From the NCBI GenBank assembly GCA_013151735.1, contig JAADHR010000179.1:12656-76655 (forward strand): a stretch of 64,000 nucleotides of DNA, in the 5' to 3' direction. Both the position numbers and the translations under genes were made by a program. Source of the DNA: Calditrichota bacterium. GTDB taxonomy: Bacteria; Zhuqueibacterota; JdFR-76; BMS3Abin05. This document shows positions 1 through 64,000 of this stretch, piece after piece; positions within the stretch are counted from its first letter, which is position 1, and each line of letters begins with the position of its first letter. The notes below the pieces were generated by a model. It searched no databases. It was not told where the DNA came from and saw nothing but the letters and a program-made list of their open reading frames with translations.

Positions 1-864
1 CACCGGTTTTAGGGTTTTCAGGGGAAGATAGAAAATGGATTCCTCATAATAGGTTTCCAGTTTTTCGTTGGAATCCGAAATGAAAACGAGATTCTTCCCA
101 TCCGGCGTCCAGTAAACGGACCGCTCGATGGCACCGTTGCGGGTGAGCTGTTCGATTTTATTCTGCCGAAAAGTGAACCGGTAAATTTCATTATGAATAT
201 CGTCATCCCGCAAGGCCGAAGGTGCGGCGATAAAGGCAATCTGAGAATTATCCGGTGAAAGAGCAAATGACCGGATCGAGAAATGTCCGTCGATGCATGG
301 AGATTCCTTTTTCGAAGCCAGATCAATTGACCATAAGTGCACGGGCTTTACATTGTGATCCACATAATAGGCATTTCCACGTGCGGCCTTTTGAGCCTTT
401 TCATTTTTACTGAGTGAATCGGCGGCCAGAAAATAGAGGGTTTTCCCATTCACAGCCCACGCATATTGCCGGATTCCGGTGGAATGGTGGGTCAGCTGCC
501 AGGCTTCGCCGCCATTTGCCGGCATGAGAAATATCTGGGTGGACCGGTTGCGGCTGCTGAGAAATGAAATCCACCGGCCGTCGGGTGAAAATTTTGCCGC
601 CCATTCTCCCTCGCGGCTAAACGTCAGCTGGGTTGTTTTCTTTGTGGAGATTTCGACACGATAAATGTGAGAGATACGTTTATTCTGTTTCCAATCCGAT
701 TCCGACGCCTGAAATACAATCCATTTTCCATCGGGGGACTGCACGGGAGAAGACACGCGTTTAAATCTAAAAATATCCTGAAACGTCATGGGGCGCTTTT
801 GTGTCTGGGCAAAGGCCAGTATCGGCACCAGGATTAGGAGTCCGGCTTTCAATAGTCTTCGCAT
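1..864 (-). CDS. Secreted beta-propeller (TolB/WD40-like) domain protein, probable N-terminal part of an S9-family peptidase. The 3' end runs off the window.
   Basis: Reverse-strand translation is one continuous frame from ATG at 864 to position 1 (MRRLLKAGLLILVPILAFAQ... signal peptide, then ...SPDGKWIVFQ...SPDGRWISFLSS...TPDGKNLVFISD... propeller repeats). It resembles the N-terminus of the S9 peptidase at 33358-35427. The listed ORFs 18-326 and 407-604 are in other frames. Confidence 0.6.
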   Translation of the reverse strand, partial: MRRLLKAGLLILVPILAFAQTQKRPMTFQDIFRFKRVSSPVQSPDGKWIVFQASESDWKQNKRISHIYRVEISTKKTTQLTFSREGEWAAKFSPDGRWISFLSSRNRSTQIFLMPANGGEAWQLTHHSTGIRQYAWAVNGKTLYFLAADSLSKNEKAQKAARGNAYYVDHNVKPVHLWSIDLASKKESPCIDGHFSIRSFALSPDNSQIAFIAAPSALRDDDIHNEIYRFTFRQNKIEQLTRNGAIERSVYWTPDGKNLVFISDSNEKLETYYEESIFYLPLKTLKPV

Positions 865-1247
865 GTGTGAGTCTCCCGAAAGGGTAAAAAATTATCTGTC
901 AAAAACTCTCTGAATAATAAAAAAGACAAAGGGCGAATTTTCCATTAATCAATTGTCTGAGCTATGTTAGCTCTTTTCTGATTTTAAAAATTAATATATT
1001 TGAATTAAAAATCAAGTTTAAATTTACAAACAAAAAGAATTAACAGAAATCTAACAATTGGTCCGATTAAAGGAAAAAGACGTTTAACACATCCCGGATT
1101 CTGCTTTCCGGGAGCCAAATCCAACAAGGAAACAGTAAAAATCAAAGACCTTGCAAGTGATCCAAAATTTTTGCATTTTATGATAATATAATGATCTTCT
1201 GGCATTTTTTGCTAACGTCTTTTTTAACGAATTGAATAATTGAATTA

Positions 1248-2594
1248 ATGGATACGTCTGAAAACATTTCGCCGCTGTTAAAATTAAGCGTTCACCGGGC
1301 CATATTTAAATTGGCCGTTCCCTCCATGGGCTCCATGCTTTTTATTACGCTTTTTGAACTGGTGGACATCTTTTGGGTGGGACATCTGGGAAAATCGGCA
1401 TTGGCAGCAATCAGTGGAAGCAGTTTCATTATTTGGGCTCTTTACGCCCTGGCGGAATTGGCGGCCTCCGGTTCTTTGGCTTTGATTTCACGGGAATTTG
1501 GGGTTCTTAATTTCAAAAAGGCTTCCTACTATGCCAATCAGGCCATTTGGCTGGTTATCCTGTTTGCGATTCCACTAACGATTCTGACGTATTTGTTTCG
1601 GTATTCACTGATTGGTTTCCTGGATTTGGAACCGGCGGTTGCGGCGCAGGCCGAAAGCTATTTACGGATTGTCTTTCTTTCCATGCTGATTATCTATTTG
1701 GTGTCTTTGTTTGATTCGTTTTTTCGTGCGGCCGGCGACACCCTTACCCCTATGGTGATTTTGATTGTGTTTGTGATCCTGAACGGTATTCTGGATCCGT
1801 TTTTTATCTTCGGCTGGTGGATTTTTCCCCGGATGGAATTGGAGGGAGCGGCGATTGCAACCGTGATTGCCCGCGTCCTTGGTGCCATTATTGCGTTTTA
1901 TTTCTTGAAAAGGAAGCATTTTCGCCTGACCTTGCTGGTGAGGCCGCTGGCTTCTGTTTTGTGGAAAATCATTAAAATCGGGTTTCCCGTTGCACTTGGG
2001 GGATTTACATTTAGTGTCGTGTATGTATTCCTTGCAAAAATTCTTTCTCATTTTGGAAGCGTCCCTTTGGCGGCTTTGGGAGTGGGCCACCGCATTGAGG
2101 GAATCGTTTATTTTGTCTGCCTGGGATTTTCGTTCTCCATTCAAACGCTGGTGGGGCAAAATCTGGGTGCCCGCCGATTGAACGAAGCTGAAAAAGCCGT
2201 GTGGTGGACCTTACTGTATGCCTCTGTTTCGGTGGTGATTTTTCTGCTTTTTTACATTTTTATTCCCGATAAGCTCATGGGCATTTTCACGTCTGATTCT
2301 GACGTTATTCGTGAAGGTGCCGCGTACCTGCGCATTATTTCGGTTTTTGAGATTTTCCTGGCCTGGGAATTGGTTTTTGAAGGTGCCTTTAGCGGGGCCG
2401 GCGATACGGTGCCGCCCATGTCAATTTCCATCCTGTTTACGCTTGCGCGTGTACCGCTGGCTTATTATCTGGCCATTCGTTTGGGATGGGGAACCCCTGG
2501 CGTCTGGTGGGCGATTGCCGTTTCCACAGGGATCAAAGGGGGGCTTATGGCGGGGTGGTTTAAAAGAGGCCGCTGGAGACTGAAGCGAATTTAA
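1248..2594 (+). CDS. MATE family multidrug/toxin efflux transporter
   Basis: 448 aa, about 12 predicted TM helices, typical MATE (NorM/DinF-like) length and hydrophobic pattern. Confidence 0.8.
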   Translation: MDTSENISPLLKLSVHRAIFKLAVPSMGSMLFITLFELVDIFWVGHLGKSALAAISGSSFIIWALYALAELAASGSLALISREFGVLNFKKASYYANQAIWLVILFAIPLTILTYLFRYSLIGFLDLEPAVAAQAESYLRIVFLSMLIIYLVSLFDSFFRAAGDTLTPMVILIVFVILNGILDPFFIFGWWIFPRMELEGAAIATVIARVLGAIIAFYFLKRKHFRLTLLVRPLASVLWKIIKIGFPVALGGFTFSVVYVFLAKILSHFGSVPLAALGVGHRIEGIVYFVCLGFSFSIQTLVGQNLGARRLNEAEKAVWWTLLYASVSVVIFLLFYIFIPDKLMGIFTSDSDVIREGAAYLRIISVFEIFLAWELVFEGAFSGAGDTVPPMSISILFTLARVPLAYYLAIRLGWGTPGVWWAIAVSTGIKGGLMAGWFKRGRWRLKRI

Positions 2595-2679
2595 TGTCCG
2601 ATTCCCCAAATAAATACTTGAAATCTCTGCCATTTCTGTCTAAATTATTTGAAAACTGACCCTAAAGTTAAAGCGCTTT

Positions 2680-5600
2680 ATGAAATCCCTTGAAAAACAA
2701 TTCATTCGAAAAATTCAAAATGTGACGTTTGCACTGGCAAAAGTGGAAACTCTGGACGAATTTGCGCGGTCTCTTGCGGATTTGTTTGTGTCCGAGTTTG
2801 GTTTCCATTCGTGCTGGATCGGATTGTGCGATTATGCCCGCATGGAGATTCTGCCCATCGCCATGTCCGGACCGGCTCAGAATTGTCTTTCGCTGGAGAG
2901 GATTCGATTTGACGATTCACCTCTGGGGCGGGGGATCATTGGCACCGTTGTGCGGGAAAAGAGACCCCAAATCTTTCAGAATATCCGGGAAAATAAGGAT
3001 TGCGGCTTTGTGCAGCAGGAAGCCCAGACAATCGGAATCGGGTCGCTGGCGGTTTTCCCTCTCATGACACGGGAAAAAACAATCGGTGTGGTCCTTTTAC
3101 GATCTCGGGAAAATGATATTTTTAGACATTTTGAAAGGGACCTTCTGGAGATTTTTCTGGGGGAAATGGCCGTCCTTATCGGTAATTTACGCCGAATGAG
3201 TTTTTTGGAGGGCCGGATGCGGGAGCAAACCGCATTAAATCTCGTAACGCAGACATTGAACTCCTCTCTGGAAAAAGATATTCCGGTTGTTCTGGATGAA
3301 ATTCTTCAGATTCTGACCAAAACAATTCCGATAAGTTTTGGAACGATCCATCTTATTCAGTTTGCCAATGATACTCTTGTTCTGATAAGTCAGAATAACA
3401 TTCCGGAGGCAATCCGCAACCGAATTAAAATCCTTCCAAAAAATAATGGCCTGTTTTGGGACATTGTGCAAAAGAGGCGTACGGCCTTCTTGAATCACCG
3501 GAAGAATCCCAATCTATTAATGAAAAATTGGCTGCAGGAATTGGAGGCAGGGGAGTACGCCATTATTCCGATTCAATTTCAAAATACGGCCTACGGGATA
3601 TTGACGGTAGGTTTTGATGCGATCAGCAATTTCCCCGAATCCAGGAAGAATTTTTTTGAAATGCTTGGCTTTCAGATTGGAATGGGACTATCAAATAGTG
3701 AAAATTTCAGAAAGGCTTCGGAAACGGCTCAACAATTGAGAATTGCCCGTGAAATAGATACGGCTATTTTGACATCCAGGAATCTCGAAGAAATTGGTGT
3801 TCAAATTACGGAAAGCCTGCAAAAATTGATTCCGGCCAAACAAATTTCTCTGGTCACGTACAACGAAAAAAGAAATCAGTTCCGTTTCGTCGCCTCGTCA
3901 CAGACCCATTCGAAAAAAGAGACTCAAAAGAATCGCATCCTGTTTAGTCCCGAAGCGTTTGAGGCTGTTTTCAAGAAAAAAAGAATATTTTACAACACGC
4001 GGATGAATCCAGCCATTCCTGAGGAGAACTATCTCTACACCCGGGGAACGCGTTCGGAGGTCATTGCCCCTTTGATTGTTCAAGAAAACGTAATCGGCAG
4101 TGTCCGTTTTGCATCGGATCGGGTCAGCGGGTTTTCGCAATCGGATATCCAATACATAAGTGAAATGGCTAAAAAGGTTTCTGTTGCCCTGTCAAACATT
4201 CAATTGTTCGAAGAGACCCAGCAAAAAGCAAAAGCGCTTGCGGAGAGAAGCCGGAATTTGGAAAATCTTCTGGTGCTTTCCCGCCAGTTAACCTCTACGT
4301 TTGAGATAAATGATATTTACAAGCATGTTGTAAAGCTTGCAAAATCAATATTTAAGGCGGATGCGGCTACGATTTTACAGCGAAATGAGTCGGGACAATT
4401 TATGGTTCGGGCAACGAGCGGTTTCCCCCGAAGTTTGGTTAATCACTTTAAACTAAATAGCCAGCATAATCTGTCTGAATTAACATTTCGCAAAAAAAGA
4501 ATAATCCAGGTCTACGATCTTCAAAAGGAAAATCGTTTTAGAGTTCCGGAAATTGTTTTGCAGAAGGGTTATCTTTCGGCCATGTCAGCACCCATTGCGA
4601 TTAAGGGAGATACCCTTGGAATTATGGTCATTCATTCGAAAAAGAAACGGCGATTTACCCGTGAAGAAAGCAGGATGTTTCAAAATATTTGCAACGAACT
4701 GGCCCTGGCTGTTGAAAATGCGAAAACCATTTTTTCCCTTCAGCAAAAGATGGAGAATTTAAAAGACATCCTGGAGATTAGCTCAAAATTTCTGGTTTCC
4801 ACGGATTTGAAAAAGATTCTGGGGGAATTGCTTGATATTATTTATGATCGCCTTCGGGTAAATGGGTGTGCCATCAGTCTTGTTTCCGATGATGAAAAAT
4901 CTTTACAGCTGATGGCCCAAAAAATTGAAAAACCCCTGTTTTCCTTTGGCGAGATTGATTCATTTTATCCCCTAAAGGATTTTGTTTTTGCTCAAAAGGC
5001 CGTTCAAGAGCGCCGGCTGGTGTATATCGAAAACATTTCAGATTATCCTGATTTAGCTGAATCAATCAGGGAGTTGCATAAAAAAATCGGGCTGGTTTCA
5101 ACGCTTGATGTACCGATGATTCACTCCAGACGCGTCTTGGGTATTCTTCATGTAAATCAGTACAAAACTGCGCGAAAATTCCAATCGGATGAGATTGAAT
5201 TTATACAAACTCTGGCCAATCAGGCGGCCATTGCCATTTTAAATGCAGAGCTCCTGTACAAGGAGCGGAAGGCTTACCAAGAGCTTCAGAAAACCCAGGA
5301 ACAACTTATTCAAGCCGAGAAGCTTTCAACCATCGGAAAATTATCGGCCGCCATTGCGCATGAAATTCGAAATCCCCTGGGGGCCATTTTAAATTCAATT
5401 GGTGTTCTGCGCCGGGACGTCCCGTTTGAAGGGGTTCATGAGGAGCTTATTCAAATTGTACTGGAAGAAACCGATCGCATTAAACAGATAATCGATGAAT
5501 TTCTGATTTTTGCACGTCCCAGAAAGCCCTCCCTGCAATATGTCAATCTGAAAAAGGAAATCAGAAACGAAACGGCGATTATTAAGAAAAATGGTGAACT

Positions 5601-5994
5601 TTTTAAAAAGATTCATTTCAGAATTTCCTGCTCAGACAACATTTTCGTTCGTGTGGATCCCCACCAGATTCGGGAGGTTTTTGAAAACGTGTTTATGAAT
5701 GCCGCACAAGCAATGAATGATGGAGGGAACATCTCCCTTTCCGTTCTGCCCAGCCGGTCGTTGCAGAAGGTGACGATTATTATTTCGGATACGGGAAGCG
5801 GGATTCCTCAAAAAATAATTGACCATGTGTTTGAACCATTTTTTTCTACAAAAAACAATGGCACAGGTTTGGGATTACCCATTGTAAAGCGGATTGTGGA
5901 GGATCATTCGGGAACAATTGATATAAAAAGCGTTTCCGGAAAAGGCACCCAAGTTATTATTACGTTACCCTGGGAAGATGATCAAAAGAATTAG
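2680..5994 (+). CDS. Multi-GAF-domain sensor histidine kinase
   Basis: 1104 aa. Several GAF-like segments. HisKA H-box (LSAAIAHEIRNPLGAI) and HATPase_c G-boxes (DTGSGIP...GTGLGLPIVKRIV) at the C-terminus. Confidence 0.85.
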   Translation: MKSLEKQFIRKIQNVTFALAKVETLDEFARSLADLFVSEFGFHSCWIGLCDYARMEILPIAMSGPAQNCLSLERIRFDDSPLGRGIIGTVVREKRPQIFQNIRENKDCGFVQQEAQTIGIGSLAVFPLMTREKTIGVVLLRSRENDIFRHFERDLLEIFLGEMAVLIGNLRRMSFLEGRMREQTALNLVTQTLNSSLEKDIPVVLDEILQILTKTIPISFGTIHLIQFANDTLVLISQNNIPEAIRNRIKILPKNNGLFWDIVQKRRTAFLNHRKNPNLLMKNWLQELEAGEYAIIPIQFQNTAYGILTVGFDAISNFPESRKNFFEMLGFQIGMGLSNSENFRKASETAQQLRIAREIDTAILTSRNLEEIGVQITESLQKLIPAKQISLVTYNEKRNQFRFVASSQTHSKKETQKNRILFSPEAFEAVFKKKRIFYNTRMNPAIPEENYLYTRGTRSEVIAPLIVQENVIGSVRFASDRVSGFSQSDIQYISEMAKKVSVALSNIQLFEETQQKAKALAERSRNLENLLVLSRQLTSTFEINDIYKHVVKLAKSIFKADAATILQRNESGQFMVRATSGFPRSLVNHFKLNSQHNLSELTFRKKRIIQVYDLQKENRFRVPEIVLQKGYLSAMSAPIAIKGDTLGIMVIHSKKKRRFTREESRMFQNICNELALAVENAKTIFSLQQKMENLKDILEISSKFLVSTDLKKILGELLDIIYDRLRVNGCAISLVSDDEKSLQLMAQKIEKPLFSFGEIDSFYPLKDFVFAQKAVQERRLVYIENISDYPDLAESIRELHKKIGLVSTLDVPMIHSRRVLGILHVNQYKTARKFQSDEIEFIQTLANQAAIAILNAELLYKERKAYQELQKTQEQLIQAEKLSTIGKLSAAIAHEIRNPLGAILNSIGVLRRDVPFEGVHEELIQIVLEETDRIKQIIDEFLIFARPRKPSLQYVNLKKEIRNETAIIKKNGELFKKIHFRISCSDNIFVRVDPHQIREVFENVFMNAAQAMNDGGNISLSVLPSRSLQKVTIIISDTGSGIPQKIIDHVFEPFFSTKNNGTGLGLPIVKRIVEDHSGTIDIKSVSGKGTQVIITLPWEDDQKN

Positions 5995-6030
5995 AAATTA
6001 TTGAAACCACGGAAGGAATGAGAATAAGGA

Positions 6031-7395
6031 ATGTCGAAAGTCTTAATTATTGAAGATGAAAAAAACCTTCGCCGGAGTCTTGCCATTACACTTCAAATGG
6101 ATAATCACCACGTTATCGAAGAGGGCACGGGTGAAAAGGGAATTGAATACCTGAAAACGAATCCCGTGGATTTGGTGATAACGGATCTTCGCCTTCCCGG
6201 AATGGATGGAATAGAGGTTCTGCAGCAAATTAAGCTGATTAATCGGGACACCGAAGTCATTGTGATGACCGCATTTGGGACTATTGAAAATGCCGTCAAA
6301 GCGATGCAAATGGGGGCTTTCGATTACGTGTCGAAACCCTTTCACGAAGACGAATTTCGGGTCAAGGTTCAGCGGGCACTGGAAAAAGCGGAACTGCGGC
6401 ACAAGGTTCGGAATCTGGAAAAAATAGTTCAGCATCACATCGGTTTTCAGAATATTGTCACGGTAAGTCCGGTTATGAAAAAAATATTGTCCCAGGTCCA
6501 GGCGATTGCTCCGACCGACAGCACCATTTATATTGGGGGAGAAAGTGGTACGGGCAAGGAATTGATTGCGTCCGCCATTCACCGGTTGAGCCGCCGAAAA
6601 GATAAAGCCTTTATTCCGGTTAATTGCGGAGCTATTCCCGAAAACCTCCTGGAAAGTGAATTATTCGGTCATGTCAGGGGGGCTTTTACAGGTGCCATTT
6701 CTGATAAAAAAGGGCTTATTGAACAGGCTGATGGAGGGACGCTTTTTCTGGATGAAATAGGAGAGGCCTCGCCGGGGGTGCAGGTGCGTTTGCTTCGGTT
6801 TTTGGAAAATGGGGAAATCAGACGTGTGGGCGGCACGAGCGTGCATTATGCGGATGTCCGGTTAATAACCGCAACCAATCGTAATTTGGAAGAGGCCGTT
6901 CGAAACGGAAAATTCCGGGAGGATCTGTTCTATCGCATTCATGTGATTCCCCTTTATTTGCCTCCGCTTCGGGAACGGAAAGAAGATATTCCTGTATTGG
7001 CCCATTATTTTATGAAAAAGTACAGCAAACGCTTTCATAAGCCGCTGACGCATATCGAGGCGGATGTATTTAACGTTCTTTTGTCTCATTCCTGGAGCGG
7101 AAATGTGCGGGAATTGGAAAATGTGATGGAATATGCCTGCACCTTCGCCACATCATCCAAAATTACGGTGGAAAACTTGCCGCAAACATTGAAAAAGCCG
7201 GTTTGGCAGGAAATTGAAAAAAACGGCCGGAATAATAGAAGTCTTGAAGAAGTTGAACGGTGTTATATTTTACATGTTCTTGAAAAAAACAATTGGCATC
7301 AAAAAAAGGCCTGCCATATTTTGGGCATTTCAAAAACAACCCTGTACCGTCGCCTGAAAGAATATGGGGTCTCTCCGCAAAAATTAAAATCCTGA
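6031..7395 (+). CDS. Sigma-54-dependent response regulator (NtrC/AtoC family)
   Basis: REC domain (DLVITDLRLPGMDG), AAA+ sigma-54 activator motifs (GESGTGKELIA, GAFTGA, ESELFGH), C-terminal Fis-type HTH. Confidence 0.9.
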   Translation: MSKVLIIEDEKNLRRSLAITLQMDNHHVIEEGTGEKGIEYLKTNPVDLVITDLRLPGMDGIEVLQQIKLINRDTEVIVMTAFGTIENAVKAMQMGAFDYVSKPFHEDEFRVKVQRALEKAELRHKVRNLEKIVQHHIGFQNIVTVSPVMKKILSQVQAIAPTDSTIYIGGESGTGKELIASAIHRLSRRKDKAFIPVNCGAIPENLLESELFGHVRGAFTGAISDKKGLIEQADGGTLFLDEIGEASPGVQVRLLRFLENGEIRRVGGTSVHYADVRLITATNRNLEEAVRNGKFREDLFYRIHVIPLYLPPLRERKEDIPVLAHYFMKKYSKRFHKPLTHIEADVFNVLLSHSWSGNVRELENVMEYACTFATSSKITVENLPQTLKKPVWQEIEKNGRNNRSLEEVERCYILHVLEKNNWHQKKACHILGISKTTLYRRLKEYGVSPQKLKS

Positions 7396-7523
7396 AACGT
7401 TTCAAAATGAACCCACGGTCTATTTCATATTGAACTATCCGGGGAAATTGTTGTGCCATGACGGCATCCTTTGGAACCCCATATTGTCTTAACATCAATA
7501 GAAATAATGTGATTCTTGCTCTC

Positions 7524-7540
7524 CTGGTTTTTTGGCACGC
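7524..7540 (+). promoter_or_regulatory. Candidate sigma-54 (-24/-12) promoter
   Basis: TGGCACGcgaaTTGTa matches the TGGCACG-N4-TTGC(A/T) consensus with one mismatch. Lies between the NtrC-like regulator gene and the orphan REC gene. Confidence 0.35.
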
Positions 7541-7712
7541 GAATTGTATAATAGATTAGAAAAGAGGGCTGCTGCACAATTTTGTGGTGGGTCAAAAAAA
7601 GCCTCCTTTATTGTGTGGTGAGTGGTGTGTGACGAGGAATAATAAAGGTCGTGTGAGGTGTGGCTAAGCAGCAGCCTTCTTGTTTTTTATGATTGATTGA
7701 AGGTGTGAGAGA

Positions 7713-8081
7713 GTGTTGAAGCGGATTTTGGTGGTTGATGGCGACGATAATTTTCGGCGTTCTTTGCGAATTGAATTGGAAGAGAAGGGCTACCTTGTTG
7801 AAGAAGTTAGCTCCTATTTAGAGGCTGAGAAGACGCTTGCCAATCGCTCGTTTGACTATGTTCTTATTGATATCGAACCCATTTTGCAGGAAGGAATCGA
7901 GCTGGCCGAGTTTATTATGCTGGCCTATCCGGAAACGAATGTTGCGTTTATGTCGTCGTATAATTATTCGGAGTTCTATTCAGACACTTTCTTAATGAGT
8001 AAAACCCCGTTTTTCGTAAAACCTTTTGATGTTTTGGAGTTGACAAAAATATTGAGTTCACTTGAAATAATTGAACACTAA
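7713..8081 (+). CDS. Stand-alone receiver (REC) domain protein
   Basis: 122 aa; LVVDGDDNFRRSL...DYVLIDIEP... CheY-like fold pattern with no output domain. Confidence 0.7.
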   Translation: MLKRILVVDGDDNFRRSLRIELEEKGYLVEEVSSYLEAEKTLANRSFDYVLIDIEPILQEGIELAEFIMLAYPETNVAFMSSYNYSEFYSDTFLMSKTPFFVKPFDVLELTKILSSLEIIEH

Positions 8082-8110
8082 AGATTTCCCCTAACCCAAC
8101 CAACCCAATG

Positions 8111-8150
8111 AGCCAGGGCAGATTCGTTCTCCCTGGCTTTTTGGTTTTTA
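8111..8150 (+). terminator. Rho-independent terminator
   Basis: AGCCAGGG-12 nt-CCCTGGCT hairpin followed by TTTTTGGTTTTT. Confidence 0.5.
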
Positions 8151-8175
8151 TTAGCTGCTGTTATGCTCGCAGATT

Positions 8176-8589
8176 TTATTCCCCCATGACCTTTATAATG
8201 ACCCGTTTTCTTCGCTGGCCGTCAAATTCCGCATAATAAACCTGTTGCCATGGGCCGAAATCAAGCCGCCCATCCGTTACAGGAATAATGACCTGATGAT
8301 GGACCAAAAGACTCTTAAGGTGCGCATCTCCATTGGTTTCGCCCGTTCGGTGGTGCCGGTAATCCGCACGATAGGGGGCAAGGCCTTCTAACCATTGATC
8401 AATGTCCTGAATAAGTCCGGATTCTGCATCGTTGACATAAACACCGGCCGTAATGTGCATGGCCGAAACGAGAATCATGCCCTCCCGAATTCCGCTTTTT
8501 TGCAAGGCTTCTTCCACCTGGGGTGTAATATTTATGTATTCCCGATGCTTTTTTGTTTGAAACCAGAGATATTCCGTGTGAAACTTCAT
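8176..8589 (-). CDS. yjbQ: YjbQ/UPF0047 family protein (secondary thiamine-phosphate synthase-like)
   Basis: 137 aa; the motifs ...[18 protein letters not shown]...[20 protein letters not shown]... are typical of UPF0047. Confidence 0.8.
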
Positions 8590-8840
8590 AATCAGCCTCC
8601 TGTAAATTATTTAGCGTTTACCCAACGGTTTCGAATGACGTTCAAATAGCGGATTATTTTAATTGTAATAACCTTCGTAACTTAGGGCCCTCGTGGCAAA
8701 AATTTATGAATAATGCAGGTTAAAATCAAGGCAAATATTTTTCTTGTATCTTTTCGACAAATTACTTAAATTAGCACCCGATTACAGGACGACGCATTCC
8801 AAAGAGGGTCTGTTGAAAGATGTACAGGGAGAAGGAAAAA

Positions 8841-9572
8841 ATGGACGTACTTATTTTTGATTCAAAAGAAGAGATGGGGAAAGAAGCGGCCCAAAAGGGG
8901 GCTGACTTCATCCGGGATGCCATTGCTGAAAAGGGCGAGGCAAATATTATTCTGGCGACGGGTGCCTCCCAGTTTGAAATGCTTTCGTTTTTGGTTCAGG
9001 AAGATGTCGATTGGACCAGGGTTACCGCCTTTCATCTGGATGAGTATATTGGTTTGTCCGCTTCGCATCCGGCGTCCTTTCGGAAATACCTGAAAGAGCG
9101 ATTTGCCGATAAGGTCCCGATTAAAAAATTCCATTATGTCAATGGCGAGGGGAACCCGGAAGAAGAATGCAAACGACTGGGAGAAATCATTTCGAAACAC
9201 CCAATCGATGTTGCGTTCGTGGGGATTGGGGAAAACGGGCATTTGGCCTTTAATGATCCCCCTGCAGATTTTGAAACGGAAGAACCCTACATTATCGTAA
9301 ATTTGGATGATGAGTGCCGGCGCCAGCAACTGGGTGAGGGGTGGTTTGCTTCTCTGGATGACGTTCCCCGACAGGCCATCAGCATGTCGATCCGGCAGAT
9401 TTTAAAATCGAAAGCCATTATTTGTACAGTTCCCGATTTGCGAAAAGCGGAGGCCGTGAAGAAAACCCTTGAAGGGCCCATTACAAACCGCGTTCCGGCT
9501 TCCATTCTGCGGCAACATCCTCAGGCCTTTCTTTTTCTGGATAAAAATTCGGCCTCGCTTTTAACCGTTTAA
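8841..9572 (+). CDS. nagB: Glucosamine-6-phosphate deaminase
   Basis: ILATGASQ...FHLDEYIGL...[21 protein letters not shown] motifs. Start taken at the second ATG (MDVLIF), which is preceded by GGAGAAGGA. Confidence 0.85.
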
Positions 9573-9631
9573 TGCGTGGCCCGTATGGCGGCAGTAAGTC
9601 GTGGTTCTGTTGAATAAATGGGTGGTTTTAA

Positions 9632-10618
9632 ATGAAAAGATTTCTTCCATTTTTTATTCTGATTTTTTTGTTTTATTCCCTTTATGGCAGTGAAAAAAAT
9701 CTCCGGACCATTACGCACGAAAGCCGTTATCTAAAAAAATCGGTGTCGTTCATCATCTATTTACCGAATGATTATCAGACCACACAAAAGCATTACCCGG
9801 TGCTTTATTTGCTTCATGGGGCGTACGGGTGCTATCGGGACTGGGTTGAAAAAACAGATGTTGAAAATCTGGCTGACCACTATGATTTTATCCTTGTTTT
9901 TCCCGATGGAAATCCGTTTGGCTGGTATGTGGACAGTCCTCTTGATTCGGCCTCCCAATACGAAAGCTACATCGTAAAGGAACTGATTCCCTACGTGGAT
10001 CACCATTTTCGAACCCGCGCGGATCGCTGGCATCGGGGAATTTGCGGACTCAGCATGGGGGGCCACGGGGCCATTTCGCTGGCGGAAAAGCATCCCGACC
10101 TTTTTGGTTCGGCTTCGTCGCTCAGCGGCATACTGGATATTACGCAGCATCCGCATCAGTGGCATATTGCCGACCGGCTGGGACCCTACTCCGAATTTCC
10201 GAAACGCTGGAAAGCCAATAGCTGTTATTATCTGGCTCCAAAATTGGTCGGAGCACACGTTGCCCTTTTGTTTGATGTCGGACGATCCGATTTTTCGTAT
10301 CCTGAAAATGTCCGGTTTCATTTGAGATTGGATTCCCTCGGTGTGAAGCATATTTTTGAGGTTTATGAAGGATCCCACAATTGGACGTATTGGGGACGTC
10401 ACATTGGCGAACATCTGGCATTTCATAACAAAATCTTCCTCGAAAAAAAATCGGGTGAAGTTAAAATTTCAGGAAGGATTGAGAAAGAGGGAGCACTTAT
10501 TGCTCTGTTGGTGCTCTTTTATTTGCTGTATCAGATGGGGCGAAAGAAGTCCCGATCGGTTCGCGAACGTCGCCGGGAGGTGCTGGATCGAATCAAAAAA
10601 AATCGTGAACGCCGGTAA
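9632..10618 (+). CDS. Esterase-family alpha/beta hydrolase (esterase D / enterochelin-esterase-like) with signal peptide and a C-terminal TM plus basic tail
   Basis: PVLYLLHG...GLSMGGHGA nucleophile elbow. N-terminal signal peptide. Hydrophobic segment followed by an R/K-rich tail. Confidence 0.7.
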   Translation: MKRFLPFFILIFLFYSLYGSEKNLRTITHESRYLKKSVSFIIYLPNDYQTTQKHYPVLYLLHGAYGCYRDWVEKTDVENLADHYDFILVFPDGNPFGWYVDSPLDSASQYESYIVKELIPYVDHHFRTRADRWHRGICGLSMGGHGAISLAEKHPDLFGSASSLSGILDITQHPHQWHIADRLGPYSEFPKRWKANSCYYLAPKLVGAHVALLFDVGRSDFSYPENVRFHLRLDSLGVKHIFEVYEGSHNWTYWGRHIGEHLAFHNKIFLEKKSGEVKISGRIEKEGALIALLVLFYLLYQMGRKKSRSVRERRREVLDRIKKNRERR

Positions 10619-10625
10619 AAAAATC

Positions 10626-10660
10626 TTGCATTCAAAAGAAAAAATCCTTATATTTTTTTT
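10626..10660 (+). promoter_or_regulatory. Sigma-70-like promoter of the tRNA operon
   Basis: TTGCAT - 17 nt - TATATT, ending 6 nt before tRNA-Gly. Confidence 0.4.
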
Positions 10661-10666
10661 GCTTGT

Positions 10667-10738
10667 GCGGGAGTAGCTCAGTGGTAGAGCTTCTCGTTGC
10701 CAACGAGAAGGTCGCGGGTTCAAATCCCGTCTCCCGCT
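10667..10738 (+). tRNA. tRNA-Gly (GCC)
   Basis: GCGGGAG acceptor stem pairs with CTCCCGC. Anticodon loop tTGCCAa. GGTTCAAATCC T-loop. Confidence 0.85.
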
Positions 10739-10779
10739 CTAAGTTTCATTCGGTGTTCAGACCAACTGTCGCTTTTTTT

Positions 10780-10852
10780 GGCGGCGTAGCCAAGTGGCTA
10801 AGGCGACGGTCTGCAAAACCGTTATTCACCGGTTCGAATCCGGTCGCCGCCT
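10780..10852 (+). tRNA. tRNA-Cys (GCA)
   Basis: GGCGGCG/CGCCGCC acceptor stem. Anticodon loop cTGCAaa. GGTTCGAATCC T-loop. Confidence 0.85.
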
Positions 10853-10860
10853 CAACATGT

Positions 10861-10946
10861 GCCGGGGTGGCGGAATTGGTAGACGCAAGGGACTTAAAAT
10901 CCCTTGGGCTCTTTAGCCCGTGCCGGTTCGATTCCGGCCCTCGGTA
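10861..10946 (+). tRNA. tRNA-Leu (TAA), long variable arm
   Basis: GCCGGGG acceptor (two G.U pairs). Anticodon loop cTTAAaa. Long variable arm GGGCTCTTTAGCCCG. GGTTCGATTCC T-loop. Confidence 0.8.
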
Positions 10947-10988
10947 CACGTATTTAGCGTCAGGAACAGACGCTTTTTTATTTTAACC

Positions 10989-11062
10989 GGGCGGTTAGCT
11001 CAGTTGGTTAGAGTACTTGCTTGACATGCAAGGGGTCACTGGTTCAAATCCAGTACCGCCCA
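10989..11062 (+). tRNA. tRNA-Val (GAC)
   Basis: GGGCGGT/ACCGCCC acceptor stem. Anticodon loop tTGACat. GGTTCAAATCC T-loop. Confidence 0.85.
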
Positions 11063-11066
11063 CGAT

Positions 11067-11100
11067 AAACCCTGTTATGCGGAATAACAGGGTTTTTTTA
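11067..11100 (+). terminator. Rho-independent terminator of the tRNA operon
   Basis: AAACCCTGTTAT-gcgg-AATAACAGGG followed by TTTTTTT. Confidence 0.6.
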
Positions 11101-11257
11101 TTAGGCACCCGCTTATGGGAGACTCCGTTTCATTCGTCAATTCAAAATTACCCGTTCAGACCGAAATATTCCTTTGATTCTTCATAAAAAATTTCTATTT
11201 TATTCTAATAGAAATTGAAAATCGGAACGAGAAAATAAGAAAGAATCCGGCATTCAA

Positions 11258-11980
11258 ATGACCGAAGAATCCCCCAAAATATCCCTTGTGGTAATTGCCA
11301 AGAAATGGCTCTGGTTATCTTACGATCATATCGGCTGGCTGATTTTATTGAATTTTGCCTATGCCGTTTTGAGTATCACCATCGTGGGAGCCGGATTTGC
11401 GTTTAGCATGATCTTTATCAGTGTGGCAAAATTGTTTGGTGATCAATCGTATTCCTTTTCCGAATGGGGGCAGGATATTCGCAAAAACTGGAAATGGGCG
11501 TTTGGGTACGGATCACTGCTTCTGGGGCTATTTTTGGTCATTGCGGCCAATGTTTATTTTTATAGGAACTTCCATCAGGGCGGGCGTCTGGCGGAATGGC
11601 TCTCCACGATCATATTTTGGTTTGCCATTGTTTACCTGATGTACAGCTTATGGGTACTTCCTACAAAAGTCTATTTTCAGGAATCTCTCAAACGATCATT
11701 CAAAAAGGCGTGGATTCTCTGTTTTGATAACCTCAAGGTTTCGTTGACGATGCTGTTTCTCTTTATTGTGCTTGTTTTTGTCGGATTGTACACAGGCATC
11801 ATTTATTTCCTGCTTACTCTTGGGCTGACAACCTCTTTTATCTGGGTTGCTTTTTGCGAGGTTCTGAAAAAATACCAGATAGAAAGTCCTCTGCCCGAGG
11901 TGGAAAAACGAAGCCTGAAGGAATTAATTCGCCCCTGGACTTCTGGACTTCCTGATTGGCCCTGCCGGTTTTTCTTTTGA
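11258..11980 (+). CDS. Hypothetical integral membrane protein (about 5-6 TM)
   Basis: 240 aa with hydrophobic helices. No recognisable catalytic motif. Confidence 0.45.
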   Translation: MTEESPKISLVVIAKKWLWLSYDHIGWLILLNFAYAVLSITIVGAGFAFSMIFISVAKLFGDQSYSFSEWGQDIRKNWKWAFGYGSLLLGLFLVIAANVYFYRNFHQGGRLAEWLSTIIFWFAIVYLMYSLWVLPTKVYFQESLKRSFKKAWILCFDNLKVSLTMLFLFIVLVFVGLYTGIIYFLLTLGLTTSFIWVAFCEVLKKYQIESPLPEVEKRSLKELIRPWTSGLPDWPCRFFF

Positions 11981-12167
11981 ATGAGAAAAATAATCCCCTC
12001 AAAACTCATTTTTCAACAGGGTAACTGCGCGCTTCCCGATAAAGATTTAGGCCGCGAATACGCGAATAAAAAGCCGCGGAGCGTGAAGAATTTGATGGAA
12101 ATGGCGCGCCTAAAAATTGAGGCAGTTTCCGGATTCTTTTCGTGTTTTGTGACTTCGACTTTTGGGT

Positions 12168-14654
12168 CTATTTCTTCTTTTCCTCGTCTATTTCTTTCTT
12201 GGATTTGAGATGTTTTAGGGCGATTTCCATCGATTTCTTGACCCGCGGATCAATTTCGTTCTTTATCGCTTCCTCCAGAGGTTGAATAGCCCGGTAGTCG
12301 CCGATTCGAGACAGTGTGAATGCGGCCTGACGGCGTGCCCAATTGGAAGGATCCTTCAGATGCTCGATGAGAAACGGAACAACTTTTGGATTTTTCTTTC
12401 CGGCCCGTCCCACGGCGCGCAAAACCGACATCCGCAGGGTGGCCGGGTAATTCAGGCTCCCGTAAGGCAGCATGATGTCCACGGCTTCCGGGGTTTTAAG
12501 ACGAGCCAATGCCCGAATGGCTGCCTTGCGAATTTGTTCGTTGTAGGAATCCATTGCAAGAGCTTTTTGAAGAAACGGCAGGGCATGGGTGGAATCCAAT
12601 CTTGCAATGGCCCGAATGGCTGCCGATTCGACCGCATAACTGGAATCCGATTGAAACGTCTCCTGGATTTTTGCCACTAAAGTCGTGTCTTTAAAACTGG
12701 CGAGAGCCGAGATCGCTTCTGCCCGTACGCGGCTTTTGGGATCGTGCATGGCGGAAACCAATTCAGCTTTTGCCCATTGGGGATGTACCTCGCCCAAAAA
12801 ACGAGCCGATTCCCGGCGAAGCACCCAGAACGGATCTGACTTTAAGCGGGCAGCAATTGCTCTTTGCACGGTTTCGTCGTCTTTGTACGATTTTTTAAGC
12901 GCGTTCAGGGCATCCAACCGATCCACGGCATATTCAGCCCGCGTCAATTGAAGCAGCCATTCGTCTTTGCTTTTGTTAAAATGGACGGTTTTTAAGATGT
13001 GGTTCCCCGGATCAAAAATTACCAGATCAGGATTACGGGTGCACGGCAAGTAAAATGTGGTATCTGCTGTTGAAAGAGTGACCCGGGCCGTTTGTTTGTG
13101 CGTGCCGGTAATCATCCGTATTCGAACGGGCATTCTGAAAACGGTGGTCAGGGTGTCGCCAACCTGTGTTTGTTTTACGTGAAGGGCCAGTGCTTTCAGG
13201 GAGTCCACCCAGGTTTTGCTGATGTCAAATTTCGGATAGCCGCCGGAGTAGACCCATTCATTGAAAAACCAGTAGAGATTTTTTCCGGTACCGTCTTCGA
13301 AGGCCTTTTTGAGATCGGGGGCTTCTACCAATTTTTTGGCATTTGTGACGGCGTAGGTGTTCAGGCCCTTCCAGAAAAGTTCGTCGCCAACCACATAGCG
13401 CAGCATGTGAAGAACCCAGGCTCCCTTATCATAGGCATGGCGATCAAACATATTAATCGGGTATTTGTATCGGTACCAGTTCAGTGTGCGGCGATAGACC
13501 GTTGAGTCTTCCGCCATGTACACTTTGGCGGTATTTCGCATATTGATATCCAGTGCATCCCGCCCCTTTGTGTGTTCGGTCCAGAGTGAGGCAAAATAGG
13601 TGGCAAACCCCTCGTTTAGCCAGGAATTCGTCCAATTACGGCAGGTCAGCCAGTCGCCCCACCACTGGTGGGCCAGCTCATGTGCGATCAGCCCTTCGCT
13701 GGTGCCGTCAATTGTACTTCGTCTGTCGCGCATGGTGGCGGAGGTCAACGTGGTGGCCGAGATATTCTCCATTCCGCCGTACATAAAATTGTCGACGACG
13801 CTCTGGGCATATTTGGCGTAGGGATATTCCACACCGATCCGTTTTGAAAAAAACTCGATAATCCGGGGCGTTTTTTCAAAAGTCGGTTTGGCGTAGGGCT
13901 TTTGATCAGGATGAACATAATACTGAACCGGAATTTTTTTATAAAAGTCCTCCACCTTAACATAATTTCCGGCTACAATGGAGGTCAGGTAAGACACGTG
14001 GGGCGTTGTTATTTTCCAGTGGAAGGTGCGAGTGGAATCCGTTTTGTTTTCGGTCACCGCCACCAGCTTGCCGTTGGAAATGGCAATATTGGGGCGCTTA
14101 ATGGTGATGAAGACGTCGCTTGATGCGCGGTCATTTGGATAATCCCAGCAGGGAAACCAGTAGTGATTGTCCTCCATTTCACCCTGGGAATAGATTTCAA
14201 AATGATTTTTTCCTCCCTTTTTCGGCAAAATAAAATAGAGACCCTTTTTGGGTTTTTTAACCGTGTAGTCGATGGACACATCCAGTGTGTCTCTCGAAGA
14301 ATAGGCTTGGTCTAAATAAATAACCAATTTTTCAGGGTGTTTTTTGAATTTCAGGTTTGTTTTGGGAACAAGCTGCACCGAATGAATCTCCATTTTGGCG
14401 GCGTCCAATACAACGGAATCGACGCCGGAGTGAAAGGGGGTTAGTGTCAGCCGTTCTTTTGCAAAAAGGGTTTTATTGGGGGCATCGAATGAAAGTTTCA
14501 GCGTGTAATGAATAATATGGAAATCCCGGTCCGGGGCGTGATGCTCCGGGCCTTCCATGGGTTTGATTTTGGCTGCGTGTAATATAAGCGCCGGGGAAAG
14601 GCCGACTACCATCAGGAATACCAGACCGTTTAGTAAGCGATGAACCTGTTTCAT
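12168..14654 (-). CDS. M1-family zinc aminopeptidase (aminopeptidase N-like) with C-terminal HEAT/PBS-lyase-like repeats; secreted
   Basis: GGMEN exopeptidase motif. HELAHQWWGD...WLNEGFATY gluzincin motifs. Signal peptide. C-terminal repeated ...RxxAxxALxxxGD... HEAT-like units. Confidence 0.85.
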   Translation of the reverse strand: MKQVHRLLNGLVFLMVVGLSPALILHAAKIKPMEGPEHHAPDRDFHIIHYTLKLSFDAPNKTLFAKERLTLTPFHSGVDSVVLDAAKMEIHSVQLVPKTNLKFKKHPEKLVIYLDQAYSSRDTLDVSIDYTVKKPKKGLYFILPKKGGKNHFEIYSQGEMEDNHYWFPCWDYPNDRASSDVFITIKRPNIAISNGKLVAVTENKTDSTRTFHWKITTPHVSYLTSIVAGNYVKVEDFYKKIPVQYYVHPDQKPYAKPTFEKTPRIIEFFSKRIGVEYPYAKYAQSVVDNFMYGGMENISATTLTSATMRDRRSTIDGTSEGLIAHELAHQWWGDWLTCRNWTNSWLNEGFATYFASLWTEHTKGRDALDINMRNTAKVYMAEDSTVYRRTLNWYRYKYPINMFDRHAYDKGAWVLHMLRYVVGDELFWKGLNTYAVTNAKKLVEAPDLKKAFEDGTGKNLYWFFNEWVYSGGYPKFDISKTWVDSLKALALHVKQTQVGDTLTTVFRMPVRIRMITGTHKQTARVTLSTADTTFYLPCTRNPDLVIFDPGNHILKTVHFNKSKDEWLLQLTRAEYAVDRLDALNALKKSYKDDETVQRAIAARLKSDPFWVLRRESARFLGEVHPQWAKAELVSAMHDPKSRVRAEAISALASFKDTTLVAKIQETFQSDSSYAVESAAIRAIARLDSTHALPFLQKALAMDSYNEQIRKAAIRALARLKTPEAVDIMLPYGSLNYPATLRMSVLRAVGRAGKKNPKVVPFLIEHLKDPSNWARRQAAFTLSRIGDYRAIQPLEEAIKNEIDPRVKKSMEIALKHLKSKKEIDEEKKK

Positions 14655-15016
14655 AAGAATCCTCCGAAATTAATAGAATATATCAATATTAAGATAACGA
14701 AATTTCACGGCAAATGTTACAAAAAATTTCGGGTATTTCCGATCGGCCTTTAAGAGCTCTATTACGTGCCTGTCCTGTTATAACTCCCGGTCCGGCCTGT
14801 TTTTAAAATGATGCACTCTTTGGGAAAATATCACTGTAAATTCTTGAAAAGAAATAAAATGATCAGAATGAATATATGACAATTTTTTAACAAATATTGA
14901 CTTGACAGTCTGATGAAAAATGTATACATTAAATGAAATTTGATTGGGCTTTTCCTTCTTCCGGTTGGGTGTTCTTTCTGCTGAAAAAACCTTGTTTAAT
15001 CCAGGACAAAATACGC

Positions 15017-16456
15017 ATGAAAAAACTATTCTCACTGACTCTTTGGGTGATGTTTTTTTCAAATACCCTTTTTGCTCAGGGCACGAGCAGTAAAATAGAG
15101 AAATTAGTGGGCGGTCATTTCGATTTTGATGGTGAAGTGGTCAGTACCTCTTTGTCTTCTCTTCATTCCGGCCGGTTTACGCCCTCAAACAATTATCTGG
15201 CCTGGATGGATTTTTATCAAAACCCGGCCTTCTCAACGGGTATTAAAAATCCCTTTATAACCACCTTTTTTGCGCCGTCTATTGCGATTCATCCCAATCG
15301 ATTTATGGATGTGAATGGCCGCGTTCAGCGGGCAATAGACAATGGAATAGCCAGTTACCGGTCTGATTCGCTCCGATTGATTTATCCTCAACTCGAAAGT
15401 GTCTTCCGCAAGAACCGATATTGGGGACAGGGTCTCATCAGTTTTCCGGCAGGCGGCGTTGTGTTTACATTGGGCTACCAGCGTCAGCTTTCACTGAATC
15501 TTCAAACCTTTTTAACAGGGGCAGAGGCGACCATTTCCACCCAGGTGCCCCTTTCAGAAACTACAAGTGAGGTGGTTTTTAATGCCTTCCTGGATGCCAA
15601 TTTTCGGTTCAGCATAAATGTGGACAAGACCACAATGGGATTGGCGAAGGTCATTCGCAACCGGTTTGCATTTGGATTTTCTCTGGATCGGTATGGCGGG
15701 AATGTTGAAACGGTTGGATTCATGGATGCGCAGGGGGACATGCTTTTTAACGGTCACGAGTATATTTTTAATAATTCCAATGATAATTGGTACAACCGGC
15801 TGACACAGGCTATTAAAGGCCGATACAAGGGAAGCGGTTGGCGGATGAATTGGGGCGGTTGGTATGTTTATAATCGGAATTTCATTTTCGACGGCGTCAT
15901 TTCCATGCAAACCCCCATGCGCCTGGATGGAAATCTCTCTATTCACGTTAACAAAATTCCCGCACTGAACATCGACGCCCTGTCTTCGGATGATCCCAAC
16001 GCGGAAATTCTGGATCCGGCGAAGCTGGATTTGTCCCAATTAACCCTCACCGATTCCGTAGAAAATCCCACATATCCGGCCCTTTTTCTGCATCAACAAT
16101 CGTATCTGAAAGTGGGAGTTCTCTACCAAACGCCGCATTTTTATTGGTACAACAGTATGGTCCAGAATTTTGGTTACGCCGGAATAGGCTATGGACCCTA
16201 CGAATTTGGATTGCAATCAAAACTGGATTGGCAAACCCTGTTTGGATTCCATCATTTTTATATGGAAATCCGATTAAAATATATGAAGAGTTTTATTCAT
16301 CATTCGGAAAAGCTCGGAAAGGGAGAAAGCCGAATCTGGCTGCCTTCATTTGCCATGGGGTATGCCCGGCTGTTTCAAAAACATTACCCGATTCATGTCG
16401 GACTTTCCCTTTTGCCCGATCCCATTCTCTATTTTTCAACGGGCTACCAATTTTAA
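15017..16456 (+). CDS. Secreted outer-membrane beta-barrel protein, FadL/PorV-like (candidate T9SS-associated)
   Basis: Signal peptide MKKLFSLTLWVMFFSNTLFAQG. 'FYQNPAF' NPA hatch-like motif. Aromatic C-terminus ...GYQF. Sits immediately upstream of two T9SS cargo genes. Confidence 0.45.
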   Translation: MKKLFSLTLWVMFFSNTLFAQGTSSKIEKLVGGHFDFDGEVVSTSLSSLHSGRFTPSNNYLAWMDFYQNPAFSTGIKNPFITTFFAPSIAIHPNRFMDVNGRVQRAIDNGIASYRSDSLRLIYPQLESVFRKNRYWGQGLISFPAGGVVFTLGYQRQLSLNLQTFLTGAEATISTQVPLSETTSEVVFNAFLDANFRFSINVDKTTMGLAKVIRNRFAFGFSLDRYGGNVETVGFMDAQGDMLFNGHEYIFNNSNDNWYNRLTQAIKGRYKGSGWRMNWGGWYVYNRNFIFDGVISMQTPMRLDGNLSIHVNKIPALNIDALSSDDPNAEILDPAKLDLSQLTLTDSVENPTYPALFLHQQSYLKVGVLYQTPHFYWYNSMVQNFGYAGIGYGPYEFGLQSKLDWQTLFGFHHFYMEIRLKYMKSFIHHSEKLGKGESRIWLPSFAMGYARLFQKHYPIHVGLSLLPDPILYFSTGYQF

Positions 16457-16506
16457 TGCTTTCGGCAGGTTTTGAACAGTTTTCATTTTGAATTTTAGGC
16501 GGGATA

Positions 16507-19500
16507 ATGCAAAAAAAAGCAGTTCTAATTTGGATTGGGCTAATTGTCCTGATGTTACCCCATCAGGCTGCGGCCCAGCAAATTACACTTACAAGCGTAC
16601 CCTATCAGCTCATTAGTGAGTCCGAATCCGTTACGGTGACATGGGCAGAGCCGATTCAGGCGACACTTCATTACGGAACGACCCATGGAGTGTACAATGC
16701 CTCAATTTCAAAAAGCGGTACGCGCTCACTCACATTTACTCCGCAAAATGAAGGCATTCATCCCGGGGTTTATTATGGGATTATTACCAATGGCTCGCTG
16801 CGGTCGGCTGAGTTTCCGTTCATTGTAGAGGCATCTGTGTCTCCGATTATGCGCGAACCCACAAATAACGGAACCGTTCGGACAGCCACGCCTGAATTTC
16901 AGTGGGATGAAGTTTCCGGGGTTCCCTTTTACCACCTCATTCTTTCCGATCACGAAGCGATTATTACACGGGATCCCGATACCGGCGAGTTGCAGTTAAC
17001 CGGTGCCAATATCATCTGGCAGGTGATTACGTCTGAGACACATATTACGTATGGCGATCCCGATCCTTCCGGCTACTTTACGGATTTCAACGGGACCACT
17101 CCGCCGCTGCTCAATGGAAATCACTACACCTGGATCGTGCTGAACAACTATGGAAATAATCCGGCCTTCACATCATTGGTTCAATCAGGTGTAAGTGCGT
17201 TCTACGTTAATCTTTCCACGACAGCAGCCAAGCCCATTCTTATCTCACCGGCTGACGGAGTCTCTCTGAATTCAAAAACCATTACATTCCAATGGCAGCC
17301 TGCGTCCGGTGCGGTCAATTATCAAATTTCACTGTTTGAGTACATTTACGAAGAGGGAAGTTCCTCCAGCTTTCTCATTTGGAGCACCACCACTTCGAAT
17401 ACGTCCATTGATTTTCCGGCACGCACAGTATTAAAGGGAACGAAATACGCCTGGCGTGTACTGGCCATGGACAATTCCGGCAACGGAACGCCAAGCGACA
17501 CGCGTCAATTTTCTTACACTGTACCGGTCAGCGCATTAAGCATTCGCACCCTTCAGATGGATGGAACCAATCTTCCCCGAACCAACGTTACCTTAACGGC
17601 TATTGATGGCTCTTCGGATAACGTGTCTTTCATTACATCGGATAATGGCAATTTTACAGCTACGGTCCGGCCGGGTTCGTATGCGATTACGGGTTCAAAG
17701 GAAGGCTTTTTGGATACGACTAAAACCGTTGAGGTGGAGGCGGGGGATACCCTTTCCGTCGCATTGCGTTTAAGGAAGGCGTCCCATCGCGTAAAGGGGG
17801 TCACGCGTAACCAGGCCGATCAGCTTCTGCCGTCTGTTTCACTGCGGGCGGAAGAGAATCTTTCCGGCCGGCTTCTGGAGACCTCCTCCGACGCAAACGG
17901 GAATTTCGTACTCAGCCTTTCCAGCGGGGTCTGGGATATCTGGGGACAGAAAGAGAACTATTCCAATTCAGATACGGTTCGGGTTGTGTTATCATCTCAG
18001 GAAGAAGTAACCTTGGCTCAGCCCCTTGTTTTAAAGGAATTTGACAGTTTCATTACGGGTACGGTGGTGGATGTAAATAAACAGCCCGTTATTACGGCAC
18101 GCGTACAGGCACAGAAGGATGCACGGGTTGTTTCTCAGTTTACGGCCAATAATGGATCTTTTCGCTTGCAGGTGAGCAGCGGCAAGTGGACGGTGACGGT
18201 TACAAAGGGAGGCTATGTGAGCCCGGCGCCCCGAATTGTCCAGGTGACGCCCGGAGCGACAATAAATCTGACTCCCGACCTGGAGCTCACGTCCAATGCC
18301 GGGGTTTTGACCGGCTTTGTTTTCAGCGGACAGAACTCCGTAAATGGGGCGGAAGTGAAGGCCATCCCTCCGTCAGGACAGCCGGTTTCTTTTTTAACCG
18401 ATCCCAAGGGAGCGTATGCGTTGAATCTGGCTCCCGGGAATTATACCGTCACCGTTTCCAAGCAGGGGTACGCACCACCTGACCCGCTGCAGGTATCTCT
18501 GCACTCCGGTGAAACCCTTTCCAACCTGAATTTTAATCTTCGGGTAAATCCCGTTTTTATCTCCGGAAAAGCCGCCTCAGGCGGAAAACCCCTTGAAGGG
18601 GTGATCATTCAGACAGACGGGGCAAACGACACGACTCTTTCTGACGGGTCTTACCGCCTTTGGGTTCAACCCGGGACGTACCGAATAACGGCATCCAAAA
18701 CGGGATATGCGGCAACGGGAATTCAAACCGTAACCATTGCCCTGGGTGAAAATAAGACAGGGGTCAATTTTACACTTGTGCCCAATGTTGGAACGATTAA
18801 GGGACGTGTTCAACAGGGGAATTTGCCCATTGTGGGGGCAGCCGTTTTGGCCTATTCCGGAACGGATACATTTCGCACGCTGCCCGGAAATGTGGGACAA
18901 TACACCCTTTCGGTAAAACCCGGCACCTGGACAATCCGGGCTGAAAAGGAAGGCTTTGTTCCCGCCCAATTGAATACGCCCGTGCAATCCGGTCAAACCG
19001 TTACGGGTGTGGATTTCAATCTTACACTCAACTTGGGCACGATTTCCGGAAAAATCACGGACAATCATGGACGGGCGGTTGAAAATGCATGGGTCGATGT
19101 GATTGGAGAAAATCTCCAATCGGTGTCTGATCTGAATGGAAATTACACCATTCAGCTGGAACCGGGACCTTACCAGCTAAAGGCATGGAAACCGGGGTTT
19201 AGCAGCCAGACGACGTCCGTTACGGCAGTACTTAATTCAACAATTACGAAGAATTTTTCCCTGACCACCATGGGAACGTTGACCGGAAAAATAACGGACA
19301 GTTCCACGGGTCTGCCCATCAATAAGGCGGCCGTGTGGGTGATCCTGGGAGCCGACACGACGCAAACGGAAACGGATTACACGGGCGAATACACCTTTTT
19401 TCTCAATTCGGGGACGTACACCCTGGTCGCCGATCAATTGGGATATCACCGAAAGCAGCTCAGTGTGTCGCTTGCGGCAGGTGCCGTCAAAATCCAAAAT

Positions 19501-20712
19501 ATGGCGCTTCAGCCGGATCCCACGGAAATAGCCCGGATTCAGGGCAAAATTCTGGATGATTTTCACAAACCTATGGTGGGTGTTCCAATTTCACTCTCCG
19601 GTGGGAAGGTGGATATCATTTACACGGAAACGGATGGAACGTACGATATCAAGAAACTGCAAACCGGTTTGGATTACACCCTGCGTCCCAAACTGCCGGG
19701 CTTTTTCTTCGTTCCGTCCAAAAGACGCTTTGCTCCTCTGATCGCCAACAAAACCGGCCAGGATTTTGCCGGAGCTCTGTACGGAGATGTGAGCGGCAAC
19801 AAAGAGGTCAGTTCATTTGACGGGTCGCTTATCCTTAGAATCAGCGCTCAGCAAAATGTGGCCCCGTATTATCGAAATCAGCCGAGGGATTCCATCGCGG
19901 CCGACGTCAGCGGTAACGGACAGGTGAGTTCCTTCGATGCATCGCTTATTTTTCGCTATTCGGTCAATCTGATTGATCGCTTTCCTGTGGAACCGTCCCG
20001 ACTGGGAAAAGGGCTCGAAAATTATTCTGATCCGGAGGTTCACGTGTTTACATTTGCGGTGAAACATCTGGATGAAACCCGTTGGGCTGTTGATATTCAA
20101 GCGGATAATCTGAATCATATTTACGCCACGCAATGGAAAATTGAGGTCGATCGGCAGTGGGTAAATGTACAGAATTGTGTCTTGTTCCGCTCCTCGGAAG
20201 GCCATGCTCTGGCCTGGTCGGAGAAAAATGGTGTGCTTACCATTGCAACGGCGGGCCCTGAAGCGCTGGAGGGCTCCGGAAAACTGCTTCGCATTTTGAT
20301 TGAGGTGAAGGGGGATCCGTCCATTTCCCCCGAAACCTTTTTGGAGGTGAGGCAGGTGCAGGTGAATGAGGGGCTGGTTGTGTCAGAATTTCAGCCGCCT
20401 GAACGGACCCGGCTTCCAACGCAATTTCGTTTGTATGATAATTATCCCAATCCCTTCAACGGTGAAACCCTGATTCGGTTTGCGGTTCCGTCAGAAGACC
20501 ATGTACAAGGGGTTTCAGTCGATTTGTCCGTTTACAATGTGCTGGGACAAAAGGTGCGGCAGCTTGTGCAAAAAAAACTGGCACCCGGCTATTATCAGTT
20601 CAAATGGAACGGAACGGACGAATCGGGCAATCAGGTTCCGGGCGGGGTCTATTTTTATCGATTAAAGGCCAAAAATCGGGTTTATGTGAAAAAGCTTTTA
20701 CTTTTGAAATAG
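16507..20712 (+). CDS. Giant T9SS cargo protein: FN3-like and about 9 carboxypeptidase-regulatory-like (CarbopepD_reg) repeats, a type-I dockerin pair, a cohesin-like module and a T9SS C-terminal sorting domain
   Basis: Signal peptide. Repeated roughly 80-aa G.V.D..G.P...A.V...TD.dG.F units. Dockerin pair DVSGNKEVSSFDGSLILRIS / DVSGNGQVSSFDASLIFRYS. C-terminal YPNPFNGETLIRFAVP...GVYFYRLKA (T9SS type-A CTD). Confidence 0.8.
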   Translation: MQKKAVLIWIGLIVLMLPHQAAAQQITLTSVPYQLISESESVTVTWAEPIQATLHYGTTHGVYNASISKSGTRSLTFTPQNEGIHPGVYYGIITNGSLRSAEFPFIVEASVSPIMREPTNNGTVRTATPEFQWDEVSGVPFYHLILSDHEAIITRDPDTGELQLTGANIIWQVITSETHITYGDPDPSGYFTDFNGTTPPLLNGNHYTWIVLNNYGNNPAFTSLVQSGVSAFYVNLSTTAAKPILISPADGVSLNSKTITFQWQPASGAVNYQISLFEYIYEEGSSSSFLIWSTTTSNTSIDFPARTVLKGTKYAWRVLAMDNSGNGTPSDTRQFSYTVPVSALSIRTLQMDGTNLPRTNVTLTAIDGSSDNVSFITSDNGNFTATVRPGSYAITGSKEGFLDTTKTVEVEAGDTLSVALRLRKASHRVKGVTRNQADQLLPSVSLRAEENLSGRLLETSSDANGNFVLSLSSGVWDIWGQKENYSNSDTVRVVLSSQEEVTLAQPLVLKEFDSFITGTVVDVNKQPVITARVQAQKDARVVSQFTANNGSFRLQVSSGKWTVTVTKGGYVSPAPRIVQVTPGATINLTPDLELTSNAGVLTGFVFSGQNSVNGAEVKAIPPSGQPVSFLTDPKGAYALNLAPGNYTVTVSKQGYAPPDPLQVSLHSGETLSNLNFNLRVNPVFISGKAASGGKPLEGVIIQTDGANDTTLSDGSYRLWVQPGTYRITASKTGYAATGIQTVTIALGENKTGVNFTLVPNVGTIKGRVQQGNLPIVGAAVLAYSGTDTFRTLPGNVGQYTLSVKPGTWTIRAEKEGFVPAQLNTPVQSGQTVTGVDFNLTLNLGTISGKITDNHGRAVENAWVDVIGENLQSVSDLNGNYTIQLEPGPYQLKAWKPGFSSQTTSVTAVLNSTITKNFSLTTMGTLTGKITDSSTGLPINKAAVWVILGADTTQTETDYTGEYTFFLNSGTYTLVADQLGYHRKQLSVSLAAGAVKIQNMALQPDPTEIARIQGKILDDFHKPMVGVPISLSGGKVDIIYTETDGTYDIKKLQTGLDYTLRPKLPGFFFVPSKRRFAPLIANKTGQDFAGALYGDVSGNKEVSSFDGSLILRISAQQNVAPYYRNQPRDSIAADVSGNGQVSSFDASLIFRYSVNLIDRFPVEPSRLGKGLENYSDPEVHVFTFAVKHLDETRWAVDIQADNLNHIYATQWKIEVDRQWVNVQNCVLFRSSEGHALAWSEKNGVLTIATAGPEALEGSGKLLRILIEVKGDPSISPETFLEVRQVQVNEGLVVSEFQPPERTRLPTQFRLYDNYPNPFNGETLIRFAVPSEDHVQGVSVDLSVYNVLGQKVRQLVQKKLAPGYYQFKWNGTDESGNQVPGGVYFYRLKAKNRVYVKKLLLLK
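19777..19990 (+). other. Dockerin type-I module (two Ca-binding repeats) inside the 1401-aa protein
   Basis: Both repeats match D-V-[NS]-G-[DN]-G-x-V-[NS]-S-x-D-x-x-L-[IL]-x-R-[YI]. They are separated by a linker of about 25 aa. Confidence 0.7.
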
Positions 20713-20715
20713 GTT

Positions 20716-23700
20716 GTGTCTATGAAACGTTTATGCGTGTTTTTTTGGGGAGCACTACTTTTTGCCACGACGGCCTATGCTCAAACCGTTACGGTCTCGG
20801 TGCCGGATATTCAGCAGTCGGAAGGAAAAACATTCCGGTTGCCGGTGAAGGTGTCTGACCTTTCCGGGTTAAATATTTACTCATTCGATTTAACGCTGGT
20901 TTATGATCCCGGTGTTTTAACGGCTCTGGATGCCCGAACGTCGGGTTCCCTTTCGGCCTCCTGGGGGCCGGCCACAAAAAACATCACCAGCGGGCAAATT
21001 CAGGTGGGTATTGGGGGAACGAATGCCTTGTCGGGTGCCGGGGATTTGATTTACCTTATTTTTAAGGTCAATAATGGGGTGTCTGTCGGCAAAACGTCCA
21101 TATTGACATTTACAAACTTTAAATTCAATGAGGGGTCTCCATCTGTCCAATTAAACAATGGAACATTTACGGTTATTTTGGATACCGAGCCCCCAAAGAT
21201 CACATCGGGCCCGCAGGCAGTCAATCTTACAGCGCATTCGGCCGACATTCACTGGCGAACGGATGAACCCGCCGACAGCAAGGTGGAATACGGACTCACC
21301 TCTTCGTACGGAGACGTGTTGGAAAATTCCTCCTTGGTTACGTCCCATTCGGTAACGCTTCATCCACTCAAACCTTCGACTACCTACCATTACCGGGTTG
21401 CATCCAAAGACAAATTGGGGAACGGCCCAACGGTTTCTTCGGATCAAACCTTTACAACGGCCGCTATTATTGCCCGTTTGCCTTCGCTTTCCCTGGATCC
21501 GGGGGCGGACATTATTTTCCCTCTGACCGTGACGGATGTTTCGGAGCAGGGGATTACGTCTGCAGAAATCGTCGTCACCTACGACGCCGGACTTTTATCT
21601 CCGACAGGCGTCAGTTCGGACGGCACCCTTATTTCCGCATGGAATTCTCCGGCATTTCAGGTGGAATCCGGAAAAATCACCATTACCCTTTCCGGTACGA
21701 CACCTTTGAGCGGGTCGGGGATTTTGGTCAACATACAGTTTCACATTTCAGACGCGGCGAAAATCGGGCAAACCACGCCCCTTACATTTCAGAAATTTAT
21801 GTTGAAAAACAGCGGGGGCGAAACCATACCTGCCACCACCCAGAACGGGCGGTTTACCGTAGAGGATACGCGTCCTCCGGAAATTGTGTCGGGTCCGCAG
21901 GTGGAATCCATCACTGCCAAAAGTGCCGTAGTCACCTGGCAGACCAATGAAAAAAGTACCAGTATTGTGCGATATGGGCGCGATACATCGTATGGATGGC
22001 AGAAAAAGAATCAGACGCGTACCCTTCAGCATTCCGTTCTGTTGTCCAATCTTTCACCGTCTACGACGTACCATTTTCAGGTGGGCTCAGTGGATTCCAG
22101 CGGGAACGGTCCCACATTCAGCCAGGATGCCACTTTCAGCACGGAAGCCGGAACCGGAATTATTTTAACGGCGGAAAATGTCACGGGACAGGCGGGAAAT
22201 GATGTCACCGTGCCGCTCCGGGTGACGGATGTAAGCCAGCAGGGCGTCAGACGCTACACCGTTGTACTGACCTACGATTCGGAGCTGATCACGGCGGTTT
22301 CGGCTCAAACGTCCGGTACTTTAACGTCCGGTTGGGGCGCTCCGGTTTTTCAAAAAGTGGATGGACAGGTGGTTATCCAGGGACAATCCGGTACGCCCCT
22401 TGCCGGAGCGGGAGTACTGGTGAAGGTGATTTTTCACGTCAAATCGGACGTAACCGACGGCGTAACCACTCCTATTTCCTTTGTCTTTGCCCAATTCAAT
22501 ACGGGGATGCCTGAATTGACCACCGCGAACGGGTTGCTTACCCTTCGCGGAACCCCCGACAGCCAGGCACCGCAGATCACGTTTGGACCCTTTGCACAAA
22601 ATATCTCGGCAACCGGGGCACAAATCGTTTGGGTTACGGACGAGCCTTCTTCCGGGATTGTGGAATTCGGAACGGGGACCTCCTACGGACAAACGGCGGG
22701 GGGGGCAGCTGTTTTTGAACGGATTCACCGGATCACCCTGTCGGGGCTGCTTCCGGGCACCCGCTACCATTTTCGGGTCAAATCATCGGATCGCTGGGGA
22801 AACGGACCCACTGTCAGCCCGGATGCTTCTTTCCAGACCACCAATGGAGGGGAAGTACAGGTCTCTCTTCCCAACCGGACCATTCGTGCCGGAACACAAT
22901 TCGACTGGCCCATTCAAATCGGGGACGTTTCCGGAAAGTCCGTTTATTCGGCCGACATCACGGTGACTTTTGATCCCGACGTGCTCACGGCCATTTCGGC
23001 CTCTACGTCGGGGACACGGGCCAGCAGTTGGGGGCCTCCCACCACAACCGTGAAAAGGGGCAAAATAATTATTGCGATGGGAGGAATTAGTGCCCTTAGC
23101 GGCAGTGGCAGCCTGGTCAAAATCCGCTTTCAGGTATCCGGATCCGCAAAGGAAGGAACCCAGGCACCGGTTGTTTTTCAGCGGTTCGTTTTTAATGAAG
23201 GAACACCGGCTTCTGTTTACAGGGGGGGACTGTTTACGGTCAAGGATGTGACGGCACCGAAAATTACAGCGGGACCCTCCGTGGTGGCAAAAACGGCGTC
23301 TACGGCCACTATTTTGTGGGCAACGAATGAAGCGTCTACCGGGAGGATTGACTACGGTGAGACCGCTTCTTACGGCCAGATGGAAGAAAGCGGCATTCTC
23401 GAAAAAAGTCACCTGGCGGTCATAACCGGATTGTATTCGGGGACAACCTACCATTTTCGTGTCTCATCAACGGATGCCAGTGGAAACGGGCCCACACAAA
23501 GCGCCGACCAGACCTTTCAAACGGTGGTTGAACAGCCCATGATTTTCCGGCTGCCTTCCGTGGCCTACGATGTGGGACACACATTTGATTTACCCGTTCG
23601 ATTGGACAGCCTTGGAAATGGCAGTCTGTATTCCTTCAAAATGACCCTGAAGTTTGATTCCCGTTATCTCGAGGCAACAGGGGTGAAAACTGCAGGAAGT

Positions 23701-26700
23701 TTGACCGAGTTCTGGGAAGCGCCCGTGGTGAGTGTCGGCCCGGATTCGGTTTCCATTGAAATGCGTTCCAACAATCCGATCCACGAAAACGGCGTTCTTT
23801 TTAAGGTACAATTTCGGGTTAAAACCGGTGGAGCTTACAATTACCCGACTCCTCTGACTTTGCAGAATGTTTCTGCAAATGGCCTTTCTTCGGGCTTCGT
23901 TATTCGGGAGGGCCGCTTTACGCTTCGCGATCTGACGCCTCCGGAAATCTTGACGGGTCCCAATTCCACCGAGGTTCGGGCTCATTCGGTTCACATTGTC
24001 TGGACAACAAACGAGCCGTCCAACAGTAAAGTGGATTACGGAGTGACTTCCACGTATGACAAGGCTGTTGAAAGCGAGGACCTGGTAACCTACCACGATC
24101 TGGCGGTTGCCGGACTCAATCCAAACACGACGTATCATTTTCGTGTCAGTTCAACCGATTCTGTGGGCAATGGGCCGGTTCAAAGCACCGATCAAACCTT
24201 TACCACGACGTCTGGAAATGAGGTGGTGGTTTCCATTCCCGACACCCTGGCCCCTGTGGGGCAGACCATCTGGTACCCGGTTTCTGTTGAAGATGTCACC
24301 GGAAAGAACATCACCCGCTACCATTTCATCCTAAAATACGATTCTTCGGCGGTTCGCGCGCTTCAGGTGAGAAAAACCGGAACGCTTTCAGCATCCTGGG
24401 GTACGCCCACCGTTGGGATAACCGACACATCTATTACAGTGGATCACACCGGAAATGCCCCTCTTTCGGGCAGCGGAGATTTGATTCAGATTCAATTTAA
24501 GATTAAGGCCACGGCCGGAGTGGGCCGGGATGTGGGACTGATTTTTCAAGAGTTTACCTTTAATACCGGAGATCCGCCGGCTTCCCCCAACAGCGCACGA
24601 TGGCTTTTGGTTGACCGCACCCCGCCTGAGTTTGTGGGAACGCCAAAGGTCACAGATGTGGGGTTTAATTATGCGACCCTATTCTGGAAAACCAATGAAT
24701 TAACGACAGGCAAAATTGATTACGGCACAACACCCAGTTACGGAAAACAACTCAAAGAAACGAAAATAGACACCGTTCACCGGATCACGATAGAGAATTT
24801 GACCGCTCTTACAACCTATCATTTCAGGGTGTCTGTCACGGATACGGCAGGGAACGGGCCGGTTTTGAGCAAGGATCTAAGCTTCACCACATTGTCCGAC
24901 ACGGTTTTTGTTACCGTCCCCGACACAACGGTCCCCATGGGCAGTACGTTTGAATTGCCGCTGGTCGTAACCAATCTGACGGGATTTGGAATCACCCGTT
25001 TTGCCATTGAGATTGCCTACAATCCCGATCAGATTACGGCGTTGGGGGCGTCTTCCAGGGGGACACTTGCTCAGGATTGGGGTGTGCCTGCTTTTTCCGC
25101 TTCCGATCATGTGCTTCACGTGGAAATGTCCGGGACAGAGCCGCTCAAAGGAACCGGTGTTTTAATCCGGCTGAAATTCCAATTATTGGGTGGTGTGGTG
25201 CCCGGCACGGATCTGGAAATTCCGTTTCAATCGTTTCAGTTTAATAACGGAACGCCGGTTGTAAAGACCACACCGGCAAAAATCCACGCCATTGCGGGGG
25301 GGAGCGGAATTGAGGTTTCCCTGCCGGATACCAGTTTTTTACCCGGCAAAAGCGTGCGGATCCCGGTCAGGGTAGGAGATCTAACTCAGAAAGGAATATT
25401 CTCATTTAACGGGAAATTGGTTTTTTCTCATTCGGTTCTCAAAATAAGCGGCGCCACCACCCAAAAGTCCCTGCTGGAAGCCTGGAAGACAATTGATGCG
25501 TCTGTTTACCCGGACAGCGTCATTTTTTCGGCGCAGGGGACAAAGGCTCTTTCGGACTCCGGTGTCTTATTTTATTTTGAGGGGACAACCAATTCTCAGG
25601 CCAATGAAGGCGATACGAGTTCCCTCATTTTGGAGCGGTTTACCTTTAATCGCGGAAACCCTGTGGCTCAGGTGAAAAACGGGAGAGTGCGAATTGTTAT
25701 CCGTCACGATGCCATTTCGGGCCTTGTTTTTGAGTCGGACAGCGTAACGGTTTTACCGGGCGCGACAATTTCTGCCCGGGAAACGGGAACCCAAACCGTA
25801 AAAACGGCCCGGTCGGACACAACGGGATTTTTTCAGATTCGCGGTCTGGATTCAACCCGAACCTATGACGTGTTTGCTTCCAAAGCGGGTTACACCCCCT
25901 CGGACATTTTGAGGAAAATCAAGCCCGGGGCCCGAAATCTGAAATTGTACCTTGAAAAACAAAACGGGTTTATTGACGGCTGGGTTAAGGCGAATACGGG
26001 TGAACCGGTGGTGGGGGCTCTTGTCGTGGCAGACGACGGACACACGCACTTCGGTTCGGGGAATACGGACTCTACCGGCCACTTTGCCATCAACAATCTG
26101 GCAAAACGGTACGCGTACACAGTGAAGATTACAAAATATGGTTTTCACGATAAAATTATTTCCAATGTTGCCGTCAATCAAACGGTTTCCGTTACACTGG
26201 ATTGGTTTTACGGCCGGGTTTTGGGAATGGTTAGAGACACGACCCGGGCACCCATGGATAGTGTGTGGGTACAGGCATTGAATCTGAAAAAGGGAACGCG
26301 AGTGGACAGCTTCTTAACCGGAAAAGACGGCCGCTACCAACTGGACAGCCTGAAAGCCGACCAATATTTGGTTTACGCTCTTCGTAACGGATTTGTCAGT
26401 ACGCCCAACCAGGTCACGGTTAACCTGGCACCCGGAGATACCGTAACGGAAGATTTTATCCTGGAAAAGGCTGTTTTGGCCTCGATTGAAATCTCGGGCG
26501 ACCGGGAGATTCCCAATAATGTTCCTTCCCGTTTCGATTTTGTGGCCAAGACGGCCGGCGGAAAGGTCATGGGCCTGCAATCGCCCGTCTGGAAACTCTG
26601 GCCGGAGGCCGCGGGGGTTGTCAGTCAGGGGGTGGTGTACCCGGATTCTCAGTATTTTGGGGAGGCTTTTCTGTCCGTAATGGACCCGTTTACCGGAATT

Positions 26701-27447
26701 GCAGATACACTGGCCATTTCTCTGTATGCTCCGGTGAGCCCTTCTTCGCAGCTCACCGTTAAAAATGCAGACGGCGTAACCCTGGCCATTGCGGCGGGAT
26801 CCGTAGACCAGCCTCAAAAAATAAAAATTCAAGCCATCTCGCTTCCATCCGTAAAGAAGAGTACAAAGCGGTACGCGGCTTTGGGGAAAGGTTATCTGCT
26901 GAAACCGGGAGGCTTTCATTTTCTAAAGCCCCTCCAATTAACTCTGCCGGTTCCGGAGGGATTTGTTCCGAAGCGCACGCGCATCGGCAAATGGAATCAG
27001 GAATTGGCCCGATGGGACATTCTGGAAACCCGGGTAACCGGAGAGCGTGCGATTACGGCCGATGTGGAATCCTTTTCGCTTCTGGCCGTTCTTAACCCGG
27101 CACGTGATCTCGGAATGGAATCGCTCAAATTGATCCCGAATCCCTTTTCGCCTGTGGTGGATTCGGATGGGGATGGCAGTCCCGGCCTGACCATTCAGTT
27201 TTTAATTACCTCACGGGACACGCGGCGTCCCTTTGTGACCATTGAGATTTACAGCATGGTCGGCCAGAAGGTGCGAACCCTGTTGGATGACCAGCCGGAA
27301 AATAAGGACCAGTATTTGCGCTTTCACTGGGATGGGCTGACCGATGATGGCCGAATGGCCCGAAACGGGCGCTATCTGATAAAAATTGACGTATCGGATG
27401 CAACCGGTACAAAAACAACCCTTAAAACCGTGGTTCTGGTGAAATAA
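20716..27447 (+). CDS. Giant scaffoldin-like T9SS cargo protein: 8 cohesin-like modules (7 of them each followed by an FN3/PAP-N-like module), CarbopepD_reg-like repeats, T9SS C-terminal sorting domain
   Basis: Each cohesin-like module starts with an (V/I)x(V/L)S(L/V)PD... motif and has ...GSGxLIxIxFKV... in its C-terminal half. FN3-like modules ...P(P/K)ITSGP...W(T/R)T(D/N)EP...YG.T.SYG...TYH(Y/F)RV.S.D..GNGP. C-terminal LKLIPNPFSP...IEIYSMVGQKVRTL...GRYLIKIDV CTD. Confidence 0.8.
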   Translation: MSMKRLCVFFWGALLFATTAYAQTVTVSVPDIQQSEGKTFRLPVKVSDLSGLNIYSFDLTLVYDPGVLTALDARTSGSLSASWGPATKNITSGQIQVGIGGTNALSGAGDLIYLIFKVNNGVSVGKTSILTFTNFKFNEGSPSVQLNNGTFTVILDTEPPKITSGPQAVNLTAHSADIHWRTDEPADSKVEYGLTSSYGDVLENSSLVTSHSVTLHPLKPSTTYHYRVASKDKLGNGPTVSSDQTFTTAAIIARLPSLSLDPGADIIFPLTVTDVSEQGITSAEIVVTYDAGLLSPTGVSSDGTLISAWNSPAFQVESGKITITLSGTTPLSGSGILVNIQFHISDAAKIGQTTPLTFQKFMLKNSGGETIPATTQNGRFTVEDTRPPEIVSGPQVESITAKSAVVTWQTNEKSTSIVRYGRDTSYGWQKKNQTRTLQHSVLLSNLSPSTTYHFQVGSVDSSGNGPTFSQDATFSTEAGTGIILTAENVTGQAGNDVTVPLRVTDVSQQGVRRYTVVLTYDSELITAVSAQTSGTLTSGWGAPVFQKVDGQVVIQGQSGTPLAGAGVLVKVIFHVKSDVTDGVTTPISFVFAQFNTGMPELTTANGLLTLRGTPDSQAPQITFGPFAQNISATGAQIVWVTDEPSSGIVEFGTGTSYGQTAGGAAVFERIHRITLSGLLPGTRYHFRVKSSDRWGNGPTVSPDASFQTTNGGEVQVSLPNRTIRAGTQFDWPIQIGDVSGKSVYSADITVTFDPDVLTAISASTSGTRASSWGPPTTTVKRGKIIIAMGGISALSGSGSLVKIRFQVSGSAKEGTQAPVVFQRFVFNEGTPASVYRGGLFTVKDVTAPKITAGPSVVAKTASTATILWATNEASTGRIDYGETASYGQMEESGILEKSHLAVITGLYSGTTYHFRVSSTDASGNGPTQSADQTFQTVVEQPMIFRLPSVAYDVGHTFDLPVRLDSLGNGSLYSFKMTLKFDSRYLEATGVKTAGSLTEFWEAPVVSVGPDSVSIEMRSNNPIHENGVLFKVQFRVKTGGAYNYPTPLTLQNVSANGLSSGFVIREGRFTLRDLTPPEILTGPNSTEVRAHSVHIVWTTNEPSNSKVDYGVTSTYDKAVESEDLVTYHDLAVAGLNPNTTYHFRVSSTDSVGNGPVQSTDQTFTTTSGNEVVVSIPDTLAPVGQTIWYPVSVEDVTGKNITRYHFILKYDSSAVRALQVRKTGTLSASWGTPTVGITDTSITVDHTGNAPLSGSGDLIQIQFKIKATAGVGRDVGLIFQEFTFNTGDPPASPNSARWLLVDRTPPEFVGTPKVTDVGFNYATLFWKTNELTTGKIDYGTTPSYGKQLKETKIDTVHRITIENLTALTTYHFRVSVTDTAGNGPVLSKDLSFTTLSDTVFVTVPDTTVPMGSTFELPLVVTNLTGFGITRFAIEIAYNPDQITALGASSRGTLAQDWGVPAFSASDHVLHVEMSGTEPLKGTGVLIRLKFQLLGGVVPGTDLEIPFQSFQFNNGTPVVKTTPAKIHAIAGGSGIEVSLPDTSFLPGKSVRIPVRVGDLTQKGIFSFNGKLVFSHSVLKISGATTQKSLLEAWKTIDASVYPDSVIFSAQGTKALSDSGVLFYFEGTTNSQANEGDTSSLILERFTFNRGNPVAQVKNGRVRIVIRHDAISGLVFESDSVTVLPGATISARETGTQTVKTARSDTTGFFQIRGLDSTRTYDVFASKAGYTPSDILRKIKPGARNLKLYLEKQNGFIDGWVKANTGEPVVGALVVADDGHTHFGSGNTDSTGHFAINNLAKRYAYTVKITKYGFHDKIISNVAVNQTVSVTLDWFYGRVLGMVRDTTRAPMDSVWVQALNLKKGTRVDSFLTGKDGRYQLDSLKADQYLVYALRNGFVSTPNQVTVNLAPGDTVTEDFILEKAVLASIEISGDREIPNNVPSRFDFVAKTAGGKVMGLQSPVWKLWPEAAGVVSQGVVYPDSQYFGEAFLSVMDPFTGIADTLAISLYAPVSPSSQLTVKNADGVTLAIAAGSVDQPQKIKIQAISLPSVKKSTKRYAALGKGYLLKPGGFHFLKPLQLTLPVPEGFVPKRTRIGKWNQELARWDILETRVTGERAITADVESFSLLAVLNPARDLGMESLKLIPNPFSPVVDSDGDGSPGLTIQFLITSRDTRRPFVTIEIYSMVGQKVRTLLDDQPENKDQYLRFHWDGLTDDGRMARNGRYLIKIDVSDATGTKTTLKTVVLVK
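20785..25700 (+). repeat. Tandem coding repeats: cohesin + FN3 modules with a period of about 680-695 bp (x7), then a cohesin-only unit
   Basis: Module starts at about 20785, 21463, 22154, 22850, 23538, 24221, 24901 and 25306. Similarity is at protein level, so the repeats are diverged rather than identical. Confidence 0.6.
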
Positions 27448-27449
27448 AA

Positions 27450-28385
27450 ATGAAAAAACGAACGCTTGTAATTTTCGTGTGGCTGCTGCTGGGTGTGGGG
27501 GTGACGACCGTCCGGGCTCAGGACTTGGCCGGTATCCCTGCTGCTTTTGTGGACATCGGATTTGGGGCCCGGCCCTTGGGTATGTCCGGCGCGTATTCCG
27601 CCGCAAGTAACGGGGTGGAATCGCTTCTCTGGAATCCGGCCGGACTGGCGGGAGTCCCTTTTGTTCAGGGAACATTCAGCACCACCCGGCAGCTGGGACT
27701 TATCCCTTATCAAATGGCGGCGGCCGCCTTTCGCTTCGGGCTGAATTTTGTTCATTCCGAAGGAATCATCCTTTCGGGCGACGACGCCATGCGGGAATTT
27801 ACATTTCTGGTGGGGTTGAGCTACGAAAAACGGTGGGAAACCGGGTCTTGGGTCAGAGGCGGGGCGACGATCAGCTACCGCAATGCCAGCTTTGGGAAAA
27901 ATGCCGCTCAGAACGAGGGAGCAGTCACCGGAAGCGCATCGGGATTTTCCATGGATTGGGGCGTTCAGTACTCCCCGGCGAAACACTACGTTCTGGCGGC
28001 CGTCCTGAAAAATATGGTAAATTATCTGCAATGGAACAGCTCCACTCTCGGAAAATACAGCGAGGGTACACCCAGGCAATTGGTTTTTGGTCTCGCTGCA
28101 TTGGACATTTTGAAATTTAATTTTGATTTGGATTTCGAGAAAGCTCTCTACCAAGACGTTGCAGACCGCTTTTCTTTTGGGATGGAACGCCCGATTTACA
28201 AATACTTTTTTCTGAGAGGCGGCATTTCACGGGGATTGGTTCCCTCGGATTTCTTATCGACGGCCGTTGGCGGGGGACTTCGGTATCGGTTTCCTCAGGG
28301 GTTTATCCTGTATCTGGATGGAGCGTATATTTTTCAGGATTTAAACAACAATTTCCGGCTGTCGGTTTCTTTCGATCTGGAATGA
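27450..28385 (+). CDS. Small outer-membrane beta-barrel, FadL/PorV-like (NPA hatch motif); candidate T9SS cargo-shuttle/anchor partner
   Basis: Signal peptide MKKRTLVIFVWLLLGVGVTTVRAQ. ...GMSGAYSAASNGVESLLWNPAGLAG resembles the FadL-family N-terminal hatch. Starts 3 nt after the scaffoldin stop. Confidence 0.45.
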   Translation: MKKRTLVIFVWLLLGVGVTTVRAQDLAGIPAAFVDIGFGARPLGMSGAYSAASNGVESLLWNPAGLAGVPFVQGTFSTTRQLGLIPYQMAAAAFRFGLNFVHSEGIILSGDDAMREFTFLVGLSYEKRWETGSWVRGGATISYRNASFGKNAAQNEGAVTGSASGFSMDWGVQYSPAKHYVLAAVLKNMVNYLQWNSSTLGKYSEGTPRQLVFGLAALDILKFNFDLDFEKALYQDVADRFSFGMERPIYKYFFLRGGISRGLVPSDFLSTAVGGGLRYRFPQGFILYLDGAYIFQDLNNNFRLSVSFDLE

Positions 28386-28448
28386 GGCTTATTAAAGGAG
28401 TTTTTATTTGAATTCAGATTCGGGATTGTATTTCGCTTAAGAGAAATA

Positions 28449-29540
28449 TTAAGCGATGCGCTTTAACACCACCAGCGAGAGATCGTCTCCCAGGCGGGAA
28501 TGACCCACAAACTGACGGACATCCGCCAGGAGTTTTTCTCCCATTTCCCGGGCAGATAAATGGGATCGTTTTTCAAAAAGCGTGAACAGCCGTTCTTCGC
28601 CGAAAAACTCACCCTGCTCATTGAGTGCCTCGGTTAAACCGTCGGAATAGATCAGGAGGAAATCCCCTTCCTGAAGGATGACGGTTTGCTGCGAATATTC
28701 AGCATTTGGAAGCAATCCCAAAGCCGGTCCTCCCTTTGACGTTTCCTTGAACCCCATTTTTGTCACAACAACCGGGGGCAAATGCCCGGCATTAATGAAC
28801 CGGATTTCGTGAGAATTCGATCCCAACTCCAGATAAACCAGCGAAGAGAAATTTTGCGGAAGAACATCCCTGTAAAAGATGCGATTTATTCTGAAGACCA
28901 AATCTGGAAGCGATTCAGCTTCCGGCGCCAATGCCCGGATGGTGGCCTGCAATTTGGCCATCAATAAGGCTGCCGGCAGGCCCTTGCCCGACACATCTCC
29001 GAGAGCAACCGCATATCGATCCTGATCCAATTCCAAAAAATCAATCAGGTCTCCGCCCACTTCGTTGGCAGACTGGGTAAAGAGCCACAGTTCCCAGTTG
29101 GGTACGTTCGGCATGGGGGGAGGAGCCAGGGCTTTCTGAATAGCCCGTCCCTCGGCTAATTCATTTTGGGCAACCAGTTTGTCTTTTAATTCAAGCATCA
29201 GAACAAAGAGGATGATTAATTCGCCCAAGAAATTGGTATTTGCAGTGGTTCTTCCGAATTGAAAAGACGGCATTAAAAACAAGGCGATGAGCAGCAAAAT
29301 ACGACGGGCAGGTGTGAGCTTAAAAAAGAGGGTTTTTAAAAGCCACCAGACAAGAAAGAGCCAACGCTTGACTTTTCCCATATTTTGCAGACGTTTTTTC
29401 CGATCGCGAGTGAGAAAGAAATCCTGCAGGCCTAAAAAATCATCCCGGATAGTCTTCCAGAGTCCGGTTTGGTGAAGATCATTTAAAATTGTTTTTCCAA
29501 TTTTCTGATTGTCACTGGATGTTGAATCCGTGGTTTTCAT
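28449..29540 (-). CDS. PP2C-type (SpoIIE/RsbU-like) serine phosphatase with N-terminal membrane segment
   Basis: GDVSGKGLPAALLMAKL...NAGHLPP...GDFLLIYSDGLTEA motifs of PPM/SpoIIE phosphatases. Confidence 0.8.
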   Translation of the reverse strand: MKTTDSTSSDNQKIGKTILNDLHQTGLWKTIRDDFLGLQDFFLTRDRKKRLQNMGKVKRWLFLVWWLLKTLFFKLTPARRILLLIALFLMPSFQFGRTTANTNFLGELIILFVLMLELKDKLVAQNELAEGRAIQKALAPPPMPNVPNWELWLFTQSANEVGGDLIDFLELDQDRYAVALGDVSGKGLPAALLMAKLQATIRALAPEAESLPDLVFRINRIFYRDVLPQNFSSLVYLELGSNSHEIRFINAGHLPPVVVTKMGFKETSKGGPALGLLPNAEYSQQTVILQEGDFLLIYSDGLTEALNEQGEFFGEERLFTLFEKRSHLSAREMGEKLLADVRQFVGHSRLGDDLSLVVLKRIA

Positions 29541-29928
29541 TTTTATTTTCCATTTGTTGAAATGAACCGTGCCTTATAAAATACGATACGAATGCTTTAA
29601 TGTTTGGGAAAAAGTACATCCTCCTAAAAGATGCATGTTTTATTCAGAGATTGCCAATTTCTTCAATTTACAAGAGAATTATTTATTGGGCCGCGAAAAC
29701 AAAATTAGAGATTTTAATTTCCCTGTTTACGAAATTATCTTGATTCCATTCCTTGCAAACTTTATCTTTTAGAGACTAATAAAACAACTTCCCTACTCAT
29801 CAGACACACCGGCAACCGTAACGGGATCACAATAAAATGAAGGCCAGAAATTTTTATTTGACAACACGCAGCACATAATGTCTACAGGTGTAACCAAATT
29901 GTAAATTTCTTAAGAAAGGATTTTTAGC

Positions 29929-30501
29929 ATGAAACGTTCCGAAATCAACCGCGCCATTAAACAGGCCATGGCCTGTTTTGAACGAAATGGCTGGCATTTG
30001 CCGCCTAACCCCCGATGGGATGTAACGGATGCAGGGCTGGGTGATTTTAAGAAATACGGCCTGGTTCTGGTGAATCTGGCTGAAGAAGACGAGTATTGTG
30101 AAAAGCTGATGTACGGGGTCAAAAATCAGCGTACACCGGCTCACTGCCACCGCCAGAAGAAAGAAGACATCATTTGCCGAAACGGGGAACTGGCGATTCA
30201 GGTCTGGAATCACAATCCCAATGAAAAACGCGAGCCGCAGATCTTCCAAGTCAAAATAAATGGAGAAATGCGGGACGTGCGGTCGGGAGATATCATTCAC
30301 CTGAAAGCGGGCGAACGCATAACACTGGTGCCGGGCGTGTACCACGAATTCTGGCCGGAATCGGAGGAATGCATTATCGGGGAAGTTTCGTCACACAATG
30401 ATGATTTGCACGACAATTTCTTCGCCAATCCGGATGTGGGGCGGTTCCCGGAAATTGAAGAAGATGAGCCCCCGTTTGTGAAATTGGTAAATGAGTTGTA
30501 G
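29929..30501 (+). CDS. Cupin-type sugar isomerase, D-lyxose ketol-isomerase-like
   Basis: 190 aa; N-terminus MKRSEINRAIKQA...NGWHLPP and the overall length resemble D-lyxose isomerase (YdaE-like). Call is from memory of that family. Confidence 0.55.
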   Translation: MKRSEINRAIKQAMACFERNGWHLPPNPRWDVTDAGLGDFKKYGLVLVNLAEEDEYCEKLMYGVKNQRTPAHCHRQKKEDIICRNGELAIQVWNHNPNEKREPQIFQVKINGEMRDVRSGDIIHLKAGERITLVPGVYHEFWPESEECIIGEVSSHNDDLHDNFFANPDVGRFPEIEEDEPPFVKLVNEL

Positions 30502-30579
30502 GTAACACAAGGTTTTTTAAGATGCGAAATTCTGGGTGCTTACGAATTGCGATTATTTTAATTTTGCGGGAAAAAACAC

Positions 30580-31605
30580 ATGGAAAATCACCGAAGTGGT
30601 ATTCTGGCTGCCGGAAACTGGCTGCTGGATCATGTCAAAATCATTGACCAGTATCCGGAACAGGAATCTTTGGCTATTATTCAGGAGGAGAGTCTGGGTA
30701 ACGGAGGCGGGCCGTACAATTTGCTGAAGGATTTGGCCCGTTTAAAGGCTCCCTTTTCCCTGGCGGGAATTGGCCTGCTGGGAGACGATTCGGAAGGGAA
30801 ATTCATTCGAGCCGATTGCCGGACACACGGCATTGACGTTTCCGGATTGAAAACCACCGATCGGGCCCCCACCTCATACACAGACGTTATGACTGTTCGT
30901 TCAACGGGAAAGCGCACCTTCTTTCACCAGAAAGGAGCCAATGCCTTTTTGGATGAATCCCATTTTGAGCTGGAGAAGAAAACGGCCCGGATTTTTTACC
31001 TGGGGTACGTGTTACTCCTGGACACTTTGGACGTCCCCGGCTCAGATGGACGTACAGGAGCAGCCCGGGTGTTACAAAAAGCCACGGCTTTGGGATTTCA
31101 GACCGCTGTTGATGTAGTGAGTGAAACCAGTGACCGGTTCCAAAGTGTGGTCGGGCCGGTTTTGCCGTGGGTTGATTTTTTGATCGTCAATGAGTTTGAA
31201 GCGGGAAAGATTGCCGGAGTGCCCACTCGCGTCAATGGAAAACTGAAACCGGAAGGTCTTCGCGAAGCGGCTCGCGTGCTTTTGAACCGGGGCGTGCGCC
31301 GGTGGGTGGCTATTCATTTTCCTGAGGGAGCGCTGGCGGCCAATTCGAAAGGGCAGGTTATTGTACAGGGAAGTGTGCGTGTTCCGTCTGAAAAAATCAA
31401 GGGTGCCGCGGGTGCCGGCGATGCCTTTGCGGCCGGATTTCTTTACGGTATGCATGAACAGTGGGATATTCAGGCAAGCGTTCGGTTGGGAGTCAGCGTG
31501 GCTGCGGTGTCGCTTTTCGATTCCACCTGTTCGGGAAGCATTTTGCCGGTCGATGAATGCCTGAAAACAGGGGAAAGATTCGGTTTCCGGGAAAATGTGA
31601 TCTAA
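30580..31605 (+). CDS. PfkB-family carbohydrate kinase
   Basis: GAGDAFAAGFLYG signature near the C-terminus. Ribokinase-like length. Confidence 0.8.
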   Translation: MENHRSGILAAGNWLLDHVKIIDQYPEQESLAIIQEESLGNGGGPYNLLKDLARLKAPFSLAGIGLLGDDSEGKFIRADCRTHGIDVSGLKTTDRAPTSYTDVMTVRSTGKRTFFHQKGANAFLDESHFELEKKTARIFYLGYVLLLDTLDVPGSDGRTGAARVLQKATALGFQTAVDVVSETSDRFQSVVGPVLPWVDFLIVNEFEAGKIAGVPTRVNGKLKPEGLREAARVLLNRGVRRWVAIHFPEGALAANSKGQVIVQGSVRVPSEKIKGAAGAGDAFAAGFLYGMHEQWDIQASVRLGVSVAAVSLFDSTCSGSILPVDECLKTGERFGFRENVI

Positions 31606-31817
31606 AAAATGGAAAGTTTCGTAACCGCAGGCTTTACGCCTGCGAGATAATCGGGTGTTATTTCCGGGGCGATTTGTGGGGGCAATTCATCGGGGCGATT
31701 CGTGAATCGCCCCACCACCAAACATTCGCGCATTCGCGGCTTAAAAAATTCACCACGAGAATGCAAAGCCTAAAATATCCGACAAACACGAACACCAAAA
31801 AATTTTTCCAAAATAAA

Positions 31818-31846
31818 TTGACAACCCCCCATTTTTATGATATTTT
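31818..31846 (+). promoter_or_regulatory. Candidate sigma-70 promoter for the serpin gene
   Basis: TTGACA - 17 nt - TATTTT, about 50 nt upstream of ATG 31895. Confidence 0.3.
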
Positions 31847-31894
31847 TGTAATAGTTGGGTAAGGAGGTCACGTTTTTCAGAAAGGAGCCCAAAC

Positions 31895-33139
31895 ATGAGC
31901 CATTTTAAATGGGTGCTTCTGCTGGTCGGTTTTGCTTTTTTGTGGGGAGGCTGTTCGAAAGACGTCTCACCATTACAGCCGGTGGGGACGCATACGTTAA
32001 CCCCTCTTGAAAAAAAGGTGGTTTCCTCCAGTAACGATTTCGGCTTCAATTTGTTCAAAGAAATTGTTCGTGAAGATTCCAGCGAAAACATCTTTGTCTC
32101 GCCTTTGAGTGTATCCATGGCGCTGGGCATGACCCTAAACGGGGCCAACGGGGAAACGGAACGCGCCATGAAGACCACGCTTGGCTTTGGTGACATGGAT
32201 TTGAAATCGGTGGACACCGCCTACAGGTCGCTCATAACCTATCTGCTTCAAGCGGATCCCAAAGTCATTTTTGAACTGGCCAATTCCATCTGGTACCGAA
32301 ATACGTTTCCCTTTGAAAAAAGTTTTTTTGATGTGGTCCGAACCTATTTTCAGTCCGAAGTGCAGGGGCTCAATTTTAATGATCCGAATTCGGTGAAGAT
32401 CATTAACAACTGGGTGGCAGCGAAAACACACAATAAGATCAAAAGCATTCTGGATCGGATTGACAAAAGTTCTGTCATGTTTCTAATCAATGCCATTTAT
32501 TTTAAAGGAACGTGGACCTATCAATTCAAGAAGGAAGCCACCCAAGAAGATAGTTTCTATCTGCCGGACGGCTCAACGATTTCCGTCCAGATGATGAACC
32601 AATCCGGAGAATACGACTATTTTGAAACGGATCAGTTTCAAGCCATTGATTTGCCCTACGGAGATGGCGCTTACAGCATGACCATTTTCCTGCCCACACA
32701 CAATGTGCCGCTGGATTCGCTCATTGGCCAGTTGAATCCCCAAACCTGGCATACCTGGATGGGGCGATTTGAGAAGAAAAAAGGCGGTATTTTGCTGCCA
32801 AAATTTACCCTTCGCTACAAAATTAACTTAAACAGCGTATTAGAAGCGCTTGGGATGGGCATTGCCTTTAGTCCCTCACAGGCCGATTTTACCCGAATGA
32901 GCAAAAAGGGGGGACTTTACATTGGATTCGTCAAACACAAAACCTTTGCCAAAGTGGACGAAGAAGGAACCGAAGCTGCTGCCGTGACGGTGGTGGGCAT
33001 GTATGCTACAAGTGTCGGAGGGGGGAGCAATGGATTTACGATGATCGTCAATCGGCCCTTTTTGTGTGTGATTCGGGAGCACGCCACGAACACAATTGTA
33101 TTTATCGGTAAAATTTCGCACCCGCAATGGGAAGATTAA
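31895..33139 (+). CDS. Serpin (serine protease inhibitor), lipoprotein
   Basis: Lipobox LLLVGFAFLWGGC. Serpin core motifs ...FVSPLSVSMALGMTLNGANGET...MFLINAIYFKGTW...FLCVIRE... Hinge/RCL region ...EEGTEAAAVTVVGMYATS. Confidence 0.8.
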   Translation: MSHFKWVLLLVGFAFLWGGCSKDVSPLQPVGTHTLTPLEKKVVSSSNDFGFNLFKEIVREDSSENIFVSPLSVSMALGMTLNGANGETERAMKTTLGFGDMDLKSVDTAYRSLITYLLQADPKVIFELANSIWYRNTFPFEKSFFDVVRTYFQSEVQGLNFNDPNSVKIINNWVAAKTHNKIKSILDRIDKSSVMFLINAIYFKGTWTYQFKKEATQEDSFYLPDGSTISVQMMNQSGEYDYFETDQFQAIDLPYGDGAYSMTIFLPTHNVPLDSLIGQLNPQTWHTWMGRFEKKKGGILLPKFTLRYKINLNSVLEALGMGIAFSPSQADFTRMSKKGGLYIGFVKHKTFAKVDEEGTEAAAVTVVGMYATSVGGGSNGFTMIVNRPFLCVIREHATNTIVFIGKISHPQWED

Positions 33140-33274
33140 TCCCAAGAATGGTAGGGTATTTTTGAGATTATTCGTATTTCAGAAAAATCCCACATTTAAT
33201 TTTTTATTTCAACCCCTGAATGCGGAAATTGGTTTACCCGAAATAACGTGAGTGAAAATCAATCCCCAAAAAGC

Positions 33275-33311
33275 AAACCTTGCGAAGGTTTGAATCTTCG
33301 CAAGGTTTTTT
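33275..33311 (+). terminator. Bidirectional rho-independent terminator between convergent genes
   Basis: CCTTGCGAAG-gtttgaat-CTTCGCAAGG, with T-runs on both sides. Confidence 0.5.
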
Positions 33312-33357
33312 ATTTGGGTCTTTTTTACTGGAAACTCCAGGCCTCTGTCTGTCGGAC

Positions 33358-35427
33358 TTATTTAAACACCTCATTTCGAACCATTTTTTTCACGTCCCAC
33401 GGAGCGGCCCCGCCGTGCAGATATTTGTGAAACCAATCCAGGTGCGCATCGTAGTAAAGCGGCATGGACTTCACATAGCTGGGCCAGTGGCCGTCGTTTT
33501 TAAAAATAATCAGACGGGACGGAACGCCCATTTTTTGCAGGGCCGTGAAAAACTGCAAACTCTGGGTGTAAGGCACGCGGTAATCCCGTTCGCCGGTAAT
33601 GACGAGCGTCGGGGTTTTGAAATGGGGCACAAAATTGCTGGGAGACCATTTCTGGTAAAGGGGCGAATTCCAGGGCTGCCCGCCCAAATCCCATTCCGGA
33701 AACCAGAGTTCCTCTGTAGCGCCGTACATCGAGCGCAAATCGTACACGCCCATCATCGCGGCAATGGCCTTGAAACGGGTGGTGTGTCCCTGGAGCCACA
33801 TCATCATGTAGCCGCCGTACGACCAGCCCATCACGCCCATCCGATCGGCATCCACCCAGGGGATTTTGGCCAGGGAATCGGCCACAGCCATCACATCCTG
33901 GTACACCTTGCCGCCCCAGTCTTTGGAGATTTCCGCCGTGTAGGCCTGACCGTAACCGGTGGACCCGTGGGGATTGGGAAAGGCCACAATGTAACCCGCG
34001 CCCGGGTACACCTGCCAGTCGCCGCGAAAAGCATCTGCCCACTGACCCTGAGGCCCGCCGTGCACGTTTAGAATCAAAGGATATTTTTTGTGGGGATCAA
34101 AATTGTGGGGCGTTACAATAAACGTGTGCACCGGAATGCCGTCCGCACCGGGAAACCAGCGTTCCAGAACCGGCCGAATGTCCACGGAATCTTCCACCGC
34201 CTTGTTGAAAAAGGTCAGCCGTTTGGCATGTTTGCCATTGGTGTCCACCCGCCAAATTTCCGTGGGGTCTTGTACCGCCCGCCGGCTGACCGCCACCCAT
34301 TTTCCGTTGGGTGAAACGGCAAAGGCATTGATCGTTTTCAAATCGGCCACCGGACGAATGCGGTTGTCTTTCAGCCGCACGTTGTACAACGGGAAGTGGC
34401 CTTTCACTTCTCCAATAAAGTAAATGCTTTTGGAATCCGGAGCCCACGCGAAGTCGTCCACCCAGTTGTCGAAGGCCTCGGTCAGAATGCGTTTTTGGCC
34501 GGTTTTTCGGTTGTAAATAGCCAGGCGGAACCGGTCGGATTCGTAGCCGGGAATTTTCTGCGTGCGGTAGGCGATGAAGCGACCGTCAGGCGAATAGCGC
34601 GGCTGGCCGTCGTAAGCGGGATTGTCCGCCGTAATATTTTTGGCGGGGTCTCCCGTGGCCGGAACCAGCCACAGATCCATGTTAGTGGAAGACTCCGGGT
34701 GCGGCACGCGCTTGGAGGTAAAACAGATTTCCTTCCCGTCCGGCGAAAAATCGTAATCGGTCGCACCGCTCAAGGAAAAGGGCGGCGAATCGAAATCACC
34801 GGGCGTAACGTCCGTCATTTTTTTGGATTTTACATCAAACACAAACAGGTGGTTCCGGTGGCCGTCTTTGTAGTGTGTCCAGTGCCGGTAGAGGAGATGG
34901 TCAGCCAGGTGAGCCTGAATGGGCCCTTTTTTCATGGATTCGTTAATGGCTTTGTTGCAACTGTCGCTGGCACCGCATTCCGGAAAAACCGACGTTTCGA
35001 ATAAAATTTTGGTTCCGTCTTTGGACCAAACCGGATTGGTGATTCCGGTGGAAATATGGGTTAATTGGGTCGGTTCGCCGCCACTGACCGGCAGCAGCCA
35101 GAGCTGCGATCCGTTTTTCCGGGTGGAAATGAAAAGCAGGGATTTCCCGTCCGGCGTCCAGCGCGGGGCGTAATCGGCCGCGGGGTTGTTGGTCATCTGG
35201 TGCACCTGACTGCCGTCTTTGTTCATCAGGTAAATTTCCGTGTTGCTCTTGCCCTTGTGAAGGGTGTAAGAGGTGACCGTGAAGGCAATTTCTTTTCCGT
35301 CCGGTGAAATCTGTGGATCGGAAACCGATTTCAGGTGGTACAAATCCTCAATTGTGAAGGCCTTCTTCTGTGCCATTGCAGGCAAAGACAGAAGAAAAAT
35401 CGACAGAAAAACGAGCCATTTTTTCAT
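33358..35427 (-). CDS. S9-family peptidase (prolyl oligopeptidase / acylaminoacyl-peptidase-like), secreted
   Basis: Signal peptide. N-terminal beta-propeller. C-terminal alpha/beta hydrolase with GWSYGGYM nucleophile elbow. Confidence 0.85.
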   Translation of the reverse strand: MKKWLVFLSIFLLSLPAMAQKKAFTIEDLYHLKSVSDPQISPDGKEIAFTVTSYTLHKGKSNTEIYLMNKDGSQVHQMTNNPAADYAPRWTPDGKSLLFISTRKNGSQLWLLPVSGGEPTQLTHISTGITNPVWSKDGTKILFETSVFPECGASDSCNKAINESMKKGPIQAHLADHLLYRHWTHYKDGHRNHLFVFDVKSKKMTDVTPGDFDSPPFSLSGATDYDFSPDGKEICFTSKRVPHPESSTNMDLWLVPATGDPAKNITADNPAYDGQPRYSPDGRFIAYRTQKIPGYESDRFRLAIYNRKTGQKRILTEAFDNWVDDFAWAPDSKSIYFIGEVKGHFPLYNVRLKDNRIRPVADLKTINAFAVSPNGKWVAVSRRAVQDPTEIWRVDTNGKHAKRLTFFNKAVEDSVDIRPVLERWFPGADGIPVHTFIVTPHNFDPHKKYPLILNVHGGPQGQWADAFRGDWQVYPGAGYIVAFPNPHGSTGYGQAYTAEISKDWGGKVYQDVMAVADSLAKIPWVDADRMGVMGWSYGGYMMMWLQGHTTRFKAIAAMMGVYDLRSMYGATEELWFPEWDLGGQPWNSPLYQKWSPSNFVPHFKTPTLVITGERDYRVPYTQSLQFFTALQKMGVPSRLIIFKNDGHWPSYVKSMPLYYDAHLDWFHKYLHGGAAPWDVKKMVRNEVFK

Positions 35428-35684
35428 CGTGTTTGTCCTTTCCTTATTTGGAAATCCTGGTCATTTAACAAACTACACCAATGTAAAAAACAACCGGTTT
35501 AAATTCAAGCAAAATCCACTTGGCGAACTGCCAACGGCTAATTTGAAACAGACCCATGAAATTTGCGTAGATTAGGACAAACTTGAAAAGGATTCCCATT
35601 TGGGCTGATTTGAAATGACCCGAGGGCACTTTTCTTTTCACCGCGTCCGGTTTGTCGGAGTCAATTTTAGAAAGGAGGAATGGC

Positions 35685-38111
35685 ATGAAACGTCTGAGGA
35701 GGTTTGCGGTTCTTTTTGTTTTTTCGGTTCTTTTGACAAATCCTATTTGGGGCCAAAATAATCTGACCTACACCGGCAGTACGCAGTTGCTTTTTACGCC
35801 TCCGGGGGCCTTTCACAATGGTTTGCTGGGATTTGTGAACCCTTCCGTTCCTGCGTTTGTCCCCAAATTTGAAGTTCTGGGCGTCTGGGACACGAGGCGA
35901 AATCCGATCACCCAGACAAATACGTGGGGTATTTTCGCTGCGTCACACGGTCTGGGAACCCAATTTTTCCGGCAAAGAGAAGGAACCGGTTGGGTTTCGG
36001 ACTACGGGTTGTCGGCTGCTTTTTCGACGGAAACAGTCGGCTTTGGCCTGGGCTACCGCTGGTCAAAGGCGTCGGCGGGGGCCCTGCCGCACGATCGTTT
36101 GTTGAATGTTGGGGCTCTTTTTCGACCCAGTCGCTATTTTTCGTTAGGGGCGGCCGGCCATTTTTCGCTGGAACACAATTTCCGTGAAGGCATATTCGAA
36201 ACGGGCATCCGGCCATTCGGTTCACCTGCGCTCACCCTCTTTGCGGACGCGGCAGCACATTCTGGTCAGGCCCTGAAAAATGCCGAATGGAGTGCCGGGG
36301 CCGTGGTGCGCGTATTGCCGGGCGTGCACCTTATCGGTCGATACTTTTCGGACAAAACCCTCACCGCCGGATTGTCTTTCAATTTGGGACACACGGGTGT
36401 GGCCGGACAGGCCCGATTTTCCAATCAGCACGATTTGATTTCCAACACCACAGCAATTCGTACAGGAGCTCTTTTGGAAAATCCGTTTTCCGGAAAGGTG
36501 CAGAAGAACACCCGGTACGTTCGTTTCTGGCCCAGGGGACCGATCGTATACCACAGCTACCGCTTTGGCGACCGGAAGGAATATTCCTTCTTTGAGCTGC
36601 TGAAAAATATCTCCGCATCGGCCAATGACCCGCGGGTAACGGCCATCGTACTCAATTTGTCCGGAACTCGGGTTCAGCCGGAACATGCCTGGGAAATTCG
36701 GGAATCACTTAAGCAGGCACAGAAAAAAGGGAAGAAAGTTCTTATTTTCCTCGAAAATACCGACATCTCACTCTACCATCTGGCCAGTGTGGCGGATTGG
36801 GTTGTAATGGATCCGCTGGGTTCGTTGACGCTGGAAGGCTTTGTCATGGGACGCACGTTTTACAAAGGCACACTGGAAAAGCTGGGAATCGGATTTGACG
36901 AGCTTCGCTTTTTCAAATACAAGTCAGCCGTTGAGGTCTTTAGTCGAAAGAAGATGTCTGAAGCAGACCGCGCACAGCGCCAGGCTTTTGTGGACGATTG
37001 GTACAGTCTGGTTAAAACGGATATTGCAAGCTCCAGAAATATGACGCCTGAAAAGTTTGATGCGCTGGTCAACCAAAATTTCCTCTTTCTGGCAGATTCC
37101 GCCCAAAAAGCGGGGTTGGTGGATACGCTGGCCCGCTGGTCAGCGATTGATGACGTGGTTAAAGCATTTATGCATAAAAAACTCCGGCCCCTTCCGGTAA
37201 AGAGACTGCTTTCCAATGAGCAAGTGATCGATCAGTGGGGACCCGCGCCAAAAATTGCCCTGGTGTACGCGCTGGGAACCTGTGCCATGGACAAAGGCAT
37301 CCGTGCCCGCTGGCTGGAAAAGGTGTTCAAAAAATTGGAAAAGGACAAAAGCGTGAAAGCCGTGGTGTTCCGTGTGGATTCTCCCGGCGGCGACGCCATG
37401 GCCAGCGATCTGGTGGCGGAAGCGATGAAATCCTGTGCCAAAAAGAAGCCGGTTATTGTTTCACAGGGACAGGTGGCCGGTTCCGGCGGGTACTGGATCA
37501 GCATGTACGGAGATACCATTGTGGCCGGACCAAACACGGTAACCGGTTCCATCGGGGTCATTGGGGGGTGGCTTTACGATAAGGGGTTTTCGGGGAAGAT
37601 TGGCTTTACAGCCGATCATGTGAAACGCGGTAAACACGCCGACGCGGGTTTCGGAATTTCCATTCCTTTTGTGGGCATGCTTCCCGAACGCGATTTAACC
37701 CGGGATGAACGGGCCACGGTTCGGTATTTTATGAAAAGTGCGTACAACATTTTCGTGAAAAATGTGGCTGAGGGACGGTCGCTCCCGGTGGATTCGGTGA
37801 AACAAATCGCCCAGGGGCATGTTTATTCCGGTGTGGAGGGCAAGAAAATAGGGCTGGTGGATGTGATTGGCGGGTTGGAGACGGCGATTCGAATCGCCCG
37901 GGAAAAAGCCGGCCTGAAACCGGGCGCCCATGTGGCCCTGGTTGAGATTCCCAAATACAAGGGACTTTTTAAATCACCAATTCCCAACCTGCCGTTTGCG
38001 GGCGTGAAAATGTTTACCCCATCGGAAATGGACTATCTTCGAATGGTGTCCGAAATGCCCGGAAAACCGCTGTTTCTCGTGCGGCCAGGGTTGTATCCCA
38101 TCCTGCGTTAA
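35685..38111 (+). CDS. sppA: Signal peptide peptidase SppA (S49, 67K-type, two S49 domains) with an extra N-terminal domain of about 230 aa
   Basis: ...VFRVDSPGGDAMASDLV...SQGQVAGSGGYWISMYGDTIVAGPNTVTGSIGVIGGW... S49 motifs. First S49 repeat around ITAIVLNLSGTRV. Start taken at MKRLRRF. Confidence 0.75.
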   Translation: MKRLRRFAVLFVFSVLLTNPIWGQNNLTYTGSTQLLFTPPGAFHNGLLGFVNPSVPAFVPKFEVLGVWDTRRNPITQTNTWGIFAASHGLGTQFFRQREGTGWVSDYGLSAAFSTETVGFGLGYRWSKASAGALPHDRLLNVGALFRPSRYFSLGAAGHFSLEHNFREGIFETGIRPFGSPALTLFADAAAHSGQALKNAEWSAGAVVRVLPGVHLIGRYFSDKTLTAGLSFNLGHTGVAGQARFSNQHDLISNTTAIRTGALLENPFSGKVQKNTRYVRFWPRGPIVYHSYRFGDRKEYSFFELLKNISASANDPRVTAIVLNLSGTRVQPEHAWEIRESLKQAQKKGKKVLIFLENTDISLYHLASVADWVVMDPLGSLTLEGFVMGRTFYKGTLEKLGIGFDELRFFKYKSAVEVFSRKKMSEADRAQRQAFVDDWYSLVKTDIASSRNMTPEKFDALVNQNFLFLADSAQKAGLVDTLARWSAIDDVVKAFMHKKLRPLPVKRLLSNEQVIDQWGPAPKIALVYALGTCAMDKGIRARWLEKVFKKLEKDKSVKAVVFRVDSPGGDAMASDLVAEAMKSCAKKKPVIVSQGQVAGSGGYWISMYGDTIVAGPNTVTGSIGVIGGWLYDKGFSGKIGFTADHVKRGKHADAGFGISIPFVGMLPERDLTRDERATVRYFMKSAYNIFVKNVAEGRSLPVDSVKQIAQGHVYSGVEGKKIGLVDVIGGLETAIRIAREKAGLKPGAHVALVEIPKYKGLFKSPIPNLPFAGVKMFTPSEMDYLRMVSEMPGKPLFLVRPGLYPILR

Positions 38112-38124
38112 TGGATTCACAGAA

Positions 38125-38150
38125 AAGCGTTCCAAACGGAGCGCTTTTTT
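38125..38150 (+). terminator. Rho-independent terminator
   Basis: AGCGTTCC-aaac-GGAGCGCT followed by TTTTTT. Confidence 0.45.
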
Positions 38151-38309
38151 ATTTCTTTGACGCCTTGTCTGAATCTATTTTCAGAGAATCCGCCGGTTTC
38201 CGGAAAACGTCCCAGCCACGCAAAAAAGTTGATTTTGGGTCCTGTTTGGGGTAAATTTAACTTTATTCCAATGATATATATGACTATTGAATTTGTTGAA
38301 AGTGCGGAA

Positions 38310-39215
38310 ATGAAAGTTGATTTTAAAAAATGGTTTTTGGGGTCAATTTTACTGCTCCTTTTTTTCAGCCGGAGCTCTGACGCTCAGCTTCAGAGGACGG
38401 CTCCTGAAAAACAAACCTACTCGCTGGCACTGGTGCTCAGCGGCGGGGCTGCTCTTGGCTATGCCCACCTCGGTGTATTAAAGGTGCTGGAAGAAAACGG
38501 CGTCCAGCCGGATCTCATTGTGGGTACGTCCATGGGTGCCATTATTGGGGGGCACGTGGCGGCCGGTGTTCCGCTTCCCGCTTTAATCCGGCAGGCTTCG
38601 TCCATTACGATTTTTAAGCTGATGGACTGGTCATTTCTTGGCCTGGGATTTTTCAGTTGGGAAAAAACGGAGAAACTTTTTCGGGCTAATCTGGATCACA
38701 AGACGTTTGCCGAACTGAAAATTCCATTTGCAGCTGTGGCAACCGATTTATACACAGGGGAAAAGGTTGTGCTGGATTCCGGAGACGTTGTAACGGCTAT
38801 GCTGGCCAGTGCGTCGGTGCCCGGAATCTACACACCGGTCAAAATCGACGGGCATACGCTGGTGGATGGCGGTCTCGTTGAAAACCTGCCGGTACCCACA
38901 GCCAAGGCGCTGGGTGCCAGATACGTCATTGCCGTGGATGTGCATCACCCGCTTTTGAAGGAAAATATTCGCACGCCTTTTGATGTGATCCGGCAGGCTA
39001 TTTACATTTCGCAGGACGCTCAAACCCGCGACAAGATGAGCGGAGCGGATGTCCTGATTCGGCCCGATTTACAGGGGTTAAGCTACACCAAATTTAGCGC
39101 CGTGGATAAGGGAATTGAGGTAGGCGCCCGGGCCGCCCGAGAAAAATTGCCGGAAATTGAAGCGCTCCTTCGAAAAATACAATCCGGGACATCTGATGAA
39201 AAAGGGAAAGAATAA
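38310..39215 (+). CDS. Patatin-like phospholipase, secreted
   Basis: LVLSGGAALGYAHLGVL (oxyanion GGxxG), GTSMGA (GxSxG) and DGG motifs. Start taken at MKVDFKKWF (signal peptide). Confidence 0.8.
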   Translation: MKVDFKKWFLGSILLLLFFSRSSDAQLQRTAPEKQTYSLALVLSGGAALGYAHLGVLKVLEENGVQPDLIVGTSMGAIIGGHVAAGVPLPALIRQASSITIFKLMDWSFLGLGFFSWEKTEKLFRANLDHKTFAELKIPFAAVATDLYTGEKVVLDSGDVVTAMLASASVPGIYTPVKIDGHTLVDGGLVENLPVPTAKALGARYVIAVDVHHPLLKENIRTPFDVIRQAIYISQDAQTRDKMSGADVLIRPDLQGLSYTKFSAVDKGIEVGARAAREKLPEIEALLRKIQSGTSDEKGKE

Positions 39216-39218
39216 GCC

Positions 39219-40022
39219 GTGGAAAATAAAATCTCCAAAAGAAATGTACTGATTACAGGGGCTTCCAGCGGAATTGGGCTTGAACTGGCAGCGGTGTTTG
39301 CAGAGAATGGCTTTAATTTAATTCTGGTTGCCAGGCGTGAAGAAAAATTGAGGGCCGCGGCAGAGCGGTTTCAATCTGCATATGGAATTGAGGTCACGCT
39401 TCTTGTAAAGGATTTATTCCGCAGCGAGGCAGTTCAGGAAATGGCTGAGGAGCTTCGGGCCTGGAATATTTCGGTGGACATTCTGGTGAATAATGCGGGA
39501 TTGGGAGCACTTGGGCCCTTTTACAAAATGGATCCGGAAAAGATAGTTGAAATGATTCAGGTCAATGTGACGGCACTGACACGCCTGACGCGCCAGTTTT
39601 TGCCCGATATGCTGGAACGAGGGTACGGAAAAATTCTGAATGTATCTTCAACGGCTGCCTTTCAGCCAGGCCCCCTGATGGCCGTGTATTACGCCACAAA
39701 GGCGTTTGTTTTGAATTTTTCGGAGGCCATTTCACACGAGCTTAAAGGGACGCCTGTTACGGTGACGGCGCTGTGCCCCGGTCCAACGGCTTCTGAATTT
39801 CAGAAAAAAGCGGGGATGAAAAATGCGCTGGTAGGCCGGGTGGGGCTAATGTCGTCACAAAGGGTGGCTGAAATCGGTTACCGGGGGCTAATGAAGGGGA
39901 AACGGGTGGTCATTCCCGGGTTTCCAAATCGACTGGGCGCCTGGTTTGCAAAGCACGCTCCCCGGCCGTGGGTCATGACATTTATTCGCTGGATTCAGGA
40001 AAACCGCGATTCAGCTGAATAA
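39219..40022 (+). CDS. Short-chain dehydrogenase/reductase (SDR)
   Basis: ITGASSGIG Rossmann motif, NNAG and YxxxK (YYATK) motifs. GTG start. Confidence 0.85.
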   Translation: MENKISKRNVLITGASSGIGLELAAVFAENGFNLILVARREEKLRAAAERFQSAYGIEVTLLVKDLFRSEAVQEMAEELRAWNISVDILVNNAGLGALGPFYKMDPEKIVEMIQVNVTALTRLTRQFLPDMLERGYGKILNVSSTAAFQPGPLMAVYYATKAFVLNFSEAISHELKGTPVTVTALCPGPTASEFQKKAGMKNALVGRVGLMSSQRVAEIGYRGLMKGKRVVIPGFPNRLGAWFAKHAPRPWVMTFIRWIQENRDSAE

Positions 40023-40184
40023 AGGGATGAAGCCGGACTGGGTACCGTCCCGGGGAAAATACCCGATGAATTTGTTCGGGAACCGGATTTTTGCTTTGCT
40101 TTTCAGAATTGGAATTCTTATATTTAGGTCGAATAAAGTAAATCATTTGAGAACTAAAATAGCCGAGGCGAAAATCTTTCCCGA

Positions 40185-41561
40185 ATGCCCATGCGAATTT
40201 TATTGGTAGAAGATGAAAAACTCAAGCGCATTTCACTGACGGATGCTCTTGAGAGAAAAAATTTTGAGGTCATTCCCTGCGAAAACCCGATTGATGCGCT
40301 TGCTGTATTGGAAGAAGAAGCAGCCATAGACGTTATTGTCACGGACTTAAAAATGCCAAAAATGAATGGCATCGATTTCATTAAAAAAGTTCGTGAATTT
40401 GATAAAGAAATCCCTATTATTGTTGTAACCGCCTATGCCACGGTAGAAACGGCCGTGGATGCCATGAAATTGGGGGCCTACGATTACATCACCAAACCCT
40501 TTACAACCGATGAACTGATTCTTGTTCTGGATCGTCTCAGGGATTATCAGGAAATTGTGCGGGAGAACATTTATCTAAAAGCGAAAATACGAAGCCGTTA
40601 CCGCTTTGAAAACATTATTGGCCGCTCCAAACCCATGCAGGAAATTTATCGTATTATTCAAACCATAGCCGATTCGGATGCCACGGTCCTCATTCAGGGG
40701 GAGAGCGGTACGGGAAAAGAGCTTATTGCCAATGCGATCCATTTTAACAGCAACCGGCGAAACAAACCCCTTGTTTGTGTCAGTTGTGCCGCTCTAACGG
40801 AGAGCCTTTTTGAGAGTGAGATTTTTGGCCACGAAAGAGGGGCATTCACAGGAGCAGTAAAAGAGAAAAAAGGCCGTTTCGAACTGGCCGACGGAGGAAC
40901 GATCTTTCTGGATGATGTGGACGATATTCCCCTGTCGTCGCAGGTAAAACTGTTGCGAGTTCTTCAGGAAAAAGCGTTTGAGCGGGTGGGGGGTACAAAA
41001 AGCATTTCTGTGGATATTCGTGTGGTGGCCGCGACAAAGGTTAATCTTCTTGAAAAAGTCAAGCAGAATGAATTCAGGGAGGATTTGTACTACCGCCTGA
41101 ATGTTGTTCCCATTTTGTTGCCGCCGCTCCGGGAGAGAAAGGAAGATATTCCCCTGTTGATTGACCACTTCATGAGCAAATATCAAACAAAATCTCCCGT
41201 ACGAAAATTTTCAAATGACGCCATGAAAGTCATTCTTTCGTACGACTGGCCCGGGAATGTGCGGGAGTTGGAAAACATCGTAGAGCGCATTTGTACACTT
41301 ACCACGCATGAAATCGTTGAATTGGAGGATCTCCCGGATTTTCTTCTGGTTCCTTCAAAAACAACATTTAACTGGCGGGGATTTTATGGTCATCACCCTC
41401 AACTGGATTTTGCGGAACTGATTCGATCCTATGAAAAGGAGCTGCTGATTTGGGCACTTAACAAGGCCGGTGGAAATCGCAGCAAAGCGTCTCAATTATT
41501 GCAGTTAAAGCGTACAACTCTTCAGGATAAATTGAAGAAATATGGCCTTCAGGAGAAATAA
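40185..41561 (+). CDS. Sigma-54-dependent response regulator (NtrC family)
   Basis: REC (VIVTDLKMPKMNG), GESGTGKELIA, GAFTGA, ESEIFGH and a C-terminal HTH. Confidence 0.9.
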   Translation: MPMRILLVEDEKLKRISLTDALERKNFEVIPCENPIDALAVLEEEAAIDVIVTDLKMPKMNGIDFIKKVREFDKEIPIIVVTAYATVETAVDAMKLGAYDYITKPFTTDELILVLDRLRDYQEIVRENIYLKAKIRSRYRFENIIGRSKPMQEIYRIIQTIADSDATVLIQGESGTGKELIANAIHFNSNRRNKPLVCVSCAALTESLFESEIFGHERGAFTGAVKEKKGRFELADGGTIFLDDVDDIPLSSQVKLLRVLQEKAFERVGGTKSISVDIRVVAATKVNLLEKVKQNEFREDLYYRLNVVPILLPPLRERKEDIPLLIDHFMSKYQTKSPVRKFSNDAMKVILSYDWPGNVRELENIVERICTLTTHEIVELEDLPDFLLVPSKTTFNWRGFYGHHPQLDFAELIRSYEKELLIWALNKAGGNRSKASQLLQLKRTTLQDKLKKYGLQEK

Positions 41562-42141
41562 CAACACTGCCATCGTACTGGCGGGCGGAAGCAGCACCCG
41601 AATGGGCCGGCCAAAGGCTTTGCTTAATTTTGGCGGAATTTCGCTGATTGAGAGAGTGGTTCATCAATTGCGCCCGGTAACCGAGGATATTCGGATTATT
41701 ACAAATACGCCCGAATTGTACACATTTCTCAATTTACCCATGCACGCTGATTTTATTCCCGATAGCGGGCCCCTGGCCGGTATTTTTACCGGACTGGCGA
41801 TCACACGAAGCGAACCGGTTATTGTGATGGCTTGCGATACCCCCTTTATTACAACAGAGTATTTTTTCTTTTTACTGGACCAGTGGTCAGACAAGATAAG
41901 CTGTCTGATTCCCAAAATAGGCCGTTTTTATGAGCCGTTGGCGGGACTCTATTCCCATCGAGCCATGCCGGTGATCGAAGAATTATTAAAAAGCGGAAAC
42001 CGGAAAATTGAGTCCCTTTTTGACCGGGTTCCCACAAAAACGCTGAGCAAAAGAGATCTGGCTCAATTTGGGGATCTCCGTAAATTTTTCTGGAATATCA
42101 ATGATCCCGAAGGGTATGAAGAGGCGCTCAAACAGTTGTGA
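41542..42141 (+). CDS. mobA: Molybdenum cofactor guanylyltransferase
   Basis: AIVLAGGSSTRMGRPKALL N-terminal motif; length of about 199 aa. Confidence 0.8.
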   Translation: MAFRRNNNTAIVLAGGSSTRMGRPKALLNFGGISLIERVVHQLRPVTEDIRIITNTPELYTFLNLPMHADFIPDSGPLAGIFTGLAITRSEPVIVMACDTPFITTEYFFFLLDQWSDKISCLIPKIGRFYEPLAGLYSHRAMPVIEELLKSGNRKIESLFDRVPTKTLSKRDLAQFGDLRKFFWNINDPEGYEEALKQL

Positions 42142-42329
42142 CGAAATGCCGTCACATTGTCGAAAATGCATCATTTGCGACTGCTCAAAGGGATTCCTGG
42201 GACAAAGCCTTTTGGTTTTCACCTTTTGAAGAATCAAACGGTTACGCTGTTATGAAGGTTATCTGGACATATCGGGGGATTGAATGGCATAGCTTTTGTT
42301 GTAATTGATTTCAATCACATTATTCAATA

Positions 42330-42476
42330 TCTCCGAGTTCCCGAACCTACAGCCCAAAAGCCAGGGTTCTCGAACCGATAGGGTTCAACTGGAAACAGGT
42401 GAGCCTCCCGCGTTTGGAAAGGAGATAGCAGAGGAAAAATAGCCCCAATTTCCGAACGCGAAATTGGGGTTTTTTG
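42330..42476 (+). ncRNA. Candidate molybdenum-cofactor (Moco) riboswitch with intrinsic-terminator expression platform
   Basis: CUCCGAG...UCGAACCGAUAGGGUUCAACUGGAAACAGG...GAGCCUCCC...GGAAAGGAG resembles remembered conserved blocks of the Moco RNA motif (RF01055). Followed by hairpin AGCCCCAATTTCcgaacgcGAAATTGGGGTTTTTTG. Lies next to mobA. Confidence 0.4.
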
Positions 42477-42586
42477 TTTGAAAAATCTGTCGTAAAAATC
42501 CATAGAGAAACGCAGGAGACCGGGGAACGGATCAGAGAATATTGGATCTGCCTCCGGCAAATTAAATTTTTCCATTGGGAGGAAAC

Positions 42587-43219
42587 GTGGCTCATAAACA
42601 ATTTTTTGTTTCGCTTCAGGAAATGGTTCTAATTGCCCTTCTTGGTGCGCTTTGGGCAGCGGTGGAAATTCACGTTGGCTTTCTGCTGCACCTTGTAAAA
42701 TTACCATTTGCCGGAATTTTGTTAACGTTTTTTGGCGTGATCATTCTTTTGGTGGGGCGGACCTTTGTTCCACGGACGGGAACAGCCGTTCTAACCGGCT
42801 TGATTGCTGCTTTATCTACCTTCCTTTTCCTGGGCGCGATTGTCATCTACCCGATGATCGGCATCGTTATGGAGTCCATTTTTGTGGAAATCGGATTGGC
42901 CTTTCCCTTTTCTTCCCGAATCAATTACCAGGTCTCCGGTGTTCTGGGATTGCTGTGGAGTTTTTTCCACCCATTTATTGTTCAGGGGCTTGTTGCGGGT
43001 CTGGGATTTTGGAAGATATTCTCCATTGTCGTTGAAAAAGGGGCCAAACTTTTTCATCTGGCTCCCCAACAGGCGTTTATTGTTTTATTACTCCTGTTCA
43101 GTCTTTTTGCAGCGGCCGGATTACTGGCAGGTATGGTCGGGTGGAGTTTATCCAATCGCCTGCGTCACATGGTTTCGTACCACTGGCTCAGTCAAAAATC
43201 AATAAAAGGCACGGTGTGA
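42587..43219 (+). CDS. Small polytopic membrane protein (about 6 TM; ECF-S-component-like size), function unknown
   Basis: About 210 aa, hydrophobic throughout. Probable GTG start after GGGAGG. First gene downstream of the riboswitch candidate. Confidence 0.45.
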   Translation: MAHKQFFVSLQEMVLIALLGALWAAVEIHVGFLLHLVKLPFAGILLTFFGVIILLVGRTFVPRTGTAVLTGLIAALSTFLFLGAIVIYPMIGIVMESIFVEIGLAFPFSSRINYQVSGVLGLLWSFFHPFIVQGLVAGLGFWKIFSIVVEKGAKLFHLAPQQAFIVLLLLFSLFAAAGLLAGMVGWSLSNRLRHMVSYHWLSQKSIKGTV

Positions 43220-43288
43220 AAAGAAACAACAGAGCGGCTTTATTATGATTCTGGCTTTCCCGGTTTTTTTACAACATTTATCTGCCAT

Positions 43289-43834
43289 TTGTCTGAAATG
43301 ATACGTATTCTGATAACCGGTGAACAGGGTGTCGGAAAATCGACACTTACTCAAAACCTGGTTCAAAAACTGCATCTAAAGCCCTCGGGTTTTAAGACCC
43401 TTCCCATTTATGAAGGCCGCCAGAAATTGGGGTATTATCTTCAAGACCTGGAAACCGGAGAAAAGTATCTCTTTGCACACAGGCGTTTCAAAAGCGATAA
43501 GCGCTTGGGTGATTTTGGAATTCGTGAAGAGGTATTTGAGAAATTCGGAACACAAATTGTGGCGCAGGTGATGTCGAAAGAGGGCTGGATCGTCATTGAT
43601 GAGGTCGGAATTATGGAATCAGATTCCAGGCCTTTTGTGGATGCCCTGAAAAAGCTGTGGAAATCGCCCCGCAATCAGATCTGGGTCATCCAAAAAAGAA
43701 GCCCAATCCTGGGAATGCTCGTCAACCTGAGAGTGCCCTATCATCTATTCGACGTCACGGTTTCCAATCGTGGAGAATTGGCAAATGAAATTCTGAAAAC
43801 CATCCGGCACACTGCAAACAATGAAGAGGGTTGA
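43289..43834 (+). CDS. P-loop NTPase, THEP1/NTPase_1-like
   Basis: Walker A ITGEQGVGKST, Walker B WIVIDEVG; about 180 aa. Confidence 0.55.
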   Translation: MSEMIRILITGEQGVGKSTLTQNLVQKLHLKPSGFKTLPIYEGRQKLGYYLQDLETGEKYLFAHRRFKSDKRLGDFGIREEVFEKFGTQIVAQVMSKEGWIVIDEVGIMESDSRPFVDALKKLWKSPRNQIWVIQKRSPILGMLVNLRVPYHLFDVTVSNRGELANEILKTIRHTANNEEG

Positions 43835-44069
43835 GACCGGGACCAAACGGTACGCCCAATCTCGCTTTGGGATCAGAAAAATATTGACTTCTTTAATGAA
43901 CATTATTAATTTAGGGGTGTATTCAGGCATCTGTTCTAAAAAAGCCGTTGTCCGCGAATTTCACGAATTGATTTTATTGAAATGAAATTAGCGCGATTTG
44001 TGTAATTTGCGGTTTTTGAAGCAAACTCACTCATTCCGAAAATAAACCTATTTCGACAGAGAGGATCCG

Positions 44070-45263
44070 ATGAATTCATCTGCCAACCCTGCGATATTCA
44101 AGCATATTATTGAAAATCTTAGTGAAGGGATTATTTTTGTTGACACCGAGAATCGGGTTGTTTTTTGTAACCATGCTGCAGAGGTCATTCGGGGAATCCG
44201 GGAGGAAGATATCATTGGCAACTCGGTTATGGATTGTCATCCGCCCAAAGTTCGCCCCGGCGTGGAAAAAATTATCGAAAGTTTTCGATCGAACAATGCC
44301 ACTGAATATCGTCGAATGGTTCCCTCAGTCAATGGGGATCGCTATTACGACAATGTCTACGCCGCAGTCCGGGATGAAAAGGGACGTTTTGTGGGGATGA
44401 TTTTGGTGAGCCGGGATGTGACCGAGAAGGTCAAGATGCAGAAAAAAATGGAAGACTACATGAAGGTTCTTGAAGATCATGTTCAGGAACGAACAAAGGA
44501 ATTGCAGGAGGCCTACAAGAAATTAAAGAACGCTCAAAATCAAATTATTCAGTCTGAAAAAATGGCTTCTCTCGGGCGCTTAATTGCCGGAGTGGCGCAT
44601 GAAATTAATAATCCTCTGGATGGCATTCAAAACAGCATCCACAATATTATCCAAAATCCTGACGACCAGATGAAAAACATGGTCTACCTCAATCTTATTC
44701 TTGAGAATATCGGACGGATTGAAACCATTGTAAAGCAACTCCTGGGTTATGCCCGTGCGCGAAGCTACCGAATGGAAGCGGTTTCTCTGAGCGAAATTAT
44801 CGAAAAAACGCTTATTTTGTTGGAATATCGACTGTCGCGTTCGGGGATCGAAGTCATTAAGCAGTATCCGGAAAAGGACATTCTCGTTTTGGGCGATGAC
44901 AACCATCTGCAGCAGGTTATGATGAATGTCTTTCTGAATGCCATTGATGCCATGCCCGAGGGCGGGGAACTGCGGATCGAGGTCAAAGCAGAGAGTGAAA
45001 AATGGGCAAAAATAGCGATTGAGGATACGGGCGTTGGAATTCCAAAAGATGATTTACCGCGGATTTTTGATCCCTTTTTTACAACCAAGGAAGTGGGAAA
45101 GGGAACGGGATTGGGGCTGGCCGTCAGTCTCGGAATTATCGAAGAACATGGGGGAAAGATCATCGTGAAAAGTAAAATTGGACGAGGAACCACATTTTCT
45201 ATTTTGATTCCGCCATTAACATCCAAACAAACCAAACCCATTCTCTATGCAGAGATGAAGTAA
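44070..45263 (+). CDS. Cytoplasmic PAS-domain sensor histidine kinase
   Basis: PAS (IIFVDTENRVVFCNHAAEVIRGI), H-box AGVAHEINNPL, G-boxes DTGVGIP...GTGLGLAVSLGII. Confidence 0.85.
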   Translation: MNSSANPAIFKHIIENLSEGIIFVDTENRVVFCNHAAEVIRGIREEDIIGNSVMDCHPPKVRPGVEKIIESFRSNNATEYRRMVPSVNGDRYYDNVYAAVRDEKGRFVGMILVSRDVTEKVKMQKKMEDYMKVLEDHVQERTKELQEAYKKLKNAQNQIIQSEKMASLGRLIAGVAHEINNPLDGIQNSIHNIIQNPDDQMKNMVYLNLILENIGRIETIVKQLLGYARARSYRMEAVSLSEIIEKTLILLEYRLSRSGIEVIKQYPEKDILVLGDDNHLQQVMMNVFLNAIDAMPEGGELRIEVKAESEKWAKIAIEDTGVGIPKDDLPRIFDPFFTTKEVGKGTGLGLAVSLGIIEEHGGKIIVKSKIGRGTTFSILIPPLTSKQTKPILYAEMK

Positions 45264-45486
45264 GCCCTTCGCAGTGTCCCGATTCTGGGAGGAATTTCAT
45301 GTCATCCCCGACAATACCTGACGAAATTCCGTCACTTGTACAGAAATTCGTAAATTATGCCCCTTCATGCCAACTCCTGCATCTTGCCTATTTCTAATAA
45401 AATCAATAAGTTGGATATTTTACGCTTTCTTCTCAGGAATGGCACACTTCTTGAATATCAGGACAGCAAATACCTAAGGAGGAGCA

Positions 45487-46698
45487 TTGGAATCTATCCA
45501 ATCCATTGTTGCCACGATTTTAAAATACACAAAGACACTTCCTTCTGAAAATATCTCATTAATGAAATCTGTAGGTTGTATTGCAGGTGAAAACATCATT
45601 GCATCTGCCGATTTTCCGTCACGCACCCTTTCCCTGATGGATGGTTTTGCATCCCGCCACGAATGGCTGGAAAAAGCATCAAAAAAAACCCCTGTTACTT
45701 TAAAACGATCCCAAAGAAGCGTCTCAAAAAGGGTGTTTGAGAAAGATGTTGCCATTTCTGCCAGACTATTTGAACCCCTGCCCGAGGGTTTTGATGTTGT
45801 ATTTGGAGAAGAAGAGGTATCCGTGTCGCATCAGACAATTACCATTGAGAAACCCTTTCAAAAATGGACGAATGTGTTGCCTGCGGGTTCAAAAATACGC
45901 AAAGGCCGGGTGTTGCTGTCAAAGGGAAGCGAAATCACTTGTTTAGATATCGGTACGGCATCGTTCCTGGAGTTAGAATCCTTGCCCGTTATTCGAAAGC
46001 CGCGGGTGGCTTTGATTTTTGTTTGCCCGTCCATTCAAAATGTCAGGGACAGAGAGACGCTTGTAAAATACCTGAAGGGAATTTCAAATACCATTGCTGC
46101 GCAGGTCATAAAATATCGCGGTCTTGTCAGACGCTATAAAATATTATCTGATTTTTCCGGGGCCGATCGTGTCACAATCTCGCGTGCTTTGAAAAATGAT
46201 TTGATCATTTTTATTGGCGAATGCTCAAAAAGGTACCAGGATATTTTGATTGGCGTATTGGAGAAGAAAAATGTTCAATTTCATTTACACACCCAGAATG
46301 TGTACCCGGGATTATTCTTCTCATTCGGAACATTTGAAGACCGATTGATTTTCTTGCTCCCCAACGATCCCATTGGCGCCATTCTGAATTTTGAGGAATT
46401 TGTCCGGCCCGCGCTTTTTAAAATGAGAGGCAAAAAACAAATCACTCACGATGTGATCAATGCACGATTGGACAAGACCATTAATAAGTCTGAAAACCGG
46501 ATATCACTTGTTCAGGCCTCGGTTCACTTGAGAAATGGTGTTTTTTATGCCGTCCCTGTTGAAGAAAATCCATTTTCCAACCCGGAAAACCGGCGCAAGG
46601 TCAACGGCATTATTGTCCTTCCGCAAAATGTAAGGCAGCTTCCAAGGGGAAGCGTCACGCGTGTGCAAATACTCCGACAACCGGACTGGAATGATTAG
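45487..46698 (+). CDS. MoeA-like (molybdopterin molybdotransferase family) protein, divergent
   Basis: N-terminal ...FPSRTLSLMDGFA resembles MoeA ...VPGFDNSAMDGYA. PVIRKPRVALI, PGLFFSFG and LLPNDPIGA align with MoeA blocks. The GGVSVG motif is not conserved. Confidence 0.45.
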   Translation: MESIQSIVATILKYTKTLPSENISLMKSVGCIAGENIIASADFPSRTLSLMDGFASRHEWLEKASKKTPVTLKRSQRSVSKRVFEKDVAISARLFEPLPEGFDVVFGEEEVSVSHQTITIEKPFQKWTNVLPAGSKIRKGRVLLSKGSEITCLDIGTASFLELESLPVIRKPRVALIFVCPSIQNVRDRETLVKYLKGISNTIAAQVIKYRGLVRRYKILSDFSGADRVTISRALKNDLIIFIGECSKRYQDILIGVLEKKNVQFHLHTQNVYPGLFFSFGTFEDRLIFLLPNDPIGAILNFEEFVRPALFKMRGKKQITHDVINARLDKTINKSENRISLVQASVHLRNGVFYAVPVEENPFSNPENRRKVNGIIVLPQNVRQLPRGSVTRVQILRQPDWND

Positions 46699-46888
46699 CC
46701 GTGATCTGCGATCGCTGGTGGCCAATTGGGACGGACTCAAAGAAAACGGGGTGTTTCTAAATGGGTTAGAAAAAGCCTAATCGAATTAAAAAAGGAGGTG
46801 ATACGTCTTTCTGTTTTTGGATGTGGGTTTCACTTTTTAAAAAGGATACGTTTTTGAATTCAAATTCGGGAAAAGGAGGAAGAAACCT

Positions 46889-48376
46889 ATGAAAAAGTAT
46901 GTGATTGCGTTGTTTGTTGGTTTATTGACAGTTACACTGGTTTCGCCGTCGTTTGCGCAAAATGGAAAAAAGATCAAGGTTAATGGCCTGTACACGGCCT
47001 GGGGATTATCTCAGCAAAAATTTTTCTTTGGCAAGAATAATGGCAATGACGATTATTTTGTCCAGATGCTGCGATTCAAAATTCAGGCGGCCGCCAATGA
47101 CAATGTAAAGGCCGTCACGCGTTTTGATATTGCTCAGGGATGGTGGGGTGTGGATAATGCCCTGAGAAGTGCTAACCGGCCATATGGTGCTTATGGTGGC
47201 AGCAGCCTGTTTGATTTCAAAGATACAAATTATCTCTTCCACGTAGATCAGGCCTACATGGAATTTAAGGTGCCTGTGGCGCCAATCGTCATGCGCGTTG
47301 GACGGCAGCAATATCGGCTTGGAAATAAACTGGTTCTGGATAACAACCTGGATGGGATTCAGGCCGATGTAAAATTGAGTGATGTGCGGAAGATCACAGT
47401 AGGTTGGGCAAAGGTGTCTGAAGGAATTGACGGCTTGAGCGATAACGGTGTGGGGGCCGGCAAAAGTGCCTTTGGCGATACGGATGGGAGAGACGCTGAT
47501 GTCGTGTTTGCCAATTACACCTGTACGGCGTTTAGCTTTGCTAAAATTAATGCATTTGGATTGTATTACCGGGATGCCGGTGATGGAGACGGCAAAACCT
47601 ACGTTCCGGACGATCTCCAGTATTTCCGGGCACGTTTTACCCCGAATATTAGCTCTCTGGCCATTATTGGACTGGCCCCGAATTTCAAATTTGGGAAACT
47701 GGCTGTTGATGGAGAGTTCGATTATCTGACAGGAAAAGACAATGTTAAAAATACTACCTTCGGGCCCAAACAACGGCATGATATCAACAATGGAGATATT
47801 TCGGGTTTCAACCTTTACCTCAAACCTACCTTTGCCGCTACACCAAAAGTAAAATTGGGCGGCGTGTTCGGACTGGGTTCCGGTGATAAAGATGTTACAA
47901 GCGGAAAGGGAAATGTAAACAAGCTGCGAACATCCGGTTTCTTCTATGTAACGGAAATCTGGGAAGATTCCATTATGCCTGATGAAGAGGGCATTACACC
48001 TCAGGGGCTGGGTGCTCCCAATACACGCGGCTATCGAGAATTGGAAAACACCACTCTGGTACAAGCCAATGTAACGCTCAAACCAACACCTAAAGTGAGT
48101 CTCTTCGGTTCATACACATTCATTAAAGCCACACAACCGATTCATGCCTGGACGGTCGATGCCAATGGGAAAACAAGCATTTTGGCCGATAATTCCACTG
48201 CACTGGGAACCGAAGCCGATTTTAAAATTGATATGAAAATTTACCCGAAACTGATCTGGACGGTTCGCGGAGGTATTTTTATGCCCGGTGACGCCGCTGG
48301 CTATTTAATCAACGGAACGAACAAATGGAATGACAAACCTATTGAGTTAAAGACAACCCTTACGGTAAAATTTTAG
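46889..48376 (+). CDS. Secreted outer-membrane beta-barrel protein (porin-like)
   Basis: Signal peptide ...SPSFAQ. Alternating amphipathic strands. C-terminal ...TLTVKF. Confidence 0.5.
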   Translation: MKKYVIALFVGLLTVTLVSPSFAQNGKKIKVNGLYTAWGLSQQKFFFGKNNGNDDYFVQMLRFKIQAAANDNVKAVTRFDIAQGWWGVDNALRSANRPYGAYGGSSLFDFKDTNYLFHVDQAYMEFKVPVAPIVMRVGRQQYRLGNKLVLDNNLDGIQADVKLSDVRKITVGWAKVSEGIDGLSDNGVGAGKSAFGDTDGRDADVVFANYTCTAFSFAKINAFGLYYRDAGDGDGKTYVPDDLQYFRARFTPNISSLAIIGLAPNFKFGKLAVDGEFDYLTGKDNVKNTTFGPKQRHDINNGDISGFNLYLKPTFAATPKVKLGGVFGLGSGDKDVTSGKGNVNKLRTSGFFYVTEIWEDSIMPDEEGITPQGLGAPNTRGYRELENTTLVQANVTLKPTPKVSLFGSYTFIKATQPIHAWTVDANGKTSILADNSTALGTEADFKIDMKIYPKLIWTVRGGIFMPGDAAGYLINGTNKWNDKPIELKTTLTVKF

Positions 48377-48705
48377 GATAGCACACTCTTGTGTGGACGA
48401 GGAAAATGTGTATTCTTTTTCGGTTCTATTGGCTTTTTTGTGGAAAAGACAATCTTTTTGGAAATAGAACCCGGTCTTTTAAACCCACCCCCTGACTCCC
48501 CCTCCCTGATCTCCTCCCTGATCTCAGGGAAGGGGCCGGAGGGAGGGTCAGAAATGGAATGCTTTTCATGTTTCAAGAAAAAAGATCCACAAAAATTCCA
48601 GTAGAGCCTCTTTTTCTACAAGAAGTGAAAAGGGATGCACATTTCCTCTTATTAAAAATGCAGGATCGAGGATTATTTCCATTTAAAACCTAAGGAGGAC
48701 CAGCC

Positions 48706-49164
48706 ATGCCAAAAAAGTCTTTATGGATGCTTCCGGTTTTCATTGGACTGGTCGGGTTGTTGATTTTTCTTTTTTCGAATCGGAACGGCGGTTGGGTAAA
48801 CGCTTCACCCAAAGCCCGCGTTCTTGTTCAAGCGGATCAACACCCCGGCTGGCCGGAAAATAGAGCGGAGCTGGAAAGCAAAACCTGCCGGGGGTGTCAT
48901 ATGACGACCACTCCCGACGTGTACAAAGAATGGGCAAACGGCAGACATGGAATTGCAAATGTACGCTGCACCGTTTGCCACGGTTCATTTGTAGATTTTA
49001 AGAGTGTCCCTTCGGTGGAAACGTGCCGGAGCTGCCATGCCAAAGAATACGATCAAATGGTTCTCCCGGAAGGGAAAACAAAAATGACCTGCTGGCAGTG
49101 TCATCCGGCGCATTATGAATCGGTTCATCGGATTGATAAAACCAAACCTTCACCCTTTCATTAA
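48706..49164 (+). CDS. Membrane-anchored tetraheme cytochrome c (NapC/NrfH size class)
   Basis: N-terminal TM helix; 4 CXXCH (CRGCH, CTVCH, CRSCH, CWQCH); strong RBS AAGGAGG. Confidence 0.7.
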   Translation: MPKKSLWMLPVFIGLVGLLIFLFSNRNGGWVNASPKARVLVQADQHPGWPENRAELESKTCRGCHMTTTPDVYKEWANGRHGIANVRCTVCHGSFVDFKSVPSVETCRSCHAKEYDQMVLPEGKTKMTCWQCHPAHYESVHRIDKTKPSPFH

Positions 49165-49185
49165 ATAAAGGAGGTGAGTGTAGTT

Positions 49186-51546
49186 ATGACAATGAAAAGA
49201 CGTGATTTTGTGAAGACCACGGCAGCCGCAGCCGTTGCATCGGCTCTGGGTGTCAGCCTGAAAATCCCTTCAGCCGGAGCGGAAATTCCGCCGGGCGAAA
49301 AGGATGTGGATAAGTGGGTGAAGGGAACCTGTCGATTTTGCGGCGTCGGATGCCGCATGTATCTGGGTGTAAAAAATGGGAAACCGGTGGCGGTAAAAGG
49401 GGTTGAGGATTCCAAAACAAACTTTGGGTTTCTCTGTATGAAGGGATTTTTACAGTATAAAATCTACAACCATCCGGACCGGTTGAAATATCCCCTGCTG
49501 CGCCAGAAGAACGGTGAATTCAAGCGGATTTCCTGGGACAAAGCCATGGACATTATGGCGAAAAAATTTGCCCATTCCATTAAAAAATATGGGAAGGATT
49601 CCGTTGCCTATTACGGATCGGGTCAGGCGTTGACCGAAGAAACCTATCTCATTCAGAAGATTTTTCGGGCTGGAATTGGCAACAGTAACGTAGAAGGAAA
49701 TCCCCGGCTTTGTATGGCCAGTGCGGTAGGCGGGTATGTGACGACCTTTGGAAAAGATGAACCCTCCGGATCCTATTCCGACATCGAGCATGCCACCTGC
49801 TTTTTTCTGATTGGAACCAATCAGGCAGAGGCGCACCCCGTTCTTTTCCGGCGGGTTATGAACCGAAAACTCTCCAATCCGGACGGCATCAAGGTGATTG
49901 TGGCGGATCCCCGTGTCACCCCAACATCCAGAATTGCAGACCTGCACATGAAATTCCTGCCGGGAACCGATCTGGCTGTTATGCATGCCATGGCCAATGT
50001 TATCGTGAATGAAGGACTGTACAACAAAAATTTTGTGGATCATTTTGTTGACTTCAAAACGATGAAAAACGGTAAGCCGGCCAGCATGACATTTGAAGAA
50101 TACAAGACATTCCTGAATGATTTTACTCCGGAAAAGGCTGAAAAAATCTCCAAATGCCCGGCGGATCAAATTCGTCAGGCCGCGCGATGGTTTGCCACAT
50201 CCAGTGCTACCATGTCCATGTGGACGATGGGACTCAATCAACGTATTCGCGGGGTTTGGGCCAACAATCTGGTGCATAACCTGCATCTGCTTACCGGCCA
50301 AATCGGAAAGCCGGGTGCGGATTCTTTTTCGCTTACCGGACAACCCAATGCCTGCGGTGGCGTGCGCGAAGCCGGTGGGCTGTGCCACATTCTTCCGGGC
50401 CATCGATTGGTGGCTAAAAAGGCACACCGGGAACAAATTGCAAAATTGTGGACGATCCCGGTGGAACGATTGCCCAAAAAACCGGGCTATCATACCGTCG
50501 CCATGTTTAAAGCCCTGACGGAAGGAAAGATTAAGGTTATGCTGATTCACACCACCAATCCGGCACAATCCTTACCGGATTTAACTCCGGTGATAAAGGG
50601 TTTTAAGCGAAAAGATAATTTTATTATCGTAACGGATATTTTCCCGACCCGAACCACACAACTGGCGGATCTGGTACTACCAGCTGCTTTTCTGTTCGAA
50701 AAATCGGGCGTTTACGGATGCACCGAACATCGTTCTCAACTGACACAAAAGGCCCTTGATCCACCCGGGGAAGCACGGGAAGAAATCCAGGTCTTTCGTG
50801 AATTTGCCCTTCGCCTGGGCAAAGAAATGAAGGATCCGATCTACAAACATATCGTAAAGGGATTGCACACGTCGGAAGATATCTGGAATGATTATCGCCG
50901 GTGCACCAAGGGAACGGATGTAGACCTCTGGGGCGCCACTTACGAACGGCTCAAAAAAGCGCCGGATGGCCTGCAATGGCCCGTGCCCACGGTAACCTCT
51001 CCCGGAACACCCAAGCGATATGTTAAAGGAATTGATCCGCTGGCCAAAGGCAAGGCCTGGATTCAGTTTTACGGACATCCGGATGGACGCGCCTTTGTGT
51101 GGGCCAGGCCTTACAAGGGTCCGGCCGAACCGCCCGATGCAAGCTACCCGTTTTATTTGACGACCGTACGCGTAATTGAACAGTGGCACACGATGACGAT
51201 GACGGGGCGGGTTCCGGAACTTCTCCGCGGATTTCCGTATGCCTATGTGGAAATTAATCCGAAAGACGCGAAACGCCTGGGAATCAAACATGGCGATATG
51301 ATTGAAATCAAAAGCCGCCGCGGAAAAGTGGAGGTTCCGGCAAAAATAGTGGAAGGCCCGCGCGAGGGACTCATAGCCGTTCCGTGGCATGACCAGAATT
51401 TCAATCGAATGATTAATTTTGTGACCATTGAAGCGGTTGATCCGGGATCAAAAGAGCCTGAATATAAAATCTGTGCGGTTAAGATCAGAAAAATATCCGG
51501 TCCCAAACGCCTTAAACCCACCACGGTGGAGATGAAGCTGGTTTAG
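49186..51546 (+). CDS. napA: Periplasmic nitrate reductase catalytic subunit (molybdopterin oxidoreductase, NapA family)
   Basis: Tat motif RRDFVKTTAAAAV. [4Fe-4S] motif C-x2-C-x3-C-x27-C (CRFCGVGCRMY...LCMKGF). Followed by napD/napG/napH. Confidence 0.85.
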   Translation: MTMKRRDFVKTTAAAAVASALGVSLKIPSAGAEIPPGEKDVDKWVKGTCRFCGVGCRMYLGVKNGKPVAVKGVEDSKTNFGFLCMKGFLQYKIYNHPDRLKYPLLRQKNGEFKRISWDKAMDIMAKKFAHSIKKYGKDSVAYYGSGQALTEETYLIQKIFRAGIGNSNVEGNPRLCMASAVGGYVTTFGKDEPSGSYSDIEHATCFFLIGTNQAEAHPVLFRRVMNRKLSNPDGIKVIVADPRVTPTSRIADLHMKFLPGTDLAVMHAMANVIVNEGLYNKNFVDHFVDFKTMKNGKPASMTFEEYKTFLNDFTPEKAEKISKCPADQIRQAARWFATSSATMSMWTMGLNQRIRGVWANNLVHNLHLLTGQIGKPGADSFSLTGQPNACGGVREAGGLCHILPGHRLVAKKAHREQIAKLWTIPVERLPKKPGYHTVAMFKALTEGKIKVMLIHTTNPAQSLPDLTPVIKGFKRKDNFIIVTDIFPTRTTQLADLVLPAAFLFEKSGVYGCTEHRSQLTQKALDPPGEAREEIQVFREFALRLGKEMKDPIYKHIVKGLHTSEDIWNDYRRCTKGTDVDLWGATYERLKKAPDGLQWPVPTVTSPGTPKRYVKGIDPLAKGKAWIQFYGHPDGRAFVWARPYKGPAEPPDASYPFYLTTVRVIEQWHTMTMTGRVPELLRGFPYAYVEINPKDAKRLGIKHGDMIEIKSRRGKVEVPAKIVEGPREGLIAVPWHDQNFNRMINFVTIEAVDPGSKEPEYKICAVKIRKISGPKRLKPTTVEMKLV

Positions 51547-51623
51547 TGACGTAAGGGAAAATGACGGGCACCGATTTCTGTCTCTTCATCTGAAATCGGT
51601 GCCTTCAATTAAAGCGGAGGAGC

Positions 51624-51905
51624 TTGTTTATGCCGATTACCGGGGTTGCAATACAAACAATGCCTGATAAAACGAGCTTTGTTTACGATGTACTGAATGA
51701 AATGAAAGCGGTCAGCCTCTACGGAGATGATAAAAAAGGGAACATTATCGCCGTTCTGGAGACCGAAAATAAAAAGGCCCTGGAGGAATTAAACCAACAG
51801 ATAGAGGCCATAGACGGGGTCATAAAAGTGATGGGCGTTTATCATTACTTTGAGGACGATATTCCGTCCCCGAAGCAAAAAGAAAATGCAAAAAATGAAT
51901 TCTGA
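51624..51905 (+). CDS. napD: NapD-like chaperone
   Basis: 93 aa; ...VSLYGDDKKGNIIAVLETEN...IDGVIKVMGVYHYFED parallels E. coli NapD ...LVYHQQEE. Confidence 0.7.
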   Translation: MFMPITGVAIQTMPDKTSFVYDVLNEMKAVSLYGDDKKGNIIAVLETENKKALEELNQQIEAIDGVIKVMGVYHYFEDDIPSPKQKENAKNEF

Positions 51906-52518
51906 AGAAAACGGGTCGAAATCGCTTGATCGAAGGACGGTTCTGAAATCATTCTTGACTTTTGGAGCCGGGATGGGGTTATCCGTTTTACGGCCCGAGA
52001 ACCTGTTTTCTTCGGTGTTATGGTCTCCAATCGGGCGAAATCATCTGAGGCCCCCCGGGGCGCTTCCGGAGGCCGACTTTGTGGCAGCCTGCATTCGGTG
52101 CGGACGATGTGCCGAAGTGTGCCCCTATTATTCCATTGAACCGATTCGTTTGTCGGGCGGCCTGCAGGCAGGTACACCGCTGATTGATGTGGAGCACATT
52201 GCCTGTTACCTGTGCATGGAATGCGTAAAGGTTTGTCCCACCGGCGCGCTCCAAAACGTTCCTGCAGAAAAGGCAGGGATGGGGTTGGCACATATCGACC
52301 AGAAACGGTGCTGGGCCTACAATGGAAAAGCAATTTGTCGGGCCTGTTACGATGCCTGTCCTTTCAAAAATGTGGCGATTCAGCTGATTCGCCTAAAACC
52401 AATTATTATCGAAGATAAATGTGTGGGCTGTGGGCTTTGCGTGGCTGCCTGTCCCGTCCAGATTCCGCGTGCAGTAAATGTGGATCCGTTGGAGGATCAC
52501 CTGAAACGGAGTGGCTAA
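51895..52518 (+). CDS. napG: NapG-like periplasmic ferredoxin (4x[4Fe-4S])
   Basis: Tat motif RRTVLKSF. Four CxxCxxCxxxCP clusters. Start ATG overlaps the napD stop (ATGAATTCTGA). Confidence 0.75.
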   Translation: MNSEENGSKSLDRRTVLKSFLTFGAGMGLSVLRPENLFSSVLWSPIGRNHLRPPGALPEADFVAACIRCGRCAEVCPYYSIEPIRLSGGLQAGTPLIDVEHIACYLCMECVKVCPTGALQNVPAEKAGMGLAHIDQKRCWAYNGKAICRACYDACPFKNVAIQLIRLKPIIIEDKCVGCGLCVAACPVQIPRAVNVDPLEDHLKRSG

Positions 52519-53384
52519 AATTGGCTGACAAAACCAAAAAGAAAAGGATCTATTTTAGATATCGTCGGACGATTCAGATAGTGGGTTTTTTGTTTTTGCT
52601 AATTGTTCCCTTTTTAAATCTGTTTGGGTTTCATTTTTTTAACGGATGGTACCAATCGCTGGGCATCGGGTATTGGTTTATTGCTTCCCCTCTCGAATCA
52701 TTTGAGAGTTTTTTGATCTCGCGAACGTTTTTTTTAACCCTGTTTGTATCATTTTTAACGCCATTTATTTTAGCATTTATTCTGGGACGTGTATTTTGCA
52801 GCTGGCTTTGTCCGTTTGGGCTTCTGTCCGAGTGGGTGTCGGATTTCCGTCAGTGGGCGTATCGAAAATGGGGACACTCTCATCATCCGCCGGAGGGCCT
52901 TTTTGCGATTCCGCGATGGATAGTCTGGGTTATTCTGACGGCTGAGATTTTGGCGTCGATGATTGTGGGAACGTCTCTGTTTTCAATCTATTCCCCTCCG
53001 GGTGTGATTGGCCGGGAAGCCATGCGGCTGGCTTTTTTCCACATTTTGGGTGGGGAAATTCTTTTTATTTTGATCTTTTTGACATTTGAGCTTTTTGTCG
53101 CACGAAGAGGATTTTGCAGATATGTCTGCCCGCTGGGAGCCACTCTCTCATTGGTCGGCCAAAAACGCCTTCTGAAGATTGAGTTTGAATCCGCGAAATG
53201 TCAGAGAATCTGCAAAATTTGTGAAAATCACGAAATCTGTACCTGGGGTCTTATGCCGAAATTGGGAGAAGGAGCGTCGGTTTATTGTACCAATTGCGGA
53301 GATTGCATTGACATTTGTCCGTTTGATGCCCTTCGGTTCAACTGGAAAAACAAAACGGTAAGGAGTCCCGAAAAATATGGCTGA
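52419..53384 (+). CDS. napH: NapH-like membrane-bound iron-sulfur protein
   Basis: TM helices. CSWLCPFG and CRYVCPLG motifs. C-terminal 2x[4Fe-4S] (CQRICKIC...C, CTNCGDCIDICP). True start uncertain (TTG at 52521 also possible). Confidence 0.7.
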   Translation: MCGLWALRGCLSRPDSACSKCGSVGGSPETEWLKLADKTKKKRIYFRYRRTIQIVGFLFLLIVPFLNLFGFHFFNGWYQSLGIGYWFIASPLESFESFLISRTFFLTLFVSFLTPFILAFILGRVFCSWLCPFGLLSEWVSDFRQWAYRKWGHSHHPPEGLFAIPRWIVWVILTAEILASMIVGTSLFSIYSPPGVIGREAMRLAFFHILGGEILFILIFLTFELFVARRGFCRYVCPLGATLSLVGQKRLLKIEFESAKCQRICKICENHEICTWGLMPKLGEGASVYCTNCGDCIDICPFDALRFNWKNKTVRSPEKYG

Positions 53385-53952
53385 AAGTCCGGGGAAAACA
53401 ACACTCAATCGAAGGGAGTTTTTTTCATTGGGTCTGGGAACCCTGAAGGAACGGGTGCCCTTGCAAAAATCTCCGCAAAGCCGGCGAAATCGGCGGCCCA
53501 TCCTGAGGCCGCCCGGAGCCGTTTCAGAAGAAATACTGGGTCAGGAATGTACCAGTTGCGGCGATTGTGTGGTTGCCTGTCAATTTGAAGCCATTCGGTT
53601 GCTGGATCATCGGGCGGGAAAATATCAGGGTACCCCGGCAATCATTCCGAGGATTCAACCCTGTTTGTATTGTGAGGATTTTCCCTGTGTGACGGCCTGC
53701 AAGGAGGGAGCCCTTACAAAAGATCATCTTAAAATGGGGGTGGCTGAACTCGATTCCAGGCGGTGTTTCAACACGAAGGGAGGGTGGTGCGATGCATGTT
53801 TCCAAAAATGTCCGTTTTCGGGGGAGGCCATCCGATTGAACGAGAGACTTCAATTGGAAATCAATGCCGATTTCTGCACGGGGTGCGGACTGTGTGAACA
53901 TGCTTGTCCGCTGTCGCCGCCGGCGATTCGGATTGTTCCCCTGGAGATATGA
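53377..53952 (+). CDS. Tat-exported ferredoxin-type 4x[4Fe-4S] protein (NapF/NapG/MauM-like)
   Basis: RREFFSLGLGTL Tat motif; four Cys clusters (CTSCGDCVVAC, CLYCEDFPCVTAC, CDACFQKCP, CTGCGLCEHACP). Confidence 0.65.
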   Translation: MAESPGKTTLNRREFFSLGLGTLKERVPLQKSPQSRRNRRPILRPPGAVSEEILGQECTSCGDCVVACQFEAIRLLDHRAGKYQGTPAIIPRIQPCLYCEDFPCVTACKEGALTKDHLKMGVAELDSRRCFNTKGGWCDACFQKCPFSGEAIRLNERLQLEINADFCTGCGLCEHACPLSPPAIRIVPLEI

Positions 53953-54103
53953 TCCTCCCAATAAAGGGACCGTGCGTGTTCAGGGCGGTTTGGATTATTT
54001 GGAAGGGACAATAATTTGATTTTTTGAGATCAGATTATTTTTGTACACTTACCATAAATTTCGTTATAATTCAGGAATCCAATCCACTAAAATGGAGGAA
54101 TCA

Positions 54104-54577
54104 ATGGCAGAAGAAAAGAATGACGTACAAGAAGAAGGGCGCCGGAGTTTCCTGGCGAATCTTCTGTATGGAGGAGGAATCCTTGCCGCATTTGGGGGAT
54201 TTACAGCGGGTCTTCTTCGGTTCATTATACCCGAAAAACGGCCGCCCAAAATGAAAGAGGTTTTGGTTGCCCATTTCAATGAAATTGAAGTGGGGAATGC
54301 CAAGCCTATGGAGGTGGCCGGACAGAAGATTTTTGTGGTTCATTTAAAAGAGGGATATCGCGTTCTTTCAGCCATCTGTACGCATCTGGGGTGTATTGTT
54401 CAATGGCAGAAAGAAAACCAGGAATTCTTTTGTCCCTGCCACAAGGGCCGCTATCGTCCTGATGGAACGGTGATTTCCGGACCGCCTCCCCGACCTCTGG
54501 ATCACTTTCGAGTGGAGGTAAAAACAGGGCTGGTTTATGTCTGGATGAAAGAAAAATACACAGGAGGGCTTGTATGA
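54104..54577 (+). CDS. Rieske [2Fe-2S] subunit of a cytochrome bc-type complex
   Basis: RRSFLANLL Tat-like signal/TM. Box I CTHLGC, box II CPCHKGRY. GGAGG RBS before MAEEKN. Confidence 0.85.
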   Translation: MAEEKNDVQEEGRRSFLANLLYGGGILAAFGGFTAGLLRFIIPEKRPPKMKEVLVAHFNEIEVGNAKPMEVAGQKIFVVHLKEGYRVLSAICTHLGCIVQWQKENQEFFCPCHKGRYRPDGTVISGPPPRPLDHFRVEVKTGLVYVWMKEKYTGGLV

Positions 54578-55626
54578 GCGTACTTAAAAAGGAATGGTGG
54601 GTGGAAAGGGTCCCTCTGGATTACGAGAAAGCGATAGGAATTGTACGAGATCTTGTGATCAAGGAACCCATTCCCGTACACATGAAAAAATGGTACTATG
54701 CAATGGGAGCCACGCCCCTGATTTTATTCTTGCTTCAGGTGACAACCGGGCTTTTGCTGACATTTTATTTTATCCCCTCACCAGATATGGCTTACGAGAG
54801 TGTACGGCATATTCAACAGGATGTTCCTCTGGGGTTCTGGATTCGGGGATTGCACCGCTGGGGAGCCAACCTGATGATTATAGCGGTTTTTCTCCACATG
54901 CTGCGTGTCTTTTTTACCCGGGCATATCGCAAACCTCGGGAAATCAACTGGATACTGGGAACCCTTCTTTTGGGAACGACCCTGACAATGGGGTTTACGG
55001 GATATTCCCTTACCTACAACCAGCTTTCGTATTGGGCAACAACGGTTGGAACCAACCTCGTTAATCAACTTCCCCTGATCGGACACTGGCTTCTCACATT
55101 TATGCGGGGCGGAGAAGAGGTCTCTGCCAACACCCTGACCCGATTTTTTGTTTTTCATGAATTGTTTGTGCCTTCAATTTTATTTATTCTCATCGCCCTG
55201 CACATTTTTATGATTCATCTTCACGGCGTGGCCGAATTGGAAGGCCACGAAGGCGAGGGGTACTACGCCTTTTATCCTGATCATTTTGTTAAAGGAATTT
55301 ACATCACCCTGTTTCTGCTGGTTTTCATGAGTACACTTGCAATTTTAATTCCGCCGGGAATCGGAGTTCCGGCAGATCCCACCCAAACACCTATGCATAT
55401 CAAACCCGAGTGGTATTTTTATTCGGTCTACGGACTACTAAAACTTGTGCCGCTGTGGCTGGGTGTGTATCTGGTTCTGGCATTTATGATTGTACTGGTT
55501 TTCTGGCCTTTTATCGATGATTGGTTTCGGGCAAAATGGCCCAAAGCGCCTATCGGTTATGTCCTGGGCGGAACAACCGCTGTACTGGCGCTGGTATTTA
55601 CAATAATGGAACTATTAGCAAAATAA
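54574..55626 (+). CDS. Cytochrome b subunit of a Rieske/cyt b complex (b6 plus subunit-IV-like fused)
   Basis: 350 aa; haem-ligand His pairs in helices (…RGLHRWGANLMIIAVFLHMLRVFF…, …FHELFVPSILFILIALHIFMIHLHG…); ATGA overlap with the Rieske gene. Confidence 0.85.
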   Translation: MSVLKKEWWVERVPLDYEKAIGIVRDLVIKEPIPVHMKKWYYAMGATPLILFLLQVTTGLLLTFYFIPSPDMAYESVRHIQQDVPLGFWIRGLHRWGANLMIIAVFLHMLRVFFTRAYRKPREINWILGTLLLGTTLTMGFTGYSLTYNQLSYWATTVGTNLVNQLPLIGHWLLTFMRGGEEVSANTLTRFFVFHELFVPSILFILIALHIFMIHLHGVAELEGHEGEGYYAFYPDHFVKGIYITLFLLVFMSTLAILIPPGIGVPADPTQTPMHIKPEWYFYSVYGLLKLVPLWLGVYLVLAFMIVLVFWPFIDDWFRAKWPKAPIGYVLGGTTAVLALVFTIMELLAK

Positions 55627-55645
55627 ATAAAAGGAGGGTATTTTT

Positions 55646-57253
55646 ATGGCCAAGGGAGATGGAACAAAGTATCTGGTCGGAATTTTTTCGATTCTATTTT
55701 TGGTGACCCTGGTAATTGTGGCCGGCGTTGAGACGAAAAAGAGCGAATCTACAAAACCCGAAGTTGAACTAACCGGCAAGAGCAAACAATGTGTCACCTG
55801 TCACGAACGAAAAGGAATCGCCGTTAAACAAATTGAACAGTGGGAAGATAGCAAACATGCGGAATATGGCATTGGATGTATCGAATGCCATGCCGCAAAG
55901 AAAGGCGATTTTGATGCCTTTACCTGTCCGGGTAGTGATATTTTAGTGGGCCGTTACCCGACCCCCAAAGATTGTAGTGTTTGTCATGATAAGGAAGTGA
56001 AAGAATTTGAAAACAGCAAGCATGCTCACCAATTCTGGCTTTTGCATAATGATGACCGTGCCGTGTATGAATTTCCCTCTGCGGTTAAGCACGGATGCGA
56101 ACAATGCCACAGAATTGGAAATATGTGGCCCGACAGCAGCGTGGGCGACTGCTCGGCCTGCCATACCAGGCACTCCTTTAAAATTGCCCAGGCCCGAAAT
56201 CCGAAGACATGCGGAGAATGTCACCTGGGGCCAGACCATCCGCATATTGAGATTTATGAAGAATCCAAGCACGGAAACATCTGGGCGGCCGAAGGAAAAG
56301 ATTGGGACATGGGGTACGAAACGACGAATCACGAAAAAATCCCAATTAAAGCCCCCGTGTGCACAACCTGTCACATGGATGGTAGTCCCACACAGCCCAT
56401 GACCCACAACGTGAGTGCACGCCTGGCCTGGGAGTCACAGGCCCCGTGGAGTTATCGCACGGTCTGGGATGAGGAGCACCTGGGTACCTGGCAGAAAAAA
56501 CGGGAACGTATGAAAGAGATTTGTCTTAACTGTCATGCTCCCGATTTTGTTAATGAATACTTTTTGGAAGCCGACCTTGTCAATCTTCAATACAACGAAA
56601 TTCGGCGTCAGTTTGTTTACTGGAATAAAAAATTGTATAAGGAAAAATTGATGTATCCCTGGAAAACCGGCGACCGCCTCTGGACAAATCCCGTATTGGA
56701 CGGCTATGATCAGGAGCCGGAGCGCGCGAAATATTATGCCTGGCACCATGAAGGACGGCGTTTCCGCCACGGAGCCGAGATGATGGGGGCCGATTTTACC
56801 CAGTGGCATGGCATCTGGGAAGTTCAGCAAGACTTTATTGAAATGCTGAACTGGGCAGCCGACCATGGGGATGCCGAGGCCAAGGTGTGGCAGAAATCCA
56901 ATAATCCCACTAAAATGATTACATTCAAACTATATGATGTTCCAGGGAATGAATGGGGAATCAACACGGAGCTTTATAAACCCAACTTTGTGTACCAGAT
57001 GTTTCCCGATTATTGGACCCGCATTAAATCCAATGTGAAAGCCGCTTATGAAAAGGGACTCCTTTCACAGGATCAATGGGAATTATGGTTGAAGCGATAC
57101 AATAACAAAGAATACTACATGGGTACGAAATTTCCGGAACACCCGAAATGGAAATTCTACAAGGAACGTGATCAAAGGGATCTGAAACACATGAAGGAAT
57201 CGGTTATTGATCTGAATCTTCCGGGAGAATCCTTTTACAAAGACATGCACTGA
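55646..57253 (+). CDS. Membrane-anchored octaheme cytochrome c, HAO/ONR/Otr superfamily (candidate nitrite or hydroxylamine reductase)
   Basis: N-terminal TM; 8 CXXCH (CVTCH, CIECH, CSVCH, CEQCH, CSACH, CGECH, CTTCH, CLNCH); no CXXCK. Confidence 0.75.
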   Translation: MAKGDGTKYLVGIFSILFLVTLVIVAGVETKKSESTKPEVELTGKSKQCVTCHERKGIAVKQIEQWEDSKHAEYGIGCIECHAAKKGDFDAFTCPGSDILVGRYPTPKDCSVCHDKEVKEFENSKHAHQFWLLHNDDRAVYEFPSAVKHGCEQCHRIGNMWPDSSVGDCSACHTRHSFKIAQARNPKTCGECHLGPDHPHIEIYEESKHGNIWAAEGKDWDMGYETTNHEKIPIKAPVCTTCHMDGSPTQPMTHNVSARLAWESQAPWSYRTVWDEEHLGTWQKKRERMKEICLNCHAPDFVNEYFLEADLVNLQYNEIRRQFVYWNKKLYKEKLMYPWKTGDRLWTNPVLDGYDQEPERAKYYAWHHEGRRFRHGAEMMGADFTQWHGIWEVQQDFIEMLNWAADHGDAEAKVWQKSNNPTKMITFKLYDVPGNEWGINTELYKPNFVYQMFPDYWTRIKSNVKAAYEKGLLSQDQWELWLKRYNNKEYYMGTKFPEHPKWKFYKERDQRDLKHMKESVIDLNLPGESFYKDMH

Positions 57254-57284
57254 TAAAGACATTCTTGAAAAATTGAGAATACAA

Positions 57285-57320
57285 GAAGCGGAAGCACGTG
57301 CTTCCGCTTCTTTGGTTTTG
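57285..57320 (+). terminator. Rho-independent terminator
   Basis: Perfect GAAGCGGAAGCAC|GTGCTTCCGCTTC palindrome followed by TTTGGTTTT. Confidence 0.65.
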
Positions 57321-57716
57321 CCTGCCTTTTCTGCAATAAAGTCCCAATTTTTTTCAAATGAGCCGATTTTCTCTTGATTTTTAAAGTTTTTTTTTTAAAT
57401 TAAGATCATACATTTTGATTTTAATTCTCAATTCCTCTATATTTTCGCTAACTATACGAAATTTGTTCAGCAGTCGAATCGGAACAAATTGAAAAAAGTA
57501 TGGTAATAAAGAAATGTGATTTTCCTGCTTTTCCTTGGTTTTAGGAATGTCCGGCTTAGCATTAAATTTAATGAATTATGCTCATATAACCTTCTGTAAA
57601 TGTGTCTGTTTATAAAAACATATCCTTTCAATTCAGATTTTTGTGTACGCATAAAGGAATAAAGTAAGCAAGCAGGCTGTTCCATGACAAACCATTAAAA
57701 AAGGAGGGTTCAATCC

Positions 57717-58298
57717 ATGAGAATTAGAAAAATGAAAATTGGCCTGGGTGTGATGTTTGCCGCCGGCTTAATTTTAACCTGGATGAGCATGGGGATATCC
57801 GGCACACCGCAGGCAAAAAAAGGTCAGTTTAAGTACATTGGCGTATTAAAATGCAAAATGTGCCACAACAGCGCCCGGAAAGGAAATCAATTTAAAATCT
57901 GGAAAAGCAGTCCTCATGCCAAGGCCTATGAAGCTCTTGGAACCGCTGAGGCAAAAGCGATTGCCAAGAAAAAAGGGATTGCTGACCCGCAAAAAAGCCC
58001 GAAATGTTTAAAATGTCATGTAACGGGTTATGGAGAGCCCAAAACGGCTTTTGGACCCAAATATCACATGGAAGATGGGGTTACCTGTGAGGCCTGCCAC
58101 GGTCCGGGATCGGCTTATTGGAAATCAAGTGTGATGCGAAAATTATATAAGGGCCAAATTGATCCCAAAACCGTCGGATACATTCAACCGAATGAAAAAA
58201 CGTGCGTACAATGCCATAATCCGGAAAGTCCGACCTATAAGAAATTTGTTTATGCAAAATTCTGGAAAGAAATTGCCCACAATATTCCCAAGAAATAG
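57717..58298 (+). CDS. Periplasmic tetraheme cytochrome c (c554/c3-like size)
   Basis: Signal peptide; 4 CXXCH (CKMCH, CLKCH, CEACH, CVQCH); RBS AAGGAGGG. Confidence 0.75.
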   Translation: MRIRKMKIGLGVMFAAGLILTWMSMGISGTPQAKKGQFKYIGVLKCKMCHNSARKGNQFKIWKSSPHAKAYEALGTAEAKAIAKKKGIADPQKSPKCLKCHVTGYGEPKTAFGPKYHMEDGVTCEACHGPGSAYWKSSVMRKLYKGQIDPKTVGYIQPNEKTCVQCHNPESPTYKKFVYAKFWKEIAHNIPKK

Positions 58299-58315
58299 GC
58301 ATTCGAATTTTAGAA

Positions 58316-58356
58316 ACACAAAAGCATCTCCAGAAGGAGATGCTTTTGTGTTTTAT
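58316..58356 (+). terminator. Rho-independent terminator
   Basis: ACACAAAAGCATCTCC-agaa-GGAGATGCTTTTGTGT followed by TTTAT. Confidence 0.65.
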
Positions 58357-58776
58357 AACCCTGGCAAAACGCTTTGGGCACCCATTGGAAAAACCAACCG
58401 CCAAATCATCCTGCGAAAACCATCCTGACACCCTACGTTTTATCGGCTTATCGTTTGCCATCTCGGTCGAATGAATCAAACCCAATAAAGCATGTTGAAT
58501 AATTCAACAAAAATAGGGGCAGATAGGCCTCAAAATCAAAAGCTCTTAAAAAACTGAAAATTTTTATTGATTTTTATTGTGTAAAGTTTAAATTAGTAAG
58601 CAATATTATGAGTATGTTAAATGCGATATAAATCAATCATTAAAAATTCTTTTTGCCTTCAGATTTTACAGGATCATAAAATAGTTTCTCTGAAATTTCA
58701 TATTTGAAAATTATATTTTTAAAAGTGTGTCTGATCAAAATAGGCCCATTTTATCAATAGCAGAAGGAAGGATAGA

Positions 58777-60795
58777 TTGATGATGAAAAAGGCAAAAAGA
58801 TTCGGAACGGTGTTTTCGATTGGCCTGATTTTTATTACGGCGGCCGTATTTTTTATAGACTCTTCCAATCGCGCTTTTGTACACGCCCAGAGCAATCAGG
58901 ATTGCCTGGAATGCCATGGGGACCCGGAGTTTACGGGGGAAAATGAACAGGGGAAAGAGGTTTCCCTGTATGTAAGTGTTGATTCGTTAAAGAATTCCGT
59001 ACATGCCGGTTTGGCCTGTACGGATTGCCATTCCGATGTAAAACAATCCCCGCATGAGGAACGCCCTAAAAAGGTGTCGTGCGAGCAATGTCACGAGGAT
59101 ATTTATCAGAACTTTGTACAGGGCGTCCATGGGAGGGCTTTATTGCGGGGCGATAAGGATGCGCCCAGTTGTGCCACCTGCCATGGATCTCACAATATTC
59201 ATCCGTCAGACGATCCCATTTCACCCACATCGAAACTGAATCAACCCAAAACCTGCGCCAAATGCCACGGGGATCCCGCTTTTAACCAGCGTCACAAGAT
59301 TCCAGTAGCCGATCCCACCCGGGCCTATATGCACAGCATTCACAGCCGGATGCTTCAGCAGGGCAAGAATGCAGCAACGTGTAGCGATTGCCATGGTGCC
59401 CATAAAATCCTTCAGGCATCCAATCCCGATTCAAGAATCAATTCCAAAAATGTTCCGGAAACCTGCGGCAAGTGTCACTACAATGAATACAAACAATTTA
59501 TTGAAAGCATCCATGGAGAGGCGCTTCTTAACGGCGTGGATGATGCTCCCAATTGTACGGATTGTCACGGGGAGCATTCAATTCAGGAGGTGACCAGTAA
59601 AAGTTCCCCGGTGAATCCTGAAAATGTGTCGCAGCAAACCTGTGCCCGATGTCACGCGAATGAAACATTGAACGAAAAATTTGGGATGCCGAATGATCGG
59701 GTGTTGACCTACGAAAACAGTTATCATGGTCTGGCTGTCAGGGGGAAATCCAAAATTGCCGCAAACTGCACCAGTTGTCACGGTGTCCACAATATTTATC
59801 CCTCATGGGATCCGCGTTCTACCGTTAACAAAGACAATCTGGATCGAACCTGCGGGAAATGCCATCCGGGAGCAAGTAAACGGTTTACCGCAATTCCCGT
59901 ACATCAACCCAGAAATCCCGCGGAAGCAAAGGCTGCCGACATTATTACCAGAATCTATATTCTTCTGATCATTTCCGTTATTGGCTCAATGTTCTTTCAC
60001 AATTTCCTGATCTGGCTGCAGGCGGTTATCCGGAAATATAGAAAGATCTTAACTGAACCGTCTATCACCCGGTTCAATAAAAGCATGATTATTCAACACT
60101 TTTTTCTTTTTATCTCATTTACAACCCTCGTAATTACGGGATTTGCTCTCAAATTTCCGGATGCCTTCTGGGTGAAAATTTTGAGCTCCATTGGGCTGCA
60201 TGAATCTATTCGATCGGTTATTCACCGGGTTGCCGGAACGATACTGATTGTAACGAGTTTTTATCATTTATTCTGGCTCTTTTTCAGTAAGCGCGGCCGA
60301 ATTGAATTACGTTATATGGTTCCCGTACTCAAGGACGTAACCGATGCCGTCCACAGTGTGGAATATTATCTGGGCTTTCGTGAAACGAAACCGGAATATG
60401 ATAAGTATGATTATACAGAAAAGGCTGAGTACTGGGCCCTTATCTGGGGCACGGTGGTTATGGGGGCCTCTGGTTTGATTCTTTGGTTTCCGGTTATTGC
60501 AGCCAATCTTTTCGGGGGTTGGATTGTTCCGATTGCTTTGCTTTTCCACTACTTTGAAGCGATACTTGCAACGTTAGCCATTTTGGTATGGCATTTCTTC
60601 TTTGTTATTTTCCACCCGAGCGAATATCCTATGAGTTTGGTCAGTATTACAGGAAAAATGCCGTGCGAAGAATGCAAAAAACATCATGGGTACTGGTACC
60701 GAAAACTTATGCATAAAGAACCCGAGTCTATTCGCCGGATGTTCGATGAGAAGGGTGAGTGTGAGGAGTTGGAAGAATACGATGAAGAGTCGTAA
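58777..60795 (+). CDS. Fusion protein: periplasmic 11-haem cytochrome c domain plus C-terminal dihaem cytochrome b (FdnI/HydC-like) membrane domain. CbcL-like.
   Basis: Signal/TM. 11 CXXCH in the first ~370 aa. Then about 5 TM helices with conserved His (…HRVAGTILIV…, …HYFEAILATLAILVWH…). Confidence 0.75.
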   Translation: MMMKKAKRFGTVFSIGLIFITAAVFFIDSSNRAFVHAQSNQDCLECHGDPEFTGENEQGKEVSLYVSVDSLKNSVHAGLACTDCHSDVKQSPHEERPKKVSCEQCHEDIYQNFVQGVHGRALLRGDKDAPSCATCHGSHNIHPSDDPISPTSKLNQPKTCAKCHGDPAFNQRHKIPVADPTRAYMHSIHSRMLQQGKNAATCSDCHGAHKILQASNPDSRINSKNVPETCGKCHYNEYKQFIESIHGEALLNGVDDAPNCTDCHGEHSIQEVTSKSSPVNPENVSQQTCARCHANETLNEKFGMPNDRVLTYENSYHGLAVRGKSKIAANCTSCHGVHNIYPSWDPRSTVNKDNLDRTCGKCHPGASKRFTAIPVHQPRNPAEAKAADIITRIYILLIISVIGSMFFHNFLIWLQAVIRKYRKILTEPSITRFNKSMIIQHFFLFISFTTLVITGFALKFPDAFWVKILSSIGLHESIRSVIHRVAGTILIVTSFYHLFWLFFSKRGRIELRYMVPVLKDVTDAVHSVEYYLGFRETKPEYDKYDYTEKAEYWALIWGTVVMGASGLILWFPVIAANLFGGWIVPIALLFHYFEAILATLAILVWHFFFVIFHPSEYPMSLVSITGKMPCEECKKHHGYWYRKLMHKEPESIRRMFDEKGECEELEEYDEES

Positions 60796-60829
60796 ATCGA
60801 TTTGCATTGTAAAAAGTAATGCAATCAGC

Positions 60830-60863
60830 AGGCCTTTTCCTTTAACGGAAAAGGCCTTTTTTA
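60830..60863 (+). terminator. Rho-independent terminator
   Basis: GGCCTTTTCC-tttaac-GGAAAAGGCC followed by TTTTTT. Confidence 0.6.
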
Positions 60864-60940
60864 TTCTGGACAATTCCTACTCGCATTGTCTTATTAGGAA
60901 TGAGAAATAGTCTCAATAATTCTATTTGTGGAGGGTAATC

Positions 60941-61648
60941 ATGGCTCCAGAAAAAAAACCAGAAGAAATTCAACGATTTTCCTGGAATATCCGAATTCAA
61001 CACTTTATTTTGTTGACCAGCATGATCGTTTTATGCCTGACCGGCCTGGCACTCATGTTTCATGATACCTGGTTTGGGCACCTGGTGATCAAACTGGAAG
61101 GAGGATTTGAAGCAAGAGGAATTATTCATCGCATTTTTGCGGTCATTTTGGTCCTCCTTGGAATTTACCATTCATTTTATGTTCTTTTTACGGAAGAAGG
61201 TCATCAAGAGCTTATGAAATTGCTTCCCACATGGAAGGATGTTCAGGATTTCTTTCATTCATGGACCCTTTCCCTGTCCGGGAAAAAAGAAAGCCGGGAA
61301 TTTGGGAAATACAGTTTTATAAATAAAATTCAATACTGGGGTGTGGTCTTGGGATTTATCGTCATGGTTATTTCCGGTGGCATTCTTTGGTTTCGATCCA
61401 TATCGATGGCTATTTTCCCCAAATGGGTAATTGATCTTGTGGTGATTTTTCATGGATGGCAGGGCTTAATCATTTTCATCGTGTTATTCCTGTGGCATCT
61501 CTATAATGTTCATCTGAATCCGGATTATTTTCCAATGAGCAAGGTGTGGCTCACCGGGAAAATCAGCGTTGATGAACTAAAAAGAAAGCATTATCTGGAA
61601 TATGTGGAACTATTTAAAGAAGATGGGGGGAAAGCTAAAGATGAATAA
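60941..61648 (+). CDS. Dihaem cytochrome b membrane subunit (FdnI/HydC-like)
   Basis: Homologous to the C-terminal domain of the upstream fusion (…IRIQHFILLTSMIV…HRIFAVILVLLGIYH…WHLYNVHLNP…). GGAGGG RBS before MAPEKK. Confidence 0.7.
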   Translation: MAPEKKPEEIQRFSWNIRIQHFILLTSMIVLCLTGLALMFHDTWFGHLVIKLEGGFEARGIIHRIFAVILVLLGIYHSFYVLFTEEGHQELMKLLPTWKDVQDFFHSWTLSLSGKKESREFGKYSFINKIQYWGVVLGFIVMVISGGILWFRSISMAIFPKWVIDLVVIFHGWQGLIIFIVLFLWHLYNVHLNPDYFPMSKVWLTGKISVDELKRKHYLEYVELFKEDGGKAKDE

Positions 61649-62726
61649 AGGCCGTGTGAAAAAATTTGTGATGGCACCTTTGTTTGTGGCCCTTTTTTTA
61701 TCCGTACTTTATGGGCAAACGACTAATACGAAAAAGACAAAAGCCCTGCAATGGCAAAAATGTCTTTTGTGTCATGCCAAACCGGATCTGAAAAAGGTGA
61801 CAAGAGAGGGACACGTCATTTCGCTTTTTGTTGATCAAAAAAAGCTTTTAAATTCTTCCCATAAGAATATTCGATGTCAGGAGTGTCATATTGATATTGT
61901 GACGATTCCTCACAAGGGCGAAATAAAACGGGTGGATTGTACGCGGTGTCATTATGAAGGAAGCCCGATTGAGCCGAAGGGAACGAAACGGTACACCCAA
62001 TTTCAAAAAAGCGCGCACGGACAGGCGTTACTGAAGGGAAATCCCAAAGCACCCCACTGTCAGGATTGTCACGGGGATCATAACATATTGCCGGCCAAAG
62101 ATTCACGGTCGCAGGTAAACAAATTCAATGTCGTCCGTACCTGCGGGAAATGTCACACGAATGAATATCGGGATTATGAGGAGAGTATTCATGCAAAACT
62201 GCTGAACCAGAAAAAACCCGAGGCGCCTTCCTGTACAGACTGCCACGGTGGTCACACGATTGAGCCTCCCACGCAAAAGAGTTCATCGGTGTACGGCACG
62301 AAAATCCCGGATACCTGTTCCCGATGTCATTCTTCGGTAAAAATTGTTGGAAAATATGGCATTCCGACCCAGCAGGTACTCACCTATGAAGACAGCTTTC
62401 ATGGAATTGCAACGAAATTCGGGGATGAGAAAGCGGCTAATTGCGCCAGTTGTCACGGGTATCACAGCATATTGCCTGCGAGCGATCCACGTTCGCCAAT
62501 CAACAAAAAGAATTTGCCGCACACCTGCGGAAAATGTCATAAAAATGCCAATAAGAATTTTGCAAAGGGGAAGATACATGTCGACCCGCATAGCAAAAGC
62601 TCAGGAATTATCTATTATGTTGGCCTGTTTTTTAAGTATTTAACCATATCTGTTCTTTTTGCATTAATTATACATATTTTTTTGGATCTAAATCGTAAAT
62701 TTCATGAGAAGAAAGAGGAACGATAG
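61641..62726 (+). CDS. Nine-haem cytochrome c with signal peptide and C-terminal TM anchor
   Basis: 9 CXXCH (CLLCH, CQECH, CTRCH, CQDCH, CGKCH, CTDCH, CSRCH, CASCH, CGKCH); hydrophobic C-terminal helix. Confidence 0.75.
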
Positions 62727-62731
62727 TATTT

Positions 62732-63697
62732 ATGAAAGAGGAACCATTAAAAAAGGGTGAAATTGCCGCCATCGAAAAAGATTTAAAGGAGTTTATCCGG
62801 CAGCAGATTCAAGACCATCTTGCAAATGAAGTAAATGAATCCTACGCAGAAGAGCTGGAAAAGAAATTTTTGAACCGGTTTGAACAGCAATTGGATAGGC
62901 TGAAAGGGGAACTTCATCAAGAAATATTGGAAGAAATAGAATATAAAAAGAAACAAATTCTTCACAAGAAAAAGAAGGAACGAAAAGAAAAGGAAACCAT
63001 TCAATCGGTAGAGAGATTCTCACTGAGTATTCGTATCCAGCATGTTATCATGTTCACATCGGTGCTGATTCTCATTTTCACGGGATTACCCATAAAATTT
63101 CACGACGCGGCGCTCTCAAGGTTCTTAATCACGCTATATGGAGGCATTCAAACGACGCGCTTTATTCATCGGATAGGGGCTACAGGCCTGATTTTTGTGG
63201 GTGTTTTTCATCTGATCTATCTCATTTTTACAAAAGACGGACGAAACAATTTTAAGGAGCTCTTTCCAAGTAAAAAAGATTTTATTGATGTATATCAGGC
63301 CATCCGGTATTTTTTGGGACTCAGTGAAGAAAAACCCAAATTTGGCCGGTTTACGTATATTGAAAAATTCGATTATTGGGCGGTGTACTGGGGGATGATT
63401 GTCATGATTGGAACAGGCCTTATTTTGTGGTTTGAAAATATCTCTCTCCGTATTCTGCCAAAATTCATATCGGACATCGCCATCGAAGTGCACAGCGATG
63501 AAGCCATGCTGGCAACACTGGTCATTGTTATCTGGCATTTTTACAATGCTCACTTTAATCCGTCCAAATTTCCGCTGAATAAAACGATTTTTACCGGAAG
63601 AATATCCATCGAAGATTTGAAGGAGGAACATCCTCTCGAATATGAGAAACTCCTTAAAGAAGGAAAAATTCCAAAGCTGGAGGAAGAAGATTCATGA
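62732..63697 (+). CDS. Dihaem cytochrome b-like membrane subunit with N-terminal charged coiled-coil extension
   Basis: C-terminal 220 aa parallel the 60941 protein (…[14 protein letters not shown]…[15 protein letters not shown]…[10 protein letters not shown]…). N-terminal ~95 aa rich in E/K heptads. Confidence 0.65.
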
Positions 63698-64000
63698 AGA
63701 GTTTCTTGGCCGATTTTTGGAATCTTATACGAAAACATTATCGATTTTTGGTGATGGTTTTTCTCATTATTTTTGGAGTGCTTGTTTTTGTTGATCTTGG
63801 ATTTTATACGTCTTCGGTTATAGCTCCCAAAACGTGTGCTGTCTGCCATTATGAGACATCGGTCGTGAATCGCTGGGAAAATTCCTACCATGCCGACGTC
63901 AGTTGTTCCAAATGTCACACCTACAGTCCGGGAACCTACATTCGATTCATCTGGAAATATTGGACGGGGACATACCGCTTTCAAATCAATCCGCACATTA
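63694..64000 (+). CDS. NapC/NirT/NrfH-like membrane-anchored cytochrome c. The 3' end runs off the window.
   Basis: N-terminal TM, then CAVCH and CSKCH within the first 70 aa; ATGA overlap with the upstream gene. Confidence 0.5.

Follow-up and report, generated by a model that had tools for sequence, protein, structure and literature searches.

A P3-lacking Moco/Tuco-family riboswitch with a terminator platform ahead of a YkoE-like ECF S-component gene in a Calditrichota bacterium

Results

Gene arrangement at the locus

The window, by which we mean the whole stretch of 64,000 nucleotides that was analyzed, comes from a Calditrichota metagenome-assembled genome (MAG). On its plus strand, between mobA and a moeA-like/nap cluster, it contains the aptamer of a Moco/Tuco riboswitch, located 147 nt 5' of a gene for an ECF-transporter S component. 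An NTPase gene and a histidine kinase gene follow, and the gene of a sigma-54-dependent response regulator precedes mobA (Table 1). The mobA product scores up to 149 bits with the NCBIfam MobA models, which is under their equivalog cutoffs. The non-coding gap after mobA had been put at 430 nt in a preliminary description of this DNA; from the mobA stop at 42141 to the GTG start at 42587 it measures 445 nt, so that the earlier figure was close.

Table 1. Features of the riboswitch locus, with positions counted from the first nucleotide of the window.
Feature	Position	Strand	Evidence
Sigma-54-dependent response regulator (receiver, AAA+ sigma-54 interaction domain, HTH_8)	40185..41561	+	
mobA, molybdenum cofactor guanylyltransferase	41542..42141	+	PF12804, 119 bits
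Palindrome TGTGACG-N6-CGTCACA, overlapping the mobA stop codon; candidate upstream activator site	42137..42156	+	Exact palindrome
Putative IHF-like block AATCAAACGGTTA, between activator site and promoter	42232..42244	+	Partly conserved in alignment A3
Predicted sigma-54-type -24/-12 element TGGCATAGCTTTTGT (TTGT versus consensus TTGC)	42285..42299	+	Motif and conservation
Moco/Tuco riboswitch aptamer, P3-lacking subtype	42319..42440	+	RF01055 covariance match
Aptamer P1	42329-42334/42421-42426	+	
Aptamer P2	42337-42347/42365-42375, distal pairs 42352-53/42360-61	+	
Aptamer P4	42381-42391/42396-42406, GAAA tetraloop 42392-42395	+	
Aptamer P5	42407-08/42416-17	+	
Anti-terminator, GCGUUUGGAAA (42410-42420) with UUUCCGAACGC (42449-42459)	42410..42459	+	Folds and orthologs
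Intrinsic terminator, stem 42441-42452/42460-42471, loop CGAACGC, U-tract 42470-42475	42441..42479	+	Terminator scan
First regulated gene, YkoE-like ECF-transporter S component (GXO76_12490)	42587..43219	+	Fold and homologs
Second regulated gene, THEP1-type P-loop NTPase (Pfam NTPase_1)	43289..43834	+	PF03266, 112 bits
PAS histidine kinase	44070..45263	+	PAS, HisKA and HATPase_c domains; syntenic in orthologs
Second activator-site core TGACGAAATTCCGTCA (45319-45334) and -24/-12-like element TGGCACACTTCTTGA (45440-45454)	45317..45454	+	

An aptamer without P3

Rfam cmscan assigns the region 42319-42440 (+) to RF01055 with 81.3 bits (gathering score 36; E 3.8e-18), far above what chance would give, and the match spans model positions 1-135 of 135, that is, it is not truncated. 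This score, more than twice the threshold, bears out the earlier claim of a Moco RNA motif, and the sequence blocks that had been quoted for it are all present: CUCCGAG at 42331-42337, CGAACCGAUAGGGUUCAACUGGAAACAGG at 42371-42399, GAGCCUCCC at 42401-42409 and GGAAAGGAG at 42416-42424. The GAAA that caps P4 is a GNRA tetraloop, and the internal region of P2 reads CCUAC...CAGGG at the place where the family consensus has CCUAag...auGG, the predicted tetraloop receptor in the P2 bulge. The core blocks CUCCGAG (P1/J1-2 junction) and CCUCC and UUUGGAAAGGAG (around P5/P1) are invariant in 13 diverse copies. The model positions of P3 are deleted in the alignment, with P2 and P4 joined by CCG-A-UAGGG only, which places the aptamer in the P3-lacking subclass; all eight copies of the Calditrichaeota type are 122 nt long and lack P3. 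The likeness to the E. coli moaA leader that had been proposed therefore holds for the family but not for the subtype, as the moaA leader has P3.

The same aptamer is found in eight of eight orthologous leaders (79-91 bits), whose S proteins are 71-86% identical. Among these leaders, 94% of the aptamer pair cells are standard-paired, versus 24-53% when the partners are slid, compensatory changes occur in 8 pairs, and the covariation score is matched by 0 of 500 shuffles. By helix, the changes affect 2 pairs in P2 and 4 pairs in P4; P1 and P5 are invariant and hence uninformative. The check for covariation in related genomes that had been suggested thus finds the structure kept with compensatory changes, and neither of the two outcomes that the preliminary description named as speaking against it, a sub-threshold score and the lack of a conserved structure in orthologous regions, was obtained. 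By sequence and conserved structure, the RNA is a genuine member of the Moco/Tuco riboswitch family; the class is already known, and the aptamer is a further member of RF01055.

A terminator and a competing pairing

Directly 3' of the aptamer, the scan for terminators gave a stem of 12 pairs (42441-42471) with a T-run behind it; the hairpin energy is -16.3 kcal/mol. This is the strong terminator announced earlier, CCCCAAUUUC-CGAACGC-GAAAUUGGGG-U6, which we locate at 42443-42475. Its cells are paired to 97.9% in the orthologs, with 2 compensatory pairs. In one ortholog (L005) the terminator directly abuts the ribosome binding site (RBS) of the S-component gene, which lies within 10 nt, and this suggests that the terminator governs the S-component gene.

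The terminator competes with an 11-bp pairing of -12.7 kcal/mol, whose 5' partner, GCGUUUGGAAA, comprises the P5 loop, the P5 3' strand and J5/1 and belongs to the invariant aptamer core, and whose 3' partner, UUUCCGAACGC, consists of the end of the terminator 5' arm and the terminator loop. This anti-terminator is part of the minimum-free-energy fold in eight of eight leaders truncated before the terminator 3' arm, and every ortholog keeps 10-11 of the 11 pairs, with changes from U-A to U-G on the terminator side only. The complementarity to the aptamer core explains the otherwise unusual conservation of the terminator loop. At the decision point the anti-terminator state (-41.1 kcal/mol) is more stable than the aptamer state (-36.1 kcal/mol) by 5 kcal/mol, whereas in the full leader aptamer and terminator together reach -51.4 kcal/mol; the terminator fold is thus thermodynamically favored even without ligand, and read-through would depend on co-transcriptional kinetics. 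Distant copies follow the same logic, in that their terminator 5' arms hold CUUUCC or CUCCUU, complementary to GGAAAGGAG. The conservation of the pairing in eight orthologous leaders indicates what, judged from sequence, would be a kinetic OFF switch. Another candidate for the anti-terminator, the purine-rich linker 42427-42440 with UUUCC, forms 5 weak pairs that are not conserved, and it was replaced by the 11-bp pairing of core and loop.

Upstream control elements

Ahead of the aptamer we predict a sigma-54 promoter. Its element, TGGCAT-N5-TTGT, has the correct spacing and carries T instead of C at -12 (canonical TGGCAC-N5-TTGCW); it is one of two exact matches to TGGCAY-N5-TTGY in the 64 kb, and it predicts a transcription start near 42311. 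The -24/-12 element is kept in seven of eight orthologous leaders, with diverging flanks. At one mismatch the motif is not enriched in the window (18 found versus 17 expected), so that the promoter call derives from cross-species conservation alone. A scan for sigma-70 promoters 5' of the aptamer gave nothing convincing, with counts equal to the shuffled expectation.

The palindrome at the end of mobA is an invariant block in an alignment of six orthologs (A3), and its core, TGACG-N6-CGTCA, is found again in the orthologs at a constant 143-146 nt upstream of the -24/-12 element. The block between palindrome and promoter is called IHF-like by comparison with the IHF consensus, WATCAANNNNTTR. 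The adjacent NtrC-type response regulator (Sigma54_activat 238.6 bits, Response_reg 100.5 bits), whose gene is syntenic in all orthologs, likely activates the riboswitch promoter, and the PAS histidine kinase is likely its sensor partner. A second pair of activator-site core and -24/-12-like element precedes the moeA-like/porin/napMADGH genes; L001, L003 and L005 keep this pair, with 121-123 nt between its two parts.

The genes behind the switch and their relatives

Under the riboswitch stand the two plus-strand genes that follow it, which encode the S component and the NTPase_1 protein. mobA is not among them, since it lies upstream of the aptamer and is separated from it by the promoter, and the nap genes are located about 6.7 kb downstream of the riboswitch behind a predicted promoter of their own, which makes their link to the riboswitch contextual and not direct. 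The placement beside a Moco gene and 5' of nap, pointed out in the preliminary description, is therefore correct as context but does not extend to direct control of mobA or nap.

The first gene (GTG start, RBS GGGAGGA at 42577-42583) encodes a six-helix membrane protein of 210 aa that is 100% identical to a protein from a Calditrichaeota MAG. A search of the PDB sequences with the family profile found no S component, and fold comparison was needed. The AlphaFold model (pLDDT 91.6, pTM 0.87) has six long helices, and its top match in Foldseek is the ECF S component 5EDL (probability 1.0, TM 0.58-0.62), with RibU, the 4HUQ S subunit and BioY as further matches. PF09819 reaches 17.2 bits where its cutoff is 25.2, and the NCBIfam models give no match; PF09819 is present in some homologs. 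In the S-component family W23, E27 and E96 are invariant, and E101, W124 and H128 nearly so. The protein is a divergent subfamily of the YkoE-like family. No genes for EcfA or EcfT were found within the 64-kb window, and with the sub-threshold Pfam score this means that a function in transport would follow from the fold and the homologs. The product of the second gene matches PDB 1YE8 (Aquifex AQ_1292) with an E-value of 1.3e-15. In the close relatives L001, L005 and L007, the same leader stands ahead of a BtuB-like TonB-dependent receptor and the S component, with the receptor translationally coupled to the S-component gene, and Calditrichaeota relatives also have a Sec-exported haem-c/SUOX-fold protein. 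The window has neither the TonB receptor nor the SUOX-fold gene, which were lost or never present.

In most of 80 loci the S-component homolog has a fused EcfAA' and CbiQ (EcfT) as its neighbors, and at 37-45% identity such flanks are found in dozens of loci. This homologous ECF module begins with an NTPase_1 gene in 35 of 46 loci, and about 13 loci have moeA or mobA next to it; L020 and L029 are examples of the full module. In metagenomes, an RF01055 riboswitch accompanies the module (NTPase_1-EcfAA'-S-EcfT) in 24 of 46 evaluable loci, in both P3-containing and P3-lacking forms; the leader at L020 3637-3900 is an example of the former. A strict regular expression for the Moco core had matched 7 of 80 metagenome loci, with three of the matches starting inside P3 and not P1, and a covariance-model search found 28 metagenome loci; L058, L049, L010 and L021, weaker matches with no Rfam support at the gathering score, were left out. 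A scan of the genome collection returned four loci, all already known. In locus L012 the called gene start lies inside the aptamer, as if the RBS were masked there; however, the sequence has a terminator further on and the Pfam match does not begin until residue 26, so that the gene start was probably mis-called.

Discussion

We consider it very probable that 42319-42479 is a functional P3-lacking RF01055 riboswitch that acts as an OFF switch through transcription termination and leads a two-gene operon of S component (42587-43219) and NTPase (43289-43834). Transcription would start near 42311 from the sigma-54 promoter, activated by the response regulator bound at the palindrome 42137-42156. 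As long as the cofactor (Moco or Tuco) is scarce, the newly made aptamer core GCGUUUGGAAA would pair with UUUCCGAACGC into the 11-bp anti-terminator, which would occupy the end of the terminator 5' arm and the loop and thereby let RNA polymerase read through into the operon. With abundant cofactor, the P1/P5 core would be locked and the anti-terminator would not form, so that the hairpin 42441-42471 with its U6 could fold and the transcript would end. A genetic OFF switch is also described for the Moco RNA of E. coli, and some members of the family use terminator platforms (Regulski et al. 2008, PMC2408646). Ligand binding in vitro has never been shown for the Moco aptamer (reviewed in PMC11672702), nor has direct binding by the E. 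coli Moco RNA, its ligand being unstable (PMC2408646; PMC11672702).

Most characterized Moco RNAs mask the RBS in P1 (PMC2408646), and the P1 3' strand of the aptamer described here contains GGAGAU. One could thus assume a real aptamer that regulates translation, or that acts as an ON switch, after the type of E. coli moaA, where the P1 3' strand is the RBS. However, the AGGAG of P1 is located 163 nt 5' of the start codon, which has a strong RBS of its own, and no ORF start lies within 20 nt of P1. Together with the conserved pair of anti-terminator and terminator this agrees with the earlier view that AGGAG is not used as an RBS and that the platform is transcriptional. Moreover, the terminator lies wholly outside the aptamer and its bypass needs an anti-terminator derived from the aptamer, an arrangement that implies OFF upon ligand binding; we judge control at the level of translation, or an ON switch, to be highly improbable. 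Another explanation would make the hairpin 42441-42471 the terminator of the transcript from the sigma-54 regulator and mobA, and the aptamer an uncoupled relic. Read on the minus strand, the hairpin likewise has the form of a terminator, and it lies 300 nt downstream of mobA. A relic, however, would hardly score more than twice the gathering threshold and show compensatory changes across orthologs at the above divergence of their S proteins, nor would the terminator loop be conserved as the complement of the aptamer core. The conserved promoter between mobA and the aptamer and the RBS within 10 nt of the terminator in L005 also argue against this explanation, which is very unlikely to be correct.

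The controlled membrane protein might not be a transporter but, for example, a sensor or an assembly factor, in which case the riboswitch would tune something other than uptake. In favor of this, the window contains no EcfA or EcfT, PF09819 is below threshold, and the search by PDB sequence found no S component. However, the confident structural model best matches the YkoE S component, followed by RibU, 4HUQ_S and BioY, the homologs are flanked by EcfAA' and CbiQ/EcfT, and the S gene of close relatives has a TonB-dependent receptor translationally coupled to it. It is well known from group II ECF systems that an S component may stand alone and draw on a shared EcfAA'T module. We therefore regard a function other than transport as improbable. 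Most likely, the operon supplies a micronutrient related to molybdenum or tungsten, either the molybdate/tungstate oxyanions or a pterin-type cofactor or precursor, and the circuit would then represent end-product feedback on uptake.

In the literature outside Rodionov et al. 2009 and RegPrecise, we found no description of an ECF transporter with a Moco riboswitch, of YkoE with molybdenum, or of an ECF transporter with molybdate or tungstate. The transporter family of the module has apparently not yet been linked to either metal, and the regulon, to the extent that gene neighborhoods reveal it, points to a Mo/W-related ECF importer that is apparently undescribed. The JGI label "thiamin/HMP permease" for members of the family is probably a mis-annotation by homology. 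A bolder reading is that the module, joined in Calditrichaeota relatives by the TonB-dependent receptor and the haem-c/SUOX-fold protein, is an unrecognized, widespread ECF importer that takes up a ready-made pterin, either the cofactor or a precursor of it (molybdopterin, Moco/Tuco or cPMP), and not an oxyanion. We think this unlikely, and its milder version would be a new class of molybdate/tungstate importer.

The absence of P3 raises the question whether the RNA is a specific sensor of the tungsten cofactor (Tuco), with an operon that serves the acquisition of tungsten and not of molybdenum. Regulski et al. 2008 (PMC2408646) found Tuco-related genes in 17 of the 19 organisms whose RNAs lack P3, all five P3-less copies in E. 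limosum are treated as tungsten-dependent, and P3-less copies of the terminator type are derepressed there under tungsten limitation (PMC11725836). The GXO locus-tag series may also point to a hydrothermal origin of the MAG, where tungsten is relatively available. On the other hand, the neighborhood is a nitrate-reduction cluster of the molybdenum type with mobA, the moeA-like gene and napA, no AOR/WOR, tupABC or tungsten-specific gene was seen within the 64 kb of genome, and in other lineages the homologous ECF module is controlled by P3-containing copies. The occurrence of the same transporter family behind both subtypes suggests a transporter without metal specificity, or else a P3 that does not strictly separate molybdenum from tungsten. 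The combination of a P3-lacking form with a molybdenum-type neighborhood leaves the identity of the ligand uncertain, and we see tungsten specificity as possible, though somewhat doubtful. As homologous operons occur behind P3-containing and P3-lacking aptamers alike, nature provides matched cases in which to test whether P3 distinguishes Moco from Tuco sensing, a proposal of 2008 of which we know no settlement.

The locus offers a well-resolved Moco-class riboswitch with terminator, anti-terminator, predicted sigma-54 promoter and candidate activator site in a phylum with few characterized regulators. Its larger value may lie in the controlled genes, as riboswitches reliably point to function, and the YkoE-like ECF module with its THEP1-type NTPase is now annotated as thiamine/HMP permease or remains unnamed. 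If the module imports molybdate/tungstate or a pterin cofactor, it would close a gap in the way many uncultured anaerobes acquire Mo/W and would provide a cellular role for the THEP1/NTPase_1 family, for which, to our knowledge, none is known. If the pterin-cofactor substrate were true, this would be the first bacterial cofactor-salvage route for Moco.

The RNA shares with the Moco RNA motif RF01055 (Weinberg 2007; Regulski et al. 2008) the helices P1, P2, P4 and P5, the GAAA on P4, the invariant CUCCGAG, CCUCC and GGAAAGGAG, and a position in the 5' leader of Mo/W-related genes; other members with terminator platforms are the tandem copies of S. wolfei and the E. limosum copies at fetABC1/focA. 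In addition to lacking the P3 stem, it differs from the E. coli moaA prototype in its predicted sigma-54 promoter with its own enhancer-binding regulator in place of ModE/FNR. The S component and NTPase_1 are absent from the portions of the published RF01055 gene lists that were accessible (moa, moe, mob, mod, tup, Mo/W enzymes, Fe ABC transporters and focA). A Moco riboswitch in Calditrichaeota is known from another locus, that of the MFS molybdate transporter/moa in C. abyssi (PMC5317091).

The arrangement also resembles that of the YkoE/ThiW-type S components under TPP riboswitches (B. subtilis ykoEDC; 5EDL), with which it shares the six-helix fold, a cofactor riboswitch that would repress a cofactor-related ECF importer, and homologs with dedicated EcfAA' and EcfT. 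Unlike YkoE, to whose structure (5EDL) the protein is about 18% identical over the structural alignment, it stands behind a riboswitch of the Moco class and not of the TPP class, and the module has a fused EcfAA', the extra NTPase_1, and moeA/mobA in place of thiamine genes as neighbors. The relatives L001, L005 and L007 have an architecture for cofactor uptake across two membranes like that of the B12 riboswitch with btuB or the TPP riboswitch with a TonB thiamine receptor, although the ligand class here is a Mo/W cofactor and the window is without the receptor. TonB channels near "molybdopterin" riboswitches have been mentioned in passing for Pelobacter carbinolicus (PMC3543383).

Identity and subtype of the aptamer

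The RNA at 42319-42440 is a further member of the known RF01055 family, the Moco/Tuco riboswitch aptamers, with a complete and conserved switch anatomy. When all 4227 Rfam families were scanned against the whole window, RF01055 matched here on the forward strand with 81.3 bits (E 3.8e-18; gathering score 36), spanning model positions 1-135 without truncation, and was the only match other than tRNAs. This bears out the Moco riboswitch proposed in the preliminary description, and the sequence blocks quoted there were all found in place. The tRNA matches (57-75 bits) form a cluster of four genes at 10667-11062 (+).

Helices P1, P2, P4 and P5 were located by projecting the Rfam consensus on the sequence (see table); the model's P3 hairpin is absent, and P2 and P4 are joined only by CCG-A-UAGGG. 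The likeness to the E. coli moaA leader that had been noted therefore holds for the family but not for the subtype, as that leader contains P3. Regulski et al. 2008 (PMC2408646) distinguished family members with P3 from those without it and found the latter linked almost exclusively to metabolism of the tungsten cofactor (Tuco); for Eubacterium limosum, a 2024 study (PMC11725836) likewise took the absence of P3 as a signature of W-dependent copies.

The 210-aa protein encoded after the riboswitch shares 100% identity with GXO76_12490 from a Calditrichaeota MAG, and contigs encoding its homologs were used to compare leaders. All eight close orthologous loci carry RF01055 (122 nt, P3-less, 79-91 bits) in the corresponding position, after mobA and before the gene of the membrane protein. 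In an alignment of the eight leaders, with pairs counted over the Rfam-derived helices and the terminator, 94% of pair cells hold standard pairs; sliding the 3' partners by 1-3 columns lowers this to 24-53%. Changes on both sides occur in eight pairs (two in P2, four in P4, two in the terminator), and none of 500 shuffles reached the observed covariation score; P1 and P5 are invariant, hence uninformative for covariation. The riboswitch proposal, which implied structure conserved among relatives, holds in this respect.

Features of the riboswitch locus and of related loci (window positions unless a locus is named)
Feature	Position	Strand	Remarks
Response regulator, sigma-54 type	40185-41561		upstream of mobA
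mobA	41542-42141		confirmed by Pfam and NCBIfam; 445-nt gap to next gene
Palindrome TGTGACG-N6-CGTCACA	42137-42156		perfect; overlaps mobA stop codon; conserved upstream
IHF-like block AATCAA-N4-TTA	42232-42244		conserved upstream
Sigma-54-like -24/-12 element TGGCATAGCTTTTGT	42285-42299		spacing fits; TTGT instead of TTGC; conserved upstream
Aptamer P1	42329-42334 / 42421-42426	+	AUCUCC/GGAGAU
Aptamer P2	42337-42347 / 42365-42375	+	plus distal extension of two pairs
Aptamer P4	42381-42391 / 42396-42406	+	GAAA tetraloop cap
Aptamer P5	42407-08 / 42416-17	+	Rfam consensus mapping
Anti-terminator, aptamer side	42410-42420	+	5'-GCGUUUGGAAA-3'; P5 loop, P5 3' strand, J5/1 adenosines
Intrinsic terminator	42441-42471, then T-run	+	terminator scan; 12-pair hairpin
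Anti-terminator, terminator side	42449-42459	+	5'-UUUCCGAACGC-3'; last 5'-arm bases and whole terminator loop
Membrane protein, 210 aa	42587-43219		first regulated gene; six-helix model
THEP1-type P-loop NTPase	43289-43834		PF03266 112 bits; PDB 1YE8 E 1.3e-15
PAS kinase	44070-45263		after riboswitch operon
Second palindrome core TGACGAAATTCCGTCA and -24/-12-like element TGGCACACTTCTTGA	45317-45454		ahead of moeA-like/porin/napMADGH genes
~357-aa protein	L001 8764-9837; L003 6725-7795; L005 5162-6238		riboswitch operon of relatives
ECF module loci	L012 3259-7291; L020 3637-7340; L029-L100		L029-L100: about 46 evaluable metagenome loci

A predicted terminator switch built on the aptamer core

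The terminator described behind the aptamer was recovered by a terminator scan. When each of the eight leaders was cut just before the 3' arm of the terminator and folded, one common alternative helix appeared in all of them, an 11-bp anti-terminator, absent from the preliminary description, with a predicted energy of -12.7 kcal/mol against -16.3 for the terminator hairpin. Its aptamer side is invariant in the orthologous leaders, and variation is confined to the terminator side, where changes from U-A to U-G keep the pairing and one mismatch occurs in each of the orthologs L005 and L016. The terminator loop is conserved because it pairs with the aptamer core in the anti-terminator. At the decision point, the anti-terminator state (-41.1) is computed to be 5 kcal/mol more stable than the aptamer state with P1 and P5 (-36.1), whereas in the full leader the aptamer with terminator is the most stable arrangement (-51.4; minimum free energy -53.4). 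As modeled, such energies are typical of an OFF switch under kinetic control. If ligand is absent, the anti-terminator would be first to form and polymerase would pass the U-tract; with ligand, the aptamer core would be locked and the terminator would form. The AGGAG of P1 lies 163 nt from the GTG start at 42587, which has its own RBS (GGGAGGA, 42577-42583), and the platform is therefore transcriptional, as had been proposed. Distant family members share the device; the 5' arms of their terminators include CUUUCC or CUCCUU.

The regulated genes

The preliminary description had drawn support from the location by mobA and nap. The aptamer does adjoin mobA, but the genes under its control are those of an S-component-like protein and an NTPase; mobA is not regulated, nor, directly, is nap. 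The membrane protein matches no family above threshold (PF09819 'ABC_cobalt', 17.2 bits, cutoff 25.2). A profile search found 98 related clusters, and for many of them the JGI label is thiamin/HMP transport permease. The AlphaFold model of the protein (62 homologs) is confident (pLDDT 91.6, pTM 0.87) and has six long helices. Foldseek ranks 5EDL first among PDB structures (probability 1.00, TM 0.58-0.62); this is YkoE, an ECF-transporter S component, and RibU, the 4HUQ S subunit and BioY come next. The 64-kb window contains no EcfA or EcfT homolog.

In close relatives the operon is longer, with genes for the S component, a BtuB-like TonB-dependent receptor whose reading frame overlaps that of the S component, a ~357-aa protein and NTPase_1. 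In the ~357-aa protein, a Sec-type signal peptide without twin arginine is combined with a haem-c motif (CxxCH) and an Oxidored_molyb domain of sulfite-oxidase type that is split (PF00174, 24-28 bits, cutoff 24). Tat is the normal export route of periplasmic Moco enzymes, and a Moco-fold protein exported by Sec is an odd occupant of this operon. The window operon has neither the receptor nor the SUOX-fold gene (43219-43289, against 6633-9837 in the relative L001), and L003 lacks only the receptor between S component and NTPase; the operon content is therefore fluid in this lineage.

A putative Mo/W-related ECF importer

Distant homologs of the S component (37-45% identity) occur in a very constant module of NTPase_1, fused EcfAA', S component and CbiQ/EcfT. 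RF01055 precedes it in L012/L013 and L020, where the aptamers contain P3. A metagenome scan added 80 further loci; all loci were searched with our own covariance model, built from 13 diverse riboswitch copies, and module neighbours were annotated by tblastn. In 24 of the 46 evaluable loci (at least 300 nt before the first module gene) an RF01055-class riboswitch lies directly upstream of the module, with weak matches in three more, and Rfam's own model confirmed 13 of 17 submitted loci at the gathering score. NTPase_1 is the first module gene in 35 of the 46, and moeA or mobA adjoins the module in about 13 loci. Riboswitch regulation and this neighbourhood are two independent lines that tie the S-component family to Mo/W cofactor metabolism, and we consider the module to be probably an undescribed Mo/W-related ECF importer. 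The main interest of the riboswitch lies in an intact, conserved switch and in the transporter family that it reveals.

JGI annotates the module S component as a thiamin/HMP permease, and the searchable literature yielded no description of such a transporter, with an earlier mention in Rodionov et al. 2009 or RegPrecise possible. The gene listing of Regulski et al. 2008 (PMC2408646) does not include the module; in Caldithrix abyssi, the genome paper places a Moco riboswitch solely at another locus, an MFS molybdate transporter/moa cluster (PMC5317091), and the Pelobacter genome paper remarks in passing on TonB channels near molybdopterin riboswitches (PMC3543383).

An NTPase_1-EcfAA'-S module without a riboswitch occurs in L018 (1344-6600, 2.1-Mb contig), preceded by a Fur-family regulator gene and with a TonB-dependent receptor nearby in divergent orientation. 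This arrangement hints that some lineages may place the same transporter under metal regulation by a protein.

Substrate and metal

The S component may import an oxyanion, molybdate or tungstate. Transporters of the mod and tup types are classic targets of Moco riboswitches, and the gene of the metal-insertion enzyme, moeA, often adjoins the module; both argue for such a substrate. Salvage of a pterin-type substrate (molybdopterin, Moco/Tuco or a precursor) appears rather improbable to us, yet several features point that way. To our knowledge, S components of the YkoE-like fold bind organic vitamins, and the residues that are invariant (W23, E27, E96) or nearly invariant (E101, W124, H128) in the family are of a kind that suits stacking and hydrogen bonding of an aminopyrimidine, not anion binding. 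In relatives, moreover, the gene is accompanied by the TonB-dependent receptor and the Sec-exported SUOX-fold protein, which could not get cytoplasmic Moco by the Tat route.

The genes around the riboswitch form a periplasmic nitrate/nitrite reduction cluster of the molybdenum type (napM-like cytochrome c, napA, napD, napG, napH-like, cytochrome b and multihaem proteins), which mirrors the Caldithrix abyssi Nap locus (PMC5317091), and the 64-kb window holds no tungsten-specific gene. A P3-less aptamer beside this cluster is therefore an exception to the Tuco rule, or tungsten is used elsewhere, or P3 does not determine the metal. The S-component family is found behind both aptamer subtypes, and such homologous operons are a good place to test the P3 rule. 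The moeA-like gene at 45487-46698 has a good MoeA_N match but only 18.5 bits for MoCF_biosynth (against 26.6) and reaches none of the NCBIfam equivalog cutoffs for MoeA/Glp; it is a divergent paralogue of MoeA whose function is uncertain.

In MAGs labelled Cytophagia, mobA-S component(-TonB receptor) operons are preceded by a divergent Moco-like motif without P3 (L010 5048-5184, L017 3976-4112, L021 4520-4656). Its order is CUCCGAACCC, a GCAA/GUAA tetraloop, CCAGCC/CCUGCC, an extended P5 of ~29 nt and GCAAAGGAGA. It scores 26-27 bits by our model, goes unreported by Rfam even at E 0.1, and may be a variant class missed by the curated model.

Predicted promoters and the two-component system

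An alignment of the DNA upstream of the aptamer from six orthologs contains three conserved islands within otherwise diverged sequence: the palindrome, the IHF-like block and the -24/-12 element. From this conservation, transcription would be predicted to start near 42311, ~18 nt before P1. In the window and orthologs, each locus has two pairs of palindrome core and -24/-12 element, with a fixed distance between the two members: 143-146 nt in the pair ahead of the riboswitch and 121-123 nt in the pair ahead of the moeA-like gene (45319 and 45440 in the window). The response regulator encoded just upstream of mobA has receiver, sigma-54-interaction (Sigma54_activat, 238.6 bits) and HTH_8 domains, and a PAS histidine kinase gene follows the riboswitch operon. 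We infer that this adjacent two-component system serves the two predicted sigma-54 promoters, and the second copy suggests that the riboswitch operon and the nitrate-reductase cluster are both under its control. The riboswitch would add cofactor feedback to the first promoter. The evidence supports the preliminary description with three corrections, which concern the subtype, the genes under control and the promoter. Judged within the window by itself, the -24/-12 pattern does not stand out statistically (two exact matches; 18 with one mismatch against 17 expected). The only exact match to TGGCAY-N5-TTGY besides that at 42285-42299 is TGGCACGCGAATTGT at 7533-7547 (+).

Follow-up and report, generated by a model that had tools for sequence, protein, structure and literature searches.

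The region at the 3' end of the window (the whole 64,000-nucleotide stretch of DNA that was analysed) codes for membrane cytochromes in two sets, one a single fused protein and the other the product of four genes, both probably connecting the quinone pool with haem chains beyond the cytoplasm. The open reading frames of the fused protein (hereafter the fusion) and of the four-gene set b2, c2, b3 and c3 are all present on the plus strand (Table 1). The DNA belongs to an uncultured member of the FCB group found in vent-type samples. Judged by its sequence, the fusion is a member of the known CbcL/MtrH/MtoC family, which published work records in 15 phyla, with haem counts of 3-23; more than 7,700 database homologues of the fusion were found, and no fewer than 590 species genomes carry the family. 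This fused form was known before and is widespread. No description of the b2-c2-b3-c3 arrangement, which is conserved across lineages, was found in the literature searched, and none of the NCBIfam equivalog models reaches its own cutoff for the cluster proteins. The first-pass annotation had read the region as three consecutive modules of multihaem cytochrome c and dihaem cytochrome b; these are not equivalent, and the region consists instead of one separately terminated gene and one four-gene operon that is conserved elsewhere.

Table 1. Genes and non-coding elements of the cytochrome region, with positions in the window
Feature	Position	Strand	Description
c554-like gene	57717..58298	+	Tetrahaem periplasmic cytochrome, 193 aa, signal peptide; PF13435 E 5e-21
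Hairpin 3' of c554-like gene	58316..58359	+	16-bp stem, AGAA loop, then T-rich tail; read from sequence
AT-rich conserved intergenic block	58550..58604	+	About 200 bp 5' of fusion start; direct repeat TTTTTATTG x2
Fusion gene	58777..60795	+	CbcL-family fusion; 672 aa from TTG, 670 aa from ATG at 58783
Intrinsic terminator 3' of fusion gene	60830..60867	+	11-bp stem, 6 GC pairs, then TTTTTTATTCT
b2	60941..61648	+	235 aa, four-TM FdnI-like dihaem cytochrome b; PF01292 E 3e-13
c2	61641..62726	+	361 aa, exactly 9 CXXCH, N-terminal signal sequence, C-terminal TM 329-347
b3	62732..63697	+	321 aa, FdnI-like dihaem cytochrome b; PF01292 E 5e-17
c3 (cut by window edge)	63694..64000	+	N-terminal 102 aa, TM 18-36, 2 CXXCH

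The fusion bears out the earlier description of an 11-haem domain joined to an FdnI-like dihaem cytochrome b in the architecture of CbcL. Its likely start codon is the ATG. A signal peptide is followed by the c domain (residues ~28-385) with exactly 11 CXXCH motifs, an extra transmembrane helix carrying an invariant His (TM0), a short cytoplasmic linker and a four-helix, FdnI-like dihaem b domain, of which residues 432-614 match PF01292 (Ni_hydr_CYTB) above the gathering cutoff (E 6e-15). The 11 CXXCH motifs, 11 distal His and five membrane His are invariant in 41 fusion homologues. The top Foldseek match of the AF2 model (pLDDT 82) is FdnI (1kqf_C, TM-score 0.76), and P0290, the C-terminal half of a CbcL-type protein, is colinear with the fusion from the last haem motif through the His-bearing extra helix into the b domain (E 4e-33). 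The b domains of the window share 29-40% identity with CbcL-type b domains (E 4e-33 to 2e-43), the link to CbcL being made through CbcL-type fragments from Geobacteraceae and Desulfuromonas thiophila, not through G. sulfurreducens CbcL itself. With one another the three b domains align at 32-40% pairwise identity, in keeping with the paralogy first proposed for them; six His are invariant, four of which align with the FdnI haem ligands H18, H57, H155 and H169. Every haem motif and b-haem His ligand is preserved, with purifying selection acting on them (dN/dS of ~0.03 for the fusion; pN far below pS in b2, c2 and b3), and none of the supposed modules is pseudogenised.

Upstream of the fusion gene lies a gene for a c554-like protein (dN/dS 0.02 against L001), which is a candidate for the soluble redox partner of the fusion. 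In L001-L005 the same gene lies directly 5' of the fusion gene; L010, L011, L026, L048 and L086 likewise have c554-like genes adjoining their fusion genes. The hairpin behind the c554-like gene is likely a terminator; it is not listed by a consensus terminator scan, which missed it because its extended stem consumes part of the T-run. The AT-rich block closer to the fusion gene, possibly a promoter or regulator site, is almost unchanged among the window, L001/L002 and L004, and has been kept in L004 despite saturation of synonymous sites in the comparison of that locus with the window; searches of the block returned no Rfam match and no sigma-54 -24/-12 motif. With a further terminator between it and the operon of b2 to c3, the fusion gene is predicted to be a transcription unit of its own, separate from b2-c2-b3-c3.

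The genes b2, c2, b3 and c3 overlap or almost abut, an arrangement read here as one translationally coupled operon. It opens with b2, a stand-alone b subunit as first annotated, which has no N-terminal extension, is preceded by a GGAGGG ribosome-binding site and has counterparts at the same operon position in L004, L091 and L093. The c2 gene overlaps b2 by 8 nt and encodes the expected nine-haem cytochrome with a C-terminal TM helix. This helix contains a His that shares an alignment column with the His of TM0, and c2 as a whole is colinear with the c domain plus TM0 of the fusion at 38% identity, lacking haems 4 and 5. Five nucleotides 3' of c2 begins b3, whose top fold match is again FdnI (TM-score 0.79) and which is 39% identical to CbcL-type P0290 (E 2e-43). 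Its b domain begins near residue 90 and is preceded by a cytoplasmic extension of ~85-92 aa, with 19 E and 17 K in the N-terminal 92 residues. The E/K-rich, helical character noted earlier for this extension was confirmed (helices 8-30 and 36-90 in an AF2 model of pLDDT 88); the proposed length of 95 aa was slightly too long, and a coiled coil was not borne out, the prediction giving helices only. N-extensions also occur in the b3 orthologues of L004, L019, L024, L087, L089, L090, L091 and L093.

The start of c3 overlaps the b3 stop codon (ATGA). The fragment within the window comprises a TM anchor and, after it, a first dihaem segment resembling that of NapC/NrfH, and it scores below the cutoff of the NrfH model (E 1.5e-8); c3 orthologues match PF03264 above cutoff. 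The syntenic orthologue at L004:14942-16963 aligns with the fragment from residue 1 and has 673 aa with 17 CXXCH motifs and one CX4CH. The NapC/NrfH-like beginning of the first-pass annotation thus stands, and the identification of c3 as a small NapC/NrfH protein was rejected on the length and the 17-18 haem motifs of this orthologue.

Which subunits pair is best judged from gene order and from colinearity with the fusion. In the 31 comparable stand-alone cytochrome/b pairs of other genomes the cytochrome gene always precedes the b gene and the cytochrome always carries a C-terminal TM helix (31/31). Since c2 is colinear with the fusion c domain and TM0, c2 and b3 would together represent the fusion split into two genes, and b3 is favoured as the partner of c2. 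A trio of c2, b3 and c3 that lacks b2 occurs in L019 and L024, whose c2 orthologues are without the TM His. Natural fusions of the order b then c also exist (P0139, P0163 and P0262), for which reason the c2-b3 pairing is favoured only, with b2-c2 and b3-c3, the pairs assumed at first, as the alternative still in play. Those pairs belong to a reading in which the fusion, b2 with c2 and b3 with c3 would be three independent quinol:cytochrome oxidoreductase modules, each tuned to its own redox-potential window in the manner of Geobacter ImcH, CbcL and CbcBA. The three intact paralogous b domains, the overlaps b2/c2 and b3/c3, and the Geobacter precedent for potential-specific quinol oxidases are all consistent with this, as is the occurrence of b-then-c fusions among the nearest relatives of b3, where the tail of P0262 resembles c2 (E 2e-9) and that of P0163 is weakly colinear with c3. 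It is nevertheless considered unlikely, given the uniform c-then-b order elsewhere, the position of b3 directly after a fusion-like c2, the trios without b2 and the separate transcription unit of the fusion gene; nor are redox potentials readable from sequence.

The b-c-b-c tetrad or the c-b-c trio was found in at least seven other lineages. In relatives with a 93%-identical fusion protein, b2, c2, b3 and the start of c3 are deleted, the deletion starting at ~60896, just past the fusion terminator; because these closest relatives, which come from hydrothermal samples, have lost most of b2-c2-b3-c3, unit 2 (the operon) is dispensable in at least some populations. The adjacency of the cluster to the nap/bc locus, which the first-pass annotation had taken as functional context, is not conserved in relatives. 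This bears on the proposal that the cluster is dedicated to supplying electrons to the neighbouring nitrogen-oxide enzymes of the periplasm (NapA and the octahaem cytochrome of the HAO family) instead of to extracellular acceptors, as its location directly 3' of napA/D/G/H, Rieske/cytochrome b, octahaem cytochrome and c554 genes on the same strand might suggest. Such a role is very improbable: in a 71% relative the cluster is flanked by peptidase and sugar-metabolism genes, in a 93% relative it sits after a succinate-dehydrogenase-like and Psr-like locus, the family neighbours across 80 loci are other multihaem cytochromes and not nap genes, and in the window itself terminators set the octahaem, c554 and fusion genes apart from one another.

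On balance, it is fairly probable that the products of the region are CbcL/MtrH/MtoC-type enzymes of the inner membrane, joining the menaquinone pool to periplasmic c-haem chains as a fused unit 1 and an operon-encoded unit 2. In unit 1 the four-helix FdnI-like domain would bind a pair of b haems in a stack that spans the membrane, with TM0 tethering it to the 11-haem periplasmic domain; transcribed alone, this unit probably exchanges electrons with the c554-like cytochrome encoded just 5'. Unit 2 may present the same enzyme as two polypeptides, c2 and b3, with the C-terminal helix of c2 acting as TM0 does or as the FdnH anchor helix does in formate dehydrogenase-N. The c3 protein, presumably a membrane-anchored cytochrome of ~17 haems with an NrfH-like start, and b2, a second b subunit, could be extra subunits of the c2-b3 assembly or a second pair. 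Quinol would be oxidised at a site like that of FdnI, close to the b haem on the cytoplasmic side, and electrons would flow outward to periplasmic or extracellular acceptors. Flow in the reverse direction is regarded as doubtful. Menaquinone would then be reduced at the cytoplasmic side with electrons from Fe(II), from reduced sulfur or, by way of cytochromes, from hydrogen as periplasmic or extracellular donors, and the enzymes would conserve energy in a redox loop, as in formate dehydrogenase-N or as proposed for MtoC, that would feed the nearby nitrate and nitrite reductases. The b domains are FdnI-like in structure, and FdnI of Fdh-N is a quinone reductase; the family has been linked to the reduction of quinone in Fe(II) oxidisers, whose MtoC belongs to it, and no sequence feature tells the two directions apart. 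The window, moreover, already has quinol-oxidising routes in its NapGH-like proteins and in a Rieske/cytochrome b complex accompanied by an octahaem cytochrome of the HAO family, and the hydrothermal origin of the closest relatives is also consistent with reverse flow. Against it, CbcL, which alone in the family has been characterised genetically, works as a quinol oxidase; neither in the window nor in relatives is an enzyme for donor oxidation or an outer-membrane conduit encoded beside the cluster (nor was a conduit found anywhere in the window); and the nap/bc neighbourhood does not travel with the cluster.

Among known systems, the fusion most resembles CbcL of G. sulfurreducens (GSU0274), in which, according to the published description, a multihaem c domain and a dihaem b domain form one protein and the first TM helix has an additional His. 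Both have an N-terminal periplasmic multihaem domain, the extra helix, an FdnI/HydC-like b domain, the same five-His membrane pattern (one each in the extra helix, TM1 and TM2, two in TM4) and possible bis-His ligation of all c haems, and each probably has a small periplasmic multihaem cytochrome as its partner, PpcA for the Geobacter protein and the c554-like protein for the fusion. The fusion has 11 haems against nine in CbcL and five TM helices plus a signal peptide against six, lacks the extra C-terminal helix of CbcL-type P0122, P0290 and P0316, is only ~29-36% identical to CbcL-type proteins, and, unlike CbcL, is accompanied by a split version (c2 with b3) plus b2 and c3. The c2-b3 pair recalls CbcBA (Cbc5) of G. 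sulfurreducens, where CbcA, with seven haems and a C-terminal TM anchor that bears a His as in c2, is encoded just before the dihaem CbcB. CbcB, however, is described as HydC/PhsC-like, with three ligand His only and no sequence homology to CbcL, whereas b2 and b3 keep the full set of four FdnI-type His and are of CbcL type in their sequence; the window operon, unlike that of CbcBA, has two b and two c genes, and no sigma-54 promoter motif was found at the window locus. FdnI of E. coli Fdh-N (PDB 1KQF) is the best structural match to the b domains (TM-score 0.76-0.79), with conservation of the four haem-ligand His and of a C-terminal cytoplasmic 'KKHH' segment, although identity to FdnI is 17-22% and the NCBIfam FdnI/FdoI models fall far below their cutoffs on the window proteins. 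FdnH parallels c2 as a periplasmic electron-transfer subunit that has a TM helix at its C-terminus and whose gene immediately precedes that of the b subunit; it is an iron-sulfur protein, whereas the periplasmic partner in the window is a multihaem cytochrome, and, unlike in Fdh-N, no formate dehydrogenase catalytic subunit is encoded near the cluster. Like NrfH, NapC and CymA, c3 has an N-terminal TM helix followed directly by two haem motifs at NrfH-like spacing, and its orthologues carry the NrfH-type CXXCH(F/Y)M motif, with Glu replacing Met (CAVCHYE) in the window and in BMS3Abin05. The c3 orthologues have 513-713 aa and 13-20 haems, compared with ~140-200 aa in those tetrahaem proteins, and c3, unlike them, is always encoded directly 3' of an FdnI-like b subunit.

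All genes of the cytochrome cluster are uninterrupted, and the ORFs claimed in the first-pass annotation are present on the forward strand where it had placed them (see the table below). That annotation described three successive modules, each pairing a multihaem cytochrome c with a dihaem cytochrome b. The terminator past the first gene and the related trios and tetrads described below point instead to one stand-alone fused enzyme and one conserved b-c-b-c operon. The contents given for its second module, a stand-alone b subunit (b2) and a nine-haem cytochrome with a C-terminal transmembrane (TM) helix (c2), were correct.

Features of the multihaem cytochrome cluster
Feature	Position	Strand	Description
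fusion	58777-60795	+	672 aa from TTG; 670 aa from ATG at 58783, which is better placed; exactly 11 CXXCH
terminator-like hairpin, strong	60830-60867	+	11 bp with 6 GC pairs, then TTTTTTATTCT; 35 nt past the fusion stop
b2	60941-61648	+	zero CXXCH
c2	61641-62726	+	exactly 9 CXXCH; signal sequence and C-terminal helix
b3	62732-63697	+	zero CXXCH
c3	63694-	+	overlaps the b3 stop; TM helix and two CXXCH; runs off the window

The fusion is an ordinary member of the very large, already surveyed CbcL/MtrH/MtoC family, and the CbcL-like character first ascribed to it is borne out by its architecture, its family homology, and its 11 CXXCH motifs. Hydropathy indicates a signal peptide, a periplasmic c domain, an extra helix (TM0), a short cytoplasmic linker, and the four helices of the b domain. 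In an alignment of 41 fusion homologues the 11 CXXCH motifs are invariant together with 11 further (distal) periplasmic His residues, enough for bis-His ligation of all haems in the protein. Five membrane His residues, one of them in TM0, are likewise invariant, and this is the five-His membrane pattern described for CbcL (Joshi et al.). The five membrane helices (TM0 plus four, in addition to the signal peptide) are compatible with a family in which six are usual, as the 2018 survey lists members with five or four. Homologues in that survey came from 15 phyla and had 3-23 haem motifs, 416-1034 residues, and 4-6 TM helices, and the family was argued to operate in both directions (Zhong and Shi, 2018; PMC6295460). 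A homology search at the protein level yielded more than 7,700 homologues that share the Pfam architecture of the fusion, many of them annotated as "formate dehydrogenase gamma subunit", and at least 590 loci among species-representative genomes encode it. Taxa among those listed include Acidobacteriota, Calditrichota (including Caldithrix abyssi), Ignavibacteriales and Melioribacter, and KSB1, with further loci in Zixibacteria, Latescibacterota, Gemmatimonadota, and Verrucomicrobia. Among solved structures, a recently deposited 278-aa "Cytochrome c" (PDB 28pb_A) gives the best sequence match both to the N-terminal portion of the fusion c domain (E 6e-7) and to c2 (E 2e-6).

The three b domains are 32-40% identical in pairwise comparison and share six invariant His residues. 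Four of these align residue for residue with H18, H57, H155, and H169 of E. coli FdnI (PDB 1KQF chain C), the haem ligands of that protein; the corresponding residues of the fusion are His 441, 483, 591, and 606. Alignment and His mapping thereby confirm the earlier proposal of three paralogous b domains with haem-ligating His, all ligands being present. Pfam PF01292 (Ni_hydr_CYTB), the family to which the first-pass annotation had pointed, covers all three regions above its gathering score (E 6e-15 to 5e-17, the fusion giving 6e-15), and the NCBIfam models for formate dehydrogenase gamma and hydrogenase cytochrome b match below their curated cutoffs (49-69 bits for TIGR01583 vs. a cutoff of 115.85). 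The b domains are thus cytochromes b of the FdnI/HydC superfamily, with FdnI or HydC proper excluded. FdnI and HyaC alone were matched in PDB fold searches with the fusion and b3; for the AlphaFold2 model of the fusion (pLDDT 82) FdnI was the top and sole significant Foldseek match (1kqf_C, TM-score 0.76, FdnI-normalised) and HyaC was far weaker. Each b domain contains two b-haem sites, and the long bis-His c-haem chains are periplasmic and membrane-anchored.

The terminator-like hairpin, together with the overlapping or nearly abutting genes that follow it (8 nt are shared by b2 and c2 and 4 nt by b3 and c3, with a 5-nt gap between c2 and b3), suggests that the fusion is probably transcribed alone and that b2-c2-b3-c3 probably form one translationally coupled operon, with a plausible ribosome-binding site for each gene. 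Another hairpin, followed by a T-rich tail, lies 3' of the c554-like gene, which encodes a tetrahaem periplasmic cytochrome upstream of the fusion. A sigma-54 promoter was sought by analogy with cbcBA, and no -24/-12 element is found in either upstream region (58299-58782 and 60796-60945). Sigma-54 activators are encoded at 6031-7395 and 40185-41561, neither adjacent to the cluster, which in both respects differs from CbcBA with its sigma-54 promoter and BccR-like regulator. A block of about 50 nt (58550-58604) is conserved in three lineages despite saturated synonymous sites; it has no Rfam match, so a known RNA element was not found there. Compared with the relative whose fusion protein is 93% identical (the 93% relative), the fusion has a dN/dS of 0.03 and the c554-like gene one of 0.02, and against the relative with a 71% identical fusion (the 71% relative) pS is saturated (0.76-0.82) and pN is 0.17-0.24 for the fusion, b2, c2, and b3. 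Loss of ligands and pseudogenes, which the first-pass annotation regarded as counting against its reading, are absent: the ligands are kept, the genes are intact, and dN/dS is purifying.

The pairing of the stand-alone subunits was approached through a survey of 86 related loci, in which every b-type and multihaem ORF was tabulated. In 37 of 80 loci the 11-haem fusion has another b-domain gene within 10 kb of it, either as a 17-21-haem fusion (Calditrichota, KSB1, Latescibacterota, and Zixibacteria) or as a stand-alone b subunit. All 31 stand-alone pairs have the b gene immediately 3' of a multihaem cytochrome gene, usually overlapping it, and all 31 of these cytochromes have a C-terminal TM helix, with a His inside it in 29. 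This c-then-b order is also the domain order of the fusion, the order of fdnH and fdnI, and, according to the published operon description, that of cbcA and cbcB. Along its whole length c2 aligns with the c domain and TM0 of the fusion (38% identity, with only haems 4 and 5 absent), its TM His falling in the column of the TM0 His. The colinearity and the gene order indicate that c2 and b3, in that order, are a two-gene version of the fusion, and c2 with b3 is favoured as the putative core pairing.

A trio of c2-like, N-extended b, and c3-like genes without b2 occurs on a Zixibacteria chromosome (L019) and in a Calditrichaeota MAG (L024). The same c-b-c trio is found in three other loci (L087, L089, and L090), whose contigs end before a b2 position could be checked. 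L091/L092 and L093/L094 have the full b-c-b-c tetrad, and the tetrads of L091 and L093 led us to reject a lineage-specific duplication of b3 as the origin of b2. Clear orthology unites the b3-type subunits, and clustering of the b2-type subunits is weak. An exhaustive search with b3 gave 2,409 cluster representatives, 650 of them at E below 1e-30, with the N-terminal extension aligned by about 8 of the best 150 of these 2,409 matches; an exact-match look-up returned no exact copy of b3 in sequence records. The b3 search also brought out natural fusions of the opposite order, with a b domain, one extra helix, and 7-16 haems, among them P0139, P0150, P0163, P0168, P0262, and P0271. The tail of P0262 resembles c2 and the fusion c domain (E 2e-9), and that of P0163 is weakly colinear with c3. 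The junctions b2/c2, c2/b3, and b3/c3 are thus each fused somewhere, so that the subunits could form two pairs in either register or a single assembly of four. P0262 itself (716 aa) is a triple fusion in which an FdnI-like b domain is joined to a c domain with 7 haems that resembles c2 and, at the C-terminus, to a NarI-like membrane domain (PF02665).

The extension of b3 had been described as an E/K-rich coiled coil. Its helical nature is supported by an AlphaFold2 model (pLDDT 88), in which helices 8-30 and 36-90 lead into TM1 at the place where the fusion has TM0; helices alone are seen, and the coiled coil is not. The remainder of the model superposes on FdnI with a TM-score of 0.79 and an rmsd of 3.4 Å. 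The N-terminus of FdnI is cytoplasmic, and the b3 extension, being highly charged, must be cytoplasmic too. Related b3 extensions keep its E/K/R/L-rich composition and not its sequence.

For the third cytochrome, described in the first-pass annotation as NapC/NrfH-like, the truncation at the window edge was recognized correctly, and a small protein of that type was not upheld. The window fragment of c3 matches TIGR03153 at E 1.5e-8 (34.8 bits vs. a cutoff of 134.2), and PF03264 matches the orthologues in L024, L091, and L093 above cutoff over their first 60-90 residues alone. Because the N-terminus of the syntenic 673-aa orthologue (17 CXXCH and one CX4CH) aligns with window c3 from residue 1, and other orthologues have 513-713 aa and 13-20 CXXCH, a small four- or five-haem NapC/NirT/NrfH protein is excluded; c3 is, by homology, predicted to be a large cytochrome with an NrfH-like anchor. 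The orthologues of c3 begin with a TM helix, and at the first haem five of them (L019, L024, L090, L091, and L093) have CXXCH(F/Y)M, as in NrfH. In the window and in BMS3Abin05 the motif reads CAVCHYE (residues 46-52, 63829-63849), so that Glu occupies the position of the NrfH Met. In the D. vulgaris NrfH structure this Met ligates haem 1 beside the quinol site, and given the Met-to-Glu change c3 may carry a third, modified, quinone-facing site.

Gene content past the window edge was taken from syntenic relatives. In BMS3Abin05 and two further assemblies (L004-L006), whose fusion is 71% identical, the gene order is that of the window: c554-like, fusion, b (236 aa), 9-haem c, b (321 aa, with the same N-extension), the 673-aa cytochrome, and dnaE. 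In the three assemblies of the 93% relative (L001-L003) the fusion runs straight into the middle of c3, then dnaE, and the segment from about window position 60896 through the first ~198 codons of c3 is missing. As full-length anchored c3 occurs in distant lineages, the state of the 93% relative is a deletion. Observed independently in each assembly (L001:12062-13573, L002:3522-5066, and L003:3271-4160), it spans at least ~3.3 kb and removes b2, c2, b3, and the start of c3. The c3 remnant is an intact 11-haem ORF of 503-514 aa, without a signal sequence, directly past the fusion terminator. The presence of b2-c2-b3-c3 is therefore variable among close relatives, and b2, c2, b3, and intact c3 are dispensable in this population, which retains the fusion and the c554-like gene.

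In a mechanism modelled on FdnI, the quinone site would be close to the b haem on the cytoplasmic side; the loop at the beginning of TM3, which aligns with the quinone-binding region of FdnI, carries an invariant Y-x-E-K-x-E-Y-W. Quinol oxidized at such a site would send electrons outward with the membrane potential and release its protons inside, which would fit the use of low-potential acceptors with a small energy yield, the behaviour reported for CbcL. The sequence is equally compatible with the reverse, an FdnI-like redox loop in which quinone is reduced from periplasmic donors. Outer-membrane conduit genes were not found in the window, and an extracellular acceptor is thus without local support. 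It is conceivable, though in our estimate improbable, that the b2-c2-b3-c3 operon encodes a single membrane super-complex combining two FdnI-type dihaem b subunits with two anchored multihaem cytochromes, for a total of ~26-27 c haems and 4 b haems. Such a complex would have as many as three quinone-reactive sites (two of FdnI type and one of NrfH type), and the ~90-residue charged cytoplasmic arm of b3 would serve for docking or regulation. If true, it would represent a class of electron gate from the quinone pool to the periplasm new among characterized respiratory complexes.

Upstream of the cluster lie napA, napD, napG-like, and napH-like genes and an FeS protein gene, then Rieske/cytochrome b, HAO-family octahaem, and c554-like genes. 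Adjacency to this nap/bc locus, taken as a functional clue in the first-pass annotation, is real in the window and missing in both relative sets (93% and 71%), where the c554-like gene alone accompanies the fusion; as the neighbourhood differs in relatives, functional coupling to nap/bc is not the main reading. The nap cluster (48706-53952, +) encodes a 152-aa tetrahaem cytochrome, NapA, NapD, NapG-like and NapH-like proteins, and an extra 4Fe-4S protein, with no recognizable NapB or NapC, and just upstream is an Alginate_exp-like beta-barrel protein (46889-48376). Consecutive genes at 54041-57253 (+) encode a Rieske protein, a cytochrome b (b6 and subunit IV-like, nearest the ExtP model), and the octahaem cytochrome (PF13447), which has weak similarity to hydrazine dehydrogenase and is followed by a terminator (57283-57312). 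Rieske/cytochrome b genes also adjoin the c-b-c trio of L087. A molybdenum-cofactor riboswitch (RF01055, 42319-42440, +; 81 bits, E 4e-18) precedes small ORFs (42575-43834) and shares an island with MoeA (45487-46698) and NapA. Farther upstream, 10667-11062 (+) holds a tight cluster of four tRNA genes, and 16507-27447 (+) encodes two secreted proteins of very large size (1401 and 2243 aa) with CarboxypepD_reg, cohesin, and FN3 repeats, the former also matching the T9SS C-terminal sorting domain (Por_Secre_tail). This region, with a GC content of 0.50-0.54 vs. ~0.44 elsewhere, points to an FCB-superphylum host.

The fused gene is often found beside more quinone-linked cytochromes. In about 25 of 80 loci, mostly from Acidobacteriota, the gene immediately 3' of the 11-haem fusion, often overlapping it, encodes a ~500-aa cytochrome that has additional TM helices at its N-terminus, a NapC/NirT domain, and 5-6 CXXCH (L027, L029, L030, L038, L040, L042, L043, L058-L060, L068, L069, L072, L073, L076-L078, L080, L084, and others). 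This neighbour can be called ImcH-like in the sense of matching the published ImcH architecture alone. Elsewhere (L009, L010, L011, L041, L046 from Caldithrix abyssi, L070, L082, and L083) the 11-haem fusion has beside it a second, 19-haem fusion (924-967 aa) that carries an FdnI-like b domain of its own; most of these pairs are same-strand tandems, with convergent genes in L009 and L083. Such neighbouring fusions of quinone-linked cytochromes are thus common in Calditrichota, KSB1, and Latescibacterota. L087 also encodes a 592-aa protein (4395-6173) with a response-regulator receiver, a TM helix, a NapC/NirT domain, and 11 CXXCH, which would join a cytoplasmic phospho-acceptor domain to a membrane multihaem cytochrome.

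To our knowledge, inner-membrane quinol oxidases are the least understood step in extracellular and periplasmic electron transfer, and we know of experimental studies on Geobacter ImcH, CbcL, and CbcBA and Shewanella CymA alone. Here one genome holds the CbcL design both fused and split, and the four-gene b-c-b-c unit is conserved over several uncultured lineages. In the literature searched, we found no description of the b-c-b-c operon, of the N-extended b subunit it encodes, or of how the presence of the operon varies among close relatives. The locus supplies targets for structural and electrochemical work, and calls for caution in annotation, such proteins being labelled at present as "formate dehydrogenase gamma subunit" or "hypothetical".

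Among known systems, the window b domains are like FdnI in fold and ligand His, but the NCBIfam equivalog score and the gene linkage fail; with TIGR01583 below cutoff and no formate dehydrogenase genes (fdnG/fdnH linkage) adjacent, identity as an FdnI/FdoI formate dehydrogenase gamma subunit is ruled out. The comparison with CbcL refers to CbcL-type fragments and not to G. sulfurreducens CbcL itself: these were first retrieved via a corrupt machine-read alignment (supplement of PMC9129911), and a homologue search from a real fragment (P0122) gave CbcL-type C-terminal halves of at most 373 aa. The sequences aligned were P0290, P0122, P0126, P0127 (Desulfuromonas thiophila), and P0292 (Geobacteraceae). 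In P0290 and P0328 the last haem motif of the c domain is followed by a His-bearing TM0, a four-TM b domain, and an extra C-terminal helix, which is the published six-helix layout of CbcL. P0290 is colinear with fusion residues 356-636 (29% identity, E 4e-33) and is 39% identical to b3 (E 2e-43). Overall, the CbcL-type fragments are 27-40% identical to the three window b domains, which are as near to them as to one another, FdnI being much farther (17-22%). The fusion differs from CbcL in having 11 haems rather than 9 and in lacking the sixth helix, which P0122, P0290, and P0316 have at the C-terminus. The split genes resemble CbcBA, in that multihaem c2 has a C-terminal TM helix (329-347) with one His and the separate dihaem b3 begins 5 nt downstream. 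CbcB, by its published description, has three ligand His, is HydC/PhsC-like, and shows no homology to CbcL, the fourth ligand His coming in the published scheme from the anchor helix of the c subunit. Unlike CbcB so described, b2 and b3 each have four FdnI-type His and are 27-40% identical to the CbcL-type b domains.
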